DNA from: Mycoplasma sp. CAG:877
GTDB taxonomy: Bacteria > Bacillota_I > Bacilli_A > RF39 > UBA660
DNA: 64,000 nucleotides
Assembly: GCA_000433455.1 (NCBI GenBank)
Contig: HF992498.1
Coordinates: 49,922 to 113,921 of the forward strand
Direction: 5' to 3'
Shown: positions 1 to 64,000 of the stretch, piece after piece
Position numbering within the stretch: position 1 is the first letter of the stretch
Layout of the letters: the number at the start of each line of letters is the position of its first letter
The notes under the pieces: generated by a model
The model's input: the letters and a program-made list of their open reading frames with translations, nothing else
Told to the model about the DNA's origin: nothing
Databases searched by the model: none
Program-made: the position numbers and the translations under genes

Positions 1-102
1 CATTTCATAAAAGTCAACCTCCTATCATCTAATATAATGATACCATAAATTGAAAAAAAATAAATAATTTTACACCAAATTGTCTAAAAGAAAGGAAAAA
101 AT

Positions 103-1176
103 ATGAAAATATGTGTATATGCCATTTCTAAAAATGAAGAGAAGTTTGTTAAAAGATGGATAAACTCCATGAAAGAAGCTGATGAAATCTATGTTCTAGA
201 CACTGGTTCCACTGATAATACTGTAAAACTCTTAAAAGAAAATAATGTAAATGTAAAACAAAAAGTAATAACTCCTTGGCGCTTCGATGTAGCTAGAAAT
301 GAATCTTTAAAACTCCTACCAGAAGATACTGATATTTGTGTATGTACAGACTTAGATGAAATATTTGAAGAAGGTTGGCGTAAAAGACTAGAAGAATCCT
401 GGCAAGAAAATACTACTAGAGCAAGATATACATACAACTGGAAACTAGATAAAAATAATAAACCAATAGTTTCTTTCTACTCAGATAAAATTCATACTCT
501 AAAAAACTATACTTGGATTAATCCAGTCCATGAAGTATTAAACTCTTCTATAAAAGAAAATTTTATAACTATAGACACCCTAACTCTAAATCACTACCCT
601 GATCCTACTAAAAGCCGTAGTTCCTATCTACCACTCCTAGAACTATCTATAAAAGAAGATCCAGAAAATGATCGTAATATGCACTATTTAGGCCGAGAAT
701 ATATGTATTATGGTTACTGGAAAAAAAGTATTAAAACTCTAAAAAAACACTTAGAATTAAAGAAAGCTACTTGGAAAGATGAAAGATCAGCTTCTATGCG
801 TTATATTAGTAGATGTTATAAAAACATAGGTAAATATGAAGAAGCCAAATTCTGGCTAAAAAAAGCCATAAAAGAAACTCCATACTTAAGAGAACCATAT
901 GTCGAAAGAGCTCTTCTTGCCTACTCTGAAGAAAATTATTTAGACGTTGAAACATACTGTTTAGAAGCCCTAAAAATAAAACATCATGAGAAAACATACA
1001 TTAATGAACCATTCTGTTGGGATGAAACTATTTATGACTTATTATCAATAAGCAACTTCTACCAAAGAAAATATAACTACGCTATCTACTTTATAAATCT
1101 AGCTTTAGAAATATCACCTCATAATGAACGACTTCTAAAAAACAAAGAACTATTCACAACCAAAGAAAAAAATTAA
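103..1176 (+). CDS. Glycosyltransferase family 2-like domain fused to TPR-like repeats
   Basis: 357-aa ORF. The N-terminus (MKICVYAISKNEEKFVKRW..YVLDTGSTDNT..CTDLDE) has the GT2 fold pattern. The C-terminal half has TPR-like helical repeats (YLGREYMYYGYWKKSIKTLKKHL; CYKNIGKYEEAKFWLKKAI). Confidence 0.65.
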   Translation: MKICVYAISKNEEKFVKRWINSMKEADEIYVLDTGSTDNTVKLLKENNVNVKQKVITPWRFDVARNESLKLLPEDTDICVCTDLDEIFEEGWRKRLEESWQENTTRARYTYNWKLDKNNKPIVSFYSDKIHTLKNYTWINPVHEVLNSSIKENFITIDTLTLNHYPDPTKSRSSYLPLLELSIKEDPENDRNMHYLGREYMYYGYWKKSIKTLKKHLELKKATWKDERSASMRYISRCYKNIGKYEEAKFWLKKAIKETPYLREPYVERALLAYSEENYLDVETYCLEALKIKHHEKTYINEPFCWDETIYDLLSISNFYQRKYNYAIYFINLALEISPHNERLLKNKELFTTKEKN

Positions 1177-2048
1177 TCTTTAACATAAAGATTAATTTTT
1201 CCTTCTCTATAAGCTAAATAAATCTTATTCCAAATAACACTTTCTATATATCTAGCCTTCTTAGGATGCATTAAAAATCTAAGTACAAGTTCCACATGAT
1301 CATCTACTATCTTAGTATAAATAATTGGATCAAACTTATTAAAATAAATTCTATTAGTAGTATTAACATCAGCTATTTGATTCTTCATCTTTCTTGGAAT
1401 ATTTTTAACTGTCTCCAAACTATTAACTATTTTATATATCTCTTTTTTATTATTAGCTAAGTCACAATCTAACTTAACTTTTATAGTCATTTCTTCCCAA
1501 ATATATTTAAATCCCTTATTAATATTTTTTACAGGTCCCAATATAATAGTTGAATTAGGATAATGTATAACAACACCGGTAGACTGTCCATTATCTTCTT
1601 TAGTAGAAACTTCTAGTATTTCAAAACTAAATGCTGAAATACTCATAACATCTCCCTTTATATCTCCAATCTGTATACGTTCTTCTACTTTAAAAGGTTT
1701 CTTAAACTTAATATAAATTCCACAGAAAAAATTAAGTATAAAGTCTCTTAAAGCAATAGTCATAGCTGCTGATATAACACTAATAAGAGTCATTAATCCC
1801 TTTATATAATCATCCCAAATAATAACTAGAATTAAAACTTCTAATACATTTAAAGTAACTTGATAAGCCTGATTAGAAACAAATTCTCTTCTACCAGTTG
1901 TAAGTTTCTGTATTACCTTTCTTCCTATTTTTTTTAATAAATAAAATATTACTAATACCGAAATAGTAGAAACAATAACATATATATATTCTTTATCTAT
2001 AGTAGTAACATTTGAAATAACTTCACATACATATTTATAAAAATTCAA
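1173..2048 (-). CDS. Mechanosensitive ion channel (MscS family)
   Basis: TM helices are followed by an MscS beta-domain signature (FKVEERIQIGDIKGDVMSISAFSFEILEV). The start is set at TTG 2048, preceded by GGAGGGG; the track ORF extends to GTG 2108. Confidence 0.7.
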   Translation of the reverse strand: MNFYKYVCEVISNVTTIDKEYIYVIVSTISVLVIFYLLKKIGRKVIQKLTTGRREFVSNQAYQVTLNVLEVLILVIIWDDYIKGLMTLISVISAAMTIALRDFILNFFCGIYIKFKKPFKVEERIQIGDIKGDVMSISAFSFEILEVSTKEDNGQSTGVVIHYPNSTIILGPVKNINKGFKYIWEEMTIKVKLDCDLANNKKEIYKIVNSLETVKNIPRKMKNQIADVNTTNRIYFNKFDPIIYTKIVDDHVELVLRFLMHPKKARYIESVIWNKIYLAYREGKINLYVKD

Positions 2049-2155
2049 AGTATCCCCTCCAAACAGAATATAGATTATACCACAAAATCTAATTATTTTT
2101 AAGGACACAATTAATCATATGAGAAACTTTACAGAAACTTTACAAAAAAAATGTC

Positions 2156-2938
2156 CTAAGACATCTTTTTCTTATAAATATTACTACTAACAATCATTAT
2201 AATTCCAATAACTAAAGCAACAATTCCATAAATCAAACCATAACTATAGTTAACTGTAATTGCTAAATCAGCAACAGATATAATTATAAAATTTAATATA
2301 GCTACAACAATTATAGATAAAATAGCAGTAATAACTAAATCAATACCAACTATTTTAATTAAACTTAATAAAGAGTTTTTTAATATTCCAATAATAACTA
2401 TTAAAACAACAATAGAAATAACTAGTATAATTCTTAAACTATCAGATATTAAATTATTATATATTCTAAACGTTGTTACTACACTCTTATTACTTTCATT
2501 ACCCTCTTGTACTTTTTCCTTAAAATAATCATTAGCTTTTTTTAAGTTTTCACTCTTCTTAAATTCTTCTAATTGTTCATCACTTACTCCTAATTTTTCT
2601 TTTAACAAATCTTTATTATTATCAATAAAAGTAATTACATCTTTATCTATATTAATATCACTATCAATATTATTACCAGCCATACCAGAAATAAGTAAAT
2701 CAATATATTTTTGAATTAGGGCATCAGCTTCAGTATTATTAACTAACTCATTAAAACTTTCATCATTAATATTAGAATCAACATCAGAAATTATCTCTTC
2801 CCTTACATTTTCAACAGTAACATTCTTCATTTGTTTAACAACTGCATCACGTACTGAAAAAGATAATATAAACACTACCATCAAACAAACTAGAACAACT
2901 TCTAATAAAACAATAAATATTTTCCTTAATGTTTTCAT
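2156..2938 (-). CDS. Hypothetical membrane protein (N-terminal TM, acidic coiled middle, multi-TM C-terminus)
   Basis: 260-aa ORF with clear hydrophobic segments at both ends. No recognisable catalytic motif. Confidence 0.45.
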   Translation of the reverse strand: MKTLRKIFIVLLEVVLVCLMVVFILSFSVRDAVVKQMKNVTVENVREEIISDVDSNINDESFNELVNNTEADALIQKYIDLLISGMAGNNIDSDINIDKDVITFIDNNKDLLKEKLGVSDEQLEEFKKSENLKKANDYFKEKVQEGNESNKSVVTTFRIYNNLISDSLRIILVISIVVLIVIIGILKNSLLSLIKIVGIDLVITAILSIIVVAILNFIIISVADLAITVNYSYGLIYGIVALVIGIIMIVSSNIYKKKMS

Positions 2939-2947
2939 AATCTTCTC

Positions 2948-4330
2948 CTACATTGACTTATTTAAAACTGTAACTCTAATCAAAACTGTACCAAAGACAA
3001 CTATTGATACTAAAACAAGTATAACACTAATAGTAGAAGCTGTATCTGGATTTATTGCAGGCTCAGTCTCTCTTTTTTCATAAATAACTTCAATACTAAC
3101 ATCATCATCTGGCATTACAAAAGTATTATTATTACTTACTTCTATTTCCTTACCAGAACTATCTCTAACAATAACTCTCTTTACAATATATCCTTCTTTT
3201 TCTTTAGGTATCAAAGTAACAGTCTTACCAGGATAAGCTCCATCCATAACTTCTACATCAGTGTTTTTACTCTCAATTACTCTCTTAGGATAAGTAAAAC
3301 TAGTTAAAAGTAATTTAGACCCATTACTACCAATCATAACATATCCATTGAAATCACCATTAGAATCTCTACTTTCAATAATCCTATTAACTGTATAAGA
3401 TAAATCAAAACTAGATACCTCATTAAAGTCATTATCAACCTTAACAACACCTTCATTACTAGCAATAATTAACCCATCAACACTTCCATCATAGTTCTTA
3501 CTATTAACAATAGAATAAGGAATAAATGTATTATTTATCTCTTTAGTAAGTAAAACTTTATTATCAGAACTCATTCTACTAATTTTTACAATCGGATTAT
3601 TATAAGTTTTATAAGCAACGACAACCTCATTAGAAGCATTGACAAATAGATAATAAGGAGCTCCACTACTAACTATACTAATTGGAATCATTGATGTATT
3701 TGTATTAAGATTAAATAATGCTACTTCATACATTCCATGTATTGGTCCATTAGTAGAAACTCTAATCCATTCATTATTACTATTTTTTAAAGAGTTTGAA
3801 CTCATCTTCTTCGTCCAAAGAAGATTACCACTCAAATCATATTTCATCTCATAAGTACCAGGCTCATATAATTCAAAAGATTCAGTTGTAAAATAAATTA
3901 TAACGCCATCTAACTTACCATTATCATCATAACTATTAAAAACTTTATTTAAATACTCTCCTAATTTTCCTCCAAAAGTTTTCTCCCATAAAACATCACC
4001 AGTATTAGAATTAATACGCTTAATAAGTAAATCATTATTAACAACAGAAACATCAAAATCAGTAACCTTATCACCATTTTTATTCCAAATCATCTTACTA
4101 TCAAGACCAACTTTAATATAAGTAGTAAAGGAACCATCCCTAGAATAACTAGTGTTATATATTAAATAACCACAAACATTACCATTATCATCATAGTCAT
4201 AAATCATATTAAAACTACTATCAGTTGATTCAAGAGATACTTGGGTTCCTTTTTCTAAATCAATTGCTCCTACACCAAATGGTAAAACTAAAAATATTGA
4301 AGCAAGTAAAATTAAAATATTTCTTTTCAT
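2948..4330 (-). CDS. Surface-anchored secreted protein, paralog A (signal peptide, repeated D-x-NG-x-DGY beta-rich blocks, C-terminal TM anchor)
   Basis: Has a signal peptide (MKRNILILLASIFLVLPFGVGA) and a C-terminal anchor (ASTISVILVLVSIVVFGTVLI). It is paralogous to the next gene. Confidence 0.6.
   Translation of the reverse strand: MKRNILILLASIFLVLPFGVGAIDLEKGTQVSLESTDSSFNMIYDYDDNGNVCGYLIYNTSYSRDGSFTTYIKVGLDSKMIWNKNGDKVTDFDVSVVNNDLLIKRINSNTGDVLWEKTFGGKLGEYLNKVFNSYDDNGKLDGVIIYFTTESFELYEPGTYEMKYDLSGNLLWTKKMSSNSLKNSNNEWIRVSTNGPIHGMYEVALFNLNTNTSMIPISIVSSGAPYYLFVNASNEVVVAYKTYNNPIVKISRMSSDNKVLLTKEINNTFIPYSIVNSKNYDGSVDGLIIASNEGVVKVDNDFNEVSSFDLSYTVNRIIESRDSNGDFNGYVMIGSNGSKLLLTSFTYPKRVIESKNTDVEVMDGAYPGKTVTLIPKEKEGYIVKRVIVRDSSGKEIEVSNNNTFVMPDDDVSIEVIYEKRETEPAINPDTASTISVILVLVSIVVFGTVLIRVTVLNKSM
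3023..3186. repeat. 164-bp block identical to 4412..4575 (3' coding ends of the two tandem paralogs)
   Basis: Read by eye: the two genes share an uninterrupted identical run from aacactaatagtagaagctg to aactctctttacaa. The rest of the two genes is strongly diverged. Confidence 0.85.
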
Positions 4331-4339
4331 ACTATCAAC

Positions 4340-5743
4340 CTATCTTTCTAAATAATTACGACTTTTAACAGCAACACTTCCAACTACAATACTTGCTACT
4401 AATATTAAAACAACACTAATAGTAGAAGCTGTATCTGGATTTATTGCAGGCTCAGTCTCTCTTTTTTCATAAATAACTTCAATACTAACATCATCATCTG
4501 GCATTACAAAAGTATTATTATTACTTACTTCTATTTCCTTACCAGAACTATCTCTAACAATAACTCTCTTTACAAAATATCCGGCTTTTTCTTTAGGTTT
4601 TAAAGTAACTACTTTTCCAGGGTAAGTGTAGTCTAAAACTTCAACATCATCATTTTTGCTTTCAATAACTTTTTTAGGATAAGTAAATTTAGTAATATAA
4701 CCCTTTTTATTAACTCTATCATATCCCACAACTATATACCCATTAAAATTACCAATTTCATCATAACTTTCAATAACTGCTTCAGGATTATAAGAAAGAG
4801 TTTTTTTCCACAACAAATTTCCGTCATAATCAAAATTAAGAAGACAATTACCATAGTCTCCACTATTTCCAACAATAAATCCATCATATTCTCCGTTAAT
4901 TGTAATACTATCAATTGGAATAGTAAATAAGTTTTGATTACTAATATTAAGAGACTTAGTAGAAAGTTTTTGCCCAGTTAAAGTATATTTGCCAAAATGA
5001 AGAATATCATTAGAATGATCATTAAATATAATAATTAATTTATCAGAACTCAATTTATCAATAAGAAAAGTTGGACCCCAATATCCACCAGCATCAATCA
5101 TATTCACATTAGTATTTTGAGAAACATTCTTTATAACACAATAAAATGCCCCAAAAGACATATCACTAGAATAACTAAGTAAATCACCATTTTCATCTGT
5201 AGCATAAATAGAATGTGAAAAATAATCATAAAATGGTTTAATCCAAACCAGTTTTCCATTCAAATCATATTTCATGATATAACAACCGGGCTGAATTTCA
5301 AGATCAGTAGATGCCAACTTAAAATAAATAAAATATCCATCTATTTTTCCATCATTACCATAGCTATTAAACGTATCATACAATACATCGTAACCATTCC
5401 CACCATATTCACTTTGCCAAAGAATATCACCAGTATTTTCATCTATTCTTTTTATTATTAAATTACCATTACTAGTAACTTCTAAATCACTAGGACTAAT
5501 ATTCTTTTTACTTAAAACAACTTTGTTATTTAAATCATACTTCATAAGAAAGTCACTATTATAAATAATATATCCATCTACATTTTCATTATTATCATAA
5601 CTATTCATTAAATAAATATTAGTCGTTGAATTAACCAAACCAAAAATCGTCTCAAAACTCTTCTCAAGGTCAACTGCTCTTACACTAAATGGTAAAATTA
5701 AAAATACTGAAGCTATCAAAACTAAAATAAACTTCTTCATCAT
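4340..5743 (-). CDS. Surface-anchored secreted protein, paralog B
   Basis: Has a signal peptide (MMKKFILVLIASVFLILPFSVRA) and the same architecture as paralog A. The C-terminal segment VIVRDSSGKEIEVSNNNTFVMPDDDVSIEVIYEKRETEPAINPDTASTISV is identical to paralog A. Confidence 0.6.
   Translation of the reverse strand: MMKKFILVLIASVFLILPFSVRAVDLEKSFETIFGLVNSTTNIYLMNSYDNNENVDGYIIYNSDFLMKYDLNNKVVLSKKNISPSDLEVTSNGNLIIKRIDENTGDILWQSEYGGNGYDVLYDTFNSYGNDGKIDGYFIYFKLASTDLEIQPGCYIMKYDLNGKLVWIKPFYDYFSHSIYATDENGDLLSYSSDMSFGAFYCVIKNVSQNTNVNMIDAGGYWGPTFLIDKLSSDKLIIIFNDHSNDILHFGKYTLTGQKLSTKSLNISNQNLFTIPIDSITINGEYDGFIVGNSGDYGNCLLNFDYDGNLLWKKTLSYNPEAVIESYDEIGNFNGYIVVGYDRVNKKGYITKFTYPKKVIESKNDDVEVLDYTYPGKVVTLKPKEKAGYFVKRVIVRDSSGKEIEVSNNNTFVMPDDDVSIEVIYEKRETEPAINPDTASTISVVLILVASIVVGSVAVKSRNYLER
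4412..4575. repeat. 164-bp block identical to 3023..3186
   Basis: See 3023..3186. Confidence 0.85.
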
Positions 5744-5784
5744 ATCACACTCACTATTCTAAAAAGAATTATATCAAAAAAATC

Positions 5785-5819
5785 ATAATAAAAAAAGAGG
5801 ATAAATATTACTTATCCTC
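5785..5819 (-). terminator. Rho-independent terminator after clpB
   Basis: On the minus strand, GAGGATAA-gtaatat-TTATCCTC is followed by TTTTTTTATTAT. The clpB stop codon lies in the loop. Confidence 0.6.
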
Positions 5820-7919
5820 AGTTTGAAGAACATATTGATCATTCTTATAATCAACAAAAACTGTATCTTTTGGTTTAACTTTACCTTCAATTATCATTCT
5901 AGCAAGTAAAGTCTCAATAGTACGACTTACTAATCTCTTTAATGGTCTAGCACCATAATTAACATCATAACCATCCTCTATTAATTGATGTCTTGCCTTA
6001 TCACTTATAGCAATCTTAATATGAACATCACTTAAACGTCCTTCTATCTCTGTTAAAATCTTATCAAGTATCGAATTAATTGCTTCTTTTGATAGTGGAT
6101 CAAATACAATAATTTCATCAATTCTGTTAATAAACTCTGGTCTAAAGTAATTTCTAACATCATCCATTACTTTAGAAGCATCTCCATTTAGAATATGTTC
6201 ACTTCCTAGATTAGAAGTCATAATGATAATTGTATTCTTAAAGTCAACTGTACGACCATTAGAATCAGTAATTCTACCATCATCTAACACTTGTAAAAGT
6301 AAGTTTAAAACCTCTGGATGAGCTTTTTCTATCTCATCAAACAAAACTATACTATAAGGATTACGTCTAACAGCTTCAGTTAATTGTCCCCCTTCTTCAT
6401 ATCCAACATATCCTGGAGGAGAACCAATTAATCTAGACACACTAAACTTCTCCATATATTCACTCATATCAATTCTAATCATATGAGTCTCATCATCAAA
6501 TAACTCATAAGCAAGCGTTCTAGCAATCTCAGTCTTACCAACACCAGTAGGTCCTAAAAACATAAATGAAGCAATTGGTCTATTAGGGTCTTTTATACCA
6601 GCACGAGACTTCAAGATAGCATCACTTACTAGTTTTATAGCCTTATCTTGTCCCATAACACGTTTCTTCATGTTATCTTCCAAGGCTAGTAATTTTTCTT
6701 TTTCACTACTTACTAACTTCGAAATAGGAATATTAGTCCATCTAGAAATAACTTCAGCAATATCATCACTCGTAACAGTATCACTAAGTATTTTATTCTT
6801 CTCAGTATTATTTAACTCTTCCAACTCTTTTTCAAGTCTTGGAATCTCACCATGTCTAAGTATTGCCGCTCTTTCCAAATCATATTTGTTTTCAGCTTTT
6901 TCTAGTTCAAACTTAGCCTCTTCAATTTCAGCTTTTTTCTTCTTAATATCTACATTTAAGTTCTTCTCTTTATTCCAAGCCTCAGTTAATTCCTTTTCCT
7001 TAGCTTGTAACTTTTCTACTTCTGCATCAATCTCTTCTCTACGTTTCTTAGAAATCTCATCTTTTTCTTTCTTAATGGCTTCTCTCTCTATTTGTAATCT
7101 CATAATTTTATGAGTTAAATTATCCAAATTTTCTGGAACAGAATCCATCTGTACTCTAATCGTAGCACAAGCCTCATCTACCAAATCAATTGCTTTATCT
7201 GGTAAATAGCGATCTGTAATATAACGATTAGATAAAGTAGCAGCTGATATTAAAGCCTTATCTTGAATAGTAACACCATGATGTATTTCAAATCTTTCTT
7301 TTAATCCACGTAATATGGTAATAGTATCTTCTACAGTTGGTTCAGATACTTTAATCTTTTGAAAACGTCTTTCTAGTGCTCCATCTTTTTCAATATATTG
7401 ACGATACTCATTCAAAGTTGTCGCCCCAATTACATGTATTTCACCACGAGCAAGCATTGGTTTTAATATATTAGAAGTGTCCATTGCTCCCTCAGTTCTA
7501 CCAGTACCAACAATCATATGTATCTCATCGATAAACATGATTATATCGCCTTCACTCTTCTTAACTTCGTTTAAAACTTTCTTTAAACGTTCCTCGAATT
7601 CACCACGATATTTAGCCCCAGCTACTAAAGCAGCCATATCCAACTCCCAAATAGTTTTATTCTTTAAACTAGCAGGAACATCTCCCTTTATAATTCTTAA
7701 AGCAAGACCTTCTACTATTGCTGTTTTACCAACACCAGGTTCACCTATTAAAACTGGGTTATTTTTTGTTTTTCTTGATAATACACGAGTGATACTACGT
7801 ATTTCTTCATCACGACCAATAACTGGATCAATCTTGCCACGTTTAGCAGCTTCAGTTATATCACGACCATATTTTTCTAATACATTTTCATCTTGTTCTT
7901 CTTGATAATTATTATACAT
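5808..7919 (-). CDS. clpB: ClpB-type AAA+ disaggregase lacking the N-terminal domain
   Basis: Two Walker A motifs ([16 protein letters not shown]) and a long coiled-coil middle domain between NBD1 and NBD2. It starts at ..[27 protein letters not shown], which in canonical ClpB lies about 150 residues in. Confidence 0.85.
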
Positions 7920-7943
7920 ACTCTATCACCTCTTCCAGTATAT

Positions 7944-7985
7944 ATTATACGCCACGTTTTAGCACTTGTCAATATAGAGTGCCAA
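7944..7985 (-). promoter_or_regulatory. SigmaA-type promoter overlapped by a CIRCE-like inverted repeat (HrcA operator)
   Basis: On the minus strand: TTGACA (7967-7972), a 17-nt spacer, then TATAAT (7944-7949). TTAGCACTT-N9-GAGTGCCAA at 7959-7985 matches the CIRCE consensus TTAGCACTC-N9-GAGTGCTAA with 2 mismatches. Confidence 0.6.
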
Positions 7986-8023
7986 TAATTTATAAAAAGA
8001 AAATGTAGTATAACTACATTAAC

Positions 8024-9652
8024 TTATTTAGAACCATTACTTGAACCAAATCCATCTATAGAACCAGTTTTAACTAAAGATTTATAACTCTCACTAACAT
8101 CACTTTTACTTGAACTTGACTTAATTTCTTCTAAAACTCTACTTTGCCAATTACCACGATGTATAACTCTTTTACATTGTTTACTATCAATTAATTCTCT
8201 CTTAGTTAATTGAGATAATCTATGAAAATCACTAAAATCCATAATATAAATAGCATCTCCCATAGATACACGCCCTGTATTAACATTATCAAAATATTTT
8301 TCTAAAACTACACATCCATTAGAATGAACATACGCTATATACCCCTCAAAAGTTCCTAAACCCTGAAGTGTACAAAAAGGATCTTGTGACTCATGAAATG
8401 ACTTCTTTTCTAAATAGATATTCATTAAATGTTCTCGGTACTTTTCCTTTTCCTCTTCACTCATTCCTATAGTTCTCTTAGAAACATTTACTGTAAAAGC
8501 CTCATCTAACCCTCTACTGTCAGGAATAAGTTCCCAATTAGCCGATAAATCATTCAAATAACTACTCATAAACTCTTCTACTTCACTAGGTGTCATAGTA
8601 GAAAAATCAACTGACTTAAGTGTTACAGTTTTTAACTCTGGATTACTAATTAATAACTTCTTATATCTATCCAATAATATTTTCTGTGTAACAATATATC
8701 CTTCTTGATCAGGAATACTATCAAAAATAGACTTATATTTTCCAACAGATACCTCTAAATCACTATTAATATCATCACCTAACTCATAAAAATAATTAGA
8801 AACATAATATAAATATTTTTGTTTAAGACTTCCATCAACCATCTCTGCACATTCTAAATATTTATGAGCAACATAAAGTTCAAACTTACTAAACTCCTCT
8901 TTCGATAAAGCTGTTAACTCTATTGGATTTTGATGTAAAAAATTCATAACTTCCGAAAAATTATCAACAATATACATAAATAAATCAGCACATGCATTAG
9001 CATACTTCTTAGGATTCAACTCCTCATCTGCCATACTAAAAATATCATCAAGACTCATAGTTGAACCAGAACTTTTCTTAACTGTTTCCTCCAATTTTAC
9101 TCTATTATTATTGGTAAGTACTATCATCCCAATTAAACTCTTCATTCTCTGAGCAATCTTTTTAAACTCAAAAGCCCTTACATAACTTTGATACAATACT
9201 GGAAACTCTCTAGCTAATTTTTTATCTGTATATACTTTTCTTAATAAAGCAATTTTCTCTCTGAAATCAGAACTTTCAGTAAAAAAATCTCCTACTTCTC
9301 CAGATGATAAACTCATATTAAGACTATAAAAGATAGTTGAACAAATAGCTTCTTTCGAAAAACATAATTGTTTATTAACACTATCACCATCTTGTATAAT
9401 ATTTAGTGTTTGAAATATTTCTACATCTGGATAATATTCTACTTTACTCCTTAAAAACTCTATTAAATTTGCTAAACCTTTATCTAAAGAATCTTTTAAT
9501 TCTTCGCTTTTACTACATAAATTTAAAATATCACTAGCTAATAAAGAAACCGGTGCATCAACTGGTATACCTTTATTAATAATCTTCTCTACACTCTCCA
9601 CTGTTTTTCTCCCATCTCTAAATAGTCCGTTAATTATACCATAATCAAGCAA
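8024..9652 (-). CDS. Hypothetical protein, tandem paralog 1 (unknown family)
   Basis: 542-aa ORF with a TTG start at 9652. An alternative GTG at 9601 behind GGGAG would align its N-terminus (..INKGIPVDAPV) with paralog 2. The two share LKSVDFSTM(T/S)P.EV.EFM..YL..LSANWE.IP and a C-terminal ..RVIHRGNWQ motif. Confidence 0.5.
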   Translation of the reverse strand: MLDYGIINGLFRDGRKTVESVEKIINKGIPVDAPVSLLASDILNLCSKSEELKDSLDKGLANLIEFLRSKVEYYPDVEIFQTLNIIQDGDSVNKQLCFSKEAICSTIFYSLNMSLSSGEVGDFFTESSDFREKIALLRKVYTDKKLAREFPVLYQSYVRAFEFKKIAQRMKSLIGMIVLTNNNRVKLEETVKKSSGSTMSLDDIFSMADEELNPKKYANACADLFMYIVDNFSEVMNFLHQNPIELTALSKEEFSKFELYVAHKYLECAEMVDGSLKQKYLYYVSNYFYELGDDINSDLEVSVGKYKSIFDSIPDQEGYIVTQKILLDRYKKLLISNPELKTVTLKSVDFSTMTPSEVEEFMSSYLNDLSANWELIPDSRGLDEAFTVNVSKRTIGMSEEEKEKYREHLMNIYLEKKSFHESQDPFCTLQGLGTFEGYIAYVHSNGCVVLEKYFDNVNTGRVSMGDAIYIMDFSDFHRLSQLTKRELIDSKQCKRVIHRGNWQSRVLEEIKSSSSKSDVSESYKSLVKTGSIDGFGSSNGSK

Positions 9653-9671
9653 AAAAGTAAATGATCAATAA

Positions 9672-11207
9672 TTAATTACTCGTAACTTTTCCTGTTTCAA
9701 CTAGTTTTTTTCTACACTTAGAAACATCTATATCGCCATCACTACCAATAATATTTTTTACTTTTTCTTGCCAATTACCAGCATGAATAATTCTATAACA
9801 AGAAGGATGATTAATAAGTTCTCTCTTAGATAAGTGTGACAACTCATAAAAAACATTAAAATTCATAACATAAATAGCATTATCTTTAGCAAGTCTACCA
9901 GTAGAAACATTTTCAAAATACTTATCTAAAATAACTTTCCCATTAGGATAAACATAAGCATAGTATCCATCAAATGTTTTTATTCCACGCAGTATTGAAT
10001 ATGGATCAGAAGACTCATATAAACTCTTTTTTTCTAAATAAAGATTAGCCAACTTCTCTTGTTGAGCCTTTTTCTCTTCTTCACTCAAATTAGAAGTTAC
10101 CTTAGAAGCAACACCTGCAAAAGTACTTTCAAAACTTCCCTTAGGTATTATTTCCCAATTAGCCGATAATTCTTTTAAATAGCCATCCATAAACTCTTTT
10201 ACTTCTTTTGGACTCATAGTTGAAAAATCAACTGACTTAAGTCTAACTATCTTTAAACTTGGATTACTAATTAATACTTTCTTATACTTTTCTAATAATA
10301 TTTTTGGAGTAACTGTAGTTACTTTTTTATTTTCACTATCAACAACATCTATAGAAACATCACTACCAATATTATTACCAAGTTCCAAAAAGTAATTAGA
10401 AACATAATATAAGTACTTTTGTTTATCTTTTTCTGGTACCAAAGTAACATATCTTAAATATCTATTAGCAACATATAGTTCAAATCTCTTTTGCTCTTTA
10501 TCACTAAATAATGTTAAGTCTATTGGATGTTCATGCATAAATGTAACTACTTCATCTATATGCATAGAAATAAATTCAAACAAATCGGCACATTTATTAG
10601 CAAACTTCCTAGGATTAACTTCAGAATTTGCTTTCTTTAAAAACTCATCAATCTGATCAGTATTTTCGAAACATTCTTCTAGCTTCTTTCTGGCCTCATA
10701 TTTTTCCCTCCAAGTAGAAGTATAACCATTAATAACATGATTATAATGTTGTGCTAACTTTTTACAATTAACTAATTCCTTATATTTATTATACAAATTA
10801 GGAAACTCTCTTTCCAATTTTTTCTCAGATGAAATATGTCTTAATTTCTTTATAGTATTTTCAAATATATTATCTTTATTAAATAAATCAAATAAATCTA
10901 CTATTTCTATGCCTTGTAAATTAAGTTCTGTAACAATAGTAGCCGCTAAAGCCTCTACTGAATAACAAATCTTCTTAGTTAAACAATCTCTTCCTTGCAC
11001 AACACTTAATGCCTGTACAATTCCAAACTCCGGACAATCTTCTATTTCACTCTTAAAATACAAATCAATTTCATCAATTACTTTTTTCAATGCTTTTATT
11101 GCTCTATCTTTATCATCACAAAGTTCTAAAAAATCAGTTGCAAACATAGTTATTTGAGCATCAATAGGAATTCCTTTATTAATTGTATCACTAACAATAC
11201 TATTCAT
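9672..11207 (-). CDS. Hypothetical protein, tandem paralog 2 (unknown family)
   Basis: 511-aa ORF, colinear with 8024..9652 over its full length. Confidence 0.5.
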   Translation of the reverse strand: MNSIVSDTINKGIPIDAQITMFATDFLELCDDKDRAIKALKKVIDEIDLYFKSEIEDCPEFGIVQALSVVQGRDCLTKKICYSVEALAATIVTELNLQGIEIVDLFDLFNKDNIFENTIKKLRHISSEKKLEREFPNLYNKYKELVNCKKLAQHYNHVINGYTSTWREKYEARKKLEECFENTDQIDEFLKKANSEVNPRKFANKCADLFEFISMHIDEVVTFMHEHPIDLTLFSDKEQKRFELYVANRYLRYVTLVPEKDKQKYLYYVSNYFLELGNNIGSDVSIDVVDSENKKVTTVTPKILLEKYKKVLISNPSLKIVRLKSVDFSTMSPKEVKEFMDGYLKELSANWEIIPKGSFESTFAGVASKVTSNLSEEEKKAQQEKLANLYLEKKSLYESSDPYSILRGIKTFDGYYAYVYPNGKVILDKYFENVSTGRLAKDNAIYVMNFNVFYELSHLSKRELINHPSCYRIIHAGNWQEKVKNIIGSDGDIDVSKCRKKLVETGKVTSN

Positions 11208-11281
11208 AATAATCCCCCTTTACTAGTTGCATATTATACCATTAAACCATAACATAGTCAAAAAAAGAAAGGTTACCCTTT

Positions 11282-11911
11282 CTAATCTATATAATTAGTT
11301 AATGTTTTCTTCTCCATCTTTGGAAACTCTATACCATTCTTCTTACCTAACTCAATACACTTTAATAACCAGGCCATATTATTACCAAGAACCCTCATAG
11401 TTTGTAATCCCTCTAAATCTTTTTCGGCATCCAAAGCATTAAAACCAAATACTCCATTCCAATAATTGCTTGAAACAATAGGCATACAAGAATAAGTAAA
11501 ATATTTATTTAGTCTATCAAAAGCACCAATCGTACCGGCTCTTCTACAACAAGCAACTCCTGCTGCTACCTTTCCTTTAAATAAATTACCTTTACCATAA
11601 AAAACTCTATCCATAAAAGAATTCATACTACCATTTACTCCCGCAAAATGAACTGGTGCTCCAAAGACAAAGCCATCAGCATTATCAACCTTTTCTAAAA
11701 ATTCATTAACTACATCATTATAAATACACCTTTTACTTTTAAAACACTTACTACAACCAATACATCCAGCTATAGGACTAATCCCTATCCAAAACATTTC
11801 TGTTTCAATTCCGTTTTCTCTAAGAGCCTTATCAACTTCTTCTAATGCTCTATTCGTAGTACCATTTTTATTAGGACTACCATTAACTAATAATACTCTC
11901 ATCTCAATCAC
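11282..11911 (-). CDS. Flavodoxin-like fold FMN reductase / iron-sulfur flavoprotein family
   Basis: VLLVNGSPNKNGTT.. is the NADPH-dependent FMN reductase N-terminal motif, plus a Cys cluster CIGCSKCFKSKRC. The start is GTG 11911 (GTGA overlap with the upstream stop) or ATG 11902. Confidence 0.65.
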   Translation of the reverse strand: MIEMRVLLVNGSPNKNGTTNRALEEVDKALRENGIETEMFWIGISPIAGCIGCSKCFKSKRCIYNDVVNEFLEKVDNADGFVFGAPVHFAGVNGSMNSFMDRVFYGKGNLFKGKVAAGVACCRRAGTIGAFDRLNKYFTYSCMPIVSSNYWNGVFGFNALDAEKDLEGLQTMRVLGNNMAWLLKCIELGKKNGIEFPKMEKKTLTNYID

Positions 11912-12477
11912 CCAATATATTTTTTATATAAATCTTTCAAATTTTTACTATTAATAACTTTATTAACACCATAGTTACTAACATCTGTATAAACCTTAGT
12001 TAATAAAAAATCTAATTTCGGATTAATTTTTGCTTTTTCTCTTTTTCTCATCCAATAATTAAGTTGATATTCCTTAGTCCAATGTCTTCCTTTATAAGTC
12101 ATTCCTGCTGCTAAAGAATCACAAACCATCTCGGCAAAATACTTATATGGCATAACTGGAGTTGCATCAGTAGTAGCATAATCATACCAATATTCATAAT
12201 GATGTTTATTTCTACCTTTATGATGTAACCAAGCATCAGAATAACCATTAACTTTTTTACAAGTAAGAATTGGACTGAAGTCCTTCGAAAAATACCTAGC
12301 TCCTTCTAAAAACTCAGTAAAAGAATACTTAGATAGATCATGTACTAATCCTCTCCAAGGAATACCTGCTCTAACACACAAACAAAATACTTTAAATCTA
12401 TGCCTATTAACTACATGCAAATGTCCAAAATACTTACTTATCGTTATCTTATACTCTTCTTTTTTTACCTTTGTCAT
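11908..12477 (-). CDS. Conserved hypothetical protein (DUF5662-like, HDLSK / HHKGRNKHHYEYW motifs)
   Basis: 189-aa ORF translationally coupled to the flavoprotein gene. The family name is from memory only. Confidence 0.4.
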   Translation of the reverse strand: MTKVKKEEYKITISKYFGHLHVVNRHRFKVFCLCVRAGIPWRGLVHDLSKYSFTEFLEGARYFSKDFSPILTCKKVNGYSDAWLHHKGRNKHHYEYWYDYATTDATPVMPYKYFAEMVCDSLAAGMTYKGRHWTKEYQLNYWMRKREKAKINPKLDFLLTKVYTDVSNYGVNKVINSKNLKDLYKKYIG

Positions 12478-12538
12478 ATACTACCACCTTCTAAAGTATA
12501 ACATAGAGCTAGAAAAAACAAAAATTTTTTCAAGATAA

Positions 12539-13999
12539 TTATCCAATTCCACCACAACTAACCTCATCAGTACTACCATTACCAGTACTAAGATTATAAA
12601 TGTATTCCTTACAGTTTTCTGTATCTTCAACTAGATGAAATTGAAAAAACAATTCTCCATTATTTTCTATCATAAAATTAAGTTTACCTAAACCAGTATC
12701 ATCACCAAAATCAAATATAACTTTACCACTCATATTTACTAATACAATTCTATTCTCTTTATTAACTAATACATAATTACCATTAGTAACTCCATATACA
12801 TTATTATATTTTTTATCAACTACTATCTTTCCATCTAAATCATATATAACTCCATTTAATCCATACTCAACACTAGCATATAAATAATCTCCTACTTTAC
12901 TAATATTCGAATAATTAAATGGTATAACTTCTTTTCCACTAGTATAATCAATCACACCATATCTTTGACCCTTATAAACAATAATTAAATTATTTCTAAC
13001 TGGAATAACTACTTCCATTGGTCCAGCAGTACCATTATTACTACCATTAGAAAATCCATCATAACTAGCTGCTACTACTACTTTTCCTGTATTTAAATTA
13101 TATATTCCCCACTTATTATCTATAAGTACAGCCAAATACCTAGTATCATAATTATCTTTATTTTTAAAAGGTAAAACTGCCTTATATGAAACATTTTCTA
13201 ATATTTTCTTATTAGTAACATAATTTTTTAATTGCATATAATAATCACTAGTTTGATATAAAACATATTGTGTATTTTCAAACAAAGTAGCATTCTGATA
13301 AATTCTACCACAATCAACTACATATATATCATAATCTTTAATATTAGTTGGCTTAGTAAGAGTAGCTTTTCCTGTACTCTTATTAATATAAACATTAATT
13401 TTAGTATTATCCTCAACTATCTCAGTAGGTTCATTAACTTGTCTCTTCTCTCCATAAGAATATTTAGTCCTCTTGCCATTCAAAGAACAATCACTTAAAT
13501 AGACTTTTCCATCATCATAAATCTCATGTATAGAGCAACTAATATCGTCATCTACTTTTATCAATTTTAAAGCCTCGTCATAACTCAACAAAGTATTATT
13601 TTTTTTATAATAATCAGAAATAACCTTTTCAACTTTTTCCCCATAATTTTCAATTTTCTTTTTCTTTTCTTTATCACTTAACTCATTCTGATTATAAACA
13701 TCATCTTTAATTTTTTCTTTATCCTTATTCTTTTTAATATCTAAACATAACCAAAACAAAAGAAGTAAAGCTATTAAACAACTTAAAATAATAATTATTT
13801 TCTTCTTACGTTTATTTTTATTATTTTTATCAGCATCCACCTCTTGATCATTAATTATAGCTTCTTCCTCTAATACTTTATCATCACCAACTAGAGTACT
13901 ATCATCAACTATATCTTCATTAACGCTTTCAAGTTTCTCATCTGATATATCAGTAATAGTATCAATTTCTTTAGTTTTTTCTAAATCATCTTTATCCAT
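12539..13999 (-). CDS. Membrane-anchored WG-repeat (KWG-like) protein
   Basis: Acidic N-terminus, TM (IIIILSCLIALLLLFWLCL), then repeated WGIYN / YGVIDYTSGKEVIPFNY / NGVIYDLDGK blocks typical of WG repeats. The start is set at ATG 13999 behind GAGGTGA. Confidence 0.6.
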   Translation of the reverse strand: MDKDDLEKTKEIDTITDISDEKLESVNEDIVDDSTLVGDDKVLEEEAIINDQEVDADKNNKNKRKKKIIIILSCLIALLLLFWLCLDIKKNKDKEKIKDDVYNQNELSDKEKKKKIENYGEKVEKVISDYYKKNNTLLSYDEALKLIKVDDDISCSIHEIYDDGKVYLSDCSLNGKRTKYSYGEKRQVNEPTEIVEDNTKINVYINKSTGKATLTKPTNIKDYDIYVVDCGRIYQNATLFENTQYVLYQTSDYYMQLKNYVTNKKILENVSYKAVLPFKNKDNYDTRYLAVLIDNKWGIYNLNTGKVVVAASYDGFSNGSNNGTAGPMEVVIPVRNNLIIVYKGQRYGVIDYTSGKEVIPFNYSNISKVGDYLYASVEYGLNGVIYDLDGKIVVDKKYNNVYGVTNGNYVLVNKENRIVLVNMSGKVIFDFGDDTGLGKLNFMIENNGELFFQFHLVEDTENCKEYIYNLSTGNGSTDEVSCGGIG

Positions 14000-14075
14000 A
14001 CACTCACCTCTATACTTAAAGTATAACAAGACAATCAATACTTTTCCAATAAAAAAATGTAGAAATATCTACATT

Positions 14076-14741
14076 TTACATTAACTGCCCATACTGATTA
14101 AAATACTGATTACTACTCATATTACCATTCATTATGTTAGCTGTATTAGTATTAGTACTATTATTCATGTTATTAGTACTATTATTATTCATGCTCTTCT
14201 CATAGTAATCAAATAACTCTTTAAATCTTGCATAATGAACAATTTCTCTTTGTCTTAGCCATAACAATGGTCCTATAACATCTGGATCATTCGTTAAATC
14301 TATCAAATTTTCATAAACCGCCCTTGCCTTTTGTTCAGCAGCCATATCTTCTGATAAATCAGCAAGTGGATCTCCAGTAGATGCAAAGTATCCTACTGTA
14401 AACGGAACACCATTCGCATCTGTTGGATATAATGAATGAGCATGTTCTGCATAATGGGTATCAAGTCCTGCTTCTTTTATCTCCGCAAGAGTAGCATCCT
14501 TCATTAATTGATAAATCATTGTAGAAATCATCTCTACATGAGCTAACTCTTCTGTTCCTATATCAGTAAGCAAAGCTTTTCCTCTCTCATCTGGCATTGT
14601 AAATCTTTGATTCAAATAACGAAGAGCAGCTGCCAATTCACCATTCGCACCACCATATTGTGTAACCAAATACTTTGCCATTCTTAAATCTTTTTTCTTA
14701 ATATCAATTGGATATTGTAATCTCTTATTATAACTAAACAT
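14076..14741 (-). CDS. cotJC: Spore coat protein CotJC (manganese-catalase-like)
   Basis: YPIDIKKKDLRMAKYLVTQYGGANGELAAALRYLNQRF..TEELAHVEMI is the CotJC/Mn-catalase signature. ATG 14741 lies behind GGAGGA and overlaps the cotJB stop by 8 nt. Confidence 0.8.
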   Translation of the reverse strand: MFSYNKRLQYPIDIKKKDLRMAKYLVTQYGGANGELAAALRYLNQRFTMPDERGKALLTDIGTEELAHVEMISTMIYQLMKDATLAEIKEAGLDTHYAEHAHSLYPTDANGVPFTVGYFASTGDPLADLSEDMAAEQKARAVYENLIDLTNDPDVIGPLLWLRQREIVHYARFKELFDYYEKSMNNNSTNNMNNSTNTNTANIMNGNMSSNQYFNQYGQLM

Positions 14742-15171
14742 TATTAATATCCTCCCATGGCCAAGGACCATTAATCCATTTAAATGGACCATTCTCTAAA
14801 CTATTACTAACAATATTTAATGGACCAAACTTAACTTCATATTGTGAAATTAATTCATTTGCTGACTTTCTATAATCATTAAATAAAGTTAACATAGACT
14901 CATCATTTGGATATAAATCTAAATATAAATTAAGATCATGTGCCGCAAAAGATATTCTTCCTATCTCTAATAGCATCTTCTCTTTCTCAGTATTTCCAGA
15001 TAATTGAGCCGGTCTATAATTTTTATACTGACTATATAGATTAGTAAACATATTACCATTATTGTAACCATCACTAGGTGAAAATAAAGAACTATTTCTA
15101 TTAAAACTACGCATAGAATTCATTCTCATCTTTTGATACATAGTATCATTTAAATAATCATAGTTATACAT
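14734..15171 (-). CDS. cotJB: Spore coat protein CotJB with an N-terminal CotJA-like extension
   Basis: LLEIGRISFAAHDLNLYLDLYPND..LFNDY is the CotJB core. About 60 extra N-terminal residues include GNMFTNLYSQYKNYRP. Confidence 0.7.
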   Translation of the reverse strand: MYNYDYLNDTMYQKMRMNSMRSFNRNSSLFSPSDGYNNGNMFTNLYSQYKNYRPAQLSGNTEKEKMLLEIGRISFAAHDLNLYLDLYPNDESMLTLFNDYRKSANELISQYEVKFGPLNIVSNSLENGPFKWINGPWPWEDINNV

Positions 15172-15314
15172 AATATCTCCTTTCTCTTTAATTTATGATT
15201 AACTAGGTATTAATGTATAGATAAATACCCAAATTATGAAAAAAGGAATAATTAATAAAAAAGCCTTGCTTTTTTTCTATATCTATAATAAAATAAAGAA
15301 GTCAAATGTGACAT

Positions 15315-15391
15315 GGCGCCGTTGGTGAAGTGGTTAACACGCTAGTTTGTGGCACTAGTACGCAAGGGTTCGATTCCCTTACGACGCCCCA
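15315..15391 (+). tRNA. tRNA-His (anticodon GTG) with encoded G-1 and 3' CCA
   Basis: Folded by hand. The anticodon stem is CTAGT/ACTAG with loop TTGTGGC (anticodon GTG). The T arm is AAGGG-TTCGATT-CCCTT. The acceptor is GCGCCGT/ACGACGC (one C-A mismatch), with an extra 5' G opposite C73 and then CCA. Confidence 0.85.
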
Positions 15392-15406
15392 TATTTTAAA
15401 ATAAAA

Positions 15407-15431
15407 GCTAATCAAAACGATTAGTTTTTTT
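15407..15431 (+). terminator. Rho-independent terminator after tRNA-His
   Basis: CTAATC-aaaac-GATTAG followed by TTTTTTT. Confidence 0.6.
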
Positions 15432-15600
15432 GTTATATAAAATACTACTTTAATTAAAAGACTGTAGAGAACATCACTTAGTAGAAAAATTTAAAAGGAA
15501 GAGTTTATCTCTTTTTTTGTTTTATATATTTTCAATTTAGGTATCCATTATTATCAATATTAACATCCATAAATATAATATATTGAAAGGAGATATATTT

Positions 15601-15744
15601 ATGATGTACGGATATCCAGCATACAATTATAACGAATCCAATGGCACAAACTGGTTTTGGATTATAATTATTATTCTAATTATTTTCTTTGTTCTATTCT
15701 GGAACACAGGTAATGGTAACTCTAAAAACAATTGTTGTCACTAA
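15601..15744 (+). CDS. 47-aa small hydrophobic peptide, YjcZ-like sporulation peptide candidate
   Basis: Not in the ORF track (below its size cut-off). AAAGGAG lies 8 nt upstream of the ATG. The peptide is MMYGYPAYNYNESNGTNWFWIIIIILIIFFVLFWNTGNGNSKNNCCH, with a Gly/Tyr/Asn-rich head and a single TM. Confidence 0.45.
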   Translation: MMYGYPAYNYNESNGTNWFWIIIIILIIFFVLFWNTGNGNSKNNCCH

Positions 15745-15758
15745 AAAAGGAGTACTAT

Positions 15759-16607
15759 CTAAAGTACTCTTTTCTCTTGTCTTAACAAATAAGCTTTATA
15801 AGTATTATAACCAAGTTCTAAAACAGTCATCTGTCCAACACCACCAGGTACAGGAGTAATATATGAACACTTTGAAGAAACCCCATCAAAATCTACATCC
15901 CCACATAAACTACCATCTTCTAATCTATTAATTCCAACATCAACAACAACAACCCCATCCTTAACCATATCACTAGTAATTAATTTAGCCTTTCCAACAG
16001 CAACAACTAAAACATCTGCATTTTTAGTAATATCTTTTAAATTCTTAGTCTTAGAATGACACAAAGTAACAGTCGCATCACTATTTATCATAACCTCAGC
16101 CATCGGTCTACCAACTAAATCACTTCTACCAACAATAGCAACATTTTTACCTGCAACATCAATATTATAATACTTTAATAATTCCATTACTCCAAGTGGT
16201 GTACAAGGTATTAAACAATTCTTTTTATGAACAAGCATTCCCATATTAATATCGGTTAAACCATCGACATCTTTTAAAGGACTAATAGCATTTTGTATAA
16301 TTCTAGAATTTAAATGTTTCGGAAGCGGCATTTGTACTAAAATACCATCAACATTATTATCTCTATTAAGCTCATCAATAATCTTAAGAATCACTTCTTC
16401 TCTAACATCTTCTTCTAACTTTATATGATTAAAATTAAACCCCAAATTACTAGCCATCTTAGACTTTTGTTTAACATAAATATTACTAGCAGAATCATCT
16501 CCAACTTGAATAACCGTTAAACCCAAAGGTCTATCCAATTTTAAAACTTCATTCTTTAACTCTTCTAACTTAATACGTTTTACTTCTTTTCCATCTAATA
16601 TTTGCAA
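15759..16607 (-). CDS. folD: Bifunctional methylenetetrahydrofolate dehydrogenase/cyclohydrolase FolD
   Basis: ILDGKEV.., GKNVAIVGRSDLVGRPMA and TPVPGGVGQMT motifs. The start is set at TTG 16607, behind GAGGTGA; the track ORF runs to 16673. Confidence 0.85.
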   Translation of the reverse strand: MQILDGKEVKRIKLEELKNEVLKLDRPLGLTVIQVGDDSASNIYVKQKSKMASNLGFNFNHIKLEEDVREEVILKIIDELNRDNNVDGILVQMPLPKHLNSRIIQNAISPLKDVDGLTDINMGMLVHKKNCLIPCTPLGVMELLKYYNIDVAGKNVAIVGRSDLVGRPMAEVMINSDATVTLCHSKTKNLKDITKNADVLVVAVGKAKLITSDMVKDGVVVVDVGINRLEDGSLCGDVDFDGVSSKCSYITPVPGGVGQMTVLELGYNTYKAYLLRQEKRVL

Positions 16608-16690
16608 GGAAATCACCTCATAAGAATTATAAGATAAAATTATCAATAAGTAAATGAAAAAGACAAAGAACAACTTCTTTGTCTTATAAA

Positions 16691-19600
16691 CTAATTAGTA
16701 GAAACCACATATGGACTAGTCACACTTCCATCTCCAGATACTAAAATTAGACTTCCCTTCAACGTAATAACAGGTCTAATATAATTACTAGAATTTATAG
16801 AAACAGTACTATTCAAAGTTCCAGTTGCCTCTACAACAAATTGTCCAATCGAAGTACCAGTTAAACTGCTTGGACTCATAAGCCAGTATTTACTACCAGA
16901 AGCCCTAACTTTGTTATTCCCAAGTAAATTAGCCTCTGCCCCCGATAATAAGCCAATTGGATACTTTAAAGGTGCCACACTATTACTAACACTAAATCTA
17001 TCAGCTTCATTTGAACAAAGCAAACTTGTATTAGAAGTACCATTGAACGTTAAAAGAGAATACAAATTACCACCATTAGGATCAAAACCACCTAAACTCT
17101 TAATACTTCGATCATTACAATAAACAGTATCAGCTAAATAACTTGTATAACTGCTAAGACTATGTGCATACCATGACTCAACAAGTTGTTTAATAATAGA
17201 ATCCTTACTATTAGTAGTACTAGAATTAAACATATTAACTAATGCACCAGAAATATTCTCTCCATTATTAAGTTTTATAGAATAGATATAATTTCCATTT
17301 GCATAATATACATAATAAACAGAACTACATTCATCACCAGCAGTAAAGCAAGTATAATGAGTATTATTTACTTTTGAAATATTAGAAGTATCATATAAAC
17401 CAATATTAGTAACAGTACCACTAAGTTTATATTTACCATTACTATAAGTAACAGAACTAGAAAATTTAGGAATTTTAGAAATAGGTGAAAAAGCTAAGTA
17501 ACTTTGATAATTACTAACAGTTAAACTACTACCACCAGAACTTAAATTATAAAATAATGAACTAACCCTATTAGTATTAATTAATCCCCCATTCTTATAA
17601 CCATCATAACTAGTACTGTTATAGTTACCTTCTCTTATCTGTAAATCCTCTCCAAAATACTTTCCTTTATAATCTGAATAACTATAATAAAAATCTCTTT
17701 TTGTTATAAGTGTTGGATTAGTAATCTTATAAGTGCCATCATCATTAATCGTATAACCATCTCCATAAACATAAAAATCATCCATAGTTTGACCATCAGT
17801 TAACTCTATATAATAGTAATAAGAATTAGTCATATCATTTTCATCAATATTTATTCCAATCATATATCTAACAACAGAAGGATTATCATCAGAAACTACA
17901 TAATTATGTACAAGTGATTTCCTGAAATCATCACCACCAACCTCCCAAAAATAACGAGGATTACCAGAACAACTATAAGTCTTAGTAGAAGTATCATAAG
18001 TAACTGTTTCACAATAAGTACCAGTGCTAAAATCTATCTGCTCTTTTTTTATTTCAATATTTGAAATCTCATATGTATTACCAGGATAATTACCATTATA
18101 CATATAACCCATTTCCGAATTATAACCATATAAATTATTAAATATTGATGTACCAATCGAATTATAAATATCAGAACTCTTAATAGCAACAGCATAAATC
18201 TTTGAATCTTCAACATATAAAACCTGATACAAAGTACTACAAGACACTGCTTTATGTGAATTTAGACATGTATATGTACCAATAAGTGAAGAAGGATTAG
18301 AAGTATCAACTGTGACTAAATCGCCAGCAACTTTAAAGTTCTTTAACGTCTTATTATAACTATAATCTGTAGAATACTTATGTTTAGCATTTAAAGTAAT
18401 TTCTTCAATACCAGAATAATTAGGATGATTTTTTCTATCAGTTCCACAACCATCATTAGAATCAACCTCACCATTATAAATCATTCTAACATCACCAGTA
18501 TCAGTAGTTCTAATCATCTGCCAACACATACCAGCAAACACAACATTATTTTTACTAAGTACCGTTGTACCATCAGTATCATTACTAGCTGTATAATAAT
18601 AAATCTTACTACTACCAGAACCATCTACACTGTCTTGATGTTTACCAGTATACTCTTTAGCAACACCACCATTAGAAACTTCATCTCTTAAAACTCCATA
18701 CAAAGTAGCTTTTTCAGCAATTGTACCTTCTGCAGATTTATTTAAACTAGCCTTAGCCCAAGTAGCTTTATATGTAACCTCCTTATATGGCATAGTAAAT
18801 GAACCATCATTATTAATAATTACATTAGAAGTAGTAAGTTTCCACCCTTTAAATATATATCCACTACATTTAGGAACAACAGTTGTTGGCCTAACTATAT
18901 TATATATACCAACAACATCAGAACTAGGCATATTACTAACCACACATCCAGACGGTGCATTACTATCATAATTAACTTTAAATCCTGTTGCTAGAGTTGG
19001 AGAATTAACATCAGTAACCTCTTCTTCCCTTCCAGCATAAGAATAATTAACAATAGTTGTATCAGAAATAGGAATAATATCGCCAACTGTATACTCATTA
19101 GAAACATTAAAATAAACAGTCATTCTAGCACTTGCCCCAGCAACAAATTGTGAACTATCATTCAAATTCCACTCAACAGAATATTCACTATCTATAGTAG
19201 CAACTCCTCTAGTAGTCTCTACCTTATCAACAGTAAATGGAGCCTTAAAATAATCATTCAACACAAAATTATCATAAAAACTATCATTTCCACAACCTAA
19301 GTAAACATTATTAAGAATATCCCACACATTATTTTTATTAGTAACTATTTGTTCATCGCTAATATTTGCAACAGCAGGTACAACTGCATCTCCCATTTCA
19401 TATTGTATTGCTAAAAATGAAAGTTCTGGATATTTATCCTTTAAATCAAGATATGTACCAATTTCTTTTGGAGAATCAACCATTGGCTTACCATCAGTTA
19501 CAAAAATAACTTTAACATACTCTGCCCCATCAGAAGTATAATTATTCATAAAATCTAAAAGAGCCTCCATTGCTGCATAATAACTTATCTCCTTATTAGC

Positions 19601-20146
19601 AGTTGCAGAAGTAGAAAGAAAATTATCAAGTACTGTATTACTACCATTCTCATCATTTGTAAAATCAGTTAAAATTTCCGCCTTATCATTAAATCCAATT
19701 ACAGCAACCCTATTATTTATATTATTATAGTGATGCATATTATTAAGCAATGTTTTAAGCGGAGCTGAAAATGATGCATCATGCTCATTTAAAGACCCAT
19801 CAACAACTAATACATAATCAACAGGTAGAGAAGTTTCACTAGGATTAGTTTTTAAATCATAAACAACCTTAGCTTTATTTTTAGAAATCCAACTAGCTGT
19901 TCTAGTAATCTTCCAAGCACCACTCTCTCCACTATCATAATTAATATTACTAGATGTAAACGAAGTAGTCTCTACTGGTACTTCTACTGCAAAAGAATTA
20001 GAAATAAATAAAATTAAAACACATATAGTAAAAATACCCAAAAATGAAATTTTAAACTTGTTCCCACGCAAAAGATAAGTCACTTTCTTAATTGACTTTT
20101 TTATTTTTTCAATATACTTCTTAATGTTAAAATTATTCTTATCCAT
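16691..20146 (-). CDS. Giant surface protein: N-terminal TM/signal, VWA domain, List-Bact (InlB B-repeat-like) repeat, long C-terminal region
   Basis: VWA-like VDYVLVVDGSLNE..VIFVTDGKP; the repeat is CSGYIFKGWKL..FTMPYKEVTYKATW. The C-terminal YWLMSPS..NYIRPVITLKG motif is shared with 30147..33098. Confidence 0.65.
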   Translation of the reverse strand: MDKNNFNIKKYIEKIKKSIKKVTYLLRGNKFKISFLGIFTICVLILFISNSFAVEVPVETTSFTSSNINYDSGESGAWKITRTASWISKNKAKVVYDLKTNPSETSLPVDYVLVVDGSLNEHDASFSAPLKTLLNNMHHYNNINNRVAVIGFNDKAEILTDFTNDENGSNTVLDNFLSTSATANKEISYYAAMEALLDFMNNYTSDGAEYVKVIFVTDGKPMVDSPKEIGTYLDLKDKYPELSFLAIQYEMGDAVVPAVANISDEQIVTNKNNVWDILNNVYLGCGNDSFYDNFVLNDYFKAPFTVDKVETTRGVATIDSEYSVEWNLNDSSQFVAGASARMTVYFNVSNEYTVGDIIPISDTTIVNYSYAGREEEVTDVNSPTLATGFKVNYDSNAPSGCVVSNMPSSDVVGIYNIVRPTTVVPKCSGYIFKGWKLTTSNVIINNDGSFTMPYKEVTYKATWAKASLNKSAEGTIAEKATLYGVLRDEVSNGGVAKEYTGKHQDSVDGSGSSKIYYYTASNDTDGTTVLSKNNVVFAGMCWQMIRTTDTGDVRMIYNGEVDSNDGCGTDRKNHPNYSGIEEITLNAKHKYSTDYSYNKTLKNFKVAGDLVTVDTSNPSSLIGTYTCLNSHKAVSCSTLYQVLYVEDSKIYAVAIKSSDIYNSIGTSIFNNLYGYNSEMGYMYNGNYPGNTYEISNIEIKKEQIDFSTGTYCETVTYDTSTKTYSCSGNPRYFWEVGGDDFRKSLVHNYVVSDDNPSVVRYMIGINIDENDMTNSYYYYIELTDGQTMDDFYVYGDGYTINDDGTYKITNPTLITKRDFYYSYSDYKGKYFGEDLQIREGNYNSTSYDGYKNGGLINTNRVSSLFYNLSSGGSSLTVSNYQSYLAFSPISKIPKFSSSVTYSNGKYKLSGTVTNIGLYDTSNISKVNNTHYTCFTAGDECSSVYYVYYANGNYIYSIKLNNGENISGALVNMFNSSTTNSKDSIIKQLVESWYAHSLSSYTSYLADTVYCNDRSIKSLGGFDPNGGNLYSLLTFNGTSNTSLLCSNEADRFSVSNSVAPLKYPIGLLSGAEANLLGNNKVRASGSKYWLMSPSSLTGTSIGQFVVEATGTLNSTVSINSSNYIRPVITLKGSLILVSGDGSVTSPYVVSTN

Positions 20147-20204
20147 ATATTAAATCAAATCTCCATATTATAACAATTATACAATGTTTCAAGCTTTTTA
20201 TCAA

Positions 20205-20232
20205 TAAAAAAGGACTACTTTAAAAGTAATCC
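20205..20232 (-). terminator. Rho-independent terminator after glmS
   Basis: On the minus strand, GGATTACTT-ttaa-AGTAGTCC (one mismatch) is followed by TTTTTTATT. Confidence 0.5.
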
Positions 20233-20241
20233 CAACGTATT

Positions 20242-21993
20242 TTACTCAACTGTTACACTTTTCGCTAAATTTTTTGGTTTATCAATATCACAACCTCTTA
20301 TTTTAGCAACTTCATATGCTATTAATTGTAAACAAGGTACTACTAGTATTGGTTGTAAAAATTCACTAACTCTTGGTACTTTAATTAAATAGTCACACTC
20401 AAACCCATCTTCATTACTAACAACTATTATCATAGCTCCTCTAGCCTTAACTTCACAAATATTAGAAATTGTCTTTTCTCTAATATCATCCTCAGTAACA
20501 ATTGCAAAAACAGGTGTACCTTTATCTATTAAAGAAATAGTTCCATGTTTTAATTCTCCTGCCTGATAAGCCTCACTATGTATATAAGATACTTCTTTTA
20601 GTTTCAAACTTCCCTCTAAAGAAATAGCATAATCAATTTTTCTTCCTATAAAGAATATATCTTCTCTATTACTAATTTTTTTAGCTATTTCCAAATAAAT
20701 ATCTCTTCTATCAATAACCTCTTTTAATAAACGTGGTAATCTCTTCAACTCATCAACTATATCTTTTTTGCCAGCCACTCTACAAGCAAGTAGTGCCATA
20801 ACAGCGACTTGTAAAATATAAGCTTTCGTAGTAGCAACTGCTATTTCAGGACCAGCCTCAATAAATATTTGTCTATCACTTTCTCTAGCAATAGTTGATC
20901 CTTTTACATTAACAATTGCTAAAGTCAAAGCTCCATTTTCCTTAGCTTTCCTCATAGCAGCAATTGTATCAGCTGTCTCTCCTGATTGTGAAATAACTAT
21001 AACTAATGTCTTTCTATCATAAAGAATCTTTTTATAACGATATTCACTAGCAACTTCACATAAAACTCTAATATTAGAATTCTCTTCTAATAAGCTCTTA
21101 CCAATCATACCTGCATACATAGCAGAACCACACGCTACAATATGAATCTCTTCGTATCCACTAACATCAAATATATTATCAAAATTATCTATAAAAGGCT
21201 TTAAAGTCTTCTCAAGTACAACAGGCTCTTCCATTATTTCTTTTAACATATAATGTTCATAACCACACTTTTCTTTAGACTCAGCTGTTAACTCTGTAAC
21301 CAATACTTCTTTTTTTATTTCCTTATCATCTTTAACAACACTAATACCATTAAAATCTAAAGTAACAATTTCATTCTCATCTAATAAAGAATATCTATTA
21401 GTATAATTAATAATAGCCGAAATATCACTTGCTACAAAATATTCTTTATCTCCATACCCAACTATTAAAGGTAAATCTTTTCTAACTGCAAATAACTTAT
21501 CTTGATCCTTAAAAATAATTGCTAAGGCATATGATCCTCTAACATCATTAATAGCCCTCTCAATTGCCATAATTGGATCATTATCATAATAATAATCAAT
21601 TAAAGCAGTTAAAACTTCTGTATCAGTTTCAGTATTAAAAGTAACTCCCTCACTACTTAATTTTTCCTTCAATTCCATAGCATTTTCAATTATACCATTA
21701 TGAACTAATGTAACTCTTCCCACAGTATGAGGATGAGCATTAACCTCAGTAACACCACCATGAGTAGCCCATCTAGTATGAGCAATACCTATATGAGAAT
21801 AAATTAACTTTTCTTTATTAATCTTCTCCTCTAAAGAAGATATTCTTCCTACTTCTTTTATAACCTGAACAGAAGTATCATTTTTTAAAGCAATACCTGC
21901 AGAATCATATCCACGATATTCTAATGTTTTAAGTCCCTCTACAAGTACATCTTTAGGTTCCCTAAAACCTATATAACCTACTATTCCACACAT
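20242..21993 (-). CDS. glmS: Glutamine--fructose-6-phosphate aminotransferase GlmS
   Basis: N-terminal MCGIVGYIG (Ntn amidotransferase Cys), two SIS domains, C-terminal ..KPKNLAKSVTVE. Confidence 0.9.
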   Translation of the reverse strand: MCGIVGYIGFREPKDVLVEGLKTLEYRGYDSAGIALKNDTSVQVIKEVGRISSLEEKINKEKLIYSHIGIAHTRWATHGGVTEVNAHPHTVGRVTLVHNGIIENAMELKEKLSSEGVTFNTETDTEVLTALIDYYYDNDPIMAIERAINDVRGSYALAIIFKDQDKLFAVRKDLPLIVGYGDKEYFVASDISAIINYTNRYSLLDENEIVTLDFNGISVVKDDKEIKKEVLVTELTAESKEKCGYEHYMLKEIMEEPVVLEKTLKPFIDNFDNIFDVSGYEEIHIVACGSAMYAGMIGKSLLEENSNIRVLCEVASEYRYKKILYDRKTLVIVISQSGETADTIAAMRKAKENGALTLAIVNVKGSTIARESDRQIFIEAGPEIAVATTKAYILQVAVMALLACRVAGKKDIVDELKRLPRLLKEVIDRRDIYLEIAKKISNREDIFFIGRKIDYAISLEGSLKLKEVSYIHSEAYQAGELKHGTISLIDKGTPVFAIVTEDDIREKTISNICEVKARGAMIIVVSNEDGFECDYLIKVPRVSEFLQPILVVPCLQLIAYEVAKIRGCDIDKPKNLAKSVTVE

Positions 21994-22004
21994 ACGTAAA
22001 ATCT

Positions 22005-22160
22005 CCTTAATATAAAAATAGTTCTGATATATTTCTTTGTTGTAATCTTGATTTTACTTTTTAAAATATATCTAACGAATAACTTAAATCCGTAGTAGAA
22101 TCCGCCGAATATTTCGATAAACTACTAACCTCGTCATCCTCATAGGATCTGGCGCTCAAA
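22005..22160 (-). ncRNA. glmS ribozyme (GlcN6P-dependent self-cleaving leader)
   Basis: The minus strand reads ..A/GCGCCAGATCC..GATGACGAGGTTAGTAGTTTATCGAAATATTCGGCGGATTCTACTACGG.. This reproduces the conserved AGCGCCAGA, GACGAGG, UAUCGAA and UUCGGCGGAU core blocks. It lies between the promoter and the glmS RBS. Confidence 0.85.
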
Positions 22161-22196
22161 TGAAAAATACAACCTTTCTAATTTCATTCTAATAAT

Positions 22197-22225
22197 ATTA
22201 TATGATATTTAAAAAAAATTGGCAA
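22197..22225 (-). promoter_or_regulatory. SigmaA-type promoter of the glmS leader
   Basis: On the minus strand: TTGCCA (22220-22225), a 17-nt spacer, then TATAAT (22197-22202). Confidence 0.6.
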
Positions 22226-22257
22226 ATCAAATATAAAAGCACAATAAAAGGAAGAAT

Positions 22258-23205
22258 TTAATCTTCCCCTAACTTCTCATATATATCATGACTAGTATTA
22301 TATTCAGCTATCTGATCAGAAAACATTGTATTAAATACTGGTTCAGACTTTCTTTTAACATCTTCATAAATATTCTTACTAGTATCAATAGCAGTCTTTA
22401 TATCCATAATATTAACTTCTCTTCTATTATCAAATAAAGCATTAGAAAACGCATTTTGTACTATAGTTAAAGATACATCTGGATATCTAGACCCAATCTC
22501 ATAAATTCTCTTATACTCACTAGTAATATCCGTAATAAATTCCATTATTTTTCTTTGTACATAAGAAGAATACATTAACTTAGCCCCAGTTCTCTTTTCT
22601 ATCTTTGGTAAAGTACCAATAAGTATTTCTACATTCTCATCTCTAGTAGGTTCTGCTACATCTATCTTTTGAAAACGTCTAACAAAAGCTTTATCTCTTA
22701 AAATATATCTTTCATACTCATCAGTAGTAGTAGCACCAATTACTTTAATATCTCCACGATCAAGAGCCGGTTTAAACATATTAGCAAAGTCTAAAGATTC
22801 ACCCTTACCAACTAAAGTATGTATCTCATCTATAAAAAGTATTAAATTAGTTCTAGACTTTAACTCATCTATTAAAGTCTGTACTTTAGCTTCTCCTGTA
22901 GTTGGATCTACTCCAAGTAAAGCCGATGTATTAACTTTAATAACTTGATAATTACTTAAAGCATCCGGTACTAAACCTTTTTGTATTCTATAAGCAAGTC
23001 CCTCTACTATAGCAGTTTTACCAACACCAGGTTTACCTACTAAGACAGCAGACTTATCAGGGGTAAGTAACGTAAGTATCAAATCCTTTATTTGAGCATC
23101 TCTTCCAATTGCCGGATTAGTAATATAATTTTTATTTAAAAAGTTTTCTCCATACGTATCAAGAATACTAATCCTTTTTGCTTTAATATCAAATTCTTCA
23201 TTCAT
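22258..23205 (-). CDS. Stand-alone Clp/Hsp100 NBD1-like AAA+ ATPase (single module, no N-domain, no NBD2)
   Basis: 315 aa. ..[59 protein letters not shown] mirrors ClpA/B/C NBD1 only. Confidence 0.65.
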   Translation of the reverse strand: MNEEFDIKAKRISILDTYGENFLNKNYITNPAIGRDAQIKDLILTLLTPDKSAVLVGKPGVGKTAIVEGLAYRIQKGLVPDALSNYQVIKVNTSALLGVDPTTGEAKVQTLIDELKSRTNLILFIDEIHTLVGKGESLDFANMFKPALDRGDIKVIGATTTDEYERYILRDKAFVRRFQKIDVAEPTRDENVEILIGTLPKIEKRTGAKLMYSSYVQRKIMEFITDITSEYKRIYEIGSRYPDVSLTIVQNAFSNALFDNRREVNIMDIKTAIDTSKNIYEDVKRKSEPVFNTMFSDQIAEYNTSHDIYEKLGED

Positions 23206-23242
23206 AGTAACATCTCCTAACTACTAAATTATAACATAAAAA

Positions 23243-24112
23243 TTATTTTTTTACATCTATAGGATTAACATGTATAACAGTTAAATACACTTCTGGAATA
23301 TTCTTGTCTATCTCTTTTTCTAATCCATTCGCAATACTATGACTATCAAAAGTAGATAAATCACCATCTACAAATATTGTAAAAGATATCTGATACTTAT
23401 ACCCAACAGGAGTAGCGTTAAAATGATTAACACCTCTAATTTCTTTATGTTTAGATATAATATCATATACTTTATCCCTAGTAATAGTATTCATCGCTTT
23501 ATCCATTAATACATCATAACTCTCTAGAAATATCTTTAAAGCTACAATAAATATCCAAATAGAAATACCTATACCAACAACACTATCTACAAAGTATATT
23601 CCCTCTAAGCTTAACAAACACGCTACTAAGTTCAAACTAGTAATAATACAATCATTTCTATGATCTTTAGCATTAGCTTCTAATAGCAAACTCTTATGTT
23701 TCTTATATACTCCATTGGCATAAATATAAAGTATAAATTTAACTATAATAGTTATAATACATACAACAACTAACCAAATAGAAAAACTAAACTTTTCACC
23801 TAAAAGAATTGTCTTAATAGCTGAAATAATAACTTTTATACTCATTAATCCCATCGCAATACTAATAAACATTGAATAAATATATTCTGCTTTACCATGT
23901 CCTAAATTATGATCATCATCTCTAGGCTTAGAAGCAATTTTATTACCAATAAAAGTCATAATAGATGAAAATATATCTGAAGCACTATTAAATGCATCTG
24001 CAAGCATGGCTTGACTTCCCGTAACAAATCCTACTATAGCTTTAATTATAAGTAAAAAGACATTTCCAATCATCCCCCAAATACTAACTCTTTTAATAGC
24101 CATAAATTTCAT
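23243..24112 (-). CDS. Cation diffusion facilitator (CDF) family transporter
   Basis: Six predicted TM segments, MLADAFNSASD and HGKAEY motifs, and a C-terminal cytoplasmic domain. Confidence 0.75.
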   Translation of the reverse strand: MKFMAIKRVSIWGMIGNVFLLIIKAIVGFVTGSQAMLADAFNSASDIFSSIMTFIGNKIASKPRDDDHNLGHGKAEYIYSMFISIAMGLMSIKVIISAIKTILLGEKFSFSIWLVVVCIITIIVKFILYIYANGVYKKHKSLLLEANAKDHRNDCIITSLNLVACLLSLEGIYFVDSVVGIGISIWIFIVALKIFLESYDVLMDKAMNTITRDKVYDIISKHKEIRGVNHFNATPVGYKYQISFTIFVDGDLSTFDSHSIANGLEKEIDKNIPEVYLTVIHVNPIDVKK

Positions 24113-24181
24113 AAAATTCTCCTCATCTCCAAAGAAAAAAGGAACTTTAGTTCCTAGATTTCTATATTATATGTCAAAGTT

Positions 24182-25303
24182 TTACCTAATACTAGGAAAT
24201 TTTATAATTTCTGCTTTGCTTTCCTGTCCACCACTATCTTGCTTTATATCATAATCATCACGTTTTTCTTCTATAACATCAGCAGAAAATAATTCATTGC
24301 CAACTTTATAAGCAAAATCTAATGCTCTATGTAAAGATAAATTATTTGTTTTTCCAAGTACTGATACATCAATATCTTCAGGATAAGTTTCCATTCTCTT
24401 CTTAAACTCATCTTCACATCCTAATCTAATTGCTGTATATTTTATAACTAAATCTGAATCTATTGAAATAAAATCATCACTAGAACTTAAATAATCAACC
24501 ACTTCATTTGTTAAAACTCTAACTCTATAATCATTAAGTCTCTTCATATAACTATCCCAGCGTACTCCAACACCCATAATATCTTTTTTTAAATCAGCAA
24601 CTAAACTAGGATTAGCCGTAATATAATCAGCTAAAAAAGTATCCATTCCAGCAATAGTATTAATAATAAAACTATTAATACCATTATTTTTAATATCATT
24701 AAAAGAACGACATCTGCGATGAATAAATCTCTCTAAATTCTCACCATCTATATCACTACAATAAAACTCTCTATTAACCATTCTCTTAGCAAAGAAATCT
24801 GTAATTACTTTACTAGAACCATACTGTTCTAATATAAGTAAAAATCCTAAACCTAATTTATCTTTAAACTTAGCCTTATTATATTCAACTAATAAATCCA
24901 CTTTTTCCATTTCTTTAGAATAAGCTAAAGCTGCTCCTATAGTAAATCTATTAGCTTCTTTTTCCATAGTACTAACTAAGAAGTTAATCTCCATACTTCT
25001 AATTCTATCAATTCTCTCGATATCATTTTCTTCTGATTCTCTTTCATTAAGTTTTATTGAATTCAAATAATTACCAGCAACCATTTTTACAAATTCAAAA
25101 TCATCTGAAAAGTCATTAATAACTCCCCATACAAATCCATAATCATGTTTAACTTCATCAGAACAGAGTTCATACATTCTTTTATCTTTTGAAAGCATCA
25201 TGACATATTTCATAAATTCTGGACTATTCTCTAACTCAGAAACATCATAAGGTGTAGTATCTAATCCACTAATATAATTTTGAACTAATTTTACATTAAC
25301 CAA
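24182..25303 (-). CDS. Hypothetical cytoplasmic protein
   Basis: 373-aa ORF with a TTG start behind AGGTGA. No recognisable motif. It is the last gene of the VWA/ABC/cadherin-like gene string. Confidence 0.45.
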   Translation of the reverse strand: MVNVKLVQNYISGLDTTPYDVSELENSPEFMKYVMMLSKDKRMYELCSDEVKHDYGFVWGVINDFSDDFEFVKMVAGNYLNSIKLNERESEENDIERIDRIRSMEINFLVSTMEKEANRFTIGAALAYSKEMEKVDLLVEYNKAKFKDKLGLGFLLILEQYGSSKVITDFFAKRMVNREFYCSDIDGENLERFIHRRCRSFNDIKNNGINSFIINTIAGMDTFLADYITANPSLVADLKKDIMGVGVRWDSYMKRLNDYRVRVLTNEVVDYLSSSDDFISIDSDLVIKYTAIRLGCEDEFKKRMETYPEDIDVSVLGKTNNLSLHRALDFAYKVGNELFSADVIEEKRDDYDIKQDSGGQESKAEIIKFPSIR

Positions 25304-25320
25304 GATATCACCTAATCTTT

Positions 25321-27621
25321 CTATCTTTTACCTTTTTTTCTCTTACTTTTATTATCTACTTTTGGTTCTTCTTTTTTTACTCCCACTTTAACAGCTGATA
25401 ATACTTGTTCTGGAGAAATGACTGTTACATTCATATCTAAAACTTCAGGTTCTTCCTCAACCACTACTGGTGTAGCAGCAACTGTATTAACTACTTGTGA
25501 AACTTCTGGAGCTCCAATATCTTTAGCATCTATTTCTACTTGTTTTTTCTCTGTAACTACAGTAGTATGAGTCTTTTCTTTACTAACATCAAGTTTAGCA
25601 TCACTAGTATTAGCATTATTATTATCAGTAACAACTTCTTCTTTAGGAGTAACTTTTACAGTCTCTAATACATCCTCAGAAGAAATCTTATCCCCAGTAT
25701 TAGCCGTATCAACTTTAGAAGCTTGCTCTAACTCTTGTTGCTTCTTTATTAAATCTATTTTTTCTTTCTCTTGAATTTCTTTTTCTTTTTGTTCTTTTTC
25801 TTTAGCTGCTTTCTCTTGCTCTTCTTTTTCTCTTCTTTGACGTTCTTTTTCAGCTTTAGCCTGTTCTTCTGCTAACTTCTTCTGTCTTTCCTGCTCTTCT
25901 CTAGCTTTTGCTTCTAATTCTTTTCTTTCTTTATCTTTTTGTATTTTCTCTAATCTTTGTTTTTCTTTTTCTACTTTTATTTTTTCTTCTCTTTCTTTCT
26001 CTTCTTTTAATTTAGCTTCTTTTTCTAATCTTAAACGTTCTTTCTCTGCTTTTTCTTGTTCAATTTTAGCAAGTTTCTCAGCTTTTATTTTCTCTTCTAA
26101 TTCTCTTCTTTGTCTTTCACGTTCTTCTTTTTCTTTTAAAGCTTGTTCTCTTTCTTGCTTTTGCTTTTCTTCATTTAAAAGTCTAGCCTTTTCTCTTTCT
26201 TCCCTCTCACGTAAAGCCTTTTCCTTCTCTTCTTTTTTTCTTTCTTCTCTCTCTCTTTTTAATCTTTCTTTTTCAAATCGCTTCTGTTCAGCTTTTTCTC
26301 TTTTTATCTTTTCCATTGCTTCTTTTATTTTCTTTTTATCAGCTTTAATCTTTTCTTCTTTTGCTTTTTTCACTTCATATTCTTCTTGTTTTACAGCTTC
26401 AATTATTTTTAGTTGTAAAGGAACAGTTGCTCCCTTTTTACTATTCTTCATAAGAGTAGCATCTATTGCTGCCCTACCTGCAACAGTACTATTAACATTC
26501 TTCTTATTTTTTCTTTTTCTATTAATTACCAACACCAATACTAAAAATGACGAAAATACAAAAAGTCCTGAAACAATAGTAAGTAATAAGTCATTACTTT
26601 TAACTTCACTAGCTTCCCCAACATAACTAGCATAAATAATATATTTTTTTACACTACCTGCCTCAGACGTAACTTTAATAATAATCGAATCATCCTTACC
26701 AATATTACTATTTCCAGTAATAACAACAGTAGCACTACTATCTTCAGTAATAGCCCTAATATCTAAATAGTTATTTTTAATAGTTCCAATATTATATTCA
26801 AAAACATCACTCGAAAAGTTCAAGTTATAACCATCTATTTTAATATTACTAAGTAAAGCATTATCAGAAAGTAATTTTTCTAACCTTGTAACATTAACTT
26901 TATAACTTAAAACAGTTCCATCTTCCGCAACAACTTCTATTAAAAATTGATTAGCTCCAGTAACTAAAGATAAATTAGTTGGTAATTTAATAGTTGCTTT
27001 ATTATCATTTGCAACAGCATCTATCTTAACAGAACTAACATTACTTGAAACTTCTACATTATATTCATTAATACTTGGATTAAAATTAATATCTATATCA
27101 TTAACAATTAAAGACTTTAATGTTGCATCACTACTCTTAACTGGCTCAACTGGAGTAGGATCAGGTGTTGGTGTAGGATCCGGAGTATTACCAATAACAG
27201 TAATTGAAACACTCTTATTAGGAATAACTGCTACTTCTCCATTATCACTAGTAAATGTTATCCCATTCATATAAAAAGTTCCAACCCCAGAAGCAACAGC
27301 TTTTAAATATACAGTACCCAACTCAAAATTACCAGGATACTTATCAGATGAAGTTAAAGAAAGATTAGGCCACTCACTATTAATCTTCCATATACGTTCC
27401 GCTTTAAAATTAGTAACTATAATATTTCCATCAGAAGTAAGATTAGAAAAAATCTCTGAAACAGTCCCATCAGAATACCCAACAATCTTACATCTAACGT
27501 CATCACCTACATTAACTGTAGTAGAATTACAAGAAAAAGAAATATCCCCTGATAATCCAAGAGTCTTAACAGGAATAAAAAAGCTCAATAATACTATTAC
27601 AAATAAAAACTTTTTCTTCAT
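25321..27621 (-). CDS. Surface protein with cohesin-like and two cadherin-like beta-sandwich domains, TM, and a long E/K/R-rich cytoplasmic tail
   Basis: Signal peptide MKKKFLFVIVLLSFFIPVKTLG (ATG 27621 behind GGAGGAAA). SDATLKSLIVNDIDINFNPSINEYNVEV and NALLSNIKIDGYNLNFSSDVFEYNIG are cadherin-like beta-sandwich repeats. A TM segment (LLLTIVSGLFVFSSFLVLVLVI) is followed by a charged tail of about 220 aa. Confidence 0.65.
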   Translation of the reverse strand: MKKKFLFVIVLLSFFIPVKTLGLSGDISFSCNSTTVNVGDDVRCKIVGYSDGTVSEIFSNLTSDGNIIVTNFKAERIWKINSEWPNLSLTSSDKYPGNFELGTVYLKAVASGVGTFYMNGITFTSDNGEVAVIPNKSVSITVIGNTPDPTPTPDPTPVEPVKSSDATLKSLIVNDIDINFNPSINEYNVEVSSNVSSVKIDAVANDNKATIKLPTNLSLVTGANQFLIEVVAEDGTVLSYKVNVTRLEKLLSDNALLSNIKIDGYNLNFSSDVFEYNIGTIKNNYLDIRAITEDSSATVVITGNSNIGKDDSIIIKVTSEAGSVKKYIIYASYVGEASEVKSNDLLLTIVSGLFVFSSFLVLVLVINRKRKNKKNVNSTVAGRAAIDATLMKNSKKGATVPLQLKIIEAVKQEEYEVKKAKEEKIKADKKKIKEAMEKIKREKAEQKRFEKERLKREREERKKEEKEKALREREEREKARLLNEEKQKQEREQALKEKEERERQRRELEEKIKAEKLAKIEQEKAEKERLRLEKEAKLKEEKEREEKIKVEKEKQRLEKIQKDKERKELEAKAREEQERQKKLAEEQAKAEKERQRREKEEQEKAAKEKEQKEKEIQEKEKIDLIKKQQELEQASKVDTANTGDKISSEDVLETVKVTPKEEVVTDNNNANTSDAKLDVSKEKTHTTVVTEKKQVEIDAKDIGAPEVSQVVNTVAATPVVVEEEPEVLDMNVTVISPEQVLSAVKVGVKKEEPKVDNKSKRKKGKR

Positions 27622-27706
27622 AATATTTCCTCCACAGTCCCCTACCATAAATTTATTATAGCAAAATTTCAAAAAAAAGAATAGTACAAAATACTATTCC
27701 AAAAAT

Positions 27707-29356
27707 TTATTCTAACTCCAATATATTCTTTACAGTAAATTTCTTATTTAATACTAAAACCAATATATTTAATACAAATAATATACTAAATATTATAATT
27801 GCTATAGTATCAATACCATAATTATTCTTATATAAAAAGTAACCTCCTCCTAAGAATAATCCAAATAGTAATAATACAATTACCATTACAATAAAGTTAT
27901 TAGAATTTTCCCTTAAAGCATTTAACTCATCATCCCAAATCAATTTAGGATTAATAGAATCAATAACTATACCTAAGAATGTAACAAATAAAATACATAA
28001 GAAACTAACAAGTACAAAGAATAATATCATCACTAAAGGAAATCCTATACTTACATAGAATATTAGTGCAAATAAATTAAATCCTATAAAAGCAACACTA
28101 ATACTTACTAAAGCTTTAACCATAATTTGTTTATCATATTCTAATGGAACACTCTTCATAAAATCAAAGTTTTTTCCTTCTCTAGAAAATGATGAAGCCG
28201 CAATACTATTAATTGCTGGTAATAGTATTGAAATACTAACTACAAATAATAAAATTATTGTTAAAAAGTCTCCATTACAACTTCTAGCAAGCTTCTCTAA
28301 TTCACAAAAACTAATATCAGAAAATCTAAGTTTATAAATAACATATACTAGTAATGGCCATATAAAATTAATTAAAATACAATTAGAAAAATAAGCAGTC
28401 GTTCTAAATAAAATAGCCATTTCTTTCTTAAAATAAGATAAAACTGGACTTTCTACTTTAATATCATCTAAACTATTACCCTTTTTAGAAGCTGTATCTC
28501 CTACATTTAATCCAACTAGTCCTTTAAAGTATAATCCTTGTGCTAATCCTAAAAATACTAAAACATATAAAATATTAACTAAAATATATAGTAATAAAGA
28601 TGAAATACTACCAGTAGAAATAGTATCTATAAATAAATGAATATGTGGAAATATCCATCTCATCGTATATAATAAACTCTTATCTCCATTAACAAATCTC
28701 TCTATATAAGTATCTATATTAAAATCTGTTAATCCACTTAAAGCATATATTGCTACTAGTAAAAGAGCTACTATAAATCCTAATCCAATCTTTTTAACAG
28801 TCTCTTTATTTTTAATAAACTTTGTAAAACTCATTAACAAGATACTAATAATTCCACAATATATCATTGGTATTAATGGCAAAGTAAACATTCCAAGTAT
28901 TCCTAAAATAAAATAATAAAATTCAATACCTGATCCTAAGTAATAACCTATAACACTAAATACTACTATAATTAACTGCATAAGTGTTTCTGCTATAAAA
29001 GCTGCACTAAATTTAGCGGCTATTATTTTAAATGGTTTTATAGGTAATGGTAATAAATTTTCAACATCACCAGTAAAATAAAATTCATTAAGTATAACAT
29101 TAAATCCAAATATAAAAGAAAATATCGATATAACAATACACATTACTTCAAGTCCAGTAGTAGCGTATCCATACTCTTTTAATACAGCAGTCATAGACAT
29201 AACGAAGAACATACAAATTAATGCAAATGGTAACATTACAAAAAGAATAACAAAACCTACTAGTATTTTATTTATTGTTTTCTTCTTTTTATCATCTGCA
29301 TCTCTCATTGATAAAGATCTAAGAAATACTTTTACTAAAGACAAGTAATTACTCAT
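27707..29356 (-). CDS. ABC exporter permease (multi-TM, putative ABC-exporter family)
   Basis: 549-aa polytopic membrane protein. It overlaps the ATPase gene by 8 nt. Confidence 0.6.
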   Translation of the reverse strand: MSNYLSLVKVFLRSLSMRDADDKKKKTINKILVGFVILFVMLPFALICMFFVMSMTAVLKEYGYATTGLEVMCIVISIFSFIFGFNVILNEFYFTGDVENLLPLPIKPFKIIAAKFSAAFIAETLMQLIIVVFSVIGYYLGSGIEFYYFILGILGMFTLPLIPMIYCGIISILLMSFTKFIKNKETVKKIGLGFIVALLLVAIYALSGLTDFNIDTYIERFVNGDKSLLYTMRWIFPHIHLFIDTISTGSISSLLLYILVNILYVLVFLGLAQGLYFKGLVGLNVGDTASKKGNSLDDIKVESPVLSYFKKEMAILFRTTAYFSNCILINFIWPLLVYVIYKLRFSDISFCELEKLARSCNGDFLTIILLFVVSISILLPAINSIAASSFSREGKNFDFMKSVPLEYDKQIMVKALVSISVAFIGFNLFALIFYVSIGFPLVMILFFVLVSFLCILFVTFLGIVIDSINPKLIWDDELNALRENSNNFIVMVIVLLLFGLFLGGGYFLYKNNYGIDTIAIIIFSILFVLNILVLVLNKKFTVKNILELE

Positions 29357-30071
29357 GTTTAATAACCTCCATAAATAATTCTTCTAAGTCTTTCTTATCA
29401 TATTTATCTTTTAATTCTTTTAGTGTACCAACAAATACTGCCCTACCTTTATCTATAATTGCTATTCTATCACATAACTTTTCTGCTACTTCTAAAACAT
29501 GTGTTGAGAAGAATACTGAGTTTCCTTTATCGGCATGTTCTCTCATCATTTTCTTTAACTCAAAAGCAGACGTTGGATCAAGTCCTATTAAAGGTTCATC
29601 TAATATCCAAACTGCTGGATCATGTACTAAAGCCGCAACTACCATCATCTTTTGTCTCATACCATGAGAATAACTTTGCATAGGCTTATCTAAAACATCA
29701 CTTAGTCCAAATCTATCACCAAATGTCTTAATACGTTCACGTCTTTCCCTTAAAGGAACCTTATAAATGTTTGCTATAAAGTTAATGAACTCCATACCAG
29801 TAAGTTTTAAAAACATATCTGGACTATCCGCAATATACCCAATAATCTGTTTAGCCTTCAAACTATCTTTTACAATATCATATCCATTAACTTTAATAGT
29901 ACCAGTATCAGGTTGTAAAATACCAGTCATCATCTTAATAGTCGTAGTCTTGCCAGCACCATTAAGTCCAATAAAACCAACAATCTCACCATCATCAATA
30001 GTTAAATTTAACTTATCTATTGCTTTAATATTATTATTATAAGTCTTACTAACATTCTTTATCTCTATCAT
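29349..30071 (-). CDS. ABC transporter ATP-binding protein
   Basis: Walker A GLNGAGKTT, signature-like YSHGMRQK, Walker B ILDEPLIGLD. Confidence 0.85.
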   Translation of the reverse strand: MIEIKNVSKTYNNNIKAIDKLNLTIDDGEIVGFIGLNGAGKTTTIKMMTGILQPDTGTIKVNGYDIVKDSLKAKQIIGYIADSPDMFLKLTGMEFINFIANIYKVPLRERRERIKTFGDRFGLSDVLDKPMQSYSHGMRQKMMVVAALVHDPAVWILDEPLIGLDPTSAFELKKMMREHADKGNSVFFSTHVLEVAEKLCDRIAIIDKGRAVFVGTLKELKDKYDKKDLEELFMEVIKHE

Positions 30072-30146
30072 AACAAAAGTCTCCTATAATAAATATAACA
30101 CAAAAGTATAGAAATGAAAAATTATATTAAAAAAATTATTTTATAC

Positions 30147-33098
30147 CTACCCAATTACATTTTTATTTACATCTTTTGTAATTAAATATGGATCTTCCAT
30201 AGTACCATTTCCACCATCTGTTCTAATACCACTTTTAAGTACAATAGCTGGTCTCACACCATAATTATCTCTAACATCATAATTAGAACTATCTCCACCA
30301 ACAGTTCCCATAGAAGTAACATAAGAAACAGAGGCATTAAGCCCATAATAAGATCTAGGAGTTAACATCCAATCAGTCATACCAGTATATAAATAGTAAC
30401 TAGAATTAGCACTATTAGATCCCCCAGCATAAATATACTCATCCAAAGTAAGTAACGCTACTGGATACTTAAAGCCTTCTATACTAGTATTCAAAATATC
30501 ATTACTATTAGCACAAGTAAAAGATAATTTATAAGAACCATAATACAATCGGTAATATCCAATAAAATGCGTATAAGAATCATTACTAGCATCGGTATCT
30601 TTACTAAGTAATGAGCTATCACTAATTGTTCTATCACTACACCAGTTAGCATCCTCTAAATACTTTGTATAATTTAATAAATTATTTTTATACCAATTAT
30701 CAACAACACTCTTAATAGTTGAATCATTTTTATTTTCAAACATCTCATTCTTAAGATCTTCTATTCCCTTACCACCAGTCATACTATAATAGCCTGTATT
30801 ATCATCTACTGTATTATTAGTCTTCTTATGTTTTAAAATATAATATAAAGTACTACAAGAATTACTTTCTGATAAACATGTATAATTATGCTTATTATAT
30901 ATCTTAGATCCGCCTGTTAAATAGTCTCCCATATTAATACTAATTGTATCTTTTAATGTATATACTCCATTAGAATAAGTAAAATCATTACCAAATATCC
31001 ATTTATGATTATCTCCATCTGCATATAAAAATTCATAAGTAAGACCATCAGTAAATTCATAATAATTTAAATATGTAGAACCAGAAGTAGCTAAATATAC
31101 TTGTCCCACATTAGTACAACTAGTCTCAGTTTCAGAAAGACAAGTATATTTCTTATCTAAATTACTATGATTTTCTTTATAAAGATATTGAACCGGATTA
31201 ACTAAAGTATATACGCCATTAGAATAAGTAACAGTATCACTAAAATAATATTTTGTATTTGGTATATTAGATTTTTGTTTCATTTGCATACCATTAGCAT
31301 AATACAAATTTAATCTCTTATTAGTAAGTTCATGTAATGTCCCATACATATACCCAACAGATCCAGCTGATGCATAATTACTATTAAATTGACTACTAGC
31401 AATTCTAGTATTCACACCAGTTGTATTAGTACAATATCCAGAAGAATCAACTTCACCATTATAAATAAGTTTTACTCCACCATTTTCTGTAGTTCTAACT
31501 ATCTTCCAACAAAATCCTGCAAACTTAACATTGTTATTTTTAACATCTCCTCTAAAATAATAAATTGGATATGTATCATTCTTGGTTGTTGCTACTTCAT
31601 ATAAACCTTTACCATTAGTATCAGAAGATCCACCCTTAATACTAATACCGCCAGCTGAAGAAACAAACTCACTCTTTATATTATCCATAACTGCACTATC
31701 CGCTAAAAGACTATATAAAGTCTGTACTTTAGATACTTTACCATCCATTCTTTTAGAAAGAGAAAGGCCACTCCATTTTGCCACTAATTCAACGGTCTTA
31801 TTAGGCATTGTAAAATGATTAGAATCAGTTAATTTAGCTCCATTATTTTTTATAGAAAATCCCTTAAGTTGATAATTTCCACATACTACATCCTCATCAT
31901 ATATTTCAACACTATCAAAAACTCTATACTTCTTAGTAACAGGAAAATTAATAGTACACTCACTAGGTAAATTCATATCATAAATAACACTATTATAATT
32001 AGAAATAACCGGACTAAGACTAGAATCAATAGTCTCACTAATATTATCTAAATTATAATTAATAATATTTTTAGTTAAAACCGGTACAACAATTTCACTA
32101 TCTACATATTCATCTTTTAACTTCAACTCAATCTTAGCTTCAACTTCCTCTAAAGTTCTAATATTATTATCTAAATTCCAAGTCAAAGTATCCTTATTAA
32201 AACTCAAAGTACCAAGAGTAGAACTATAATTTAATACTTCAAAATAATTAGTATTTACATAACTTTTTATATTAAAAGTATCATAAGTCATAGAAACAAC
32301 AGATGCTTTATCTAACTCAGTACTTATACTATCTTTATTACTAACAAATTGTCTATCACTAACTAAAGCAATATTTTGATTTACTTTATTTCCCATCTCA
32401 TACTGAACTATATGAACATTAGCATATGGATATTTTTGTTTTAACATCTCATATGATGGTCTCTCATTAGGTATATCTTCATTTGCAACTCCATCGGTCA
32501 CAAATAAAACTAGTAATTCTCTATCACTTTCTTTTTTATAATTACTTAGTAATTCATCAATTTTTAAAAATGCTTGATAATAATTAGTACCTGCTGAAAA
32601 ATTAATATTATTGATTACATCTTTTATTGAACTTTTATCACTAATAAATGTCTGTTCTATATTAGCTATAGAATTAAATGTAATTAAAGCTGTTTTATTA
32701 TTACTACTCTGACTATATAATTTATCAATTAATTCAAAGCAAGCACTTTTAACATAACTAAACTTTTCAAACTTCATAGATTCAGAATTATCAATAACAA
32801 AAACCGTATCTATATAATCATAATCTGTCTTTGAAATAGTTTTTAAATCTAGTTTTAAAGTCAATTTATCTACATTACTAAAACTAATAGAACTATCTAA
32901 GTTCCATGATCCTGGATCTGTATCATAATTTAATTTAGTTGAACTAATAGATACACTATCAACAGGTACAGCTTCCGCCATCGTAAAAGGTATAAAAATA
33001 ATTAAAAGTAAAAAGGTAATAACCGTCAAAATACTAAATACAAATCTATTCCTGTCTGTCTGTCCAAGGATAGACTTTATTCCTTTCTGTGTCAACAT
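30147..33098 (-). CDS. Giant surface protein: TM/signal, VWA domain (intact MIDAS), List-Bact repeat, long C-terminal region
   Basis: VFVIDNSESM (DxSxS MIDAS) ..LFVTDGVAN; the repeat is GNYQLKGFSI..FTMPNKTVELVAKW. The C-terminal DWMLTPRS..YGVRPAIVLKSG motif marks it as a paralog of 16691..20146. Confidence 0.65.
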   Translation of the reverse strand: MLTQKGIKSILGQTDRNRFVFSILTVITFLLLIIFIPFTMAEAVPVDSVSISSTKLNYDTDPGSWNLDSSISFSNVDKLTLKLDLKTISKTDYDYIDTVFVIDNSESMKFEKFSYVKSACFELIDKLYSQSSNNKTALITFNSIANIEQTFISDKSSIKDVINNINFSAGTNYYQAFLKIDELLSNYKKESDRELLVLFVTDGVANEDIPNERPSYEMLKQKYPYANVHIVQYEMGNKVNQNIALVSDRQFVSNKDSISTELDKASVVSMTYDTFNIKSYVNTNYFEVLNYSSTLGTLSFNKDTLTWNLDNNIRTLEEVEAKIELKLKDEYVDSEIVVPVLTKNIINYNLDNISETIDSSLSPVISNYNSVIYDMNLPSECTINFPVTKKYRVFDSVEIYDEDVVCGNYQLKGFSIKNNGAKLTDSNHFTMPNKTVELVAKWSGLSLSKRMDGKVSKVQTLYSLLADSAVMDNIKSEFVSSAGGISIKGGSSDTNGKGLYEVATTKNDTYPIYYFRGDVKNNNVKFAGFCWKIVRTTENGGVKLIYNGEVDSSGYCTNTTGVNTRIASSQFNSNYASAGSVGYMYGTLHELTNKRLNLYYANGMQMKQKSNIPNTKYYFSDTVTYSNGVYTLVNPVQYLYKENHSNLDKKYTCLSETETSCTNVGQVYLATSGSTYLNYYEFTDGLTYEFLYADGDNHKWIFGNDFTYSNGVYTLKDTISINMGDYLTGGSKIYNKHNYTCLSESNSCSTLYYILKHKKTNNTVDDNTGYYSMTGGKGIEDLKNEMFENKNDSTIKSVVDNWYKNNLLNYTKYLEDANWCSDRTISDSSLLSKDTDASNDSYTHFIGYYRLYYGSYKLSFTCANSNDILNTSIEGFKYPVALLTLDEYIYAGGSNSANSSYYLYTGMTDWMLTPRSYYGLNASVSYVTSMGTVGGDSSNYDVRDNYGVRPAIVLKSGIRTDGGNGTMEDPYLITKDVNKNVIG

Positions 33099-33215
33099 AT
33101 TACCACCAACTTTAGTATTTTTATCTATATTAATTATACTATTTTTATAATTTTATTTCAATGATAAAGATGTACATGTTATAATAAACATATATATAAT
33201 TGAAAGGATACAAGT

Positions 33216-33722
33216 ATGGATAATAATGAATTAGAAAATAATGAAGAATTACAAGAACTAAACTTTATCAAAGATGCAGACAAATATACTGTCTACTATG
33301 AAGAAGATAAACAAATTAGTACCAAAACAAAAATAGCCCTAGCTGGAATAATTCTTGCCTTTGTACTAGTTATGTTCTGGCCTGGTCTAAAAACTATTAA
33401 GATTGCATTTGGGATTGGTACCATTCTGGCAATCACCTCAACAATTATAAGTATAACATCAGCTAATAAAATAGACACTCATCGTTATAATGAAAAGAAA
33501 TTAAATGGACTAATAATAGTTCTTAGTATTATTGAACTTATCTTTATGATTGCTTCCTTCTTTGTATTTATATCTTTAGAAAATATAAAATTTACCAATA
33601 AATATATTTGTCCATCTTATTCTGTTACCAATTGTACTGATAACAAAGATGGAACAAGTACTTGTAACTTTCTAAATAAAATAGATATACCCTGCAGTAC
33701 TAAAATAGTAAAAAATAAATAA
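33216..33722 (+). CDS. Hypothetical membrane protein with Cys-containing C-terminal tail
   Basis: 168-aa ORF with three hydrophobic segments. It is divergent from the VWA operon. Confidence 0.45.
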   Translation: MDNNELENNEELQELNFIKDADKYTVYYEEDKQISTKTKIALAGIILAFVLVMFWPGLKTIKIAFGIGTILAITSTIISITSANKIDTHRYNEKKLNGLIIVLSIIELIFMIASFFVFISLENIKFTNKYICPSYSVTNCTDNKDGTSTCNFLNKIDIPCSTKIVKNK

Positions 33723-33754
33723 AGAATGCTTAAAAATACTCAAGCATTCTTTTT

Positions 33755-34516
33755 CTATACCTTAACATTTGGATTAATATATTGCCCATGCTTCTTAGTC
33801 TTCTTCTTATACTCAATAGCAGCCTTAGGACAATTATGTAAACATCTTAAACATAAAATACATTTCTCACTCTTCCAAACTGGTTTTCCATTTTTTACTT
33901 CTATTGCTCCACATGGACACTTAACTTCACACATTCCACATCCAGTACAATCATTATTAACTGTAAAATACTTAGTACTACAAGCCTTATCATATGAAGA
34001 GTATACTCTTTTTACAATAAATCCTGGTAACTTCTTACTCTGAAAAGTACCAGCCTTTTTTCCCATAATTTTTTTTATTATAAAGTCAATTCTAACTTCA
34101 CTCTTCTTCTGAACCTCTTCATTACTTTTCAAATCACTAACATCATAACTAGGAGTCCAAGTATCAACCATAACAATATCAAACTTTGCTTTTAATTCAA
34201 TATTAATATTTTTTAATAACTCTTCAAGCATATCTAGAGTACCACCAGAAAAACCTCCACAAGTAGTAACACCATAAACATAATTATTACCATTACAATT
34301 AATTTTTGCTCTTTTAAAAAAATCTTTTACTATAACTGGAACTCCAAAAAAGTAAGTAGGACAAATTATACCTAAATTTTCATTTTCATCTAAATCAAAC
34401 TTATAATTATTAACTCTAATACAATCTTCTATAGAAAATATTTTCTCAGAAGTAGCCTCACCAATCCTAGAAGCCACATACTTACTATTTCCTGTTCCCG
34501 AAAAGTATAATATCAT
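33755..34516 (-). CDS. EFR1-type flavodoxin-like protein with 2x[4Fe-4S] ferredoxin domain
   Basis: MILYFSGTGNSKYVA (flavodoxin-like) and C-terminal CTGCGMCEVKCP..CILCLRCLHNCP. Confidence 0.7.
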   Translation of the reverse strand: MILYFSGTGNSKYVASRIGEATSEKIFSIEDCIRVNNYKFDLDENENLGIICPTYFFGVPVIVKDFFKRAKINCNGNNYVYGVTTCGGFSGGTLDMLEELLKNINIELKAKFDIVMVDTWTPSYDVSDLKSNEEVQKKSEVRIDFIIKKIMGKKAGTFQSKKLPGFIVKRVYSSYDKACSTKYFTVNNDCTGCGMCEVKCPCGAIEVKNGKPVWKSEKCILCLRCLHNCPKAAIEYKKKTKKHGQYINPNVKV

Positions 34517-35767
34517 CTACTCACCCTCTTTACTTAAAAACTTCATAATCGAATAAGCTGTATCTCTACCATTACGACAAGCCCAAGCAACTGTTGACTT
34601 AGCCCCTGTTAAATCCCCTGCCGCAAATATCTTTGGATTAGATGTCTGATTATTACTATTAACCATTAAATAACCATTCTCTTTAACATCCAATTTCAAA
34701 CTCTCTAAAAGTTCACTATCTGCTCTAGAACCAACTGCCATAATAACTACATCAGTATCTATTACAAAGTTACTACCTTCAACATTAATAGCCTTTTTCT
34801 CCTTATCTAAAGTAGTCTTTACACATTCAATACCAGTAACTTTATCTTCACCTATAACTTTAATAACATTAGTCTGAAATAAAAACTTAATACCTTCTTT
34901 TTTAGCCGCCCTAATATCATTCATCTCCGCAGACATTTCACTTCTACTTCTTCTATAAATAATACCAACTTCACTAGCACCTTCTTTTATAGCCGTTCTA
35001 GCCATATCGATAGAAACTCCTCCACCTCCAATAACTACAACTCTTTTAGAAGTATAATCTACTTGAACTAAATTCTCCAACAATTCATTGGCTCCATATA
35101 CACCATTAAGTTCTTCTCCACTAAGTCCCATCATCTTAGATACATTAGCACCAAGTCCTAAAAATACTGCATCATACTCTTTCTCTAACTCCTTAAGAGA
35201 AATATCTTTTCCTAAAGAAACATTAGTCTTAACCTCTATTCCTAAATCAAGTATCTGTTTAATAACTTTAGAAACTAACTCCTTATCAAGTCTAAACTTA
35301 GGAATACCATGATATAAAAGTCCTCCTAAATATTCATGTTTTTCATATATCGTAACTTGATAACCATTTTCTGCTAAAAATCCTGCACAAGTAAGACCTG
35401 ATGGTCCAGATCCAATAACTGCAATCCTCTCTTTTTTCTTACTCTTTCTTGGTAATTTCCACCCATTCTCTACTGCCAAATCTCCAACATAACTTTCTAT
35501 TTTACCAATCTCGACTGGATCATATGACACTTTCTTTGCACAAGATCCTTGACATTGCTTATCAACAGGACATATTTCTCCACAAACAGAAGGTAAAACT
35601 GTACTCTTACAAAGTACTTTAAAAGCCTCTTCATAATTATTATTCTTTACATTTTCAATAAACTCTGGAATATCTATATTTAATGGACATCCTATTTGAC
35701 AAGGTTTAGTAACACAAGTCTCACATTTAGAGGCAGCAATCTTTACTTCTAATTTTTCCTTTTCCAT
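34517..35767 (-). CDS. GltD-like NAD(P)H-dependent FAD/Fe-S oxidoreductase (glutamate synthase small-subunit family)
   Basis: N-terminal Cys clusters (CQIGCP, CGEICPVDKQCQGSC), the dinucleotide fold IAVIGSGPSGLTCAGFL, and a second VVVIGGGGVSIDMA. Confidence 0.75.
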   Translation of the reverse strand: MEKEKLEVKIAASKCETCVTKPCQIGCPLNIDIPEFIENVKNNNYEEAFKVLCKSTVLPSVCGEICPVDKQCQGSCAKKVSYDPVEIGKIESYVGDLAVENGWKLPRKSKKKERIAVIGSGPSGLTCAGFLAENGYQVTIYEKHEYLGGLLYHGIPKFRLDKELVSKVIKQILDLGIEVKTNVSLGKDISLKELEKEYDAVFLGLGANVSKMMGLSGEELNGVYGANELLENLVQVDYTSKRVVVIGGGGVSIDMARTAIKEGASEVGIIYRRSRSEMSAEMNDIRAAKKEGIKFLFQTNVIKVIGEDKVTGIECVKTTLDKEKKAINVEGSNFVIDTDVVIMAVGSRADSELLESLKLDVKENGYLMVNSNNQTSNPKIFAAGDLTGAKSTVAWACRNGRDTAYSIMKFLSKEGE

Positions 35768-37113
35768 TACTTTTTCCCCTTTACTAAATAAGATTTATCA
35801 TCATAAGTAGTATGTAAATACTTATGAACTTTATCTTTATCATTATAAAACTCCCTATATATCTTTATAATATCAGGATTCTTATAACTAAGACGTCTCT
35901 TCATTTTCTCATCTTCACTATAAAGTCCATTCATTCTCTCTAACTTTTTATCTCTCATCTCTAATAAACTTAGTTTAGGCTGTCCCCCTCCAGCAATACA
36001 ACCACCAACACAGTTCATCACTTCTACAAATTGATACTCTGCTTTACCTTCTTTAATTTTATCAATCAAAGTCTTCGCATTTTTCATACCATTTGCTATC
36101 GCAACTTTTAGTTTTATCTCTCCTGTATCAAGTAAAACTTCCTTTATTCCATCCATTCCTCTAACATCAGAAAAAACTAATTTTTCATCTTCTAAATCTT
36201 TACCAGTAATATAATGATATGCCGTTCTTAAAGTTGCCTCACTTACTCCTCCAGAACTACCAAAAATAACTCCTGCACTACTACCAAGTCCTAAAGGAGA
36301 ATCAAACTTACCATCCTCTAACTTCAATAAATCAATATTATTATCCTTTATCATTTTTGCAAGTTCTCTTGTTGTTAAAACATAATCTGTATCCCTCTTA
36401 GTAACATTTATTTCATCTCTTTTAATCTCATACTTTTTAGATGTACATGGAGCAATCACTACATTAACTAGTCTTCCTAAATCAATACCTTCTTTTTCCG
36501 CAAAATATGTCTTAATAGTTGTACTTTGCATCGCAATAGGACTCTTACAAGTAGATAAATTAGGAATTAACTCTGGATAAAAAATCTCTGCATACTTTAC
36601 CCAAGAAGGGCAACAAGAAGTAAACATTGGAAGATTCTTATTATTCTTAATTCTCTCTACTAACTCTAAAGCCTCTTCCATTACTGTTAAATCAGCACCA
36701 AAAGTAATATCAAAAACATATTTAAAACCTAGTTTTCTTAAAGCCGTAATAATTTTCTTATAAATATTTTTACCTGCTTCTAATCCAAATTCTTCTCCCA
36801 GTGCCACTCTAACAGCTGGAGCCAATGAAACAACAACGACTTTTTCTGGATTAGAAAGTAATCTCTCCACCTTCAAATAGTCGAATCGTTCTCTAATAGA
36901 CTCTGTAGGGCAATAATTGGCACACTGTCCGCAGTTAATACATATAGGCTCATGAGTAATACCAAGATCATACATCTTTGCCACTGTCACATCATTACGA
37001 CAAATTCTAACACAGTAGCCACATTGTATACATTTACTAGCATCTTTCATTATTGCCGGATTTTCATTACTAATTGGTAACGCTATATCTTCTCCATTCA
37101 TTTTCTTCACCAA
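35767..37113 (-). CDS. hydA: [FeFe]-hydrogenase catalytic subunit
   Basis: Two N-terminal ferredoxin-like CxxCxxCxxxCP motifs. H-cluster motifs are L1 TSCCPSWV, L2 APCTSKKYE and L3 EVMNCVGGCIAGGGQP. Confidence 0.85.
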   Translation of the reverse strand: MVKKMNGEDIALPISNENPAIMKDASKCIQCGYCVRICRNDVTVAKMYDLGITHEPICINCGQCANYCPTESIRERFDYLKVERLLSNPEKVVVVSLAPAVRVALGEEFGLEAGKNIYKKIITALRKLGFKYVFDITFGADLTVMEEALELVERIKNNKNLPMFTSCCPSWVKYAEIFYPELIPNLSTCKSPIAMQSTTIKTYFAEKEGIDLGRLVNVVIAPCTSKKYEIKRDEINVTKRDTDYVLTTRELAKMIKDNNIDLLKLEDGKFDSPLGLGSSAGVIFGSSGGVSEATLRTAYHYITGKDLEDEKLVFSDVRGMDGIKEVLLDTGEIKLKVAIANGMKNAKTLIDKIKEGKAEYQFVEVMNCVGGCIAGGGQPKLSLLEMRDKKLERMNGLYSEDEKMKRRLSYKNPDIIKIYREFYNDKDKVHKYLHTTYDDKSYLVKGKK

Positions 37114-37230
37114 GCCTTCTATTCTTATCTTACTTATATCATTATACCTAATTTCTAATTAATTTAAAATAACAAATGAAATCTTTATGCTAAAGATTAT
37201 ACATGATATAATATTTTTGAGGTGAAAACT

Positions 37231-37743
37231 ATGCTAACTTTAGTTATACCAGAATTAAAAGATTACTGGTATGAAAAAAAATTAAATGAAGATCCTGCTT
37301 CTATGAGTTATAATGCTGGATATGACGTTTCCTATTCTGGTTATCATTATGATACAGGAACAATTGACTTTCCTGAAGAAAATTTTGAAAAGACCTACAA
37401 CAAAAGAAAAGACAAAAACAAGTTTTTTGCCTACTTAAAAGACACAAAAACAAATGAATTTGTAGGCTATATAAATTACCAATTTAATAGTTCTGAAAAT
37501 TACTATGACTGTGGCATTTTAATAGAAGCTTCGAAAAGAGGAAAAGGTTATTCTAAAGAAGGTTTAAAATTATTGTGTGAAGCAGCCAAGAAAAATGGTA
37601 TTAAAGAATTATATGATAACTTTGAAAAAGATCGATATCATACTAAAGTATTTGAAGATGTTGGCTTTAAAGTAATAAAAGAAACTACTGGGAAAAAATT
37701 TGGTAAAGATGTTGAAGGAGTAATTGTAAAAATAGAATTATGA
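37231..37743 (+). CDS. GNAT family N-acetyltransferase
   Basis: ..CGILIEASKRGKGYSKEGLKLL.. is the acetyl-CoA binding motif. ATG 37231 lies behind GAGGTGA. It has an ATGA overlap with the next gene. Confidence 0.7.
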   Translation: MLTLVIPELKDYWYEKKLNEDPASMSYNAGYDVSYSGYHYDTGTIDFPEENFEKTYNKRKDKNKFFAYLKDTKTNEFVGYINYQFNSSENYYDCGILIEASKRGKGYSKEGLKLLCEAAKKNGIKELYDNFEKDRYHTKVFEDVGFKVIKETTGKKFGKDVEGVIVKIEL

Positions 37744-38642
37744 AAAAAGAAATATTAGAATATAAAGAACTCTTAAGAAAATGTTTTTCAAAAGAAACCG
37801 CTCATCCAAGTTGTCAAAATGACTATGAGAAAAATGATTGTTCTTATGGTCAATGTGCTATTACCTCTATGCTTGTATTTAAAAAGTTTGGTGGTACAAT
37901 AAACAAAATTAACTTAGATGAAGAATCTTCTCACTACTTTAATATTATTAATAATGAAATAATTGACTTAACAAAAGAACAATTTAAAGACCAATTAGAT
38001 TATTCAAATTATATTGAAAAAGATTTTAGTAGTCTTCTTCAAAATGAAAATACTAAAAAAAGATATTTTTTACTAAAAGAAAAAGTAAATCTAGCTCTTA
38101 TAGATCAAAAAATAGCTTCTTGCACTCTTTGCAAAGACTTAGTAGAACACTTTCCTAATAGTAAAACAATCTCCTTCGGAAAAACAAAAAAAATCTTAAT
38201 ATTAGGAGAAGCACCAGCTAACAATGGTTGGCGTAAATCTGGTATTGCTTGGTATGATCAAAATAAAAAATTACTACCATCAGGAGTAGTAATGCAAAAA
38301 CTATTAGACATTATAAATATTAAATTAGAAGACACTTACTTTTTAGAAGCCATAAAATGTTTCCCTAAAGAAAGAAAAAGTCTAAATATTTGTAGTAAAA
38401 ACTGTAAGACTTTTCTTATGAGGCAACTAGAAGAAATAAAACCTGAAATAGTCTTAGCATTAGGAGATGCCGCAACAAAAACAATTCTAGATACAAAATA
38501 CAAAAAATTCAGTGAAGTTGTTGATAAAGAATTTACTATAGACAATATAAAAGTAATTCCAATTTACCACCCATCACCTATATCACCATTAAGTTTAAAA
38601 GGAAACATTCCTATCTTTGAACAATTAAAAAAGACCATATAA
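37740..38642 (+). CDS. YunG-like N-terminal domain fused to family-4-type uracil-DNA glycosylase domain
   Basis: The N-terminal part is ..CSYGQCAITSMLVFKKFGGTI..SHYFNII..IDLTKEQF. The C-terminal part is ILILGEAPANNGW (GEAPG-like motif A) and IYHPSPISPLS (HPSPLS motif B). Confidence 0.6.
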   Translation: MKKEILEYKELLRKCFSKETAHPSCQNDYEKNDCSYGQCAITSMLVFKKFGGTINKINLDEESSHYFNIINNEIIDLTKEQFKDQLDYSNYIEKDFSSLLQNENTKKRYFLLKEKVNLALIDQKIASCTLCKDLVEHFPNSKTISFGKTKKILILGEAPANNGWRKSGIAWYDQNKKLLPSGVVMQKLLDIINIKLEDTYFLEAIKCFPKERKSLNICSKNCKTFLMRQLEEIKPEIVLALGDAATKTILDTKYKKFSEVVDKEFTIDNIKVIPIYHPSPISPLSLKGNIPIFEQLKKTI

Positions 38643-38643
38643 A

Positions 38644-38690
38644 AACTAGAGTTTGCAAAACGTCAAATATAAAACTCTAGTTTTTAATTT
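38644..38690. terminator. Bidirectional terminator between convergent genes
   Basis: AACTAGAGTT..19 nt..AACTCTAGTT with T-runs on both strands. Confidence 0.5.
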
Positions 38691-39184
38691 ACAATATTTC
38701 CATTTTTTTCTAACACTTTTATTTCTACTTCCTCACCATGTATTTTATAAGTTATTTTATTATGAATATTTTTTAAGTACAATGCTTTACCCATTTGACT
38801 ATTCAATGATATTTCTTGTATTGAACTTTCTAAGTCAGGTAAATATTTACCAGTCAATCTAACTTCAAAAACTTCAATATCATCTTCATCATAGATAACT
38901 TCAATTTTTAAAACATCTCCAACATTTATTACATCATTATTTTGTTTTATCTCACTAACCACTTTTAAATATCTTTTATCAACAAGCATTTTTTGTACTT
39001 TAGCACTTATTTTCTTCTCATCTCTCATAAGTTCTTCATATGCAAAGTTATCATGCCATCCATCTCCAACAGCATCTCTACATACATCAGCACCTACAGA
39101 AGCAATATTTTCTAAAGTACTTCTAAGCTCATCCAAAATATTCATAAATTGTTCATAACCATTTCTATCAACTAATATTTCCAT
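38684..39184 (-). CDS. GreA/GreB-family-like transcription factor
   Basis: An N-terminal coiled-coil with ..GDGWHDNFAYEELMRDE.. (Gre acidic-tip region pattern) and a C-terminal beta domain. Confidence 0.55.
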   Translation of the reverse strand: MEILVDRNGYEQFMNILDELRSTLENIASVGADVCRDAVGDGWHDNFAYEELMRDEKKISAKVQKMLVDKRYLKVVSEIKQNNDVINVGDVLKIEVIYDEDDIEVFEVRLTGKYLPDLESSIQEISLNSQMGKALYLKNIHNKITYKIHGEEVEIKVLEKNGNIVN

Positions 39185-39467
39185 GTCCTACTCACCTCCT
39201 TTCAATATTCATATGTCGCATATCACAAGAAAGTTCTGAAAAATATAAGAAATATTAGCGATAATTTTTTTTAGTCATTAACATTCAATAAAATATTAAC
39301 TTTTTCTTAACACCAAAATATTATCATAGGCATTTTATTTTTACAAGTATATTTTTTTTAACTTTTTTTAAATTCCTTCAAAGTTTTTTATATTTTTTTC
39401 GAATAATATAAGTAGGGAATACTAATGGATTCAAGTGCTTACCTCTTTAGAGAGGAGGTGATGTCAA

Positions 39468-39545
39468 ATGACTAAAAAGGAATACCTAATTCTTAGTCAA
39501 ATTATTATCATCATCTTGCTTATTATCACTCTACTATTCAGATAG
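39468..39545 (+). CDS. 25-aa hydrophobic peptide, type I toxin candidate (copy 1)
   Basis: GAGAGGAGGTGA lies 7 nt before the ATG. The peptide is MTKKEYLILSQIIIIILLIITLLFR. An upstream ACCTC anti-SD can pair with the SD. Confidence 0.55.
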   Translation: MTKKEYLILSQIIIIILLIITLLFR

Positions 39546-39551
39546 CGATGA

Positions 39552-39630
39552 TAAAAAAGAAAAAAGCACTTAATCAGCAATGTGATTAGGTGCTACCACC
39601 AACAAAGGGGTAAGTACTTAATACAGCACA
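39552..39630 (-). ncRNA. Candidate antisense antitoxin sRNA (copy 1), convergent with the toxin 3' UTR
   Basis: There is a minus-strand intrinsic terminator: AGCACCTAATCA-cattgc-TGATTAAGTGCT then TTTTTTCTTTTTT (3' end ~39552). Possible promoters are TTGAAT-17-TACTTA or TTGTAA-17-TACGAT further upstream. The 5' end is not determined. Confidence 0.4.
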
Positions 39631-39655
39631 TTAAGTATTCCCTATTTTTATTTTA
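39609..39655 (+). terminator. Terminator of toxin mRNA copy 1; also complementary to its own 5' end
   Basis: GTACTTAAT-acagcac-ATTAAGTAT followed by TCCCTATTTTTATTTTA. The reverse complement of 39609-39644 matches 39413-39443. Confidence 0.5.
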
Positions 39656-39828
39656 TTCAAGTTTCCTTGACATATTCATCGTATCATAGACCTTATACTT
39701 TTACAAGTATATTTTTCTTAACTTTTTTTTAAATTACTTCAAAGTTTTCTATATTTTTTTCGAATAATATAAGTAGGGAATACTAATGGATTCAAGTGCT
39801 TACCTCTTTAGAGAGGAGGTGATGTCAA

Positions 39829-39906
39829 ATGACTAAAAAGGAATACCTAATTCTTAGTCAAATTATTATCATCATCTTGCTTATTATCACTCTACTATTC
39901 AGATAA
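39829..39906 (+). CDS. 25-aa hydrophobic peptide, type I toxin candidate (copy 2)
   Basis: Same RBS and identical peptide to copy 1; the stop codon is TAA instead of TAG. Confidence 0.55.
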   Translation: MTKKEYLILSQIIIIILLIITLLFR

Positions 39907-39912
39907 TGATAA

Positions 39913-39990
39913 TAAAAAAGAAAAAAGCACTAAATCAGCAATGTGATTAAGTGCAAACCCAATTGAGGTAAGTACTTAATCGCACAAAAC
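39913..39990 (-). ncRNA. Candidate antisense antitoxin sRNA (copy 2)
   Basis: Equivalent minus-strand terminator (GCACTTAATCA-cattgc-TGATTTAGTGC + T-run). The body differs from copy 1. Confidence 0.4.
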
Positions 39991-40072
39991 ATTAAGTATT
40001 CCCTATTTTTATTTTATTCAAGTTTCCTTGACATATTCATCGTATCATAAACATCTAAACTTTACAAGACTA

Positions 40073-40600
40073 TTATTTTAAATAAAGTAAAGTGTTTTTA
40101 GTACTATTACCAAGAGTATCAGAATAATCAACTTCTCTTAATTTCTTAAAACCAGACTTTAAACACATATTAATAGAACTATCATTAGTACTTTGTACAT
40201 TCGCAATGACCATATCAAATTTTGAAAGTAAATACTTACTAATATATTTAACTACTCTAGTTCCAATTCCTAATCCATAAAAAGAACTATCCCCAATAAA
40301 AATATCTATTGAAACTACATCATCTAATAAAATACCAAAACGCTCTCTATCTTCTTCATCCATTTTCTCATACTGAACAAGTCCAATCTCCCTATCCTTG
40401 TAAACAATTATAAAAGGCTTTACTTCTTCATTACCTACTCTCCTCTTATATTTACTTACAACCTCATCATAACTTAAAATTCTCTGTTCAAAATACTTAT
40501 AAACACTAGGACTTAAACACCAATTATAAAGTCTCTTATATTCCTCTTCATTATCAACAATATCTCTTAAATAAATATCTTCATCTACATAAAGTCTCAT
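40073..40600 (-). CDS. GNAT family N-acetyltransferase (AAC(6')-like layout)
   Basis: ..IDIFIGDSSFYGLGIGTRVVKYI.. is the acetyl-CoA motif. ATG 40600 (MRLYVDE) lies behind GGTGA. Confidence 0.65.
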   Translation of the reverse strand: MRLYVDEDIYLRDIVDNEEEYKRLYNWCLSPSVYKYFEQRILSYDEVVSKYKRRVGNEEVKPFIIVYKDREIGLVQYEKMDEEDRERFGILLDDVVSIDIFIGDSSFYGLGIGTRVVKYISKYLLSKFDMVIANVQSTNDSSINMCLKSGFKKLREVDYSDTLGNSTKNTLLYLK

Positions 40601-40681
40601 TACAATCACCAACTTAATTATATAAAAACTAAAACTAAATCGCAGACAAAAAAAGAACCAACATAAATTGGTCCTTTATTT

Positions 40682-43108
40682 TTATTCATCTCTTAGACTT
40701 GCTCCACATTTCTTACCAAGTATTTCCATAATTACATCCATTGTCGAATTAATCTCTTCAGATGTTAAAGTAACATCACCATTACCTAGTAATACTCTTA
40801 ACATAACAGACTTCTTACCCTCTGGTACTTGATTACCCCTATACTCTTCAATAAACTTAACTTCTTTAACTTTATTTTTAATCGCAGTTGAAATACTTCT
40901 CCAAGTAACATCTTCATTAACTAAAATTGATAAATCTTTTTCAACTAATGGAACTTGTGATAAATGTGTAAATTTATTATCACGTGAAGCATTAGGTACT
41001 AATAATCCTGTATCTAATTCAAATACTGCTACATTAGTACGTTTAATCTTAGCCTCACTCATTGTCCTAATTGAAACTAATCCAAGTTTACCAACAACTT
41101 CTTGTCCAAGTAAAATATCCATATAAACATTTACATCAGCCCAACTTGGTTTTTCCTTACTAACCTCAAGTCTAATCTTCTCCATTTGTGTATATCCAGC
41201 CATCTTCTCTAAAACACCTTTTAATTCATAAAATATACGACTAGGATCTTTACCAACAATACATCCAGTCAATAACATCTTATGTATTGGTAAAGTCTCA
41301 TCTTCAGAAGATTCATGATATACACCCTTTTCAAATACTTGAGCCATTTCAAATAATCTGAAATAATCATAGTATCTTAAATTCTTAGAAATTGCTTCTA
41401 ACATACCAGGAACAAGTGAACTTCTTAAATATGCTTCCTCTGGTGATGGTGGAGTTGCTAGTTTAACTGAATTTTCTTTATTAATACCAGCAGCATTAAT
41501 ATACTTCTCATCTATCCAAGGATATGTAAATATTTCATTAAATCCACATCTATAAGCTAAGTATTCTCTTAATCTACGTTCAAGAGATTCTTTTCTTTGT
41601 AATACTGCATGCTCAAATGTAATAGTTAATGGTTTAGCTTCGAAACTTTCAAAACTTAAAAGTCTTGCTATATCACCCATTACATCATCTTTTAAATAAA
41701 CATCTCCTGTAGATCTCCATACTGGAACCACCACATGATAAATTCCATCTTTATATGTAACATCATATCCTAAATTTTTAAGAACTCTCTCAATTGTCTC
41801 TCTTCCTAATACTTTTCCTAATCTAACATTTAAGAACTCTTCAGGAACATCAATCTTTTCTCTTTCTGTCTTTATAGGATATACATCATTAAATGCTACT
41901 ACTTTACTTTCTGGGAATAATTCTTTGAATAACTCCAATGCTAAAGCTAACCCTTGATCTACTCTTTCAGTATCAATATTCTTCTCATATCTAATAGATG
42001 CATCAGTCTTTTCATCAAATCTCTTACCAGTTTTTCTAATAGTACCAGCTGTAAAATTAGCAACTTCTAATACAACACCAGTTGTCTCTGGTAAAATAGA
42101 ATCTTTCTTACCACCACGAATACCAGCAAGTGCCATAGCATCTTCTGTATCACAAATTACTAAGTCATCTTCTGTTAAAGTAATAGAATTGTTATCAAGT
42201 AATAATAACTCTTCATTTTTCTTAGCATTTCTAACTACAATCTTTTCTCCAACTACATGAGTTCTATCGAATGCATGTAAAGGTTGTCCTACAGCCATCA
42301 TTACATAATTAGTAATATCAACAATTGCACTAATTGGTCTCATACCACCATTAATTAAAGCAGCCTTCATCCACATAGGTGATTCTTTATCATATACATT
42401 TTCAATCTCAACTGCTGCATATCTATTACATTTTTCAGGTTCTTTTATTTCAACTTTATATTTAGGAAGTTTTGGATCAATCTTAGCAACTGGTAACTCT
42501 TTTAATGGTACATTATATATTGCTGATAATTCTCTTGCTATACCATAATGTCCCCATAAATCAGGTCTATTTGTTAAAGACTTATTATCTATTTCTAAAA
42601 CAACATCATCCATACAAATAACATCTGCAATATTTTGTCCAACTTTGCACTCATATCCTTTTAAATCAACTATTTCATCTTCACTCTTAGGTGGAAATAA
42701 TTGTTCTAGATAAACTTCAGTTGCTCCACAAATCATACCATATGATGAAACACCTCTCATATTAGATTCTTTAATCTTAACTAGACTAGCTTCACCATGC
42801 CAATAAACTTCAGCTCCAGGTTTTGATATAACTACATATTCTCCAACATATAAATTACATCCACCACATACGATTTGTACTGGCTTTTCTTCACCAATAT
42901 CAACCATACATACTTTTAATTTATCTGCATTAGGATGTTCATTAACTTCTAATATTTTACCAACAACAATATCATGAAATTTTTCTTTTGTATTTTCAAC
43001 AGACTCAACTTCAACAGTTCTTAAAGTTAAATCATAAGCTATTTGTTTTTCTGTTACTTCTTTTGGTAAATCAACATATTTTTTTACCCAATTTAATGAT
43101 ACTTTCAT
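40682..43108 (-). CDS. pheT: Phenylalanine--tRNA ligase beta subunit
   Basis: MKVSLNWVKKYVDL.. with tRNA-binding, B3/4, B5 and anticodon-binding-like regions. It directly follows pheS. Confidence 0.9.
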   Translation of the reverse strand: MKVSLNWVKKYVDLPKEVTEKQIAYDLTLRTVEVESVENTKEKFHDIVVGKILEVNEHPNADKLKVCMVDIGEEKPVQIVCGGCNLYVGEYVVISKPGAEVYWHGEASLVKIKESNMRGVSSYGMICGATEVYLEQLFPPKSEDEIVDLKGYECKVGQNIADVICMDDVVLEIDNKSLTNRPDLWGHYGIARELSAIYNVPLKELPVAKIDPKLPKYKVEIKEPEKCNRYAAVEIENVYDKESPMWMKAALINGGMRPISAIVDITNYVMMAVGQPLHAFDRTHVVGEKIVVRNAKKNEELLLLDNNSITLTEDDLVICDTEDAMALAGIRGGKKDSILPETTGVVLEVANFTAGTIRKTGKRFDEKTDASIRYEKNIDTERVDQGLALALELFKELFPESKVVAFNDVYPIKTEREKIDVPEEFLNVRLGKVLGRETIERVLKNLGYDVTYKDGIYHVVVPVWRSTGDVYLKDDVMGDIARLLSFESFEAKPLTITFEHAVLQRKESLERRLREYLAYRCGFNEIFTYPWIDEKYINAAGINKENSVKLATPPSPEEAYLRSSLVPGMLEAISKNLRYYDYFRLFEMAQVFEKGVYHESSEDETLPIHKMLLTGCIVGKDPSRIFYELKGVLEKMAGYTQMEKIRLEVSKEKPSWADVNVYMDILLGQEVVGKLGLVSIRTMSEAKIKRTNVAVFELDTGLLVPNASRDNKFTHLSQVPLVEKDLSILVNEDVTWRSISTAIKNKVKEVKFIEEYRGNQVPEGKKSVMLRVLLGNGDVTLTSEEINSTMDVIMEILGKKCGASLRDE

Positions 43109-43121
43109 CTTCTAAAACCTC

Positions 43122-44159
43122 CTATTTAAATTGCTCCAAGAATCTTAAATCTCCACTATGGAATAATCTAACATCATCTACTCCATAACGCATCATAACT
43201 AATCTATCTAATCCTATATTGATATAGAATCCTGTCCACTCTTCTGGATCTAAGTTAGCAGACTTTAATACATTTGGATGAATTACTCCACCTGGCATAA
43301 CTTCTATCCAACCATTGTGATTACATACTTTACAACCTTTACCACCACATACTAAACATTCCATATCTATTTCATAACCAGGCTCAGTAAATGGGAAGAA
43401 TCCCTCTCTCATACGAACATTGATTTTTCTACCAAATACTTTCTCTAAAATAGTTTGAATCATAACCATACCAGATGAGAATGAAATATCTTTGTCAACT
43501 ATTAAAGCTTCATATTGGAAGAAAGCTCTCTCATGTCTAGCATCAGTAGTTTCATTTCTATAAACTCTACCAGGATATACGAATCTAGCAGGAGCTCCAT
43601 GCTCTAATAAGTATCTAACAGACCCACCTGTTAAATGTGGTCTTAAACATAAACGTTCATTTCCAGCTTTATCTTCAGTTCCATCCAACCAGAATGTATC
43701 CATAGATTGACGAGCAGGATGATCAGCAGGGAAATTTAAATTATCAAAAGCATACTTCTCACTACTAATATCATCTTCACTATAAACTTCAAATCCAAGT
43801 GATAAGAACGCATCATTTAAGTCATAACACATTTGTGTAATTGGATGAAGTGCACCACCTTCAACTTCAATACCTGGTAAAGTTAAATCTAAAGGTTTAT
43901 CAACAACACTTTTAGCATTAATTAATTCATCTTCTTTTTCTTTTAACTTATCAGCAAATAACTTCTTAATCTCTGTAGCTTGCATACCAATAGTCTTCTT
44001 CATCTCTACTGATAATTCACTAAGAGATTTTAAAGCCTCAGTCAATTCACTTTTCTTACCAGTAATCTCTCTAGTAACTTCTTGTAAATCCTCTAATTTT
44101 TTTACTTCTTCAATTTTCTTTAATCCTTTACTTCTGATTTCTTCTAATTTTTCTTTCAT
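43122..44159 (-). CDS. pheS: Phenylalanine--tRNA ligase alpha subunit
   Basis: Class II motifs: ..HPARQSMDTFW.., FFPFTEPG, GLDRLVMMRYG. Confidence 0.9.
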   Translation of the reverse strand: MKEKLEEIRSKGLKKIEEVKKLEDLQEVTREITGKKSELTEALKSLSELSVEMKKTIGMQATEIKKLFADKLKEKEDELINAKSVVDKPLDLTLPGIEVEGGALHPITQMCYDLNDAFLSLGFEVYSEDDISSEKYAFDNLNFPADHPARQSMDTFWLDGTEDKAGNERLCLRPHLTGGSVRYLLEHGAPARFVYPGRVYRNETTDARHERAFFQYEALIVDKDISFSSGMVMIQTILEKVFGRKINVRMREGFFPFTEPGYEIDMECLVCGGKGCKVCNHNGWIEVMPGGVIHPNVLKSANLDPEEWTGFYINIGLDRLVMMRYGVDDVRLFHSGDLRFLEQFK

Positions 44160-44182
44160 ATTGCATCCCTCTCTTTATAATA

Positions 44183-44405
44183 AAAAAATAGTGATCATCC
44201 ATAAAAAGGACGAATCACTATTAAATCCGCGGTACCACCTTTGTTCTAATTACTTAGCACTCTATAGAATAACGCTCATCACGATTTGACTCCATTATTG
44301 AAATTCATTACTTAGACTCTCTAAAATGGCTCTCAGTTGCTAACCATTATTCCCTGTATAGAATTCTAAATAACTACTTAGATAATTTCTTCATCAACGA
44401 AATTA
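44183..44405 (-). promoter_or_regulatory. T-box leader (Phe specifier) with terminator/antiterminator
   Basis: The minus strand has an AGAGAG box, a specifier region GAAUUUCAA (UUC at 44302-44300 followed by A), and the T-box sequence AAAGGTGGTACCGCGG (44227-44242). A 13-bp terminator stem plus TTTTTTT lies at 44183-44222. Confidence 0.8.
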
Positions 44406-44410
44406 CTTAA

Positions 44411-44439
44411 ATAATAACACCAAAATTAGTACTTGTCAA
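44411..44439 (-). promoter_or_regulatory. SigmaA-type promoter of the pheST leader
   Basis: On the minus strand: TTGACA (44434-44439), a 17-nt spacer, then TATTAT (44411-44416). Confidence 0.6.
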
Positions 44440-44523
44440 ATTTTTTTTAAATATTATTGTTCAAATAATAAATCAATATTAAACAAATACAAGTAGTCTT
44501 TAAAGTTTAAATACTCAAAATGT

Positions 44524-45831
44524 TTATTCTACTTTACTACTGATTTCTTTACTATTTTTTTCTAACTCTTCAAACATCTTACTCATTGTTGGATTATTAT
44601 GTGTCAATTTTTTTATAGTTAAATCTTCTGCTTTATTATTAGCCAATCTTAAATTATCATTAGTCTTTAATAAATGTTCTTTTGTCTTTTGTAAATGATC
44701 AATTGTCTTATCAATTTCCTCTATTGCTTTTTGAAATCTTTCTGCCGCTAGTCTATAGTTTCTACCAAAACCTTCTTTAAATGTATTAATATTCTCTTCA
44801 AAATGTGTAATATCTATATTTTGATTCTTAATAGTTTCTAGTTCTTTTCTATATTCTAATGACTTATTCGCAAGATTTCTAATTAATGTTATTAAAGGTA
44901 TAAAAAACTGCGGTCTAATAACATACATCTTATCATATAAATGTGATACATCTACAATACCATCATTATAGTAATCATTATCTGCCTCTAATAATGAAAC
45001 AAGTACTGCATACTCACACTTCTTCTCTTTTCTATCTTTATCAAGTTCCTTAAAGAAATCTTCATTCTTATGTTTAGTCGCTGTCATATCAGCTTCATTC
45101 TTCATCTCAAACATAATAGAAACAATCTCATTACCATCATCATCGTAATCTCTAAATATAAAATCTCCCTTAGATCCAGTTCTAGCATCATTATCTTTTT
45201 CAAAATAAGCATTCTTAAATAATGGTCTTAATCTATTAAACTCTACATTACAATGTTGTTCTAAAGATTCCCCAATCATCTTTGTAGACTGTTTGGCCTT
45301 AAAATCTTTATAATATGCAATTTGATCATCTTTATCTTTTAACTTATTTTCATATGATTCTTTTATCGTAGTTTCTTTCAACTCGAATTCTTTACTCTTA
45401 AGAGCAAGTTCACTACTTAAATCCGATATTTTCTGATTCTTTTCAGATACAGCCTTTTGTATATCTAACTCACTCTTAGACTCTTGTAACTGCATCTTAC
45501 TCTTTAACTCTGTTATTTGTAACTGTAATTTATTTATCTGTTCTTGATACTCTTTTTCAACTTTATTTATGGTTTTCTCTTCATTTACTTTTAATGATAA
45601 TTTTAACTCACTAATTTCTAAATCTTTTTTATTAAGTTCTTGTCCTAACTCTTCTTTAATATGTGCTTCTGCCAACTTAACAGCATTTTCTCTATCTACT
45701 TTATGCTGTTCTTCTCTAGAACTTATTTCCTTATCAAATTCTTTATCTCTAATCTGTTTAACAATAGAATCATAATCTGCCTCATCTATTTGAAAAACAG
45801 TACCACACTTCGGACATTTTATTTCATTCAT
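44524..45831 (-). CDS. DUF2130-like protein (N-terminal zinc ribbon, long coiled coil, C-terminal nuclease-like domain)
   Basis: MNEIKCPKCGTVFQIDEADYDSIV.., then an ~150-aa coiled coil, then a ..GDFIFRDYDDDGNEIVSIMFEMKNE.. block. Confidence 0.55.
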   Translation of the reverse strand: MNEIKCPKCGTVFQIDEADYDSIVKQIRDKEFDKEISSREEQHKVDRENAVKLAEAHIKEELGQELNKKDLEISELKLSLKVNEEKTINKVEKEYQEQINKLQLQITELKSKMQLQESKSELDIQKAVSEKNQKISDLSSELALKSKEFELKETTIKESYENKLKDKDDQIAYYKDFKAKQSTKMIGESLEQHCNVEFNRLRPLFKNAYFEKDNDARTGSKGDFIFRDYDDDGNEIVSIMFEMKNEADMTATKHKNEDFFKELDKDRKEKKCEYAVLVSLLEADNDYYNDGIVDVSHLYDKMYVIRPQFFIPLITLIRNLANKSLEYRKELETIKNQNIDITHFEENINTFKEGFGRNYRLAAERFQKAIEEIDKTIDHLQKTKEHLLKTNDNLRLANNKAEDLTIKKLTHNNPTMSKMFEELEKNSKEISSKVE

Positions 45832-45852
45832 CTTATTTCCTCCTCAAGTAAA

Positions 45853-46299
45853 TTATTTATCTTCATCAATTGTTATAATTTCTTTTCCTAAACCAGAACC
45901 ATATTTTTTATAATCATTTAATAATTGTTCAACTATTGGTCTAGACACAACATCTAAATCAACTAATTTATTAATATCAATAAACATCGGTTTTTGTAAA
46001 CCACCAACTCTATTGATATCATACTCATTAGCGTCCCCACTACCAATCTTTCCAGATATTCTTTCTATTAAAAAGAAATGTTGCAAAAAGTCTTTTCCTT
46101 TAACTTCATATAATTGCTTAATAATATTAATTTTTATTCCTAACTCTTCTCTACATTCTCTAATTAAACATTCTTCATTAGTCTCACCATCTTCAACTCC
46201 ACCACCCGGAAAAACATAATAAATCCTATCATTCTTCTCTCTATAAATTAATAATACTTTGTCATTTTCAATTAACACACATCTACTAGAAACCCTCAT
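45853..46299 (-). CDS. NUDIX hydrolase
   Basis: Nudix box GGGVEDGETNEECLIRECREELGI. ATG 46299 lies behind GGAGGT. Confidence 0.8.
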   Translation of the reverse strand: MRVSSRCVLIENDKVLLIYREKNDRIYYVFPGGGVEDGETNEECLIRECREELGIKINIIKQLYEVKGKDFLQHFFLIERISGKIGSGDANEYDINRVGGLQKPMFIDINKLVDLDVVSRPIVEQLLNDYKKYGSGLGKEIITIDEDK

Positions 46300-46352
46300 A
46301 CATACCTCCACTATAATTATATCAAAAAAGAATCTAATTTAGATTCTCAATT

Positions 46353-47081
46353 TTAATTACCAATTTTATCTCTAATCTCATTAATCTGGTTTTCTACTTC
46401 CTCTTTCATTTGATTATAATCATCTATATCTGTCTCTGAAGAAGCAACACTATTATCAGTATCAATATCTGCAATAATAAATTTATTCACATAACCTTTA
46501 CTATCATAATCAAGCGATACATCATAATCTTTTCTAGAACTTAAACTATCTCTAATCTTTTTAATCTCAGTTTCCTCAGCAGTTGTAACATCTTTATAAA
46601 CAACTATAATTGCATGTTCTTTATTTGTCTTATTATTAGTAACAATATCATCAAGACTACCAATCAAAAAGAAACCAGATCTTCTGCCAGAATTATTCTC
46701 ATATGGCATATTAAAAGACTTAATCTCAAAGCGATTATCAGTAGAATGATTATCAGTAGAATGATCAGCATAAAAATCATTATAGATATTATACCCAATA
46801 AAGCAAAAGACTAAAAAGAAAATTATCACAAATATAATACTCATAATCTTTGAAGATTTAGAAATAGGATTATTTTTCATAAAATCCTTAGCTCGTTCAA
46901 GATTCTTTTCATATTGCTCATCTTGTGCTTTCAATACACCCTTAGTATATTTATACCCTTGAGTATAAGCATCATCAATAGAAAAAGTCGTATCACAGAA
47001 CTTACAAGTAACTTGAGTAGTTCCTTCTTCAACCTCTAATTTAGCCCCACAGTTTTTACATTTTAACTCTACAAATTTCAT
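46353..47081 (-). CDS. Zinc-ribbon membrane protein, hypothetical
   Basis: MKFVELKCKNCGAKLEV..CKFCDTTF, then one TM segment and an acidic C-terminus. ATG 47081 lies behind AGGTGA. Confidence 0.5.
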   Translation of the reverse strand: MKFVELKCKNCGAKLEVEEGTTQVTCKFCDTTFSIDDAYTQGYKYTKGVLKAQDEQYEKNLERAKDFMKNNPISKSSKIMSIIFVIIFFLVFCFIGYNIYNDFYADHSTDNHSTDNRFEIKSFNMPYENNSGRRSGFFLIGSLDDIVTNNKTNKEHAIIVVYKDVTTAEETEIKKIRDSLSSRKDYDVSLDYDSKGYVNKFIIADIDTDNSVASSETDIDDYNQMKEEVENQINEIRDKIGN

Positions 47082-47441
47082 AATTTCACCTAACCAAATT
47101 ATAGCATGAATCAAATCTATTAGTAAATTGGTTTTTGATATAAAATTAAACAGGATAAGATCATTTAGAACCCTCCAAACAAAACCCCTGATTTTTCAAC
47201 AGCTAATGCTCTAACAATATCATCGGAAATCTCCCAGATGCAGGAACTATAACATAGTTTCCTTGGCGATAAAAAGGCCCATTTTGATGAGCAACAAAAG
47301 TATCAAAAGTGCTAATTATAGACTGATATTTGGTCTAAAGAATACCATACAAAACAATTGAAGTCCAGCATTAACTAGGCCCACATTTAAATAGCCATTT
47401 TCTTTTGAAAATATACTTTTATTACTTAATTGTACTTATTT

Positions 47442-48564
47442 GTGCACTTTAAATTGATTCAACGATATAAAGATCCTAAGCCTACTAAAAATGGTAGAGC
47501 TTGATATTTTAAGTTTAGCTATAAAGATATATTTGGTGCTACTAAACAATATAGATCTAAAAGATATTTAACTAAAAAGGAAGCATCTGATGCAGAAAAA
47601 ATGTTTTAGTTACTTCTACTGATAAAGTTGAAGATAACAATATGACATTTAAGGATTTATATGATGAATTTAGAATGCATAACGATGAAATAATGAAAGA
47701 TACTACTAAGTACGGTTATGATAATAAAGAAGAATTTATAGAATGCTTCTATCCTGTTAAAGTAAAAGATTTTAATATTATGCAATTTGAACAATGGAAA
47801 CGAGAAATAAATAAACTTAATATATCTCTTAGATATAAAAATGATATTTATAAATTTCTTAAATCTATTTTAAATTTTGGAGTTAAATGGCATAACTTAA
47901 ATTTTCAGGCAGTATATAATAAGATGACGAAGTTTCAAGATCCTAACGAACGTAGAAAAGAAATGACTTATTATACTTATGATGAATTTAAAAAGTTTAT
48001 TTCTAATGAAGAAGACTTAAGATGGAAATGTGTATTTGAAATACTATATTATTGTGGACTACGTAAAGGAAAATTAAAAGGCCTTACTTGGAAAGATATT
48101 TATTTTGATAAAAAAGTATTATCAGTTAATAAACAAATAACCCAGCGAAATAACCGTGTTAAATTCGAATTTTCGGATACTAAGACAAGAGATAGTAGAA
48201 GAATAGTTCCTATCACTAAAGTCTTGTTAAATGACCTTAAAATGCTTTATGAACAGAATAAAAAAGAGTATTACGGATTTAATGATGATTTCTTTGTTGT
48301 ATTTGATGCTAAACCTATAGCTGATTCTAATATATATCTAAGAAGAACTAAATTAGCAACACTTGCAGGTTTAAAAGTTATTAGGATTCATGACTTTAGA
48401 CATTCGTGTGCATCACTGCTTATTAACAATGGCGCTAATGTTACATTAGTTGCCAAATATTTAGGTCATACAAAAATCGAGGAAACCCTAAATACATATT
48501 CACATATGTTTAGTACCGCCTCGACTCTGTGGTTTCTGTTATAGATAGTTTAGAAGACGACTAA
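47442..48564 (+). pseudogene. Tyrosine recombinase / phage-type integrase, disrupted
   Basis: The N-terminal arm-type region ..RYKDPKPTKNGRA*YFKFSYKDIFG.. has an in-frame TGA at 47502-47504 where Trp is expected. A frameshift in the A6 run at 47596-47601 separates it from the MTFKDLYDEF.. frame. The catalytic region (RIHDFRHSCASLL..GHTKIEETLNTYSH) is intact. A probable third frameshift near 48520 follows (the alternative frame reads RLDSVVSVIDSLEDD*). Confidence 0.7.
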
Positions 48565-48565
48565 G

Positions 48566-49777
48566 CTATTTTTTATATCTAAATTTATGATCTTTTGCCC
48601 ATTTTTCAATTGATGTTTTAGTTTTTTCAAATTCATCATTGTTGATAGTAACTCCTATTAATTGCATTATATATATTCTTATAGAATGACTTAATTTCCA
48701 ATTTGCATAAATATTTTCAAGTTGATAAAATACATTTTTTTCTTCATTCATATTTAAATGTGAAAGATAATGTCTATGTTCTTTTGACTTAAATAAGAAT
48801 ATAGGTGTATTATGTTGATCTCCAGCTAATTTTAAATCTCTTTTAACTAATAATGTACTAATTACTGAATTTTGCAAAAAACAGAACTCAAGTATTTGCC
48901 ATAGATCCATTTTTACGCCTGGATTCATTGTTTTAAATAAACCTTCTAATAACTGAACTAACATGGAATTTTTAATTTCTACATAGAAATCGCCATTCAT
49001 ATTAGTCATTAATAAGTCAAATATTATTTTTGTCTGCTTTCTAAGCTTTTTAAATGCTTTTATTTGTTTTTTTGAAATACTTTGTGGATCAATATAAGAT
49101 AAAATTCCATTTGTGGATGATCTATATATACCTTTTCTTTGAATATATTTTGGTGCATTCTCTATATATAAAACAATTTCTTTCTCATTAAAAATACTTA
49201 TTTGATCAACTCTTGGTATATCTCCTAAATATAAAAAAGTCATTTCAAGAATTGTGTATATGATGTTAGAAAGTTTGTCATATTTATATTTTTTTGAACT
49301 TGATACTGTATAATCTATAATTACCTTATCATTATCAAATAGTCTTTTTATACTTATCTCAATATCTTTATCATATTTAAAATCTACATTTGAAATATAC
49401 AAAGAAAACTTTTTAGGCATAGATGTTCTAAAAACCAATTTATTTGTTTCCACATTTCTTTCATCTGTTATCACATTTTCTAATATATATTCAATTGGAG
49501 CAGTATATATTTTTAATTCATCTTTCAATTTAAAACCAAATATACAATTAAAGCAGCTGTAATACATTCCATTTTCATCGCATAAATATACAGCTTTATT
49601 TGTATTCAATTTTTCTGGAGTCATTACTAATTCTGCACAATTAAGATTAAAAGCACTCTTGAGCACATCAAACGATATAATAAGATTAATAATTCTAGAT
49701 TCTACATCAAATGTTCCTGTCACATCAAAAAAGTTTTCTTTATCAACACTTATTCTTGTAATTTTTCTACTATTCAT
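48566..49777 (-). CDS. ApeA-like single-gene defence candidate (N-terminal ApeA-type domain plus C-terminal HEPN-like Rx4H)
   Basis: 403 aa from ATG 49777 (behind AGAGGGA). The C-terminal helical region carries EHRHYLSH (R-x4-H). No other motif was recognised. Confidence 0.4.
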   Translation of the reverse strand: MNSRKITRISVDKENFFDVTGTFDVESRIINLIISFDVLKSAFNLNCAELVMTPEKLNTNKAVYLCDENGMYYSCFNCIFGFKLKDELKIYTAPIEYILENVITDERNVETNKLVFRTSMPKKFSLYISNVDFKYDKDIEISIKRLFDNDKVIIDYTVSSSKKYKYDKLSNIIYTILEMTFLYLGDIPRVDQISIFNEKEIVLYIENAPKYIQRKGIYRSSTNGILSYIDPQSISKKQIKAFKKLRKQTKIIFDLLMTNMNGDFYVEIKNSMLVQLLEGLFKTMNPGVKMDLWQILEFCFLQNSVISTLLVKRDLKLAGDQHNTPIFLFKSKEHRHYLSHLNMNEEKNVFYQLENIYANWKLSHSIRIYIMQLIGVTINNDEFEKTKTSIEKWAKDHKFRYKK

Positions 49778-49814
49778 ATTTATCCCTCTTTCAATAATTA
49801 CATCACCATTTGTT

Positions 49815-49848
49815 TTAAAAAAGAAAAAGCCTCCAAAATGGAGGCGCA
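49815..49848 (-). terminator. Rho-independent terminator between the antitoxin gene and the ApeA-like gene
   Basis: On the minus strand, GCCTCC-atttt-GGAGGC is followed by TTTTTCTTTTTT. Confidence 0.6.
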
Positions 49849-49910
49849 CTCATCAGAGTGAAATACCACATATAAATGTGCATTAATTAAATGTCTTTAA
49901 TCAATATATA

Positions 49911-50870
49911 TTATTCATAAACTTTATTGAAATATTCTTTTATAAAATCTATGCTAATAGTACCACTATTTACAGAATTTATCCACGGATCTTCATCATG
50001 AGTTAAGTCAATTAAGGAACCAGCTTCTATTTGGCCATAGCTTGATACAACCAATTCAATTATTTTCTTTAGTCCATCACAAACTTCATAATCTGTTTTA
50101 GGTGTAGCAATTGGATTACGACCTTTATATTGCTGATAAACTTCTTCTACTACTGGTCCATATTGCCATGCAGATATGCTATTTGAAAACGCTGGTTTTC
50201 CATATATTCTTAAAGCCATTCCTTGAATGTAATATAATAATTTTTGAAGTTTTAAAGGAGTAATATACTCAGCAGCTCCACAATTATCTTCTATTCCATA
50301 TTTCTTACTAACATTATCAATCTGAGTATTATATTCAATAATTAATTGATTAGTAACATAATTAATTGATTCAGTTTCAAAATTCAAATTTATATAATCA
50401 TTAATATTAAAATCTGCAATTTTATGGTGTTTTAACCTTTTTAATGCACTCACTTTTTTTAGAAAGCTACTAAAATCATTATCAGATAAATTAGCTTGAT
50501 TTTTAATCAATAAATTATACATGATATCAGGATCTTCGCTAAGTCTTATAATTGAATCAACTGACTCAGTTTGTATAGAACCATTTTCAAATCTATGTAT
50601 TGTAATTTCACCAACACCAATTGATAAAGCAAACTCTTTTTGATTCATATCATATTTTTTTCTTATATTTTTAATTTCTGAAGAAGTTAATAAATTCATT
50701 TGCTTTTTATATATGTCATATAATCTGGCATCATTTTCAATTTCTATGTTTCTATCAAACACTTCTTCTCCTGTTGTAGGGTCAATCATGTAGTATTCAT
50801 CAAATTCTATAATTTTCCCCTTAACATTAGCTTCAATTCTCCTTGTTTTAACATTTTCTCTACTATCCAT
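49911..50870 (-). CDS. Antitoxin: MqsA-like (zinc-less) N-domain + XRE HTH fused to Panacea (DUF4065/SocA-like) domain
   Basis: The HTH is IKNIRKKYDMNQKEFALSIGVGEITIHRFENGSIQ. The Panacea core is LKLQKLLYYIQGMALRIYGKPAFSNSISAWQYGPVVEEVY. The RBS is AGGAGGGA. Confidence 0.65.
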   Translation of the reverse strand: MDSRENVKTRRIEANVKGKIIEFDEYYMIDPTTGEEVFDRNIEIENDARLYDIYKKQMNLLTSSEIKNIRKKYDMNQKEFALSIGVGEITIHRFENGSIQTESVDSIIRLSEDPDIMYNLLIKNQANLSDNDFSSFLKKVSALKRLKHHKIADFNINDYINLNFETESINYVTNQLIIEYNTQIDNVSKKYGIEDNCGAAEYITPLKLQKLLYYIQGMALRIYGKPAFSNSISAWQYGPVVEEVYQQYKGRNPIATPKTDYEVCDGLKKIIELVVSSYGQIEAGSLIDLTHDEDPWINSVNSGTISIDFIKEYFNKVYE

Positions 50871-50881
50871 ATTTATCCCTC

Positions 50882-51190
50882 CTAATTTTCATCCTCATGA
50901 CAAGATAATATCTTAATTTGATTATTCTTATACTTCAATTTAGTATAAAATATAACATTAGGTATTATCTCTTTCTTAAAGATGAATAATTCTTCCCCTG
51001 GGCAATCTCGATCTGGTTCTGGTCCTTTGTATAAATCCTCTGCTTCTAAACTGGCAATATAATCTTCAATGTCATATTGTGATAATCCATATTTACGCTT
51101 TGAATTTCTATTTTTTACTGTTGGAACCATGTCATAATTTCCAGATTTTATGGATGATTTTGTTTTTACTAATATTTCTGACACTTCCAA
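50882..51190 (-). CDS. MqsR-like toxin candidate
   Basis: 102 aa, upstream of the antitoxin as in mqsRA. The ..EDLYKGPEPD..ELFIFKKEI..VIFYTKLKYKNNQIKILSCHED layout resembles the MqsR C-terminal beta-sheet pattern. TTG start behind GGTGAT. Confidence 0.5.
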   Translation of the reverse strand: MEVSEILVKTKSSIKSGNYDMVPTVKNRNSKRKYGLSQYDIEDYIASLEAEDLYKGPEPDRDCPGEELFIFKKEIIPNVIFYTKLKYKNNQIKILSCHEDEN

Positions 51191-51207
51191 TTCATATCAC
51201 CAATTAT

Positions 51208-51246
51208 AGTATACACCATTTTTAAAAAATTATCAATTGATAATTT
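51208..51246 (-). promoter_or_regulatory. Promoter overlapped by a perfect 20-bp palindrome (likely antitoxin operator)
   Basis: AAATTATCAATTGATAATTT at 51227-51246 is its own reverse complement. On the minus strand, TTGATA (51231-51236), a 17-nt spacer and TATACT (51208-51213) form the promoter. Confidence 0.55.
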
Positions 51247-51310
51247 GAAAATATATAATATATTTAAATATATGTTTTGTCAAGTCCTTTCAATACTATT
51301 TTTAACTATA

Positions 51311-51499
51311 TTACTTTACTATTGACATTTCCTCATAATCTTCTTCGTTACCAATTCTTTTTAAATAATCTTTACCTCCATCAATTGCTACTGTTCCACA
51401 TGAACATCTTTTATAATCATTAGTGCTTTTCGATTCTATAATATTTCCACATTTTTTACATTTAATTTTATTACTAATTATTTCTTCTTTCTTTTCCAT
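51311..51499 (-). CDS. Small zinc-ribbon protein (CxxC..CxC)
   Basis: 62 aa, KCKKCGNIIES..YKRCSCGTVAIDGGKDYLKRIG. The RBS is GGAGGAGA. Confidence 0.55.
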   Translation of the reverse strand: MEKKEEIISNKIKCKKCGNIIESKSTNDYKRCSCGTVAIDGGKDYLKRIGNEEDYEEMSIVK

Positions 51500-51697
51500 A
51501 AGTCATCTCCTCCATAATAATTATACCATGATCTTGTAACGATTATATCTTACCGTTTGCGGAATAATGTTATTTTCTCATTCATACGAATCATTTATAT
51601 TTTATCCGTATCATTGTTAAAATTAAAAATCCATTGAAGATTTTTGCCGTTTACGTCACTTTTCTTCAATGAACTATTTTTAAAATCTAATTTTTTT

Positions 51698-51719
51698 GTA
51701 CCTAAATTGTACCTAAAAT
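51698..51719 (+). repeat. Direct-repeat motif GTACCTAAATT-GTACCTAAAAT (copy 1 of 3)
   Basis: The same double motif recurs at 51922-51944 and 60726-60745. Confidence 0.7.
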
Positions 51720-51921
51720 TATTTTAGCAATACTGATACCTCGCAAGTCCTTATAAAATGGGCACAAAAAATGAGAACACGGTTAAATGCTCTCTTCAGG
51801 GGGCAAAAATATATCACACACAAAATAAATTATTACTAGTTAAAAGCCTTATATTATAAGCATTTATAAATTATAACTAATTACAAAATTTTAAATATAA
51901 TTATCAAATTTTAAAATTTGA

Positions 51922-51944
51922 GTACCTAAATGGGTACCTAAAAT
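51922..51944 (+). repeat. Direct-repeat motif GTACCTAAATGG-GTACCTAAAAT (copy 2 of 3)
   Basis: Lies ~50 bp upstream of the TnpV pseudogene start. Confidence 0.7.
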
Positions 51945-51991
51945 TGATAATACTATTATTAATTCTTCATAGAAATGAAAGGATAAATATT

Positions 51992-52354
51992 ATGAATATA
52001 ACTTATACAAAATGTGGTGATTATTTATTACCAAATTTAATACTTGCTGAAAAAGAAAATAAACTTTTAAATAAATATGGATTATTAAGATTATAATACT
52101 TAAAAAGTAATAAGAAAGCATTATATCAAGAATTACTTATGAAAAACAAATTGAATGAGCATCTTTTTTCAGTCAGTATAATAGCTGAAGATAGAATTAA
52201 TAACATAGTTAATAACTTAATAGAATTAGATTCATCAATTACGTAAAAATTGAAATCTGAAAATCAATTACTATGGGTTCAAAAAATGAATAATTGTAAA
52301 AATACTGCTGAAGAAATTGTTTTAAAGAAAATTATTTATGGAGATGAAATATGA
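51992..52354 (+). pseudogene. TnpV-family gene with two in-frame TAA codons
   Basis: MNITYTKCGDYLLPNLILAEKENKLLNKYGLLRL*YLKSNKKALYQELLMKNKLNEHL..SSIT*KLKSENQLLWVQKMNNCKNTAEEIVLKKIIYGDEI matches the TnpV pattern. The stops are at 52094-52096 and 52244-52246. Confidence 0.65.
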
Positions 52355-52662
52355 TTAAAGGTAAAGAAGATATTACAGATAAAGAATTTGAAGAAATATT
52401 ATTACCATTCTATAACAACTATAATGAATATCTTATTAAATTTGTAATACCTGACGCAATAGCATTTTATTTAGCAAATGGATATAGTAGAAATTGTTTA
52501 TCAGATTGTCCATTAATCAATCATATTAATTCAGCACTTGATATATTTAATGTTAGATGTAATGTTGATGAATTAATGTCTGAAATAGACTTAGTTTTAA
52601 AAATAAAATATAATCTTAAAATTGCAAAAAATAATCCACTAAAATTAATAGAAGTTCTATAA
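52351..52662 (+). CDS. Hypothetical protein
   Basis: 103-aa ORF with an ATGA overlap with the TnpV frame. No motif recognised. Confidence 0.4.
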   Translation: MIKGKEDITDKEFEEILLPFYNNYNEYLIKFVIPDAIAFYLANGYSRNCLSDCPLINHINSALDIFNVRCNVDELMSEIDLVLKIKYNLKIAKNNPLKLIEVL

Positions 52663-52665
52663 AGA

Positions 52666-52696
52666 AAAGCACTATCTAAATTTAGATAGTGCTTTT
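52666..52696. terminator. Strong hairpin terminator
   Basis: AAAGCACTATCTAAA/TTTAGATAGTGCTTT is a perfect palindrome followed by T. Confidence 0.6.
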
Positions 52697-52720
52697 AACT
52701 TATATTTGGGATTAATATCA

Positions 52721-52786
52721 TTGCCTAGCCAGCACTGAATTTGCACTCCCGTACGAAATTCAAATGTGGGAAAATCCCAAACCCTT
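52721..52786. repeat. Inverted repeat IR-A (partner of 59825..59889)
   Basis: The reverse complement reads aagggtttgggattttcccacatttgaatttcgtacgggagtgcaaattcagtgctggctaggcaa. IR-B reads aagggtttaggcattcccacatacgaatttcgtacaggagtacaaattcattgctttctagacaa. By hand count, roughly 54 of 66 aligned positions are identical. Confidence 0.8.
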
Positions 52787-55128
52787 TATGTATTGTTTAT
52801 TTGATTAATTCTGTCATAGTCAGTTGATAATAATTCAAATTGACCATTATAATCTTTTTTAATAAATTTTATTATAGCTTTACAACTTTCAATATAGTGA
52901 TTGTCTTCAAAATGTTCACCATCATGTACTTCATCTATTGTAGCATGAGAACCTTTATTAACTATTTTCATTAGAGATTGTAATGCAACTTTTGAAATAT
53001 CATAATCAGAAATATTATTGGATATATTATCAATTATTTTATTTAAATAATATTTAGAAGACGTAGATTCATTATCGTTAATTGGATATTCAAATCTAGA
53101 AATTGTTTCTAATACATATCTACAGTAATTATGAATATACAGTTTTTGTTTTTTATCAATTGTATTCGTCTTGTATATTTTAAATATTTCTTTCAATTTT
53201 TCTAGATATATTGAGTCAAGATTTTCGTTATCAATAATTATTTTAGTTTTACCATTAACTTCAGTTAAATTAAGATATGTTGCTGTTTTTTTATAATCAA
53301 ACTTAAATAAATTCATGAACAAAGTATTATGAGAAGATATTATAAACTGAGAATTAGGATTTTCTTCTATTATATTATTTATATAATTATATATTCCATA
53401 TAAATTTGGATAATCAACTGATGATATAGGATCATCAATCAAAATTATATTTTTTTCATTTTCCGAATAATATAATTCTAACTCTGCAATAAATAAAGAA
53501 AATGCAACAATACTTTTCTCGCCATTACTCAATAACTTATCTACGCAAAAACTAACTTTCTCTCCATTTAAACATAAATCGAATTCTTCATCTACTCTAT
53601 AATTACTAATGTTAAAATCATCTAAAATGTCATTCATTTTTTTCAACAAAATATTTTTTTCTCTAAGTTCTTTTTCATATTCTTCTTTCAAAGGTTTTAA
53701 TTCTTCAATAATTTGTTTTATTTTATTTTCAGAGTCAATTAATTGTTTTATATCATCTTTCATTGACTCATAAGTTAAATAAATAGCAACATTTTGAAAA
53801 TAGTCATCATTTCTTCGAGTTTTATCACTTGTTGAACTATCAACTTTTTTATTGATATCATTAATATTTTTTGTTAAATCACTATATAATTTTTGAATAT
53901 CATTCAATTCTGTAACATCAACATTATCTATAGATTTACTACTATCAACGAATAAGTAATTATCTAAACTTTTTTGTTTTAGTATATTTACTATTTTATC
54001 TAAATATAAATTCAGCTTATTTTCTAAAGAGTTAATCTGATTATATAAATTACTTTTGAAAATACTATCTAAATATTGTGCATTAGTTTTTACTAACTCA
54101 AAAGAATGTTTTGAATTGTTTTTATAATTACTAAATCTATTTATTTCGCTAGTTAAATATGTTTTCATCTTATTAATTCTACTATCAACATAATCTTTAT
54201 ACATATTAACTAATTCATTTCCTTTTATATCAGACCCACAAAATGGACAGCTATCATTAGTAATATGGCTAACACCATCTAATTTCCATTTTCTGAGTTC
54301 TTCACTTAAACTGTCTAAAATTTCACGAGCTGATTTTGTCTTTGTCTCATCTTCGTTAAAAGTCAATGATTTATTAACATTAATAATATCTTGTTCTATA
54401 GAAGGAAGATCTAAGAAATCAATGTTTAAATGTATTTTGTTACTATCATTTAAATCTTTAAGACTTTGTATATATTTAATATGTTCTAACCTTTTTTTAT
54501 TTAAATCATCTATAACTTCTTTTTCTTGTGGATTTATTAATTTTAATTTTTCTATTGCAAACATTGAATAATTTTTATTATTATCTTTAGTAGAAGTATC
54601 TTTTTTTAGGTTTTCAATATTATCCTTTATTTGTTTGTTTATTTTTTCTACAAGTTCTTCTTTGCGCTTTTGTTCTATTTTACCAATTTTTATTTTATCT
54701 AAATATTTAGTTTTTGACTGTAATTCTACACCATAATTTAGATTTTTTTCTTGAAATTTGTTATTTTTAAAGTCTTCTTGATATGTAATTTTTAAGTCAA
54801 TATATTCTTGATTAAAAACTGGTATCTTAATTGGATTTATAATGCTATTCCCTGTAAAAATATTAGATGTATTATTATCAAAATTAATTTTTACATTTAA
54901 ATCTTTTATAGCTCTTTTTGTCTTTAATTGTAATAAATCATCAATGTATTCTTTTCCCTCTATATATTTATTATTAGTATAAAAAAGTTTTGAAATAGAA
55001 CTTTTTCCACTACCATTTTTACCATAAATGAATATACAATTTGTCTTTTTATCACTTGGAATTTTTATTTCTTGAGAATCAATAAATTTTGTAAATGAAC
55101 TTTCAATATTAATACTTGTTATCTTCAT
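52786..55128 (-). CDS. AAA_13-type ABC/SMC-like ATPase, RloC/PrrC-like
   Basis: Walker A YGKNGSGKSS, a long coiled-coil insert with zinc-hook-like CPFCGSDI, ABC signature LSNGEKSIVAFSLF, and Walker B IILIDDPISSVD. The C-terminal region has CRYVLE and VNKGSH. Confidence 0.6.
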   Translation of the reverse strand: MKITSINIESSFTKFIDSQEIKIPSDKKTNCIFIYGKNGSGKSSISKLFYTNNKYIEGKEYIDDLLQLKTKRAIKDLNVKINFDNNTSNIFTGNSIINPIKIPVFNQEYIDLKITYQEDFKNNKFQEKNLNYGVELQSKTKYLDKIKIGKIEQKRKEELVEKINKQIKDNIENLKKDTSTKDNNKNYSMFAIEKLKLINPQEKEVIDDLNKKRLEHIKYIQSLKDLNDSNKIHLNIDFLDLPSIEQDIINVNKSLTFNEDETKTKSAREILDSLSEELRKWKLDGVSHITNDSCPFCGSDIKGNELVNMYKDYVDSRINKMKTYLTSEINRFSNYKNNSKHSFELVKTNAQYLDSIFKSNLYNQINSLENKLNLYLDKIVNILKQKSLDNYLFVDSSKSIDNVDVTELNDIQKLYSDLTKNINDINKKVDSSTSDKTRRNDDYFQNVAIYLTYESMKDDIKQLIDSENKIKQIIEELKPLKEEYEKELREKNILLKKMNDILDDFNISNYRVDEEFDLCLNGEKVSFCVDKLLSNGEKSIVAFSLFIAELELYYSENEKNIILIDDPISSVDYPNLYGIYNYINNIIEENPNSQFIISSHNTLFMNLFKFDYKKTATYLNLTEVNGKTKIIIDNENLDSIYLEKLKEIFKIYKTNTIDKKQKLYIHNYCRYVLETISRFEYPINDNESTSSKYYLNKIIDNISNNISDYDISKVALQSLMKIVNKGSHATIDEVHDGEHFEDNHYIESCKAIIKFIKKDYNGQFELLSTDYDRINQINNT

Positions 55129-55208
55129 ATTTTACCTCTTAAATCTTAAACTTTTAATTTATAGGCATATTTCAGCCATTTTTATATATACTATTAAAGA
55201 CATAGTTA

Positions 55209-55237
55209 TTGACAAATACTAAATTATTTGCTATATT
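55209..55237 (+). promoter_or_regulatory. Consensus-like sigmaA promoter of the intergenic sRNA candidate
   Basis: TTGACA (55209-55214), a 17-nt spacer, then TATATT (55232-55237). Confidence 0.6.
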
Positions 55238-55243
55238 AATTAT

Positions 55244-55320
55244 GTCAAAAGCAATCAATTTGCTTGGGGTTCGTGGTATCGCGGACGGTAAGAACTGGTT
55301 TAACCAGTTCTTATTTTTTT
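55244..55320 (+). ncRNA. ~77-nt structured sRNA candidate, opposite in orientation to the flanking defence genes
   Basis: Three hairpins: AAGCAA-tcaat-TTGCTT; GTTCGTG-gtat-CGCGGAC (with G-U pairs); and the terminator AAGAACTGG-tttaa-CCAGTTCTT + ATTTTTTT. No RBS. Confidence 0.5.
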
Positions 55321-55322
55321 GC

Positions 55323-56168
55323 TTAAGGAAATATTTTTATTCCCTTATTTTTATAATTTGGATATCCATCAATCTTATCTTCAAATGTTAAAAATGCTTT
55401 ATCTTTTGAATTTCTTTTTACATATTTATGAATTGGATAAGAAAATAAATCTGTTATCTCAAGTCCAACATAAGTAGAACTATATTCTTCATTCCATTTA
55501 GGATTAAAGTATACTCCATCAATTTTAGTTTGCAATTCTTTTGAACTTATTTTTTTAGTACCTGTTTTATTAATAACTTTACTAATGTGTTCTAATAATT
55601 CTTTGTCTTCCTCTTTTCCTCTAGCCTCAAGCATTATTACTCCCTTTTTATTATTATCAGTTGCATAAATATATCTTTCCAACAAAAAATCAAATGCCAC
55701 ATTATAAACATTATGTGTATATCCTTTTTTTAAATATTCATACAAATTAATACTAATTGAAATTATTTTACATTTTATATTCTTCATTGAATTAGTCAAA
55801 TCAACCATAAACTCGTCATAATTGATAACACTATCATTAAAGCAATTATCATGTTTTCTTATATCTCTTGAATGAAAGCATACAGCTCTATCTTGTTTCA
55901 ATTTAGTATCATAAAACATTCCATTTTTCCAATAATTATTTTTTAATAAATTTATTATTTTTTTCGAGTCCATATATTCTTTCTTTGTAAAAATACACCC
56001 AGTAATGGTAAAGTACTTATCATCTTCTGACACCTCTTTATCATTAGATATTTGCTTTAATACATAAGTTAAATTACTACTGCTACCATTTTCATCAATA
56101 CACATAACATAATCTATATCTTTTTTCATTAATAAAATTTTAGTAGGCTTTTCACTCCATTTTGACAT
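55323..56168 (-). CDS. DUF3800-family protein
   Basis: The N-terminal ..YVMCIDENGSS.. matches the DUF3800 DE(S/N)G motif. 281 aa; RBS GAGGTG. It starts 25 nt after the R-M gene stop. Confidence 0.55.
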   Translation of the reverse strand: MSKWSEKPTKILLMKKDIDYVMCIDENGSSSNLTYVLKQISNDKEVSEDDKYFTITGCIFTKKEYMDSKKIINLLKNNYWKNGMFYDTKLKQDRAVCFHSRDIRKHDNCFNDSVINYDEFMVDLTNSMKNIKCKIISISINLYEYLKKGYTHNVYNVAFDFLLERYIYATDNNKKGVIMLEARGKEEDKELLEHISKVINKTGTKKISSKELQTKIDGVYFNPKWNEEYSSTYVGLEITDLFSYPIHKYVKRNSKDKAFLTFEDKIDGYPNYKNKGIKIFP

Positions 56169-56193
56169 ATCTTACACCTCATTTCAATTACTA

Positions 56194-58977
56194 TTAACTC
56201 TTTTCAGTTAATAATTGATACATTTTCATCAGTTCAGCTACACATTCTGATTCAGTCATAATTTTCCAATTAAATCCATACGCTTCCATTACAGCAACAT
56301 CGTTTGCTTGATGAGCTTTTCTTAATTCCACGGGCATGGTTAATTCATCATATAGATCAGCAAGGGAACTATTTGGATATTTTGCTCTAGCATCTAATAT
56401 CATTTGTGCTGTTTGTTCAATTTTATCTCTTTGTTGAGATGTTGGATTAGGTAATGGAAAATTATTATAGACAATATCTTTTGAATATCTATAGTCGCTT
56501 TTTAGTCTACCACAAACAGTTCTTGTCCAAGACATATGTACATTTGATGTTAAAATTCCAAAATCATATAAATCAGCATTAGGAATAATCAATGTACCCA
56601 TTACTGGAATAGTTTTATCGTCCAAGAATCCGATTGGTATATATCTTCTTCTTTCTGATGAAACACAAGGTATTATTAGATAACTTTTTGGATTAATTTG
56701 TTCTCTAAATAATGTTGGAGTGTTTGCTAACTTTAATGATTCCTCAGTATTTGCCTTTATTCTATCTTCTCTACATTTATTTACTCTTTCTAATACTAAA
56801 GGCATACTTCTCAACTCACTAGGTTCACATCCAACTAACCATAAACAATATCTTTCTTTATTATTAATAAATTCTTGAGCCCCGACCATCCTCTTTATCC
56901 ATTTTTTTGATTGTGGACATTTTGATATAAAATCAGTATATTCATTCTTTTCAATTTTTAAATTATTGTAATCACAAGGCTTATTAGGAGCAATCATCTT
57001 TTTTCTTAAATCAAATGGCTTATTTCTGCTTTCAATAAAAACATTAGGTGCAGATACTAAATAAGGATTAATATTATTAGTTTTTAATACTTTACCGTTA
57101 TCAAATATAATTTTTTTATCTACAAGATTTTTACAACTAAAACCAATTATTACACAATGAACATGTGCTTTTAGGCTTGCTTCACTATCCCATCTAAATG
57201 TACGATGAGCAAAATTTATAGTAATTCCCATTTCTATAATAGGTTTCCATATAATTCCAGTTTGCTCTCCTTGAGTTATCGAATTAGTGGAAACAAACGC
57301 ACATTTAATTTCAGTTTCTAAAATATATTTAGACGCTAAATAAAACCAGCATGTAACATAATCTAGTGTCCTATATTTAATTTTAGAATTATTTTCAAAA
57401 ACATAATCCATATCCAACTTTTGCTCTTTATCTGAATATTTAGAACCAACAAAAGGTGGATTACCCATTATATAACTACATTTATTATTTGAAATAACAT
57501 CGTTCCAATTTATTCTTAAAGCATTTTCCTCAACTATATTATCATAAGTTTCTAATGGTAAAAAATCACTTATATTTGTAAAACTAGATATTATCTTTTT
57601 AGTTTCAGTCCACATTTGAGCTTCTGCAATCCAAAGTGCAGTTTTAGCAACTTTAACAGCAAAATCATTTACCTCTATTCCATAAAATTGTTGAATTGAA
57701 ACGTTTATTGTATCAGCTATATCCAACATCATCATACCTTTAGACATAGCTGATAACATTTCATTTTCCAATCTTCTTAAAGATAAGTATGTTTCTGTTA
57801 AAAAGTTACCTGAACCACAAGCCGGGTCTAAAAAATTAAGTGATGCTATATAATTTTGAAATTCTATTAATTTCTCATTTCTTGTTTTCTCATTTTTATA
57901 TGCTAATGCATCATCTAATTTTTCTCTTAATTCATTTAAAAACAATGGGTCAATTACTTTATGAATATTTTCAATTGAAGTATAATGCATACCTCCAGAT
58001 CTTCTAGTTTCTGGATTTAATGTTGATTCAAATACTGCACCAAATATAGTTGGAGATATTTCAGACCAATCAAAATCATCAGATGCTTTAGCTAACAAAG
58101 TATCTCTTATCTCTTCAGTAAATAAAGGTATTTCTATATTTTCATTAGAAAACAATCCACCATTAACATAAGGAAATTGGTTTAAATCATCATCTAGATA
58201 AGGATCTCTATCTTCTAATTTTGTATCTAAAATTTTAAATAGTTCAATTAAATTTTTCCTCATTAAAACTAAATTATCATATTTACTTAAATAATCATGA
58301 AAAACATTTTTTCTTCCAAATAAGCCTGCATCTTCAGCATATAAACAAAATACTAATCTAACGCATAATTCATTTAAATCTTTTTGTGACTGCTCATTAG
58401 TTATATCTTTATATTGCTTAGAAAAAGCATCATAAAGTTTTCCAACTAATTCACCTGCTTTAAATGATAATTCTTCCTCTTTTTTTAAATGCTCGCTTTT
58501 TTCATCTACTAAAAATGATAAACGATAATATTCTTTTGGTAAATTTTTTAATAGTATTTCTTCTGGTTCACTGTTAGGATTATTCATATCATAAACAAGA
58601 AATGATTTAAAATTACATGTAATAACCCATTTTGGATGCTTAGACACAGGAAGTTCAGCAATATATTTTTTTGCTTGTTGAAAAGGATTAAGTAAACTAC
58701 CATCTGATTGTTTTATCGGCTTTCTTAAATCTTTTTCGATACTCTTTTGTTCAATTAATACTTTTGTACTTGGAATGTATCCATCTATAAAACCCGTTGT
58801 TTTATCAATATGAACTTGATCTTCAAATTCAATAAATTCACTAATTTTTTCTACGCCAAACACATCAGTTAATAATGTTGTCCAAAATATTTGTGATTGC
58901 CCCTTTTCATATCCTTTATCTTTCCAAAACTCTGCAAATTCTTTTGCTCTATTCTTTTTTTCTAAATCAGTCATCAT
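56194..58977 (-). CDS. MmeI-family type IIL restriction-modification enzyme (nuclease + N6-adenine methyltransferase + TRD in one chain)
   Basis: 927 aa. N-terminal PD-(D/E)XK (FIDGYIP..VLIEQKS), MTase motif I FLDPACGSGNFL and motif IV GNPPFVG. MmeI-like blocks run throughout: CAFVSTNSITQGEQ, INFAHRTFRW, VHCVIIGF, NINPYL, RRYIPIGF, YRYSKDIVYNNFP, SLADLYD..MP.ELRKAHQ. Confidence 0.85.
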   Translation of the reverse strand: MMTDLEKKNRAKEFAEFWKDKGYEKGQSQIFWTTLLTDVFGVEKISEFIEFEDQVHIDKTTGFIDGYIPSTKVLIEQKSIEKDLRKPIKQSDGSLLNPFQQAKKYIAELPVSKHPKWVITCNFKSFLVYDMNNPNSEPEEILLKNLPKEYYRLSFLVDEKSEHLKKEEELSFKAGELVGKLYDAFSKQYKDITNEQSQKDLNELCVRLVFCLYAEDAGLFGRKNVFHDYLSKYDNLVLMRKNLIELFKILDTKLEDRDPYLDDDLNQFPYVNGGLFSNENIEIPLFTEEIRDTLLAKASDDFDWSEISPTIFGAVFESTLNPETRRSGGMHYTSIENIHKVIDPLFLNELREKLDDALAYKNEKTRNEKLIEFQNYIASLNFLDPACGSGNFLTETYLSLRRLENEMLSAMSKGMMMLDIADTINVSIQQFYGIEVNDFAVKVAKTALWIAEAQMWTETKKIISSFTNISDFLPLETYDNIVEENALRINWNDVISNNKCSYIMGNPPFVGSKYSDKEQKLDMDYVFENNSKIKYRTLDYVTCWFYLASKYILETEIKCAFVSTNSITQGEQTGIIWKPIIEMGITINFAHRTFRWDSEASLKAHVHCVIIGFSCKNLVDKKIIFDNGKVLKTNNINPYLVSAPNVFIESRNKPFDLRKKMIAPNKPCDYNNLKIEKNEYTDFISKCPQSKKWIKRMVGAQEFINNKERYCLWLVGCEPSELRSMPLVLERVNKCREDRIKANTEESLKLANTPTLFREQINPKSYLIIPCVSSERRRYIPIGFLDDKTIPVMGTLIIPNADLYDFGILTSNVHMSWTRTVCGRLKSDYRYSKDIVYNNFPLPNPTSQQRDKIEQTAQMILDARAKYPNSSLADLYDELTMPVELRKAHQANDVAVMEAYGFNWKIMTESECVAELMKMYQLLTEKS

Positions 58978-59042
58978 TAAATACCTCCAATTCTTACTTA
59001 ATTAGTTATAATTTAATTTTTGTTTAAATTGCAATTAACTTC

Positions 59043-59699
59043 TCATAAAATTTTATATTTAAATATTATTATCATTATCAATAAAATTATTGCTATAATT
59101 AATTTTCCAACATTTTCTATAAAGTTATAATAAATTATCAAAATTCTTGATAATAGTATTTTTTTGTTGTCTAAATCATTAATTCTTATTTTTAATAAAT
59201 CAATGATATCCACCTTTTCACCAGTAAAATCATATTTCATTTTTTTTATGACTCTCGAAGAAATTATTAATAATTTCATGGTTTCTAGGGTACTATTTTT
59301 TTCTTCTTTTGTTTTTTTACCATTTTTATTATTTTTGTATAAATAATGTTGATATGTAGCAATTGCTTTTATTGTTGATTTTGAAGAATATAGAATTGCA
59401 TCATGGCTAATTAGTTTTATAATTTCTACATCTTCTGTTTTTCCCTCTAATCCAATATTTTTTTTGTATATCTCTATACATTTATTAAAATCATATAGCA
59501 ATAAACTACTCCAAAACTTTAAAATTCTCTCTTGTACATTTATTCCTTCTCTTTTAAAATAATCGGACGTAATACTTTTATTATTATTCTTTGATGTTAA
59601 AAAAGCTGTGATAAAAGCGACAAAAATTGTACATGCAAAACCAATAATAGTTAATAAATTTTCACCCGATAATGTTGTTTTTAAAGATTCAACCATCAT
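59043..59699 (-). CDS. Hypothetical 2-TM protein (first gene of the cassette)
   Basis: 218 aa from ATGATG 59699 behind GGAGGTG. TM segments lie near both ends (LLTIIGFACTIFVAFITAFL; LIIAIILLIMIIIF) around a helical soluble middle. Confidence 0.45.
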   Translation of the reverse strand: MMVESLKTTLSGENLLTIIGFACTIFVAFITAFLTSKNNNKSITSDYFKREGINVQERILKFWSSLLLYDFNKCIEIYKKNIGLEGKTEDVEIIKLISHDAILYSSKSTIKAIATYQHYLYKNNKNGKKTKEEKNSTLETMKLLIISSRVIKKMKYDFTGEKVDIIDLLKIRINDLDNKKILLSRILIIYYNFIENVGKLIIAIILLIMIIIFKYKIL

Positions 59700-59824
59700 A
59701 CACCTCCAATTAAGACTAAATTGATCATGATGAATTCCCTGGTATTTTTCTAGTAAATTTGCAGTAAAATTCATATCATTTAATAATTATTATGAAAATA
59801 ATTTTTTATTTTAAAATTTCAATC

Positions 59825-59889
59825 AAGGGTTTAGGCATTCCCACATACGAATTTCGTACAGGAGTACAAATTCATTGCTTTCTAGACAA
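59825..59889. repeat. Inverted repeat IR-B (partner of 52721..52786)
   Basis: See IR-A. Both copies keep an internal hairpin: GAATTT-13 nt-AAATTC. Confidence 0.8.
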
Positions 59890-59981
59890 ATATTATATTT
59901 CCAATGACAGCAATGACGCCTTTATTACACCATACCCATATATCTCTATTTCTTGTCATATTGTCATTACTAACTAAAAAA

Positions 59982-60593
59982 TCATTCTTCTTCAGTAAGT
60001 AATTTTTTTAAATCATCAAGAGATTGTTTTTGTTTTTTTATTTCTTTTTCATTATCTTTAACATAATTTTTAATTACTTTGATAACTCTATTTTTGTCCT
60101 TTTTATTTAATTCAGAAATAAAATTTAACTCTTCTAAATCACAGTTATCTAATAATTCTTTAATAACCATTTTCATATATAGTTCATCTTGCATTTGATT
60201 AACTATATCATCTAGTACTAAAATCGGAGCATTTTCTGGCTTAATAACCATACTACTATAAGAATTATTTACTGTTGAATCTATTTCTTCCTTACTATAC
60301 TCACATAGTTCCATTAACATCTCTAAGGATAGATTTAATACTGAACTTAACTTTTTTAAAGATAATACATTAGGCTTCTTTCTTTCACCTTTTTCAATTT
60401 TAGCAATCGTATTATTATCTATACCAGTTATTCTTGATAATTCCCTTTATACATTAGGTTTCTTTCTTTCGCCTTTTTCAATTTTAGCAATTGTATTATT
60501 GTCTATACCAGTTATTCTTGATAATTCTCTTTGGGATATATTAATTTTCTCTCTAGCTTCTTTTACTACACTAGCTAAAGTTTTATCATTCAT
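59982..60593 (-). pseudogene. XRE-family HTH regulator interrupted by TAA inside an 84-bp in-frame tandem duplication
   Basis: A single frame runs from ATG 60593 to the stop at 59982-59984, except for TAA at 60447-60449. The upstream part is MNDKTLASVVKEARENINISQRELSRITGIDNNTIAKIEKGERKKPNV*. The HTH segment then repeats and continues into the 112-aa track ORF (59982..60320). Confidence 0.65.
60367..60534. repeat. 84-bp tandem duplication (60367-60450 / 60451-60534)
   Basis: The units differ at 60375/60459, 60387/60471, 60408/60492, 60417/60501 and 60444/60528. All five are third-codon synonymous changes. 60449/60533 creates TAA vs CAA. Confidence 0.85.
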
Positions 60594-60625
60594 TAAATTA
60601 CACCTCTTTTTGACTTTCTAATACC

Positions 60626-60678
60626 ATTTTACCACAAAACAGATTATTCAACAATAATTTTGTGATTAAAACTCACAA
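60626..60678 (-). promoter_or_regulatory. Promoter of the XRE gene with adjacent palindromic operator
   Basis: On the minus strand: TTGTTG (60649-60654), a 17-nt spacer, then TAAAAT (60626-60631) preceded by TGG. The palindrome TTGTGA-N7-TCACAA lies at 60660-60678. Confidence 0.5.
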
Positions 60679-60725
60679 GCTTTATTGACATTAATTAATA
60701 TTATAGACAAACTAAATTAAAATAG

Positions 60726-60745
60726 GTACCTATTTGGGTACCTAA
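60726..60745 (+). repeat. Direct-repeat motif GTACCTATTTGG-GTACCTAA (copy 3 of 3)
   Basis: Lies upstream of the XRE promoter, near the right edge of the island. Confidence 0.65.
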
Positions 60746-60943
60746 CACATATACAAACAAGCTTAAAGCCCTTATAAACAAAGTATCCCGCCATTTCTGA
60801 CGGGATTTCAGGGGGTTCGGTTGAATATACTCTTACATACAAACGTAAGAGATATCGGCGTGACATGCATCACGCACCTTAATCATAAATGAATTTTACT
60901 AAATTGTCAATCTATACCAGCAAAATAATTTTACTTTACACAT

Positions 60944-62506
60944 CTATAAATCTATTTCAAATACTGTAAACAACGTATTAGACTTAAATTTTTCAATAAA
61001 TTTAAACATCTCCTCCTCAAAATTCCAAGCTCTAAACTCAATCTTCTTTACATGTCTCTTTCTAGCATACTCAATAACATATCTAACAAGCTCAGTTCCA
61101 ATACCTCTTCTTCGATAATCATCCTTAACATATACATTTTCAATCTCAATATAAGCAAAGTCATTATAAAGTCTATACCCACCAAGAGTCTTAAGCTTTA
61201 CCTTAATAAAGCCAACAACCTTATCCTCTATTGTATAAACAAAACACGTCTCCGTAGCATTTCTACCAAAATACTTAACAAAATCAGAATGTGTAATAGG
61301 ACCAACATTACTAAACAAATCCTTTCTAATACTAGCTCTACACTTTTGTATACCAGAACTCATCTTTCTAATTTCTTCATAGTCTCCCTTGCAAACTGCC
61401 CTAACTCCGTCTTTAAATAGACCCTTCTTAATTGCAATAATCGGTACAAACATTTCCTTTTCAGTAAATCCACCATGACAAGAAACAAATTTAGTCATTC
61501 TATTATTAGCCTTACACTTACTACAACTCAAATAATACTTATCAGTCGCAACAATAACAAAATCACCAATTCTATCCCTAAAACAACTACCAGAATCTTT
61601 TCCAAATAATCCCCTAGACATAACTTCATCATAACTTATAAGTAAAAACTTATCTGAAAACTTTTCATTAAACATATCCCTAAACTCATCTTGTTTTCCT
61701 TCCAAAGTCTTAACACCTAGACATCTAGGCTCTATCTCAAACATCTCATTAACTAAACAAACTAAACTCTTCTCTTTATCCAAACTAATCTTAGAACAAT
61801 CTATATTTCCATACCCAGAAATAACAAACACAATCGCATCAGTCAACTTCTCACATAAACTACTTAACTCTTTTTCTATATTTAAAACCTCTTCTATTGT
61901 TTCCGAAGAATCAACTCCATTCTTCATCATAACCTTATCTAAATTATCAAAGTATGCATAAATTAACTTTTTACCAGAATTATTACTCAAATTAATTATT
62001 GTCTTATAAGCTTCTTCCCTATTTTTATATTTACCCTTACCAAAAGGAAATAATGCATATGCTTTACCATTACAAGAATTATTTATCTTATCAAAAATAC
62101 TTTCATACTTCATATCAAAAGACATCCTAAAACCACCCATATTAGTCTTTTCTTCTATACAATTAAAATCAACCTTACTATCAATAAAACCATGCTCATA
62201 CGGAGTTTTTTCACTTAAAAAAGACATAGTAGAAGTAATATCACTAGCTGGAAATGTAGAAATAATATTAAATGCCTTATTACTTAACAAAATACCCTTA
62301 CTATCCATCTTCTTCTCTATAAAACTAGTACTTAATCCATTATAAGATAAAACAATAATATTACTATAACTCTCTTCTCTTAGTATTTTATCAATTCTAT
62401 TTAAACTAGAACAACTACACCCTACTCCAAAACACTTTAAAATAGAACTCGCAAAATTATTTAAACTCTTTTCATAGTCTGGAAACAAAGCTTTCAAAAA
62501 TAACAC
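60944..62506 (-). CDS. Alkaline-phosphatase-superfamily (phosphodiesterase-like) domain fused to C-terminal GNAT acetyltransferase
   Basis: ..GDFVIVATDKYYL..SCHGGFTEKEMFVPIIAI is typical of AP-superfamily C-terminal metal-site strands. The C-terminal IENVYVKDDYRRRGIGTELVRYVIEYA is the GNAT acetyl-CoA motif. Confidence 0.5.
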   Translation of the reverse strand: MLFLKALFPDYEKSLNNFASSILKCFGVGCSCSSLNRIDKILREESYSNIIVLSYNGLSTSFIEKKMDSKGILLSNKAFNIISTFPASDITSTMSFLSEKTPYEHGFIDSKVDFNCIEEKTNMGGFRMSFDMKYESIFDKINNSCNGKAYALFPFGKGKYKNREEAYKTIINLSNNSGKKLIYAYFDNLDKVMMKNGVDSSETIEEVLNIEKELSSLCEKLTDAIVFVISGYGNIDCSKISLDKEKSLVCLVNEMFEIEPRCLGVKTLEGKQDEFRDMFNEKFSDKFLLISYDEVMSRGLFGKDSGSCFRDRIGDFVIVATDKYYLSCSKCKANNRMTKFVSCHGGFTEKEMFVPIIAIKKGLFKDGVRAVCKGDYEEIRKMSSGIQKCRASIRKDLFSNVGPITHSDFVKYFGRNATETCFVYTIEDKVVGFIKVKLKTLGGYRLYNDFAYIEIENVYVKDDYRRRGIGTELVRYVIEYARKRHVKKIEFRAWNFEEEMFKFIEKFKSNTLFTVFEIDL

Positions 62507-62596
62507 TCCCTTTAACCAAAGTATAACATAAAAAGAATAGAAATATTAATTGAACTTAAAAATATTTAATATTATTCTTAAACTTCAATTATACTT

Positions 62597-64000
62597 CTAT
62601 CCTTCTGTTATATCACTAATTAATTTTTTCTTTAATACATCTTCATCACTATTCTTATCAAGTAAGTACTCTTTAGAATCTTTCTTAGCCTGTAATAATA
62701 TCTTATAATCTTCTCTTATATTAGCAATCTTAAAAGTCATATCTCCTGATTGTTTAGTTCCAAATAAATCTCCATGACCTCTTAATTTAAAGTCTTCCTC
62801 ACTAATAACAAACCCATCATCAACAGTTTCCATTATTTTTAATCTTTCAGTATCACTATCACTAATTAATATACACTGTGACTTAGAAGTACCTCTACCA
62901 ACTCTACCTCTTAATTGATGTAACGTTGAAAGTCCAAATCGATCTGCATCAAAAATAACCATTGTCGTAGCATTAGAAACATCTACCCCAACTTCTATAA
63001 CTGTTGTTGATATAAGTATTTGTATTTTATTTTCTTTAAATTGTTCCATTATTGCTTCTTTTGCTAAAGCTGCCATCTTACCATGTACTATATCTATTTT
63101 ATATTTATCTCCAAAAGCCAACTTCATCTGATCTTTTAAATTACATACAGTAGCAAGATCACTAGAATTATCTGTATCTTCTATCAACGGAGCAATAACA
63201 TACACCTGATGTCCTTCTTTTAATTCTTTATACATCATTCCAAGTACATCTTTAATCTCACTATTTTTCTTTACATAAGTATCTATTTTTTGTCTACCTT
63301 TAGGTCTAGCCTTTATTGTAGAAACATCCATATCACCAAATATTGTTAAAGCATAAGTTCTAGGTATAGGAGTAGCACTCATATATAAAACATCTGGCTT
63401 AATTCCCTTATTTTGCAAATTTGCTCTTTGATGTACTCCAAAACGATGCTGTTCATCTGTAATTACTAAACCTAAATTATTATACTCAACCTCATCTTGT
63501 ATTAAAGCATGAGTACCAACAACCATTGAAATACTTCCATCTTTTAATCCTTCATATATTCTAACTTTATCCTTCTTAGGAGTAGAGCCAGTAAGTAACT
63601 CTACATTAATATTACTATCTCCTAAAAAATTCTTTAAGTTATTATAATGTTGTGTTGCTAAAATTTCTGTAGGTGCCATTAAAGCACTTTGATATCCTGA
63701 TAAATCATTTGCAAGCATTGCAATAAAAGAAACAATCGTCTTTCCAGAACCAACATCACCCTGTAGCAATCTATTCATTCGACTACTAGATTCTAAATCC
63801 CCAAGGATCTCATCAACAGCTTTCAACTGATCATCAGTTAACTTAAATGGTAAACCATCAATAAACTTATCGATCTTCTCTCGATCAATACTTCTAGAAA
63901 GACCATTATTTTTTTTCTTATTTTGTAATTTCAAATAATTAATCTTAAACATAAAAGCAAATAACTCTTCATATTTAAGCCTAATCTTTACCTCTTTTAA
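62597..64000 (-). CDS. recG: ATP-dependent DNA helicase RecG (5' end beyond the window)
   Basis: LTDDQLKAV..LLQGDVGSGKT, TDEQHRFG, LYMSATPIPRT, QLRGRVGRG. The frame stays open from 63953 to 64000, so the N-terminal wedge domain is off-window. Confidence 0.85.
   Translation of the reverse strand, partial: LKEVKIRLKYEELFAFMFKINYLKLQNKKKNNGLSRSIDREKIDKFIDGLPFKLTDDQLKAVDEILGDLESSSRMNRLLQGDVGSGKTIVSFIAMLANDLSGYQSALMAPTEILATQHYNNLKNFLGDSNINVELLTGSTPKKDKVRIYEGLKDGSISMVVGTHALIQDEVEYNNLGLVITDEQHRFGVHQRANLQNKGIKPDVLYMSATPIPRTYALTIFGDMDVSTIKARPKGRQKIDTYVKKNSEIKDVLGMMYKELKEGHQVYVIAPLIEDTDNSSDLATVCNLKDQMKLAFGDKYKIDIVHGKMAALAKEAIMEQFKENKIQILISTTVIEVGVDVSNATTMVIFDADRFGLSTLHQLRGRVGRGTSKSQCILISDSDTERLKIMETVDDGFVISEEDFKLRGHGDLFGTKQSGDMTFKIANIREDYKILLQAKKDSKEYLLDKNSDEDVLKKKLISDITEG

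Follow-up and report, generated by a model that had tools for sequence, protein, structure and literature searches.

Here we describe two tandem units of 361 bp, at positions 39340-39700 and 39701-40061 of a 64,000-nucleotide stretch of bacterial DNA (hereafter the window), each of which is probably a type I toxin-antitoxin (TA) module from a hitherto undescribed family. An earlier note, made from the letters of the window alone, had read them as type I TA-like; the core of that reading is well supported—by promoter, covariation and coding signal—but its proposal of two cognate-specific pairs is not. [quoted passage not shown]

The units are direct repeats, 95% identical in a full-unit alignment, and repeat analysis returned the same period of 361 nt and 95% identity for 39352-39593 against 39713-39954. 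The earlier note had thus seen the duplication of about 360 bp correctly, but its span of 39322-40057 was slightly off. A 37-nt string comprising the Shine-Dalgarno (SD) sequence and the start occurs exactly twice in the window (0 expected by chance). No difference separates the units in the 5' UTR or the ORF, in agreement with the earlier claim of an identical peptide and 5' UTR; inside the transcript all differences lie from the stop codon onward, and the promoter region differs by 6-7 substitutions and a 1-nt indel. A paralogous minus-strand promoter (39318-39346; TTGTAA, 17 nt, then TAATAT preceded by TGA) sits at the left border of unit 1 and faces a GreA-like gene (39184-38684); it belongs to repeat family D2, which has three copies at 39263, 39623 and 39984. 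Two other interpretations of the repeat were rejected: a dispersed repeat or MITE, because just these two copies exist within the window, and a leader or attenuator of the GreA-like gene, because the module lies on the opposite strand and is found in unrelated contexts.

Both units carry the strong SD and 25-codon ORF reported from the letters, all on the plus strand. The SD region GAGAGGAGGTGA lies at 39450-39461 in unit 1 (GGAGG at 39454-39458) and at 39811-39822 in unit 2; the ORF, which encodes MTKKEYLILSQIIIIILLIITLLFR, lies at 39468-39545 and, 361 nt further on, at 39829-39906. The peptide, our presumed toxin, has the character of a small hydrophobic membrane peptide—25 residues, GRAVY 1.63, and a 19-residue stretch without charge. 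Its length falls near the lower bound for type I toxins, and in the window species it bears a single charged residue at the C-terminus, whereas a charged C-terminal cluster is usual in type I toxins (PMC6563280).

Across lineages the ORF has 25-31 codons and is hydrophobic in all, GGAGG stands 7-9 nt before the ATG in every lineage, and the peptides, 26-31 residues long in relatives, begin MxKK(D/E)(Y/F/L) and continue with a hydrophobic helix despite nucleotide change; in most of them residue 5 is D and residue 6 is F, L or Y. The frame is open for 25-31 codons in seven of the eight diverged unit types whose DNA was read; in L130 it has a premature stop or frameshift. Of the eight ORF differences observed in the species together with its sister lineage, five are synonymous (AAG/AAA, TAC/TAT, two CTA/TTA, GAT/GAC) and three, E5D, D5N and R25K, are conservative; by this comparison the peptide evolves as a coding sequence does. 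The relatives all keep GGAGG, which is mutated in two copies: in L126_u2 it has become GAAGG, and in L026_u1/L030 a G>A change in the SD accompanies an 18-nt in-frame deletion within the ORF that takes the whole internal anti-SD element (described below) except its last base.

The toxin promoter has a good -10 box, TAATAT, at 39404-39409 in unit 1 and at 39765-39770 (plus 361 nt) in unit 2, but only a weak -35, with a predicted start at G 39415-39416. In relatives, TATAAT or TACTAT stands 6-7 nt before the same GGAACA/GGGAAT 5' end. The predicted mRNA is about 240 nt long and lies at 39415-39655, its unit 2 counterpart at 39776-40016; a profile of the mRNA region recovers both window copies and all relatives. 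Folding the full-length mRNA, a check that the earlier note had proposed, gave -82.1 kcal/mol (z = -8.96) for the unit 1 model 39401-39656 and -69.5 kcal/mol (z = -8.99) for 39777-40016 of unit 2, with z = -10.4 and -7.0 in relatives. The unit 1 fold contains the long-distance duplex between the mRNA ends that had been suggested: the 5' part (~39405-39448) is paired with the 3' part (~39604-39652). The 5' arm of this clamp, 39415-39448, contains an anti-SD ACCTC at 39441-39445; the 3' arm is the terminator hairpin of the mRNA, 39604-39642, followed by a T-run at 39643-39657.

In every state modelled the folds leave the SD mostly paired, with changing partners. In the nascent 5' fragment ACCTC pairs with it, leaving a probability of 0.00 of being unpaired. 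In the minimum-energy fold of the full-length unit 1 mRNA, ACCTC has GGGG in the 3' arm as its partner instead, and the SD is bound by AUCAUCA, a stretch of the ORF at 39507-39513. That stretch is part of an internal anti-SD element, AUCAUCAUCUU (39507-39517), which lies within Ile/Leu codons and pairs with the SD region in folds. Pairing of ACCTC with the SD, as originally envisaged, therefore holds for the nascent fragment but is one of two SD locks, the other being a conserved helix between SD and ORF. The probability that the SD is unpaired in the window is 0.24 in the full-length mRNA and 0.10 when the 3' overlap with the antisense RNA is blocked; in full-length mRNAs of the window and of the sister lineage, L068, it is 0.19-0.25. 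Blocking the overlap fails to lower accessibility in two of six lineages (0.08 to 0.09 in L076, 0.45 to 0.48 in L130), and a refolding step in which the antisense RNA would make ACCUC re-close on the SD is weakly supported.

Just past the 3' end of the mRNA each unit has a minus-strand extended -10 promoter, an element absent from the earlier note. In unit 1 (39678-39706) it consists of TTGTAA at 39706-39701, a 17-nt spacer ending in TGA, and TACGAT at 39683-39678; in unit 2 (40039-40067) TTGTAA lies at 40067-40062 and TACGAT at 40044-40039, with the same spacing and TGA. The layout TTGnnn-N14-TGn-TAnnAT is at the same place in nine of ten units read, the promoter of L176 being ambiguous, and a minus-strand terminator is at the same place in all ten. 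The convergent minus-strand terminator of the earlier note is indeed present in both units, directly after the toxin stop codon: at 39553-39593 in unit 1 (hairpin 39593-39566, T-run TTTTTTCTTTTTT at 39565-39553) and at 39914-39954 in unit 2 (hairpin 39954-39927, T-run 39926-39914), the hairpin forming in folds and covarying. A simple terminator scan of the window called 0 sites at either minus-strand hairpin because each stem has one mismatch. The two terminators are separate, at 39553-39593 (minus) and 39604-39657 (plus) in unit 1.

Between this conserved promoter and terminator we predict an antitoxin RNA of about 120 nt, at 39553-39673 in unit 1 and 39914-40034 in unit 2. The predicted overlap with the mRNA is about 100 nt (39553-39655), confined to the toxin 3' UTR and excluding the ORF. 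Outside it, the antisense RNA folds a 5' hairpin, CAAG-GAAA-CUUG (39658-39669, minus strand), whose closing pairs differ in relatives (GAAGGAAACUUC in L076, GCAAGGAAACUUGC in L130).

The source bacterium has DNA of about 27% GC with a glmS ribozyme (Rfam), and its species has been seen in metagenome assemblies only, several of them labelled human gut. The search for the peptide and its flanking structure in related genomes, also proposed earlier, found diverged units with the same layout in metagenomes and metagenome-assembled genomes; every element is kept while the sequence diverges. A protein profile search gathered 31 clusters at 50% identity. In every one the ORF as called is wrong and too long, its N-terminal part being a translation of the conserved 5' clamp (GTFNKLG) and SD (KGGD). 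On this sequence evidence the family is widespread, matches no curated family and has been called only as unnamed over-long ORFs. The sister lineage L068 has the same locus (PheT 95% and GreA-like 78% identical), L076 has two diverged tandem units, and L130, L144, L166 and L176 have one each; by strain, the copy number is 1 or 2. Neighbours vary: the unit lies between an XRE/VanZ-like membrane protein gene and trpS in L130, between gyrB and gyrA in L176, and between GNAT and HAD genes in L166, and one family member adjoins Mob_Pre and TrwB-like genes. Scans of L076 called both toxin promoters (11 of 12 matches), both antisense promoters with TG, and both homologous minus-strand terminators (2 sites against 0.1 expected); the antisense promoter was also called in L130.

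Covariation was assessed in alignment A5, whose 10 sequences from about eight lineages represent few independent events, and lends support to three helices: that of the 5'-3' clamp, the hairpin in the 3' UTR that forms the minus-strand terminator, and the SD-ORF helix. Helix cells are paired in 94% of cases across the 10 sequences, against 35-50% with partners slid, and changes on both sides affect 13 pairs (6.5 in shuffles) and 34 cells (11.2 in shuffles); none of 500 shuffles reached the observed values. Two further covariation analyses had similar outcomes. In the clamp, helix 1 is 100% paired and helix 2 is 93% paired, and eight pairs have changed on both sides (10 sequences); the terminator hairpin is 94% paired, with both sides changed in four; and helix 3, between SD and ORF (columns 54-63 with 114-124), is 91% paired.

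Comparison with curated collections agreed with the earlier impression that the peptide belongs to no named toxin family. Pfam and NCBIfam, searched up to E = 10 with 12 family peptides, gave just chance transmembrane matches far below cut-offs; PHROGs and the PDB held no meaningful match to the peptide, and a full-text literature search for its motifs found no paper. The tryptophan that follows the transmembrane helix in toxins of the Fst/Ldr superfamily, and the charged cluster after it (PMC2887945), are absent from all family peptides. Rfam at gathering threshold over the whole window gave nothing at these units, and Rfam 15 with E up to 10 over 38000-41500 gave chance matches only (best 23 bits against a gathering score of 55). 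The unit had no blastn match in plasmid and phage collections, and scans of viral contigs gave only chance matches in coding sequence. Scanning genome contigs for GGAGG plus M-x-K-K-E-Y gave only chance matches in longer genes; the pattern is narrower than the family, and the scan is therefore uninformative on species-representative genomes.

From these elements we infer both transcripts, the toxicity of the peptide, a dependence on RNase III and the refolding step. The plus-strand promoter would give the mRNA of about 240 nt, encoding a 25-residue membrane peptide with a single helix. During transcription, ACCUC and the SD would form a hairpin; in the finished mRNA the first ~34 nt would pair with the last ~40 nt, a clamp that probably stabilises the RNA and keeps it compact, and the helix with AUCAUCAUCUU inside the ORF would act as a second SD lock. 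The minus-strand promoter would produce the antitoxin RNA—a 5' GNRA hairpin, then a body, then its own terminator—whose body is predicted to be fully complementary to the ~100 nt of toxin 3' UTR, 3' clamp arm included. By analogy with txpA/RatA, bsrG/SR4 and yonT/SR6, pairing of the two RNAs would give a long duplex and RNase III cleavage; it may also free the 5' arm, letting ACCUC re-close on the SD.

A bolder version of this mechanism, unlikely in our judgement, makes the antitoxin a mimic of the mRNA 5' end. Its body has the same sense as the 5' arm, to which it is therefore not complementary, and nearly the same sequence; the two would therefore be rivals for the 3' arm. On binding, the antitoxin would open the clamp and CCUC would pass from its 3' partner (GGGG/GAGG) to the SD, so that a single RNA would mark the mRNA for RNase III and at the same time reset the translational lock. 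If so, a clamp of the hok type and a 3' antisense RNA of the bsrG/SR4 type would be joined in one family, which to our knowledge is the case in no type I family described.

The proposal that the two pairs are strictly cognate-specific was dropped. The predicted antisense RNAs are 86% identical, differing at just 17 of 126 aligned positions and sharing an identical run of 47 nt, and non-cognate duplexes still come to -118 to -124 kcal/mol, where cognate ones come to -166 to -175. In other strains the 3' UTRs are mosaics of the two types. A reading related to the mimic model, and likewise unlikely, would make these types, A and B, orthogonal recognition alleles under diversifying selection.

The type I TA reading must be weighed against a small membrane protein, either harmless or with a housekeeping function—an accessory subunit or stress peptide, for example—with its level tuned by a cis-antisense RNA and no TA function. 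We regard this as unlikely. Several points would suit it: the RNA elements and the ORF are conserved, but conservation carries no measure of toxicity; the modules adjoin core genes (pheST, trpS, gyrB/gyrA); searches of viral contigs, phage records and plasmid records turned up no copy; and the window peptide is without the charged C-terminal cluster usual for type I toxins (PMC6563280). It fits less well with the several locks on translation, among them a pair of anti-SD elements, the clamp between the mRNA ends and the predicted antisense RNA with its better promoter; multiple locks are typical of toxin genes (PMC8594479; PMC5416894). Strain-to-strain variation in copy number, copies with SD-weakening or ORF-disrupting mutations and the member beside Mob_Pre and TrwB-like genes also argue against it, as does the tandem duplication in one intergenic region, a known trait of type I loci (PMC2887945).

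That the units are a structured non-coding RNA or repeated intergenic element with an incidental ORF is very improbable. At 27% GC the chance that a frame of 25 codons is free of stops is about 0.11, and the strongest statistics, fold z-scores and covariation, lie at the RNA level; however, the invariably placed GGAGG, the frame kept open in seven of eight diverged unit types, the peptide start and helix that persist through nucleotide change and the synonymous or conservative nature of all eight ORF differences point to translation, and the unit has no Rfam match and is not dispersed, with only its two copies within the window. Least credible, and in our view close to untenable, is the proposal that the minus-strand hairpin serves just to terminate the upstream GNAT gene and that the promoter-like sites are duplicates of the one before the GreA-like gene, with no dedicated antisense RNA. 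By eye there is no terminator between the GNAT stop (40073) and unit 2, and GNAT read-through would therefore end at 39914-39954; the left-border promoter (39346-39318), which faces the GreA-like gene, is moreover paralogous to the antisense promoters. Yet the set of promoter, hairpin and terminator keeps its position relative to the ORF despite other neighbours and orientations in L130, L176 and L166, and it is also present in the first units of the window and of L076, both of which have a further unit as their upstream neighbour.

Type I systems are scarcely charted in uncultured bacteria such as the window species. Short portable modules of this kind are reported to serve as counter-selection and RNA-device parts (PMC12721322). 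The comparative data amount to a testable model with promoters, transcript ends, three covarying helices and two anti-SD elements, and the RNA alignment could be the starting point of an Rfam family and of a small-protein model that would correct annotation. The layout also raises the question of how a 3' antisense RNA and a 5'-3' clamp interplay.

The type I toxin and antitoxin genes of Clostridioides difficile are convergent and overlapping. These systems, CD0956.2/RCd10 and CD2517.1/RCd8 among them, likewise come from low-GC Firmicutes and encode small hydrophobic membrane toxins; however, the toxins have 34-59 residues and charged C-termini, lie in prophages or beside CRISPR arrays (PMC6563280) and have no similarity to our family. 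Ibs/Sib, Ldr/Rdl and Zor/Orz of Escherichia coli are also short hydrophobic toxins, in tandem within a single intergenic region and with strain-variable copy number (PMC2887945), but they belong to another phylum, have no sequence similarity, and have antisense RNAs that cover the ORF or lie at the 5' side (PMC8594479). Closer in arrangement are Fst/RNAII (par of pAD1) and SprA1/SprA1as, also from Firmicutes and with a convergent 3' overlap that spares the ORF (PMC8594479); chromosomal Fst-type copies are often tandem (PMC2887945). In these systems the productive interaction lies outside the overlap (PMC8594479), in Fst/RNAII between the 5' regions of mRNA and antitoxin, whereas the antisense RNA here resembles the mRNA 5' end. 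Fst/RNAII has a shared bidirectional terminator in place of two separate ones, and the units have no meaningful match in Pfam, NCBIfam or Rfam, to Fst or to any other family.

In hok/Sok and aapA1/IsoA1, metastable 5' hairpins stop co-transcriptional translation. As predicted here, their full-length mRNA is translation-blocked and 5'-3' pairing is key (PMC8594479; PMC5416894)—a likeness in the working of the RNA, not homology, since both systems (hok/Sok from plasmid R1, aapA1/IsoA1 from Helicobacter pylori) are Gram-negative and have no sequence similarity to our family. Their antisense RNA lies within the mRNA at the 5'/ORF side (PMC8594479), whereas here it lies at the 3' UTR; and their mRNA is activated by 3' trimming, whereas the predicted antisense RNA here targets the 3' arm itself.

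The Bacillus subtilis systems txpA/RatA, bsrG/SR4, bsrE/SR5 and yonT/SR6 are alike in having a convergent cis-antisense RNA at the toxin 3' end, which here is predicted to overlap by about 100 nt (39553-39655). SR6, for comparison, is 100 nt long and overlaps about 65 nt of yonT, with extended -10 boxes in both promoters (PMC5848175). The family has no sequence or profile similarity to the TxpA, BsrG, BsrE and YonT peptides or their curated antitoxin RNAs; its toxins have 25-31 residues against 28-60 in B. subtilis (PMC6563280), its overlap excludes the ORF that is included in the TxpA, YonT and BsrE/G/H families (PMC8594479), and its loci lie between core genes, whereas those of B. subtilis lie in prophages. 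The B. subtilis antitoxins recruit RNase III, and SR4 also alters the structure around the ribosome-binding site (PMC5848175), an effect that the refolding step proposed here would resemble. Another difference from these B. subtilis systems is that the predicted antisense target here contains the 3' arm of a 5'-3' clamp.

The candidate modules lie head to tail between two minus-strand genes, one GreA-like (38684-39184) and one encoding a GNAT protein (40073-40612). Their reading as tandem duplicates holds: unit 1 (39340-39700) and unit 2 (39701-40061) repeat every 361 nt and are 95% identical. As the earlier note described, each carries a strong Shine-Dalgarno (SD) sequence, GAGAGGAGGTGA, and a 25-codon ORF, MTKKEYLILSQIIIIILLIITLLFR; the ATG stands 6 nt after the SD string, and the ORF lies on the plus strand (39468-39545 in unit 1 and 39829-39906 in unit 2). 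The 64-kb window contains the 37-nt string spanning SD and start at exactly two places, against a chance expectation of 0. The peptide and 5' UTR are indeed the same in both units—within the transcript, all differences fall from the stop codon onward. Folding also bears out the proposed long-distance 5'-3' duplex: the unit 1 transcript model (39401-39656) reaches -82.1 kcal/mol, where shuffles give -43.5 +/- 4.3 (z = -8.96), and the ~45 nt at its two ends pair with each other; the unit 2 transcript gives z = -8.99.

Past the toxin stop codon by 6-8 nt stands AAAAAAGAAAAAA, with an 11-bp hairpin after it (39553-39593). In minus-strand orientation these are the hairpin and T-run previously reported, although a consensus terminator scan does not flag the site because the stem has one mismatch. 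Just past the toxin mRNA 3' end we find a minus-strand promoter that the earlier note overlooked: by sequence reading, TTGTAA (39706-39701), a 17-nt spacer ending in TGA, and TACGAT (39683-39678), with the same promoter at 40067-40039 (minus strand) for unit 2. Promoter and terminator delimit a predicted antisense RNA 1 of ~120 nt (about 39673 to 39553, minus strand), which has its own terminator, a 5' CAAG-GAAA-CUUG hairpin outside the overlap, and a body complementary to ~100 nt of the toxin 3' UTR with no overlap with the ORF. Between the GNAT stop (40073) and unit 2 (40036-40073, minus strand) no terminator was seen by eye; GNAT read-through would include the unit 2 antisense sequence as 3' UTR, ending at the 39914-39954 terminator, and is a possible second source of antitoxin RNA.

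The peptide is too short for protein searches, so relatives were sought through neighbouring genes and DNA patterns. The window's species (~27% GC, glmS ribozyme present) occurs in metagenome assemblies, several of them with a human gut label, and contigs from such assemblies with an identical GreA-like protein carry this locus with either one unit or two; a sister lineage (locus L068; PheT 95% and GreA-like protein 78% identical) carries two units in the corresponding position. More distant relatives came from a degenerate-pattern scan of metagenome contigs combined with a nucleotide profile, which found two diverged tandem units in locus L076 (MVKKRDYVCRVLLYIAIILFLLLAIIIEIKK and MSKKDYLILLLFVIIFLLIALLFVVLK) as well as L130 and L144 (MNKKDYLIFSLVVMLFLQDILLLFAILALK). 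With an over-long L076 ORF call as query three proteins matched, and a profile of these against 1.84 billion cluster representatives returned 31 clusters, every one a mis-called long ORF. Their N-terminal parts translate the conserved 5' clamp, that is, the 5' arm of the end-to-end pairing (GTFNKLG or GTFNSWV, from GGAACATTTAAT.AGTTGGGTG), and the SD (KGGD), while the real peptides have 26-27 residues of the form MxKKD(F/L/Y)LI.SL.IIIFLL..LLF.VL(I/K). The search of related genomes proposed earlier thus yields a family, with the full module layout read in the DNA of two further loci, L166 and L176; the 'GTFNKLG...KGGD' pattern is an annotation artefact that could be used for finding further members. 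In gene-caller output the family appears solely as ORFs of 41-143 aa (proteins P0046-P0077); nearly all of these over-long calls begin upstream in the 5' UTR, and a few instead extend beyond the usual C-terminus.

These relatives allow the RNA model to be compared across ten transcripts of eight diverged unit types, aligned with MAFFT without structure fitting (alignment A5), on which RNAalifold predicts four helices. Two form the clamp: columns 5-12 with 252-259 (100% of cells paired, 2 pairs changed on both sides) and columns 20-33 with 223-236 (93%, 6 pairs). A third joins the SD to AUCAUCAUCUU within the ORF (39507-39517; columns 54-63 with 114-124), with 91% paired and 1 double change, most changes being G-C/G-U; the fourth is the 3' UTR hairpin that serves as minus-strand terminator (columns 174-184 with 194-204; 94%, 4 pairs). 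Overall, 94.2% of cells are paired, versus 35-50% with partners slid by 1-3 columns, and double-sided changes affect 13 pairs and 34 cells versus 6.5 and 11.2 in shuffles, a value reached in 0 of 500. Two earlier alignments give the same picture. Covariation of this kind is good support for the predicted structure, short of proof because independent lineages are few. A consensus scan of L076 independently calls the two toxin promoters (11/12 matches), the two antisense promoters, each with TG, and the two minus-strand terminators (0.1 expected), and in L130 it picks up the antisense promoter; relatives' transcripts fold with z = -10.4 and -7.0.

In the fold models, the SD is sequestered in several layers. 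The ACCUC hairpin closes it fully in the nascent 5' fragment (P unpaired = 0.00), as claimed from the ACCTC element; in full-length unit 1 RNA, CCUC is instead base-paired to GGGG in the 3' arm, and the partner of the SD is the internal anti-SD (P unpaired = 0.24). Blocking the 3' overlap, which mimics bound antisense RNA, lets CCUCU:AGAGG re-form in unit 1 and lowers P unpaired from 0.24 to 0.10, with parallel drops in unit 2 (0.19 to 0.05) and L068 (0.25 to 0.11); SD accessibility is unchanged in the L076 and L130 folds. We propose that the predicted antisense RNA, made from the better promoter, would pair with the toxin 3' UTR and, because its body is almost identical in sequence to the mRNA 5' arm, would have to displace that arm from the 3' arm. 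RNase III would cut the long duplex, as it does for RatA, SR4, SR5 and SR6 with their toxin mRNAs (PMC5848175). SR4 adds a translational block on bsrG (PMC5848175); the folds hint weakly at a similar block here.

Variation within the ORF follows the pattern expected if it is translated: in the species and sister lineage, changes are synonymous (AAG/AAA, TAC/TAT, CTA/TTA at two codons, GAT/GAC) or conservative (E5D, D5N, R25K). Some copies are damaged. One strain variant of unit 1, seen in the related loci L026 (unit 1; L026:3560-3785, minus strand) and L030 (L030:3-228, minus strand), has GAAGAGG in place of GGAGG as its SD, and an in-frame deletion of 18 nt takes away the internal anti-SD except its last base, leaving a helix of 19 aa. 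The pair of changes would fit a derepressing loss with a weaker SD arising alongside or afterwards, and it looks like step-wise inactivation. Unit 2 of L126 has GAAGG for GGAGG, and L130 has a premature stop, where a one-base frame shift would restore a ~28-codon hydrophobic ORF.

The proposal that the units are two cognate-specific pairs is not supported by their comparison. Antisense RNAs 1 and 2 differ at 17/126 aligned positions (8 predicted unpaired, 9 paired) and cognate duplexes are predicted at -175 and -166 kcal/mol, but the RNAs have an identical 47-nt 5' stretch in common and non-cognate duplexes still reach -118 and -124 kcal/mol. The two 3' UTR sequence types, A and B, occur in other strains as single copies and mosaics: L072 has type B alone, and L092 has A-like spacers in both units. 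Recombination between alleles, together with gene conversion in the 5' half, accounts for this pattern no less well than selection for orthogonality would. The 'TTTACAAG' strings at unit borders are the -35 boxes of the antisense promoters, and a third promoter copy, TTGTAA-17-TGA-TAATAT (39346-39318, minus strand), faces the GreA-like gene (39184..38684). Since the border strings and this copy belong to one repeat family, D2, the units are delimited by paralogous promoters; a paralogue of the antisense promoters apparently drives the GreA-like gene, and recombination between copies may be the route of unit gain and loss, strains carrying 1 or 2 units.

Settings differ among relatives. In the window and L068 the modules lie between pheT and the GreA-like gene, in L130 upstream of trpS, in L176 (2501-2855) in the gyrB-gyrA intergenic region but on the strand opposite to these genes, and in L144 beside a putative SpoIID-like gene recognised by eye from a sequence motif. 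The L176 antisense promoter is less distinct than in other units. In L166 (L166:1-6231; a MAG, NCBI GCA_910584255.1, CAJTXV010000036.1), the member MSKKDFLVFSLIIIILLLIALLFVILN has Mob_Pre relaxase and TrwB/DUF87-like ATPase genes within 3 kb and so may be carried on a mobilisable element, in contrast to the core-gene settings elsewhere; searches of IMG/VR contigs, phage records and plasmid records turned up no module copy. The GNAT gene between pheT and the module varies among strains (called products of 172, 175 and 196 aa in L025-L029, 179 aa in the window) and no match to the window's GNAT was found in L068; the site looks like a variable spot beside a core operon. Elsewhere in the window, a perfect 15-nt inverted repeat (TAAAAACTAGAGTTT / AAACTCTAGTTTTTA; 38640-38686) between convergent genes (37740..38642, plus; 38684..39184, minus) probably acts as a terminator in both directions. 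The only Rfam matches above gathering score in the window are a glmS ribozyme (70 bits; 22017-22167, minus strand) upstream of a 583-aa ORF (20242..21993) and a single tRNA gene (15316-15388, plus strand).

That the peptide matches no named toxin family agrees with every sequence test (Rfam, Pfam, NCBIfam, PHROGs, PDB), and a full-text literature search on peptide motifs returned no indexed paper with a match. Because the layout resembles known type I families but all tests for named ones fail, the candidate modules are, as judged from sequence, a new family in a known class, ordinary in kind. Another type I family would not surprise a specialist; this one is widespread, is matched by no curated family, comes with a testable RNA model, and poses the question of the interplay between a 3' antisense RNA and a 5'-3' clamp. 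T1TAdb places the antisense RNA on the 3' side in Fst/RNAII, TxpA/RatA, YonT, SprA1, SprG and BsrE/G/H (PMC8594479), and the units' layout is like that of these Gram-positive 3'-overlap families, yonT/SR6 and bsrG/SR4 being nearest (PMC5848175). The clamp is the device known from hok and aapA1 (PMC8594479; PMC5416894), and in having tandem copies within a single intergenic region the units are like ibs, ldr and zor (PMC2887945).

Follow-up and report, generated by a model that had tools for sequence, protein, structure and literature searches.

An AbiN-like protein, an MmeI-family enzyme, a DUF3800 protein with a convergent small RNA and an RloC-type ATPase as probable independent cargo of a small integrative element

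Four genes that lie head to tail in a 64,000-nt stretch of DNA from Mycoplasma sp. CAG:877 (the window) raise the question of whether they form one defence system or several. The first-pass annotation had read them as a single cassette of a two-transmembrane (2-TM) protein, an MmeI-family type IIL enzyme, a DUF3800 protein and a RloC/PrrC-like AAA_13 ATPase. Its description of four co-directional minus-strand genes with ribosome-binding sites (RBSs) and gaps of 65 nt (2-TM gene/MmeI), 25 nt (MmeI/DUF3800) and 194 nt (DUF3800/ATPase) agreed with the ORF coordinates, and every motif it listed was found again in a motif check. The RBSs are AAGAGG (ATPase), GAGGTG (DUF3800), GGAGG (MmeI) and GGAGG ahead of Met26 of the 2-TM gene. 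Since Met1 of that ORF (59774) has no RBS upstream and homologues are 210-225 aa long, Met26 (59699) is its preferred start. The 194-nt spacer was not the plain gap it had been taken for, as a conserved small-RNA gene lies inside it on the opposite strand. The features of the locus are as follows.

47642..48544, plus strand: tyrosine recombinase, situated at the island's far end (Phage_integrase, 9e-28)
52351..52662, plus strand: backbone gene orf103, closing the cargo slot (kept beside cargo in 16 loci)
52706..52772, no strand: inverted-repeat arm bordering the cargo slot on the ATPase side (IR I1, 67 nt)
52786..55128, minus strand: RloC-family protein, 780 aa (AAA_13, PADLOC PDC-S06, motifs, AF2, Foldseek)
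55188..55215, minus strand: promoter-like site toward the ATPase gene (scan match TTGTCA, 16 nt, TAGTAT)
55209..55237, plus strand: predicted small-RNA promoter (TTGACA, 17 nt, TG-extended TATATT)
55244..55323, plus strand: predicted small RNA, about 80 nt long and transcribed convergently to DUF3800 (covariance model, folding, covariation)
55287..55315, no strand: terminator hairpin, 13 bp (terminator scan; covarying stem)
55323..56168, minus strand: DUF3800 protein, 281 aa, predicted RNase H2-like fold (PF12686, AF2, Foldseek)
56194..58977, minus strand: MmeI-family type IIL (IIG) bifunctional restriction-modification (R-M) enzyme, 927 aa (Pfam, PADLOC, PDB 5hr4)
59043..59699, minus strand: AbiN-like protein carrying two hydrophobic segments; 218 aa if started at Met26, within a 243-aa ORF open to 59774 (PADLOC AbiN)
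59838..59904, no strand: inverted-repeat arm bordering the cargo slot on the AbiN/HTH side (IR I1 partner arm)
59982..60320, minus strand: HTH-family gene, 112 aa, part of the mobile element's backbone (homologous to HTH_3 genes of relatives)

We conclude that the four genes are probably autonomous modules, set head to tail in a small integrative element whose variable cargo slot they fill, and not one system. This reading draws on gene identities, motif conservation and the independent distribution of the modules, together with the conservation, strand and structure of the RNA. The biochemical activities assigned below to the four proteins, and the role of the RNA, are predicted ones. The element would comprise the integrase, the HTH gene, orf103 and a TnpV remnant, placed downstream of recG in uncultured low-GC gut Bacilli. 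The 67-nt arms of the inverted repeat are 79% complementary, and the same repeat surrounds different cargo in L012, L031, L069 and L092. The HTH gene encodes 112 aa here versus 174-177 aa in relatives, and its HTH_3 homologues precede cargo in L012, L014, L029 and other loci. In relatives, a TnpV gene comes after orf103, for which no Pfam match was found. The tyrosine recombinase gene shares 66% DNA identity with the integrase of the L014 element. These genomes are strongly strand-biased (GC skew), and co-orientation of genes is normal in them.

A point on which the first-pass annotation had made its reading depend was whether the ATPase and DUF3800 genes are found together elsewhere. They are, as the MmeI-DUF3800-ATPase trio, but this is confined to a small number of related elements. 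Identities there are 98-100%, or 68/85/73% in one case (L060), and they are mosaic (MmeI 78%, DUF3800 86% and ATPase 97% in L031). The order is seen at three divergence levels, all within one element family; therefore, some selective or functional linkage may exist. An AbiN-MmeI-DUF3800 block at 96-98% identity occurs without the ATPase in L074. The modules would provide layered defence only loosely, as in any defence island.

The first module would be an AbiN-like membrane protein. The PADLOC AbiN profile matched the 2-TM protein over model positions 27-154 of 165 (7.3e-19), and no Pfam family matched it. The two transmembrane-type segments noted earlier correspond to hydrophobic stretches at about 37-61 and 217-243 (243-aa ORF numbering), near the N- and C-termini. 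Its likeness to AbiN, an abortive-infection protein of Lactococcus lactis, is this profile match over most of the length (7e-19), whereas the hydrophobic segments set it apart. To our knowledge, the mechanism of AbiN is not known. The proposal that this protein is a further effector of an ATPase-DUF3800 pair did not hold up: AbiN is absent from 40 of 40 DUF3800 genome loci, and a homologue at 83% identity adjoins a CBASS-type operon.

Enzymes of the MmeI family methylate one strand of their site and cut unmodified DNA about 20 nt away. The 927-aa protein is assigned to this family as a full-length type IIL enzyme, in line with the earlier identification, and as the second module it is predicted to methylate and restrict as the family does. 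All five MmeI Pfam domains (MmeI_N, MmeI_hel, MmeI_Mtase, MmeI_TRD and MmeI_C) were matched, the PADLOC REase_MTase_IIG model scored 1150 bits, and the MmeI structure (PDB 5hr4) matched end to end over residues 7-924 (E = 1.6e-192). The motifs D65-x10-E-x-K, DPACGSG384 and NPPF506 are present. Compared with MmeI (PMC2582602, PMC2731913), the protein has equal length and the same five-domain order, with PD-ExK, motif I and NPPF intact. In the L001 homologue, the N-terminal nuclease region is swapped for other sequence.

By its motifs, the 780-aa protein is RloC-type, not PrrC-type, with a zinc-hook Rad50-like ATPase and an R-X3-E...SH triad. A profile search matched AAA_13 over residues 15-735 (2.8e-39), and the PADLOC candidate PDC-S06, a single-gene model, matched at full length (5e-43). 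The motifs are GKNGSGKS36, CPFC294, LSNGEK533, IDDPI564 and SHN599. Among homologues, Walker A, Q117, C294/C297, LSxGEK, IDDPI, SHN, R670, E674, S727 and H728 are invariant. The AF2 model shows a Rad50-like ABC head with a coiled-coil insert that bears the CPFC zinc hook, and a helical C-terminal domain of HEPN type; its best Foldseek matches were Rad50, SMC and LmuB. A homologue at 47% identity carries the JGI name 'wobble nucleotide-excising tRNase'. The RloC family was defined with GkaRloC of Geobacillus kaustophilus as its prototype (Davidov and Kaufmann 2008, PMC2610378). Shared with this prototype are a length of about 800 aa, the ABC-ATPase motifs, a coiled-coil insert with a CX2C zinc hook and a setting in a mobile element or island, near but outside an R-M locus. 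The Arg-X3-Glu...Ser-His triad holds the same relative place (R670/E674/H728 here and R692/E696/H737 in GkaRloC, positions compared without direct alignment). The spacing from R-X3-E to His is 53, one above the published range of 36-52, and the PADLOC class is the candidate PDC-S06. PrrC, the E. coli anticodon nuclease, shares the ABC-type NTPase, the R/E/H triad and the logic of a second line of defence. However, PrrC has about 400 aa and no coiled-coil/zinc-hook insert, whereas the window protein carries a 370-aa insert; PrrC is also always found inside a type Ic hsd locus and is silenced by the enzyme encoded there, and the window locus has no hsd genes. Of the earlier RloC/PrrC label, then, the RloC half stands (AAA_13, zinc-hook coiled coil and triad) and the PrrC half does not. 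As the fourth module, and by analogy with RloC, the protein would keep its C-terminal RNase (R670/E674/H728) inactive through the ATPase; DNA damage or failed restriction would release the RNase to cleave tRNA anticodon loops and stop translation.

The DUF3800 identity of the 281-aa protein was confirmed by a PF12686 match above the cut-off (25.4 bits versus 21) and the motif DENG25. Its AF2 model (pLDDT 90.6, pTM 0.89) has a predicted RNase H2-like fold, the best Foldseek matches being RNase HII (1eke, probability 0.99) and human RNase H2A (3puf). Relatives at 27-46% identity all retain D25, E26, E181, R183, K224 and E237. DUF3800 proteins are also known from retron type VII (PMC7736814), as TPR-DUF3800 with Cas12a2/Cas12a3 (PMC10910872, PMC13594972) and as Csx32 of Cas13 CASK (bioRxiv 10.64898/2026.08.25.746378). 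In these systems, the same RNase H2-like domain and N-terminal DE occur beside RNA- or tRNA-cleaving effectors. In contrast, the 281-aa protein of the window stands alone, fused to neither TPR nor RT, and has no single fixed protein partner.

Its constant partner, overlooked in the first-pass annotation, appears instead to be an RNA. The DNA block common to DUF3800 in unrelated contexts spans 55154-56206, and the third module would be this unit of about 1.05 kb, in which the RNA has its own strong promoter. A covariance model (R1) matched 55240-55325 with 102.5 bits. The order is hairpin A, GGGG, hairpin B (7 bp, GUAU loop), GGUAA, terminator hairpin and U-run. The plus strand is assigned to the RNA because of U.G pairs at two helix-B positions, and folding agrees (MFE -30.8 kcal/mol, z = -5.5 for the plus strand; the minus strand loses helix B). 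The promoter matches the consensus at 11 of 12 positions, with TG, and across 25 distinct flanks its -35 hexamer is invariant and its -10 nearly so. One antisense copy accompanies every locus with a complete DUF3800 gene and 3' flank, and an independent core-pattern scan of metagenomes found 18 true copies, 14 of them beside DUF3800. At ATPase loci without DUF3800 (L012, L014 and those of the 47% homologues), the RNA is absent.

Could this conserved flank be no more than a bidirectional terminator and promoter DNA carried along with DUF3800? The terminator hairpin is indeed generic, with a U-run after it on the plus strand, an A-run before it for the minus strand and the DUF3800 stop codon adjoining, and Rfam returned no family match, only terminator-level noise. 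But double changes support 15 of the 23 pairs, a level reached in 0 of 500 shuffles, and 11 of 23 on an unfitted MAFFT alignment. The terminator stem covaries between loci, yet so do helices that are not terminators: helix A at 5 of 6 pairs, and helix B, which keeps its pairing through U.G to A-U, U.G to U-A or C-G, and G-C to U-A changes. The RNA core is better conserved than the coding sequence and is kept down to 56% protein identity, with the consensus promoter at a fixed distance. It also survives beside gene remnants (L065, L066, L069, L080 and L092) and is doubled in tandem in L087. We therefore consider the absence of a functional RNA extremely unlikely. The RNA would be the dedicated partner of the DUF3800 protein, whether it inhibits the protein like an antitoxin, serves it as a cofactor or regulates it as a cis-antisense RNA. 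Convergent RNAs are known from the type I toxin-antitoxin systems par/fst-RNAII and txpA-RatA. The common bidirectional terminator, the RNA kept beside remnants and the lack of any intact DUF3800 gene without the RNA resemble these; in contrast, the 'toxin' here would be a 281-aa enzyme and not a small membrane peptide, and the overlap is the terminator only, unless the mRNA reads through. Eleven structured RNA motifs of unknown function, DUF3800-I to XI, likewise stand consistently beside DUF3800 genes and end in a Rho-independent terminator (Weinberg et al. 2017, PMC5737381). The window RNA extends this set, differing in that it is short and simple (three hairpins), matches no Rfam model, has a clearly defined promoter and is always convergent with the gene, adjoining or overlapping its stop codon.

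The ATPase had been proposed as a tRNase possibly guarded by the type IIL enzyme. In the manner of PrrC, it would be latent through contact with the adjacent MmeI-type enzyme and freed when a phage inhibits restriction. The two are adjacent in the same direction in the window and in L001, L002, L027, L031, L060, L071, L091 and L094, an R-M system lies within about 2 kb in all five distinct ATPase contexts, which counts against full independence, and PrrC/RloC-type HEPN-ABC proteins have been noted in R-M neighbourhoods (PMC3710099). However, any defence island commonly holds R-M genes, and those near ATPase homologues are of unrelated types (MmeI, HpaII, AlwI-type, and a Dcm-type 5mC methyltransferase with MTaX1), so a conserved protein-protein latch is unlikely. 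The 65% homologue in L012 follows HTH, M.HpaII, R.HpaII and ASCH genes, the 68% homologue in L014 lies between an HTH gene and SLFN_AlbA_2, HTH and an MmeI N-terminus, and the 47% homologues are solitary genes with other R-M systems and RhuM nearby. The ATPase homologues compared are a small sample (n=20). In addition, the DUF3800-RNA module, its terminator hairpin and a promoter-like site separate MmeI from the ATPase, L074 lacks the ATPase, and MmeI (78%) and ATPase (97%) in L031 do not co-evolve. Published RloC is governed by its own Rad50-like region (PMC3458546, PMC3710099), with a zinc hook and DNA-dependent ATPase, and is R-M-linked in only 8 of 72 cases (PMC2610378, PMC3458546). A PrrC-style arrangement is thus unlikely. 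Very unlikely is the other earlier proposal, a Septu-, PARIS- or Gabija-like pair of sensor and effector formed by the ATPase and DUF3800, to which the AbiN-like protein might add a further effector. In 8 loci, one of them with a diverged pair (85/73%), the ATPase gene directly follows DUF3800, and an ABC-type ATPase with a nuclease-fold protein is a frequent defence design, but no DUF3800 gene accompanies the ATPase relatives at 65-68% and 47% identity, and the 47 DUF3800 loci show 33 different neighbour combinations (among them recG, NUDIX, MazG, UDG, HamA with a helicase, a STAND-like NTPase, tilS and ileS), many with housekeeping genes. The 813-aa protein after DUF3800 in L017 is not related to the ATPase, which already contains an effector domain of its own and is a single-gene candidate in PADLOC, and AbiN is missing from all 40 DUF3800 genome loci.

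With autonomous modules as the preferred reading, it could still be asked whether DUF3800 and its RNA are a regulatory leader whose back-to-back promoters and antisense RNA gate a variable downstream effector, here the tRNase. In 37 of 39 loci, the module is followed by a gene in the same orientation at a stereotyped distance of 170-270 nt, and conservation runs past the RNA promoter, ending just ahead of the downstream RBS. The ATPase-facing site (9 of 12 consensus positions) falls inside the conserved block, and its -35 overlaps that of the RNA promoter back to back, which would set both in competition. We regard this reading as improbable, since several of the genes downstream have housekeeping roles (ileS, tilS) or are clearly unrelated, the 60-63% identity group does not keep the outward spacing, this AT-rich DNA yields promoter-like matches at background frequency (87 found versus 75 expected), and co-orientation is normal in such strand-biased genomes. 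The ATPase-facing site may nevertheless act as a promoter, and the overlapping -35 hexamers inside the DUF3800 module could couple expression of the RNA and the ATPase.

The first-pass annotation had described a cassette of four co-directional minus-strand genes, which was confirmed by ORF listing:

52786-55128, minus strand: ATPase ORF, 780 aa
55323-56168, minus strand: DUF3800 ORF, 281 aa
56194-58977, minus strand: MmeI-type ORF, 927 aa
59043-59774, minus strand: AbiN-like ORF, 243 aa if read from the first Met

The gaps of 65, 25 and 194 nt agree with these coordinates, a Shine-Dalgarno sequence was found upstream of all four genes, and every motif previously quoted is present in the proteins. 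The end of the cassette at 59699 also holds, with GGAGG preceding Met26 of the fourth gene at that position. Since GGAGG sits before Met26 and the homologues are 210-225 aa long, the AbiN-like product is taken to be about 218 aa. Profile matches, PDB matches and conserved motifs show that the gene-level calls were right. The four-gene cassette was not found in plasmid and phage databases.

Enzymes of the MmeI family protect DNA by m6A on one strand and cleave about 20/18 nt from their site. The 927-aa protein matches all five Pfam MmeI domains, in order, in a profile search and aligns end to end with MmeI (PDB 5hr4, E = 1.6e-192), so its assignment as an MmeI-family type IIL enzyme stands. It is a single polypeptide with an N-terminal PD-ExK nuclease, a helical spacer, a gamma-class N6A methyltransferase, a TRD and a C-terminal domain, with intact D65-x10-ExK, DPACGSG and NPPF motifs. 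MmeI modifies a single strand by methylation and cleaves DNA that is unmodified (PMC2582602, PMC2731913), and the 927-aa enzyme would be expected to do the same. Among the comparison loci fetched from other genomes, metagenome contigs and phages (L numbers), L001 carries a 92%-identical copy of the MmeI-DUF3800-ATPase trio, with similarity stopping at window position 58316. At L001 5601-8935, the gene call gives the MmeI homologue just 688 aa, and ahead of it stands an unrelated 414-aa protein that shows a weak P-loop match; it seems that the homologue's N-terminal nuclease region was exchanged or lost.

RloC is a wobble-nucleotide-excising tRNase that responds to zinc and DNA. The 780-aa protein had been called a PrrC/RloC-like AAA_13 ATPase, and the profile search and predicted structure bear out the AAA_13 layout. 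The Pfam AAA_13 match spans the full protein (2.8e-39), and residues 6-768 match positions 5-748 of the 752 in PADLOC PDC-S06 (PDLC04898, 5.1e-43), which is a single-gene candidate label only and for which no functional study was found in the literature. The ABC-ATPase motifs are GKNGSGKS36-43, LSNGEK533, IDDPI564 with D572, and SHN599. In 18 homologues at 42-75% identity, Walker A, C294-P-F-C297, LSxGEK, IDDPI, D572 and SHN are invariant, as are the C-terminal blocks NYCRYVxETxSRFE and NKGSHA. The AF2 model (pLDDT 79) is laid out as follows:

1-115: head lobe
137-287: long helices
about 281-300: low-confidence apex at CPFC
305-502: return helices
510-632: second head lobe
640-779: C-domain, all-helical

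The alignment and model together predict a zinc hook, with the head split by a coiled-coil insert that has a central CX2C. RloC is defined by ABC motifs, a coiled-coil insert with a CX2C zinc hook, and Arg-X3-Glu-X36-52-His, in which Ser frequently directly precedes His (Davidov & Kaufmann, PMC2610378). The corresponding residues here are R670-YVL-E674-X53-S727-H728, all four invariant in the alignment, and the Glu-to-His spacing of 53 is one residue past the range reported from 72 sequences. The top Foldseek matches are Rad50, SMC heads and Lamassu LmuB, and JGI gives the name RloC to a 47% homologue (P0010). Because the ABC motifs, CX2C insert, R/E/SH triad and modelled layout all fit, we classify the 780-aa protein as RloC-type by the published defining features and the AAA_13 profile. 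The RloC half of the earlier call was thus upheld but the PrrC half was not. PrrC, an ABC NTPase, is compact at about 400 aa and lacks a coiled-coil insert, whereas this protein has a helical insert of about 370 aa. PrrC is also embedded in a type Ic hsdMSR locus, whereas no hsd genes were found between 47.6 and 62.5 kb, where the sole R-M gene is the MmeI-type one. A PDB sequence search with the ATPase gave no useful match, so there was no solved PrrC or RloC with which to compare its C-domain. By analogy with its family, the Rad50-like head and hook would hold a putative HEPN-type RNase silent, and tRNA would be cut upon DNA breaks or failed restriction (regulation and tRNA cleavage of RloC: PMC2610378, PMC3458546, PMC3874168, PMC3710099). 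A scan of viral contigs with the ATPase profile gave just two marginal matches at about 20% identity.

The four genes had also been noted as a combination not known as a described system, with the ATPase and DUF3800 genes as a possible separate sensor-effector pair. A novel four-gene system is not supported: the modules are distributed independently. The gene neighbourhoods of 20 ATPase homologues included the following arrangements:

98% identity, L001 and L002: MmeI-DUF3800-ATPase retained; backbones differ
68% identity, L014: HTH, ATPase, SLFN_AlbA_2, HTH, start of an MmeI gene
65% identity, L012: HTH, M.HpaII, R.HpaII, ASCH, ATPase, 234-aa protein
47% identity, L003 group: near MTaX1 and a Dcm-type methylase
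47% identity, L007 group: integrase, then ATPase, then RhuM and AlwI-type R-M

No locus with an ATPase homologue at 47-68% identity contains a DUF3800 gene. From the other side, tblastn found the ATPase directly downstream of DUF3800 in 5/40 genome loci plus one remnant, and MmeI directly upstream in 5/40 plus one remnant. The neighbours of DUF3800 are highly varied, with 33 upstream/downstream combinations over 47 loci; they include recG, NUDIX, MazG, UDG, a transglutaminase-like protein, a STAND-like NTPase, HamA with a helicase, an AAA_15/21 ATPase, tilS, ileS and a U5-methyltransferase. In one locus (L074), AbiN-MmeI-DUF3800 is present at 96-98% identity with an orphan Dam-type methylase after it in place of the ATPase. 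Where the trio recurs, its identities are uneven (MmeI 78%, DUF3800 86% and ATPase 97% in L031; 68/85/73% in L060), and such mosaic identities indicate recombination between modules. The full four-gene block is present at 98-100% identity in two human-gut metagenome contigs (L091, L094), which carry the same element and so provide no independent evidence. As for the fourth gene, the 2-TM protein had been suggested as a further effector. It is, by profile, an AbiN homologue with a putative abortive-infection role (PADLOC PDLC02349, 7.3e-19, residues 63-210 to positions 27-154 of 165), but tblastn found AbiN in 0/40 DUF3800 genome loci, which speaks against membership of a common system. A CBASS-type operon adjoins an 83% AbiN homologue.

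The cassette is therefore ordinary as a system, being a defence-island mosaic of R-M, Abi, putative RloC-type tRNase and DUF3800 modules, each of a known kind, in the cargo slot of an integrative element. Residual linkage within one element family leaves a small probability that MmeI, DUF3800 and the tRNase are functionally coupled. An 813-aa protein after DUF3800 in L017 was considered as a cryptic ATPase, an identity that might have revived the pairing of DUF3800 with a big ATPase; this was rejected, as the protein has no Pfam or PADLOC match and no similarity to the ATPase. A tRNA theme among the chromosomal neighbours of DUF3800 (U5-methyltransferase, tilS, ileS) was set aside, as the cases are few, non-independent and expected in small genomes, and we retain it as speculation.

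The DUF3800 protein had been identified by its N-terminal motif, and this was corroborated by a narrow pass of PF12686 (25.4 bits against a gathering cut-off of 21) together with the DE motif at D25 and E26. Among relatives at 27-46% identity, D25, E26, E181, R183, K224 and E237 are invariant. The AF2 model is confident (pLDDT 90.6), and among PDB entries Foldseek places it nearest to RNase HII, H2A and HIII, with TM scores that are modest (0.4-0.5). The model thus predicts an RNase H-like fold, in agreement with published assignments (PMC7736814, PMC10910872). DUF3800 is far commoner than the ATPase, with 425 word-index matches and 458 clusters at the 50% level, and is also known as an accessory of Cas12a2, Cas12a3, Cas13 and retrons. 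A 35%-identical homologue lies at 1824-2645 of Latilactobacillus phage TMW 1.1365 P2 (L100), in the lysogeny module of this temperate phage, flanked by the repressor genes on one side and the integrase on the other. This is the usual position of prophage-borne exclusion genes.

The new item of this locus is a small RNA (sRNA) gene of about 80 nt that accompanies DUF3800. By BLAST, the DNA common to the window and unrelated DUF3800 contexts is 55154-56206, a span made up of the gene and about 170 nt of 3' flank. This flank contains:

55209-55237, plus strand: sRNA promoter, near-consensus TTGACA-17-TG-TATATT
55240-55325, plus strand: covariance-model match to the sRNA, 102.5 bits
55287-55315, plus strand: 13-bp terminator hairpin with U-run, ending at the DUF3800 stop codon

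This architecture is kept in 42/42 loci with a complete flank, with the -35 hexamer invariant and the -10 nearly so. The covariance-model search found every copy to be antisense to DUF3800, with a single one at each DUF3800 locus except L087, where two tandem copies (137-221 and 278-364) lie beside a 57%-identical DUF3800 gene; it found none in ATPase-only loci. The pairing is supported in two alignments:

Base pairing of the sRNA (covariance-model (CM) alignment; plain MAFFT alignment)
Cells paired: 97.7%; 92.4%
Pairs changed on both sides: 15/23; 11/23
Shuffled mean of doubly changed pairs: 3.4; 3.3
Shuffles reaching the observed value: 0/500; 0/500
Slid controls: at most 6; at most 9

The RNA is assigned to the plus strand, which folds into three hairpins at -30.8 kcal/mol (z = -5.5); the minus-strand fold lacks helix B. 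In this helix, U.G is kept at two positions, where the opposite strand would give C.A mismatches. A metagenome scan for the core sequence served as an independent test and returned 18 true copies, 14 of them beside a DUF3800 gene (down to 56% identity), 3 beside a deletion remnant, AbiN(1-60)::DUF3800(258-281), and the remainder at a contig end. Eleven further GC-rich matches have neither promoter nor terminator and were rejected as chance, and viral contigs gave 0 matches to the core. No intact DUF3800 gene without the sRNA was seen among the loci examined. The sRNA also occurs beside gene remnants in five loci, namely L065 and L066, next to DUF3800 remnants, and L069 (6059-6298), L080 (4166-4405) and L092 (7656-7895). 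In the last three, AbiN codons 1-60 are joined to DUF3800 codons 258-281, so that MmeI and most of AbiN and DUF3800 are gone and the sRNA is intact. A 60-aa ORF at 55209-55391 on the plus strand was rejected as a gene, since its TTG "start" is the -35 hexamer and its conservation is that of paired stems with loop indels.

Eleven mutually dissimilar DUF3800-associated RNAs of unknown function have been described (Weinberg et al. 2017, PMC5737381), and the sRNA is likewise a conserved structured RNA that consistently adjoins DUF3800. It differs from them in being simpler and in matching no Rfam family and no DUF3800-x motif, either over the 18-kb region (E<=1; no match to the sRNA) or over the 216-nt spacer (E<=10; terminator noise only), a comparison made through Rfam 15 models that may not include all 11. 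From its sequence and conservation, we classify it as a further, simpler DUF3800-associated RNA. Type III toxin-antitoxin systems of the ToxIN kind carry a tandem RNA repeat array that the toxin processes, whereas this RNA is single at every locus but L087.

We favor a dedicated protein-RNA partnership in which the sRNA would act as an inhibitor or cofactor of the DUF3800 protein. The main alternative is that the sRNA is a cis-antisense regulator of DUF3800; the DUF3800 mRNA probably reads through into the sRNA gene, since the hairpin has no U-run on the gene's strand. The partnership is preferred because helix B and the G-rich flanks are conserved more strictly than structure demands, because the published DUF3800 RNAs lie on either side and either strand of the gene, and because DUF3800 was never seen without the sRNA. 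A promoter-like site directed toward the ATPase (TTGTCA-16-TAGTAT, 55215-55188) has its -35 in common with the sRNA promoter, leaving room for regulatory coupling of the sRNA and ATPase, but promoter matches in such AT-rich DNA occur at background frequency (87 sites found against 75 expected). A bulk promoter scan was uninformative, and only sites with cross-locus conservation were used. A bolder and, in our estimation, improbable extension of the partnership is a ribonucleoprotein functionally tied to tRNA-cleaving effectors, here the downstream RloC-like anticodon nuclease and elsewhere Cas12a3 or Cas13. Such a particle might sense, process or clear cleaved tRNA, or might instead gate the tRNase gene via the back-to-back promoters. 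If true, this would explain the recurrence of DUF3800 beside tRNA-targeting nucleases and the persistence of the trio across about 30% sequence divergence. DUF3800 genes are known to attract unrelated structured RNAs. The present unit, common among human-gut Bacilli, offers a very compact testable case: within about 1.05 kb it combines an RNase H2-like protein of 281 aa with an RNA whose promoter, strand, structure and terminator are all defined.

The backbone common to the window and fetched loci (BLAST) includes a TnpV remnant and the following genes:

47642-48544: tyrosine recombinase
52351-52662: orf103
59982-60320: HTH gene

Gene content between HTH and orf103 varies among elements. The longest inverted repeat of the region (67 nt, 79% complementary, arms 52706-52772 and 59838-59904) encloses the four genes exactly, and it surrounds different cargo in L012 (3027-3079 and 8846-8900), L031, L069 and L092. 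Possible roles are cassette exchange, protein binding or insulation. Its core, TGAATTTG(C/T)ACTCC(C/T)GTACGAAATTC, is itself a small hairpin. recG (62597-63952) lies a few kb upstream of the slot, and is likewise upstream of the element or DUF3800 module in 11 other loci from different MAGs (L029, L032-L034, L039-L042, L059, L060, L066); in L032, L033 and L042, the module comes right after recG, 300-365 nt away. The 3' flank of recG seems to be a conserved insertion hotspot, and the slot delimited by inverted repeats downstream of it is a ready place to mine further defence genes. An 84-nt tandem duplication (94% identical, 60365-60448 and 60449-60532) is found at the 5' end of the HTH gene, whose ORF is 112 aa in the window and 174-177 aa in related elements. 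The short form is not an assembly artefact, as L091 has it at 100% identity. A 20-nt direct repeat, GTACCTAAATGGGTACCTAA (90% identical, 51922-51941 and 60726-60745), encloses orf103, the cassette and HTH, 8.8 kb in total. These repeats may be the ends of an inner element; the right-hand copy belongs to a terminator-like palindrome.

Further genes lie between the recombinase and orf103. Adjoining the integrase is a 427-aa protein (48566-49849, minus strand) with a weak Apea-like HEPN match (E = 0.008) and an R-HYLS-H (Rx4H) motif near residue 360, which may be another RNase effector. A toxin-antitoxin-like pair at 49911-51190 (minus strand) consists of a 102-aa weakly MqsR-like protein and then a 319-aa protein in which an MqsA-type zinc-ribbon/HTH antitoxin (TIGR03830, 1e-21) is fused to a SocA/Panacea domain (4e-18). 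Between this pair and the TnpV remnant is a 62-aa CxxC...CxC zinc-ribbon protein (51311-51499, minus strand; DUF7695, 5.5e-28). From 1 to 64000, the window shows strongly negative GC skew nearly everywhere (cumulative -20.9) and carries its genes overwhelmingly on the minus strand, so the minus strand is the leading strand. The island is AT-richer than its surroundings, with 20-21% GC in the ATPase gene against about 28%.

Follow-up and report, generated by a model that had tools for sequence, protein, structure and literature searches.

Defence genes turn over fast in islands, satellites and prophages, and the sequence features that make a "slot" in them are rarely defined. P4-like, PICI and PICMI-type satellites, like the island described below, combine a backbone of integrase, replication and regulator genes with variable, defence-rich cargo; both integrate site-specifically and occur in tandem. 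To our knowledge, a conserved non-coding border in the form of an inverted pair has not been described for such satellite hotspots. In integrons, each cassette carries one attC site in direct orientation, and the IntI integrase, attI and Pc are required. Tycheposons are grouped with the satellites as small integrative elements with defence-cargo hotspots like the island described here (10.1101/2020.12.28.424599). The hotspots of satellites and tycheposons are delimited by conserved protein genes, unlike the non-coding border reported below.

Two further systems come close in architecture. On Acinetobacter plasmids, pdif modules, which encode no recombinase themselves, lie between Xer sites in inverse orientation, and recombinase-mediated cassette exchange has been proposed for them (PMC6449649, PMC13141974). 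As in the present locus, a short, inversely oriented site bounds recombinase-less accessory modules, with one site serving many modules; unlike the present locus, pdif sites are 28-bp XerC/XerD sites resembling chromosomal dif, and the modules are chained on plasmids (PMC6449649, PMC13141974). The unit studied here measures ~80 nt, contains two hairpins and a variable spacer, marks one slot per chromosomal island, and is linked to Xer only by analogy. Promoter-early stem-loop (PeSL) motifs of T4-type phages occur many per genome, in direct orientation, in the hyperplastic regions of lytic phages (PMC2839356, PMC4122927). Both PeSL and the unit are short composite non-coding motifs that join a promoter-like box to a stem-loop at the edges of variable modules, and both provide shared sequence where modules are gained, lost and replaced (PMC2839356, PMC4122927). 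In the unit, a TAnnnT box and hairpins lie at such edges and replacement occurs at the unit itself, promoter and terminator being assigned by consensus scan only. Unlike PeSL, the unit is present once or twice per element, as an inverted pair, around the one slot that an integrative island or prophage has; PeSL motifs bear no sequence similarity to it, and its invariant 20-mer has no PeSL counterpart.

In the 64-kb window (the whole stretch of DNA analysed), the two copies lie within a ~9-kb tyrosine-integrase island, inserted downstream of recG with the att core TTCAGGGGG at both ends. The canonical island reads recG, then integrase, helicase, Xis-like and XRE genes, a unit, the cargo, a second unit in the opposite sense, c0 and TnpV, the two arms pointing towards the cargo. 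The features in the window are as follows.

51795-51803, + strand: left att core TTCAGGGGG, a direct repeat with a module similarity boundary nearby
51922-51941, + strand: GTACCTAAATGGGTACCTAA motif at the left island end, partner of 60726-60745, probable integrase arm-type site
51992-52354, + strand: TnpV-family gene, broken by stop codons (gene calls of 34 + 71 aa with PF14198 in locus L058)
52351-52662, + strand: c0, a 103-aa backbone protein preceding unit A in this family
52665-52696, no strand: perfect 32-nt palindrome between c0 and unit A, predicted bidirectional terminator (terminator scan; contigs break here at L059, L060 and L063)
52708-52785, + strand: unit A, the border on the c0/TnpV side (repeat search, core count, family HMM and alignment), comprising a GGGATTA box, -10-like TAATAT (52713-52718), the 20-mer (52722-52742), hairpin 1 (52737-52761), hairpin 2 TGGGAAAATCCCA (52767-52779) and the end AAACCC/T (52779-52785)
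52786-55128, - strand: cargo gene 4, AAA_13 / PDC-S06 ATPase (Pfam, PADLOC), whose stop abuts unit A
55323-56168, - strand: cargo gene 3, DUF3800 protein (Pfam PF12686, 2.6e-5)
56194-58977, - strand: cargo gene 2, MmeI-family type IIG restriction-modification enzyme (Pfam MmeI_N/hel/Mtase/TRD/C; PADLOC REase_MTase_IIG)
59043-59774, - strand: cargo gene 1, AbiN-like membrane protein (PADLOC AbiN, 7e-19)
59826-59902, - strand: unit B, the border on the XRE side (same evidence as unit A), comprising -10 TATAAT (59897-59892), the 20-mer (59888-59868), hairpin 1 (59873-59849), hairpin 2 TGGGAATGCCTA (59843-59832) and the end AAACCC/T (59832-59826)
59903-59970, - strand: spacer between XRE and unit B, with -35-like GCGTCA (59919-59914) and 16 nt to TATAAT
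59982-60608, - strand: XRE-family HTH gene, disrupted in the window
60726-60745, + strand: GTACCTATTTGGGTACCTAA motif at the right island end, partner of 51922-51941, probable integrase arm-type site
60807-60815, + strand: right att core TTCAGGGGG, direct repeat of the left core

Within the window, the 9-mer TTCAGGGGG occurs at positions 51795 and 60807 only, and it also flanks complete islands at eight other loci. The TnpV-c0 module is shared with unrelated contexts (L059 and L063), where the TnpV-family gene is intact at 120 aa, only from 51789 onward. Direct att repeats, an integrase at one end and a module recurring in different contexts were thus all found, as in tyrosine-integrase islands; the copy in the window has lost its integrase, helicase and Xis-like genes. 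Neither a family match nor a fold match was obtained for c0. The palindrome at 52665-52696 is likely the end point of the c0 transcript and the cargo transcript alike.

The first-pass annotation had proposed that imperfect inverted repeats of ~66 bp bracket the defence cassette. An inverted-repeat search of 52000-60600 recovered arms of 67 nt at 52706-52772 and 59838-59904 (79% complementary), by far the longest pair, the runner-up being 35 nt at 71%. When two 121-nt regions around the repeats were aligned with MAFFT, identical columns clustered in the central ~80, and the family alignment refined the limits to 52708-52785 (+) for unit A and 59902-59826 (-) for unit B, which are ~80% identical. 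Even with three mismatches allowed, the window contains just two copies of the 25-nt hairpin core GAATTTGYACTCCYGTACGAAATTC, against an expectation of 0.00 (100 shuffles), confirming the pair; a family HMM derived from 57 foreign copies matches both units (E = 1e-22 and 1e-19). The positions first assigned also held: the stop codon of the last cassette gene (780 aa; 52786-52788, minus strand) begins 1 nt past unit A, and the end of unit B lies ~130 nt before the public-gene-call start of the first gene (217 aa), where ~125 bp had been given. The first ATG of the AbiN-like ORF (59774) is 51 nt beyond that end. The internal hairpin that had been noted is present in both copies, with a stem of 10-11 bp (GAATTTGTAC/GTACGAAATTC) rather than GAATTT/AAATTC alone.

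Every unit follows one layout: a -10-like box, an invariant 20-mer, hairpin 1, hairpin 2, whose loop varies, and an abrupt end at AAACCC/T. The three constant letters of the TAnnnT box are found in 88/94 (T), 85/94 (A) and 80/94 (T) copies, with positions 3 and 5 free. On the XRE side, a -35-like GYGTCA at 16-nt spacing accompanies both unit B variants; outside this class, -35 enrichment is marginal (2.99 vs 2.64 of 6). Hairpin 1 is 96% paired and includes four pairs with changes on both sides, a number equalled in 0-1 of 500 shuffles, while hairpin 2 maintains its stem and varies in loop sequence and length. RNAalifold returned no consensus structure, and single-sequence folds were no better than shuffles (z -1.5 to +0.3). 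Consensus matches in AT-rich DNA suggest a promoter and leader role for the unit. Neither promoter, terminator nor simple homology accounts for the near-invariance of the 20-mer.

The ~80-nt unit is a previously uncurated conserved element. A genome scan located the exact hairpin core in 57 loci, with one or two copies per locus, from uncultured gut bacteria (mostly different species-representative genomes) and at least three backbone types; altogether, 94 distinct copies were collected from gut "Bacilli"/Mycoplasma sp. CAG:877-like MAGs and some viral contigs. By the exact core pattern only, each species representative yields one or two matches, including two complete chromosomes of ~1.3-1.5 Mb. 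No match was found in cultured phages or plasmids. Upstream of the 94 copies there are always c0, TnpV, XRE or integrase modules. Nineteen islands contain an inverted pair, spaced 1.7-9.3 kb; single units also lie beside recombinase modules of prophage-like contigs, and at 17 loci a lone unit accompanies codirectional cargo, with no partner within 4.5-7.4 kb. Two loci (L048 and L066) carry direct rather than inverted pairs, and one (L030) a chimeric unit.

This distribution bears on the suggestion that the repeats are the terminal inverted repeats of a non-autonomous transposon, of the MITE or mobile-insertion-cassette type, that carried in the defence genes. Imperfect inverted repeats do bracket genes here and, as first noted, there is neither a transposase between them nor a target-site duplication flanking them. 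The units nevertheless prove to be conserved backbone, at the same place in every island and never dispersed; lone copies sit beside recombinase modules, none of the 94 is transposase-associated, and at least 15 cargos share exactly one junction. The units lie ~0.9 kb inward of the island ends set by the att cores; what moves is the ~9-kb island in its entirety, which has att repeats of its own. With repeats that are not the outermost ends, no duplication and no cognate transposase, we rejected this class, and we consider transposon ends very improbable. REP/BIME elements, which number tens to hundreds per genome, were likewise dismissed, since only two copies occur in 64 kb, both in one island; the generic REP element at hundreds of sites that had been envisaged does not agree with one or two exact-core matches per species representative.

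The units hold a fixed orientation inside the islands, and the cargo between them is replaced wholesale in islands that are otherwise near-identical. The identical borders of the 19 islands enclose at least 15 distinct cargo sets, made up mostly of defence genes (for example MmeI, Dcm+Eco47II, OLD/AriA-like, PDC-S46 and PtuA-like); the bracketed cassette is exchanged as a block, as the first-pass annotation had anticipated. In eight island pairs, both arms are >90% identical and cargo similarity is <10%. At ten XRE-side loci, backbone and unit are near-identical and six different cargos diverge exactly past AAACCC. Unit halves travel with either flank. The first cargo gene begins 14-108 nt beyond unit B, several loci having the RBS within ~25 nt of the unit and no space for another promoter, and the final cargo stop falls 2-23 nt short of unit A in 12/19 islands. 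At many single-unit loci, an extended -10 promoter belonging to the cargo lies past the unit, which makes the unit dispensable there as a promoter. In a neighbouring island type, cargo is exchanged in the absence of any unit; the units are thus not required for cargo turnover in general.

All cargo genes lie on one strand, codirectional with XRE in 19/19 islands. This speaks against the proposal that recombination between the units inverts the segment in a phase-variable manner. Inverted repeats ~7 kb apart would flip the intervening DNA on recombining; nonetheless, none of the 19 islands, drawn from independent assemblies, has its cargo reversed. No serine invertase or other invertase gene is present; there is only the island integrase, itself missing from the window copy. 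Units A and B moreover remain distinct in sequence type and hence seldom recombine with one another. Inversion of the 7-kb segment, which had also been put forward, is hence barely credible.

We favour, with a probability of roughly 55%, a reading in which the units are module-boundary elements: paired inner borders of a cargo slot that act as leader and trailer for the cargo operon and as shared homology for swapping. Each unit would be the innermost conserved piece of one backbone arm (the XRE arm or the TnpV-c0 arm), and the two copies are inverted because both arms are transcribed towards the cargo. Recombination between islands would swap cargo with one crossover per arm or unit, the units supplying the innermost shared homology, which other element types also have in common; intramolecular recombination between the inverted copies could not delete the cargo. 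Unit B, on the XRE side, may serve as the promoter-proximal leader of the operon, and unit A, on the c0 side and read in reverse, as its 3' trailer before the bidirectional terminator. Together, these roles would allow any gene set placed between the units to be expressed. Mosaic patterns point to homologous recombination as the swap route; a dedicated recombinase acting on the unit is the alternative.

One form of that alternative treats hairpin 1 as a lox/FRT/dif-like core, with inverted arms of 8-10 bp around the spacer ACTCCCGY, so that cargo would be replaced by recombinase-mediated cassette exchange. As in Xer-dif modules, inversely oriented sites flank modules without a recombinase of their own, and many different modules share one slot. 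The arms are conserved with compensatory changes, the asymmetric spacer is kept in most copies, and the chimeric unit would fit; in some islands, the spacers of units A and B differ (ATAGCC vs ACTCCCGT), which, as with heterospecific lox sites, would block inversion and permit exchange. Set beside the 11-6-11 dif architecture, hairpin 1 can be read as arms of 8-10 bp with a spacer of 4 to 8 nt. Against a core site, the spacer or loop measures 4 nt plus a bulge, 6 or 8 nt with constant arms, which is unusual when one recombinase reads the site. On the XRE side, the 3' half of the unit remains with the backbone whichever of six cargos follows, placing the breakpoints at the unit end and not in the hairpin. 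In addition, the unit occurs in three settings, with a tyrosine integrase, with a large serine recombinase or with no recombinase close by, and does not resemble the att core of the island, TTCAGGGGG. We therefore regard a core site in hairpin 1 as rather unlikely.

The geometry that suits the module-boundary reading also allows a function at the RNA level. On the cargo transcript, unit B near the 5' end could pair with the reverse complement of unit A at the 3' end, forming a duplex that is processed or stabilized like the RNase III stems flanking rRNA precursors; a length of roughly 45-65 bp is estimated from the shared 20-mer and hairpin-1 arms. Such complementary UTRs had been suggested at the outset, and their geometry is both real and general: in all 19 islands the cargo is codirectional and runs up to unit A without a separate terminator, a bidirectional one lying just past the unit, and the near-invariant 20-mer and arms render any A/B pair complementary. 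Most non-Watson-Crick cells of hairpin 1 would read as G.U on the opposite strand (21 vs 4, equivalent to ~13 vs 4 independent events), as would 9/9 such cells from c0-side units; this strand is the one that a cargo operon transcript would represent. The 17 lone units with codirectional cargo and the direct pairs do not fit, nor does the fact that loop, linker and hairpin 2 of units A and B from the same island do not co-vary. Given single-unit loci and A/B loops that differ in some islands, pairing cannot be the unit's primary function, and we think a dedicated duplex improbable; 5'/3' pairing may occur as a side effect.

Equally doubtful for the unit is a role as an autonomous regulatory RNA or protein-binding module with no connection to recombination, cargo turnover being incidental. 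Candidates are a short RNA, a five-codon mini-ORF leader (SD GGGAG-N8-NTG TCT AGC MAG CAM TGA) and a put/nut-like antitermination leader. The 20-mer is invariant, no indels occur between the GGGAG box and hairpin 1, and two hairpins follow, 4-5 nt apart. A mini-ORF start (TTG, GTG or ATG) is found in 93/94 copies, with the in-frame TGA fixed at the foot of hairpin 1, and units are far better conserved than neighbouring proteins (~90% vs ~60% identity for c0, read by eye). Nevertheless, any of three nucleotides suffices by chance for the start codon, and the K/Q and Q/H replacements are unconstrained. The GGGAG box is absent from the unit B variant and from units beside an RT gene, GGGAGUA:UACUCCC pairing is retained in just 80% without convincing covariation, and the unit has no terminator-like end. 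Against the covariance models of Rfam 15, neither unit gave a match at the gathering threshold or anything meaningful at E < 10.

A bolder reading, tentative and on balance doubtful, holds that the ~80-nt unit is a dedicated, portable "cargo port", a structured element bound by a host or island factor that would license expression of any operon behind it and would catalyse or target precise cassette exchange at AAACCC/T. If true, islands and prophages would share a Firmicute/Mollicute-like counterpart to the integron or pdif platforms that rests on two sites in inverted orientation. The islands resemble integrons in placing promoterless cargo behind a fixed expression site, in a structured imperfect-palindrome border and in rapid cargo turnover. 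They differ from integrons in having inverted borders that are part of the platform and not of the cassette, and in exchanging entire multi-gene operons. An integron cassette array itself was rejected: the inverted units bracket multi-gene operons, and the integrase integrates the whole island at TTCAGGGGG. If the unit turns out to work as a port for recombination or expression, it could find use as a natural platform for cassette exchange.

One conserved non-coding element thus marks the slot at nucleotide resolution across the 57 scanned loci. The 20-mer and hairpin offer a simple search handle for harvesting cargo, including many unannotated candidate defence genes, and the islands provide a testable model for the exchange of immunity operons by reduced-genome gut Bacilli. 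The unit, with its invariant 20-mer, also adds an uncurated conserved element. Next to it, the spacer between XRE and unit B is near-identical in at least 10 islands and contains four TGACA/TGTCA half-sites (59966-59953, direct; 59917-59902, inverted), which are probable operator sites. In the window, a tandem duplication of 84 bp (60365-60532) interrupts the adjoining XRE gene and introduces an in-frame stop.

The inverted repeats that the first-pass annotation had described as bracketing a defence cassette were borne out by an inverted-repeat search, by computed alignment and by counts in shuffled sequence. The arms at 52706-52772 and 59838-59904 (67 nt, 79% complementary) far exceed the length of every other inverted pair in the region, and the two copies, referred to here as units A and B, aligned with high identity over about 80 nt and were unrelated to either side of this stretch. 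The 64-kb window contains precisely two occurrences of their hairpin core, GAATTTGYACTCCYGTACGAAATTC, with 3 mismatches permitted, against an expectation of 0 (100 shuffles). Between the arms are four genes, each of them minus-strand:

52708-52785, plus strand: unit A, on the side of the c0 and TnpV genes
cargo gene 4 (last, next to unit A), minus strand: AAA_13/PDC-S06 ATPase
cargo gene 3, minus strand: DUF3800 protein
cargo gene 2, minus strand: MmeI-family type IIG restriction-modification enzyme
cargo gene 1, minus strand: AbiN-like protein
59902-59826, minus strand: unit B, on the side of the XRE gene

As noted earlier, the stop codon of the last gene sits at the repeat edge, starting one base past unit A, no transposase is found among the genes between the arms, and no target-site duplication lies outside them. 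The missing duplication speaks against the proposal that the repeats are terminal inverted repeats of a mobile cassette, a reading that is contradicted, and we consider it very improbable that the units are transposon ends.

One genome per species was scanned for the exact core, which turned up at 57 loci; almost all of them belong to MAGs of uncultured gut "Bacilli", "Tenericutes" or Clostridium sp. CAG, and the window itself matches Mycoplasma sp. CAG:877 by a protein name. Adding 8 IMG/VR viral contigs and 30 metagenome loci, the latter retrieved via the neighbouring XRE protein, brought the collection to 94 distinct unit sequences. Aligned copies have about 80 nt in common and diverge abruptly at both edges. 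In uncultured gut Bacilli, the unit is found both in islands and on prophage-like contigs, and the presence of only one or two copies at each scanned locus argues against a dispersed REP- or MITE-like repeat, as had been envisaged. For the unit, Rfam returned noise only, whether at the gathering threshold over the whole window or at E < 10 for units A and B; the consensus unit had no blastn match among 50,697 phage and 72,556 plasmid records from cultured collections, and literature searches on TnpV with defence, or on satellite hotspots with inverted repeats, turned up nothing describing this unit. Functionally, its nearest counterparts are the PeSL motifs of T4-type phages, promoter/stem-loop elements through which modules are shuffled (PMC2839356, PMC4122927), and the pdif modules of Acinetobacter plasmids (PMC6449649, PMC13141974); integron cassettes and the defence hotspots found in satellites and small islands are looser likenesses. 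By sequence and defining features, however, the unit appears to belong to none of these. We would rate it a new sequence family of module-boundary, cargo-slot element with an inverted-pair architecture. A tRNA-fragment origin was rejected on inspection by eye.

ORF clustering round every copy placed a backbone gene reading towards the unit on its 5' side in all cases, and variable cargo on its 3' side. Either c0 (about 100 aa; 52351-52662 in the window), with a TnpV-family gene ahead of it, or an XRE-family HTH gene occupies the 5' position; on viral contigs, this position is taken by a large serine recombinase with TnpV or by a tyrosine integrase. The canonical island order is recG / integrase(-), DnaB/primase-like helicase(-), 85-aa Xis-like gene(-), XRE(+), unit(+), cargo(+), unit(-), c0(-), TnpV(-). 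The c0 protein has 581 homologs and no Pfam, PHROG, NCBIfam or PADLOC match, and its AlphaFold model (pLDDT 72) gave no PDB Foldseek match with E below 3.9.

The TnpV-c0 module recurs in identical form at two loci of unrelated genomic context (L059 and L063), with similarity starting at window position 51789. The 9-mer TTCAGGGGG, the att core, is present in the window only at 51795 and 60807, against 0.09 occurrences expected, and borders complete islands at eight further loci; just within both island ends there is a GTACCTAnnTGGGTACCTAA motif. The window units are internal to this larger mobile element, and an attP or dif-like origin of the unit found no support, the unit and the island att core having no similarity. 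At 60785-60815, the right att core adjoins a terminator-like hairpin (ATCCCGTCAGAAATGGCGGGAT, minus strand) downstream of a 520-aa GNAT-domain gene; the island thus integrates at the terminator of the recG-side operon and probably supplies it. Tandem islands were seen in two loci (L093, 15561-18534; L098, 17846-19639), with a further integrase directly after TnpV and, in L093, a third att core as well.

The window copy of the island is decayed: it is without the integrase, helicase and Xis-like genes, and its TnpV gene is broken. Its XRE gene carries an 84-bp tandem duplication (60365-60532) that introduces an in-frame stop, whereas in a near-identical island (L058) the segment is single and XRE is intact (175 aa). 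Were XRE a repressor of the cargo promoter, the window copy would be derepressed.

Inverted pairs were found in 19 islands including the window, with a forward unit after XRE and an inverted unit 1.7-9.3 kb downstream. At least 15 different gene sets lie between these paired units, most of them recognisable defence genes: MmeI-type enzymes, Dcm with an Eco47II-type endonuclease, OLD/AriA/Gabija-like ATPases, PDC-S46, PtuA-like ATPases and FtsK-like proteins. In eight island pairs, both 600-nt arms are more than 90% identical while less than 10% of the cargo is shared, and ten XRE-side loci with near-identical backbone and unit lead into six different cargos that diverge exactly past AAACCC; different cargo between the same repeats, which the first-pass annotation had suggested looking for, was thereby found. 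Two adjacent units marking an empty site were also searched for and none was found, the smallest cargo being 1.7 kb. One c0 variant, looked up in 10 contexts, carried identical cargo each time, and the swaps are therefore seen between island lineages rather than within one. Either flank was accompanied by both unit halves in a segment-association test, the pattern that recombination between related islands would produce if the units were the innermost shared homology. These comparisons show that the units are conserved and border a cargo slot within an integrative island, and that the cargo between them is replaced with its orientation fixed. Indeed, cargo is codirectional with XRE in 19/19 islands, with zero minus-strand cargo genes in the canonical order; this contradicts an invertible switch with the units as its ends, to which we give next to no credence, and the 7-kb inversion once proposed left no sign. 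Two islands (L095, 4707-13993; L098, 10512-17421) have 9-10 biosynthetic-looking genes in place of defence cargo, with proteins judged by eye to be PLP decarboxylase-like, ATP-grasp, radical SAM, arginase-like and aminotransferase.

Breakpoints also fall at the 5' edge of the unit: the left arms of loci L075 and L076 are 99.7% identical and their unit variants differ. In three loci, a gene for a retron-type reverse transcriptase (PADLOC RT_VI 2e-51, PF00078) lies between unit A and c0, outside the inverted pair and about 600 nt from the unit (L081, 9710-11532; L083, 14017-15833; L091, 15900-17722); L078 and L041 have an unrelated 402-aa gene in its place. The 5' edge may be a second insertion point.

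The inverted pair is not the only arrangement. Among loci examined over at most 20 kb each, 17 have only one unit, with cargo codirectional to it and no second copy within 4.5-7.4 kb, and two have direct unit pairs; the unit should therefore be able to work alone, its inverted pairing resulting from the convergence of two backbone arms on the slot. Within islands, units A and B keep distinct sequence types, as in six islands where the unit B loop reads ATAGCC and the unit A loop ACTCCCGT, which indicates that the two copies neither homogenise nor co-vary. By analogy with pdif modules (PMC6449649, PMC13141974), the unit could be a lox/dif-like site for site-specific recombination; this is unlikely, however, as the spacer varies in length, the 3' half of the unit stays with the backbone, and the recombinase contexts are of three different kinds.

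Six parts can be recognised in the 94 copies. First comes a box, in most cases GGGAG, and then a hexamer in which position 1 is T in 88/94, position 2 is A in 85/94 and position 6 is T in 80/94, positions 3 and 5 being free; this is the signature of a putative -10 element, with the sequence TATAAT in the XRE-side class and TAATAT in window unit A. XRE-side units have a -35-like GYGTCA placed 16 nt ahead of the -10, and the stretch from the XRE stop codon to the unit contains four TGACA/TGTCA half-sites; both are retained even in divergent islands. Beyond the XRE-side class, -35 enrichment is marginal. Inspection found no consistent -10 for an outward-facing promoter in the unit. Next come a near-invariant 20-mer with zero indels, TGTCTAGCMAGCAMTGAATTT, and hairpin 1, GAATTTGTAC-TCCC-GTAC(G)AAATTC, which is 96% paired. 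Four of its pairs are changed on both sides, a number reached by only 0-1/500 shuffles, and the double changes include G:C to A:U (viral group), A:U to C:G (L094) and U:A to C:G (L076); the strong conservation of the unit keeps the evidence for covariation modest. A linker of 4-5 nt leads to hairpin 2, TGGG(A)-loop-(T)CCCA, whose stem is kept while its loop varies in sequence and length, and to the terminus AAACCC|T, past which all similarity stops.

An autonomous regulatory RNA or mini-ORF leader would account for the invariant 20-mer. We nevertheless hold this to be quite improbable, as nothing supports it positively: RNAalifold gave no consensus fold for the unit, and the GGGAGUA:UACUCCC pairing is weak. 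This pairing, tried as a pseudoknot or SD-sequestering element, was rejected, being only 80% paired with the middle pair in 48/94 copies and no clear covariation. A five-codon mini-ORF is compatible with the alignment and not demonstrable; NTG makes its start "conservation" expected, and the SD is gone in some classes. Single-sequence folds of the units were no better than shuffles.

Several cargos have their RBS and start codon within about 25-30 nt past the unit, leaving no room for another promoter. In the window, a TTGAAA-N16-TATTTT site downstream of unit B (59822-59795) is a candidate alternative promoter. At the other border, the last cargo stop codon lies 2-23 nt ahead of unit A in 12/19 islands, and a perfect 32-nt palindromic bidirectional terminator (52665-52696) stands just beyond unit A. 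Three independent Logan contigs (L059, L060, L063) end exactly 32 nt past the c0 stop, inside this palindrome, probably through a de Bruijn-graph break there and not for a biological reason.

Comparative sequence analysis of metagenome assemblies is the basis of all our functional statements. In the reading that we favour, at a probability of roughly 55%, the XRE-side unit would lie inside the cargo operon's promoter-proximal leader, which XRE may control, and the c0-side unit, read in reverse, would form the operon's 3' trailer; cargo would be swapped by recombination between islands, with one crossover per side, and the inverted arrangement of the units would avoid cargo deletion. Complementary 5' and 3' UTRs forming a duplex, as proposed earlier, agree with this geometry, and hairpin 1 stem mismatches (52737-52761, 59873-59849) are skewed, with 21 cells A.C/C.A on the unit strand (G.U on the opposite strand) vs only 4 cells G.U on the unit strand; in c0-side units, 9/9 such cells are of the opposite-strand G.U kind. 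As a functional explanation, however, an RNA duplex cannot account for the single-unit loci, and we hold it to be quite improbable that this is what the units are for.

Directly left of the att core, the window holds a second, unit-less island (47642-51789), with genes for a 300-aa tyrosine integrase, a protein of 427 aa that weakly matches HEPN_Apea, a SocA/Panacea-HTH antitoxin-like protein with an MqsR-like toxin, and a DUF7695 protein. Relatives with the same c0 carry other cargo in the integrase-TnpV interval, namely AbiE, HigB/PemK, Fic, RloB+AAA_21 or type I RM. Elsewhere in the window, the only gathering-level Rfam matches are two:

22017-22167, minus strand: glmS ribozyme (70 bits)
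15316-15388, plus strand: tRNA gene
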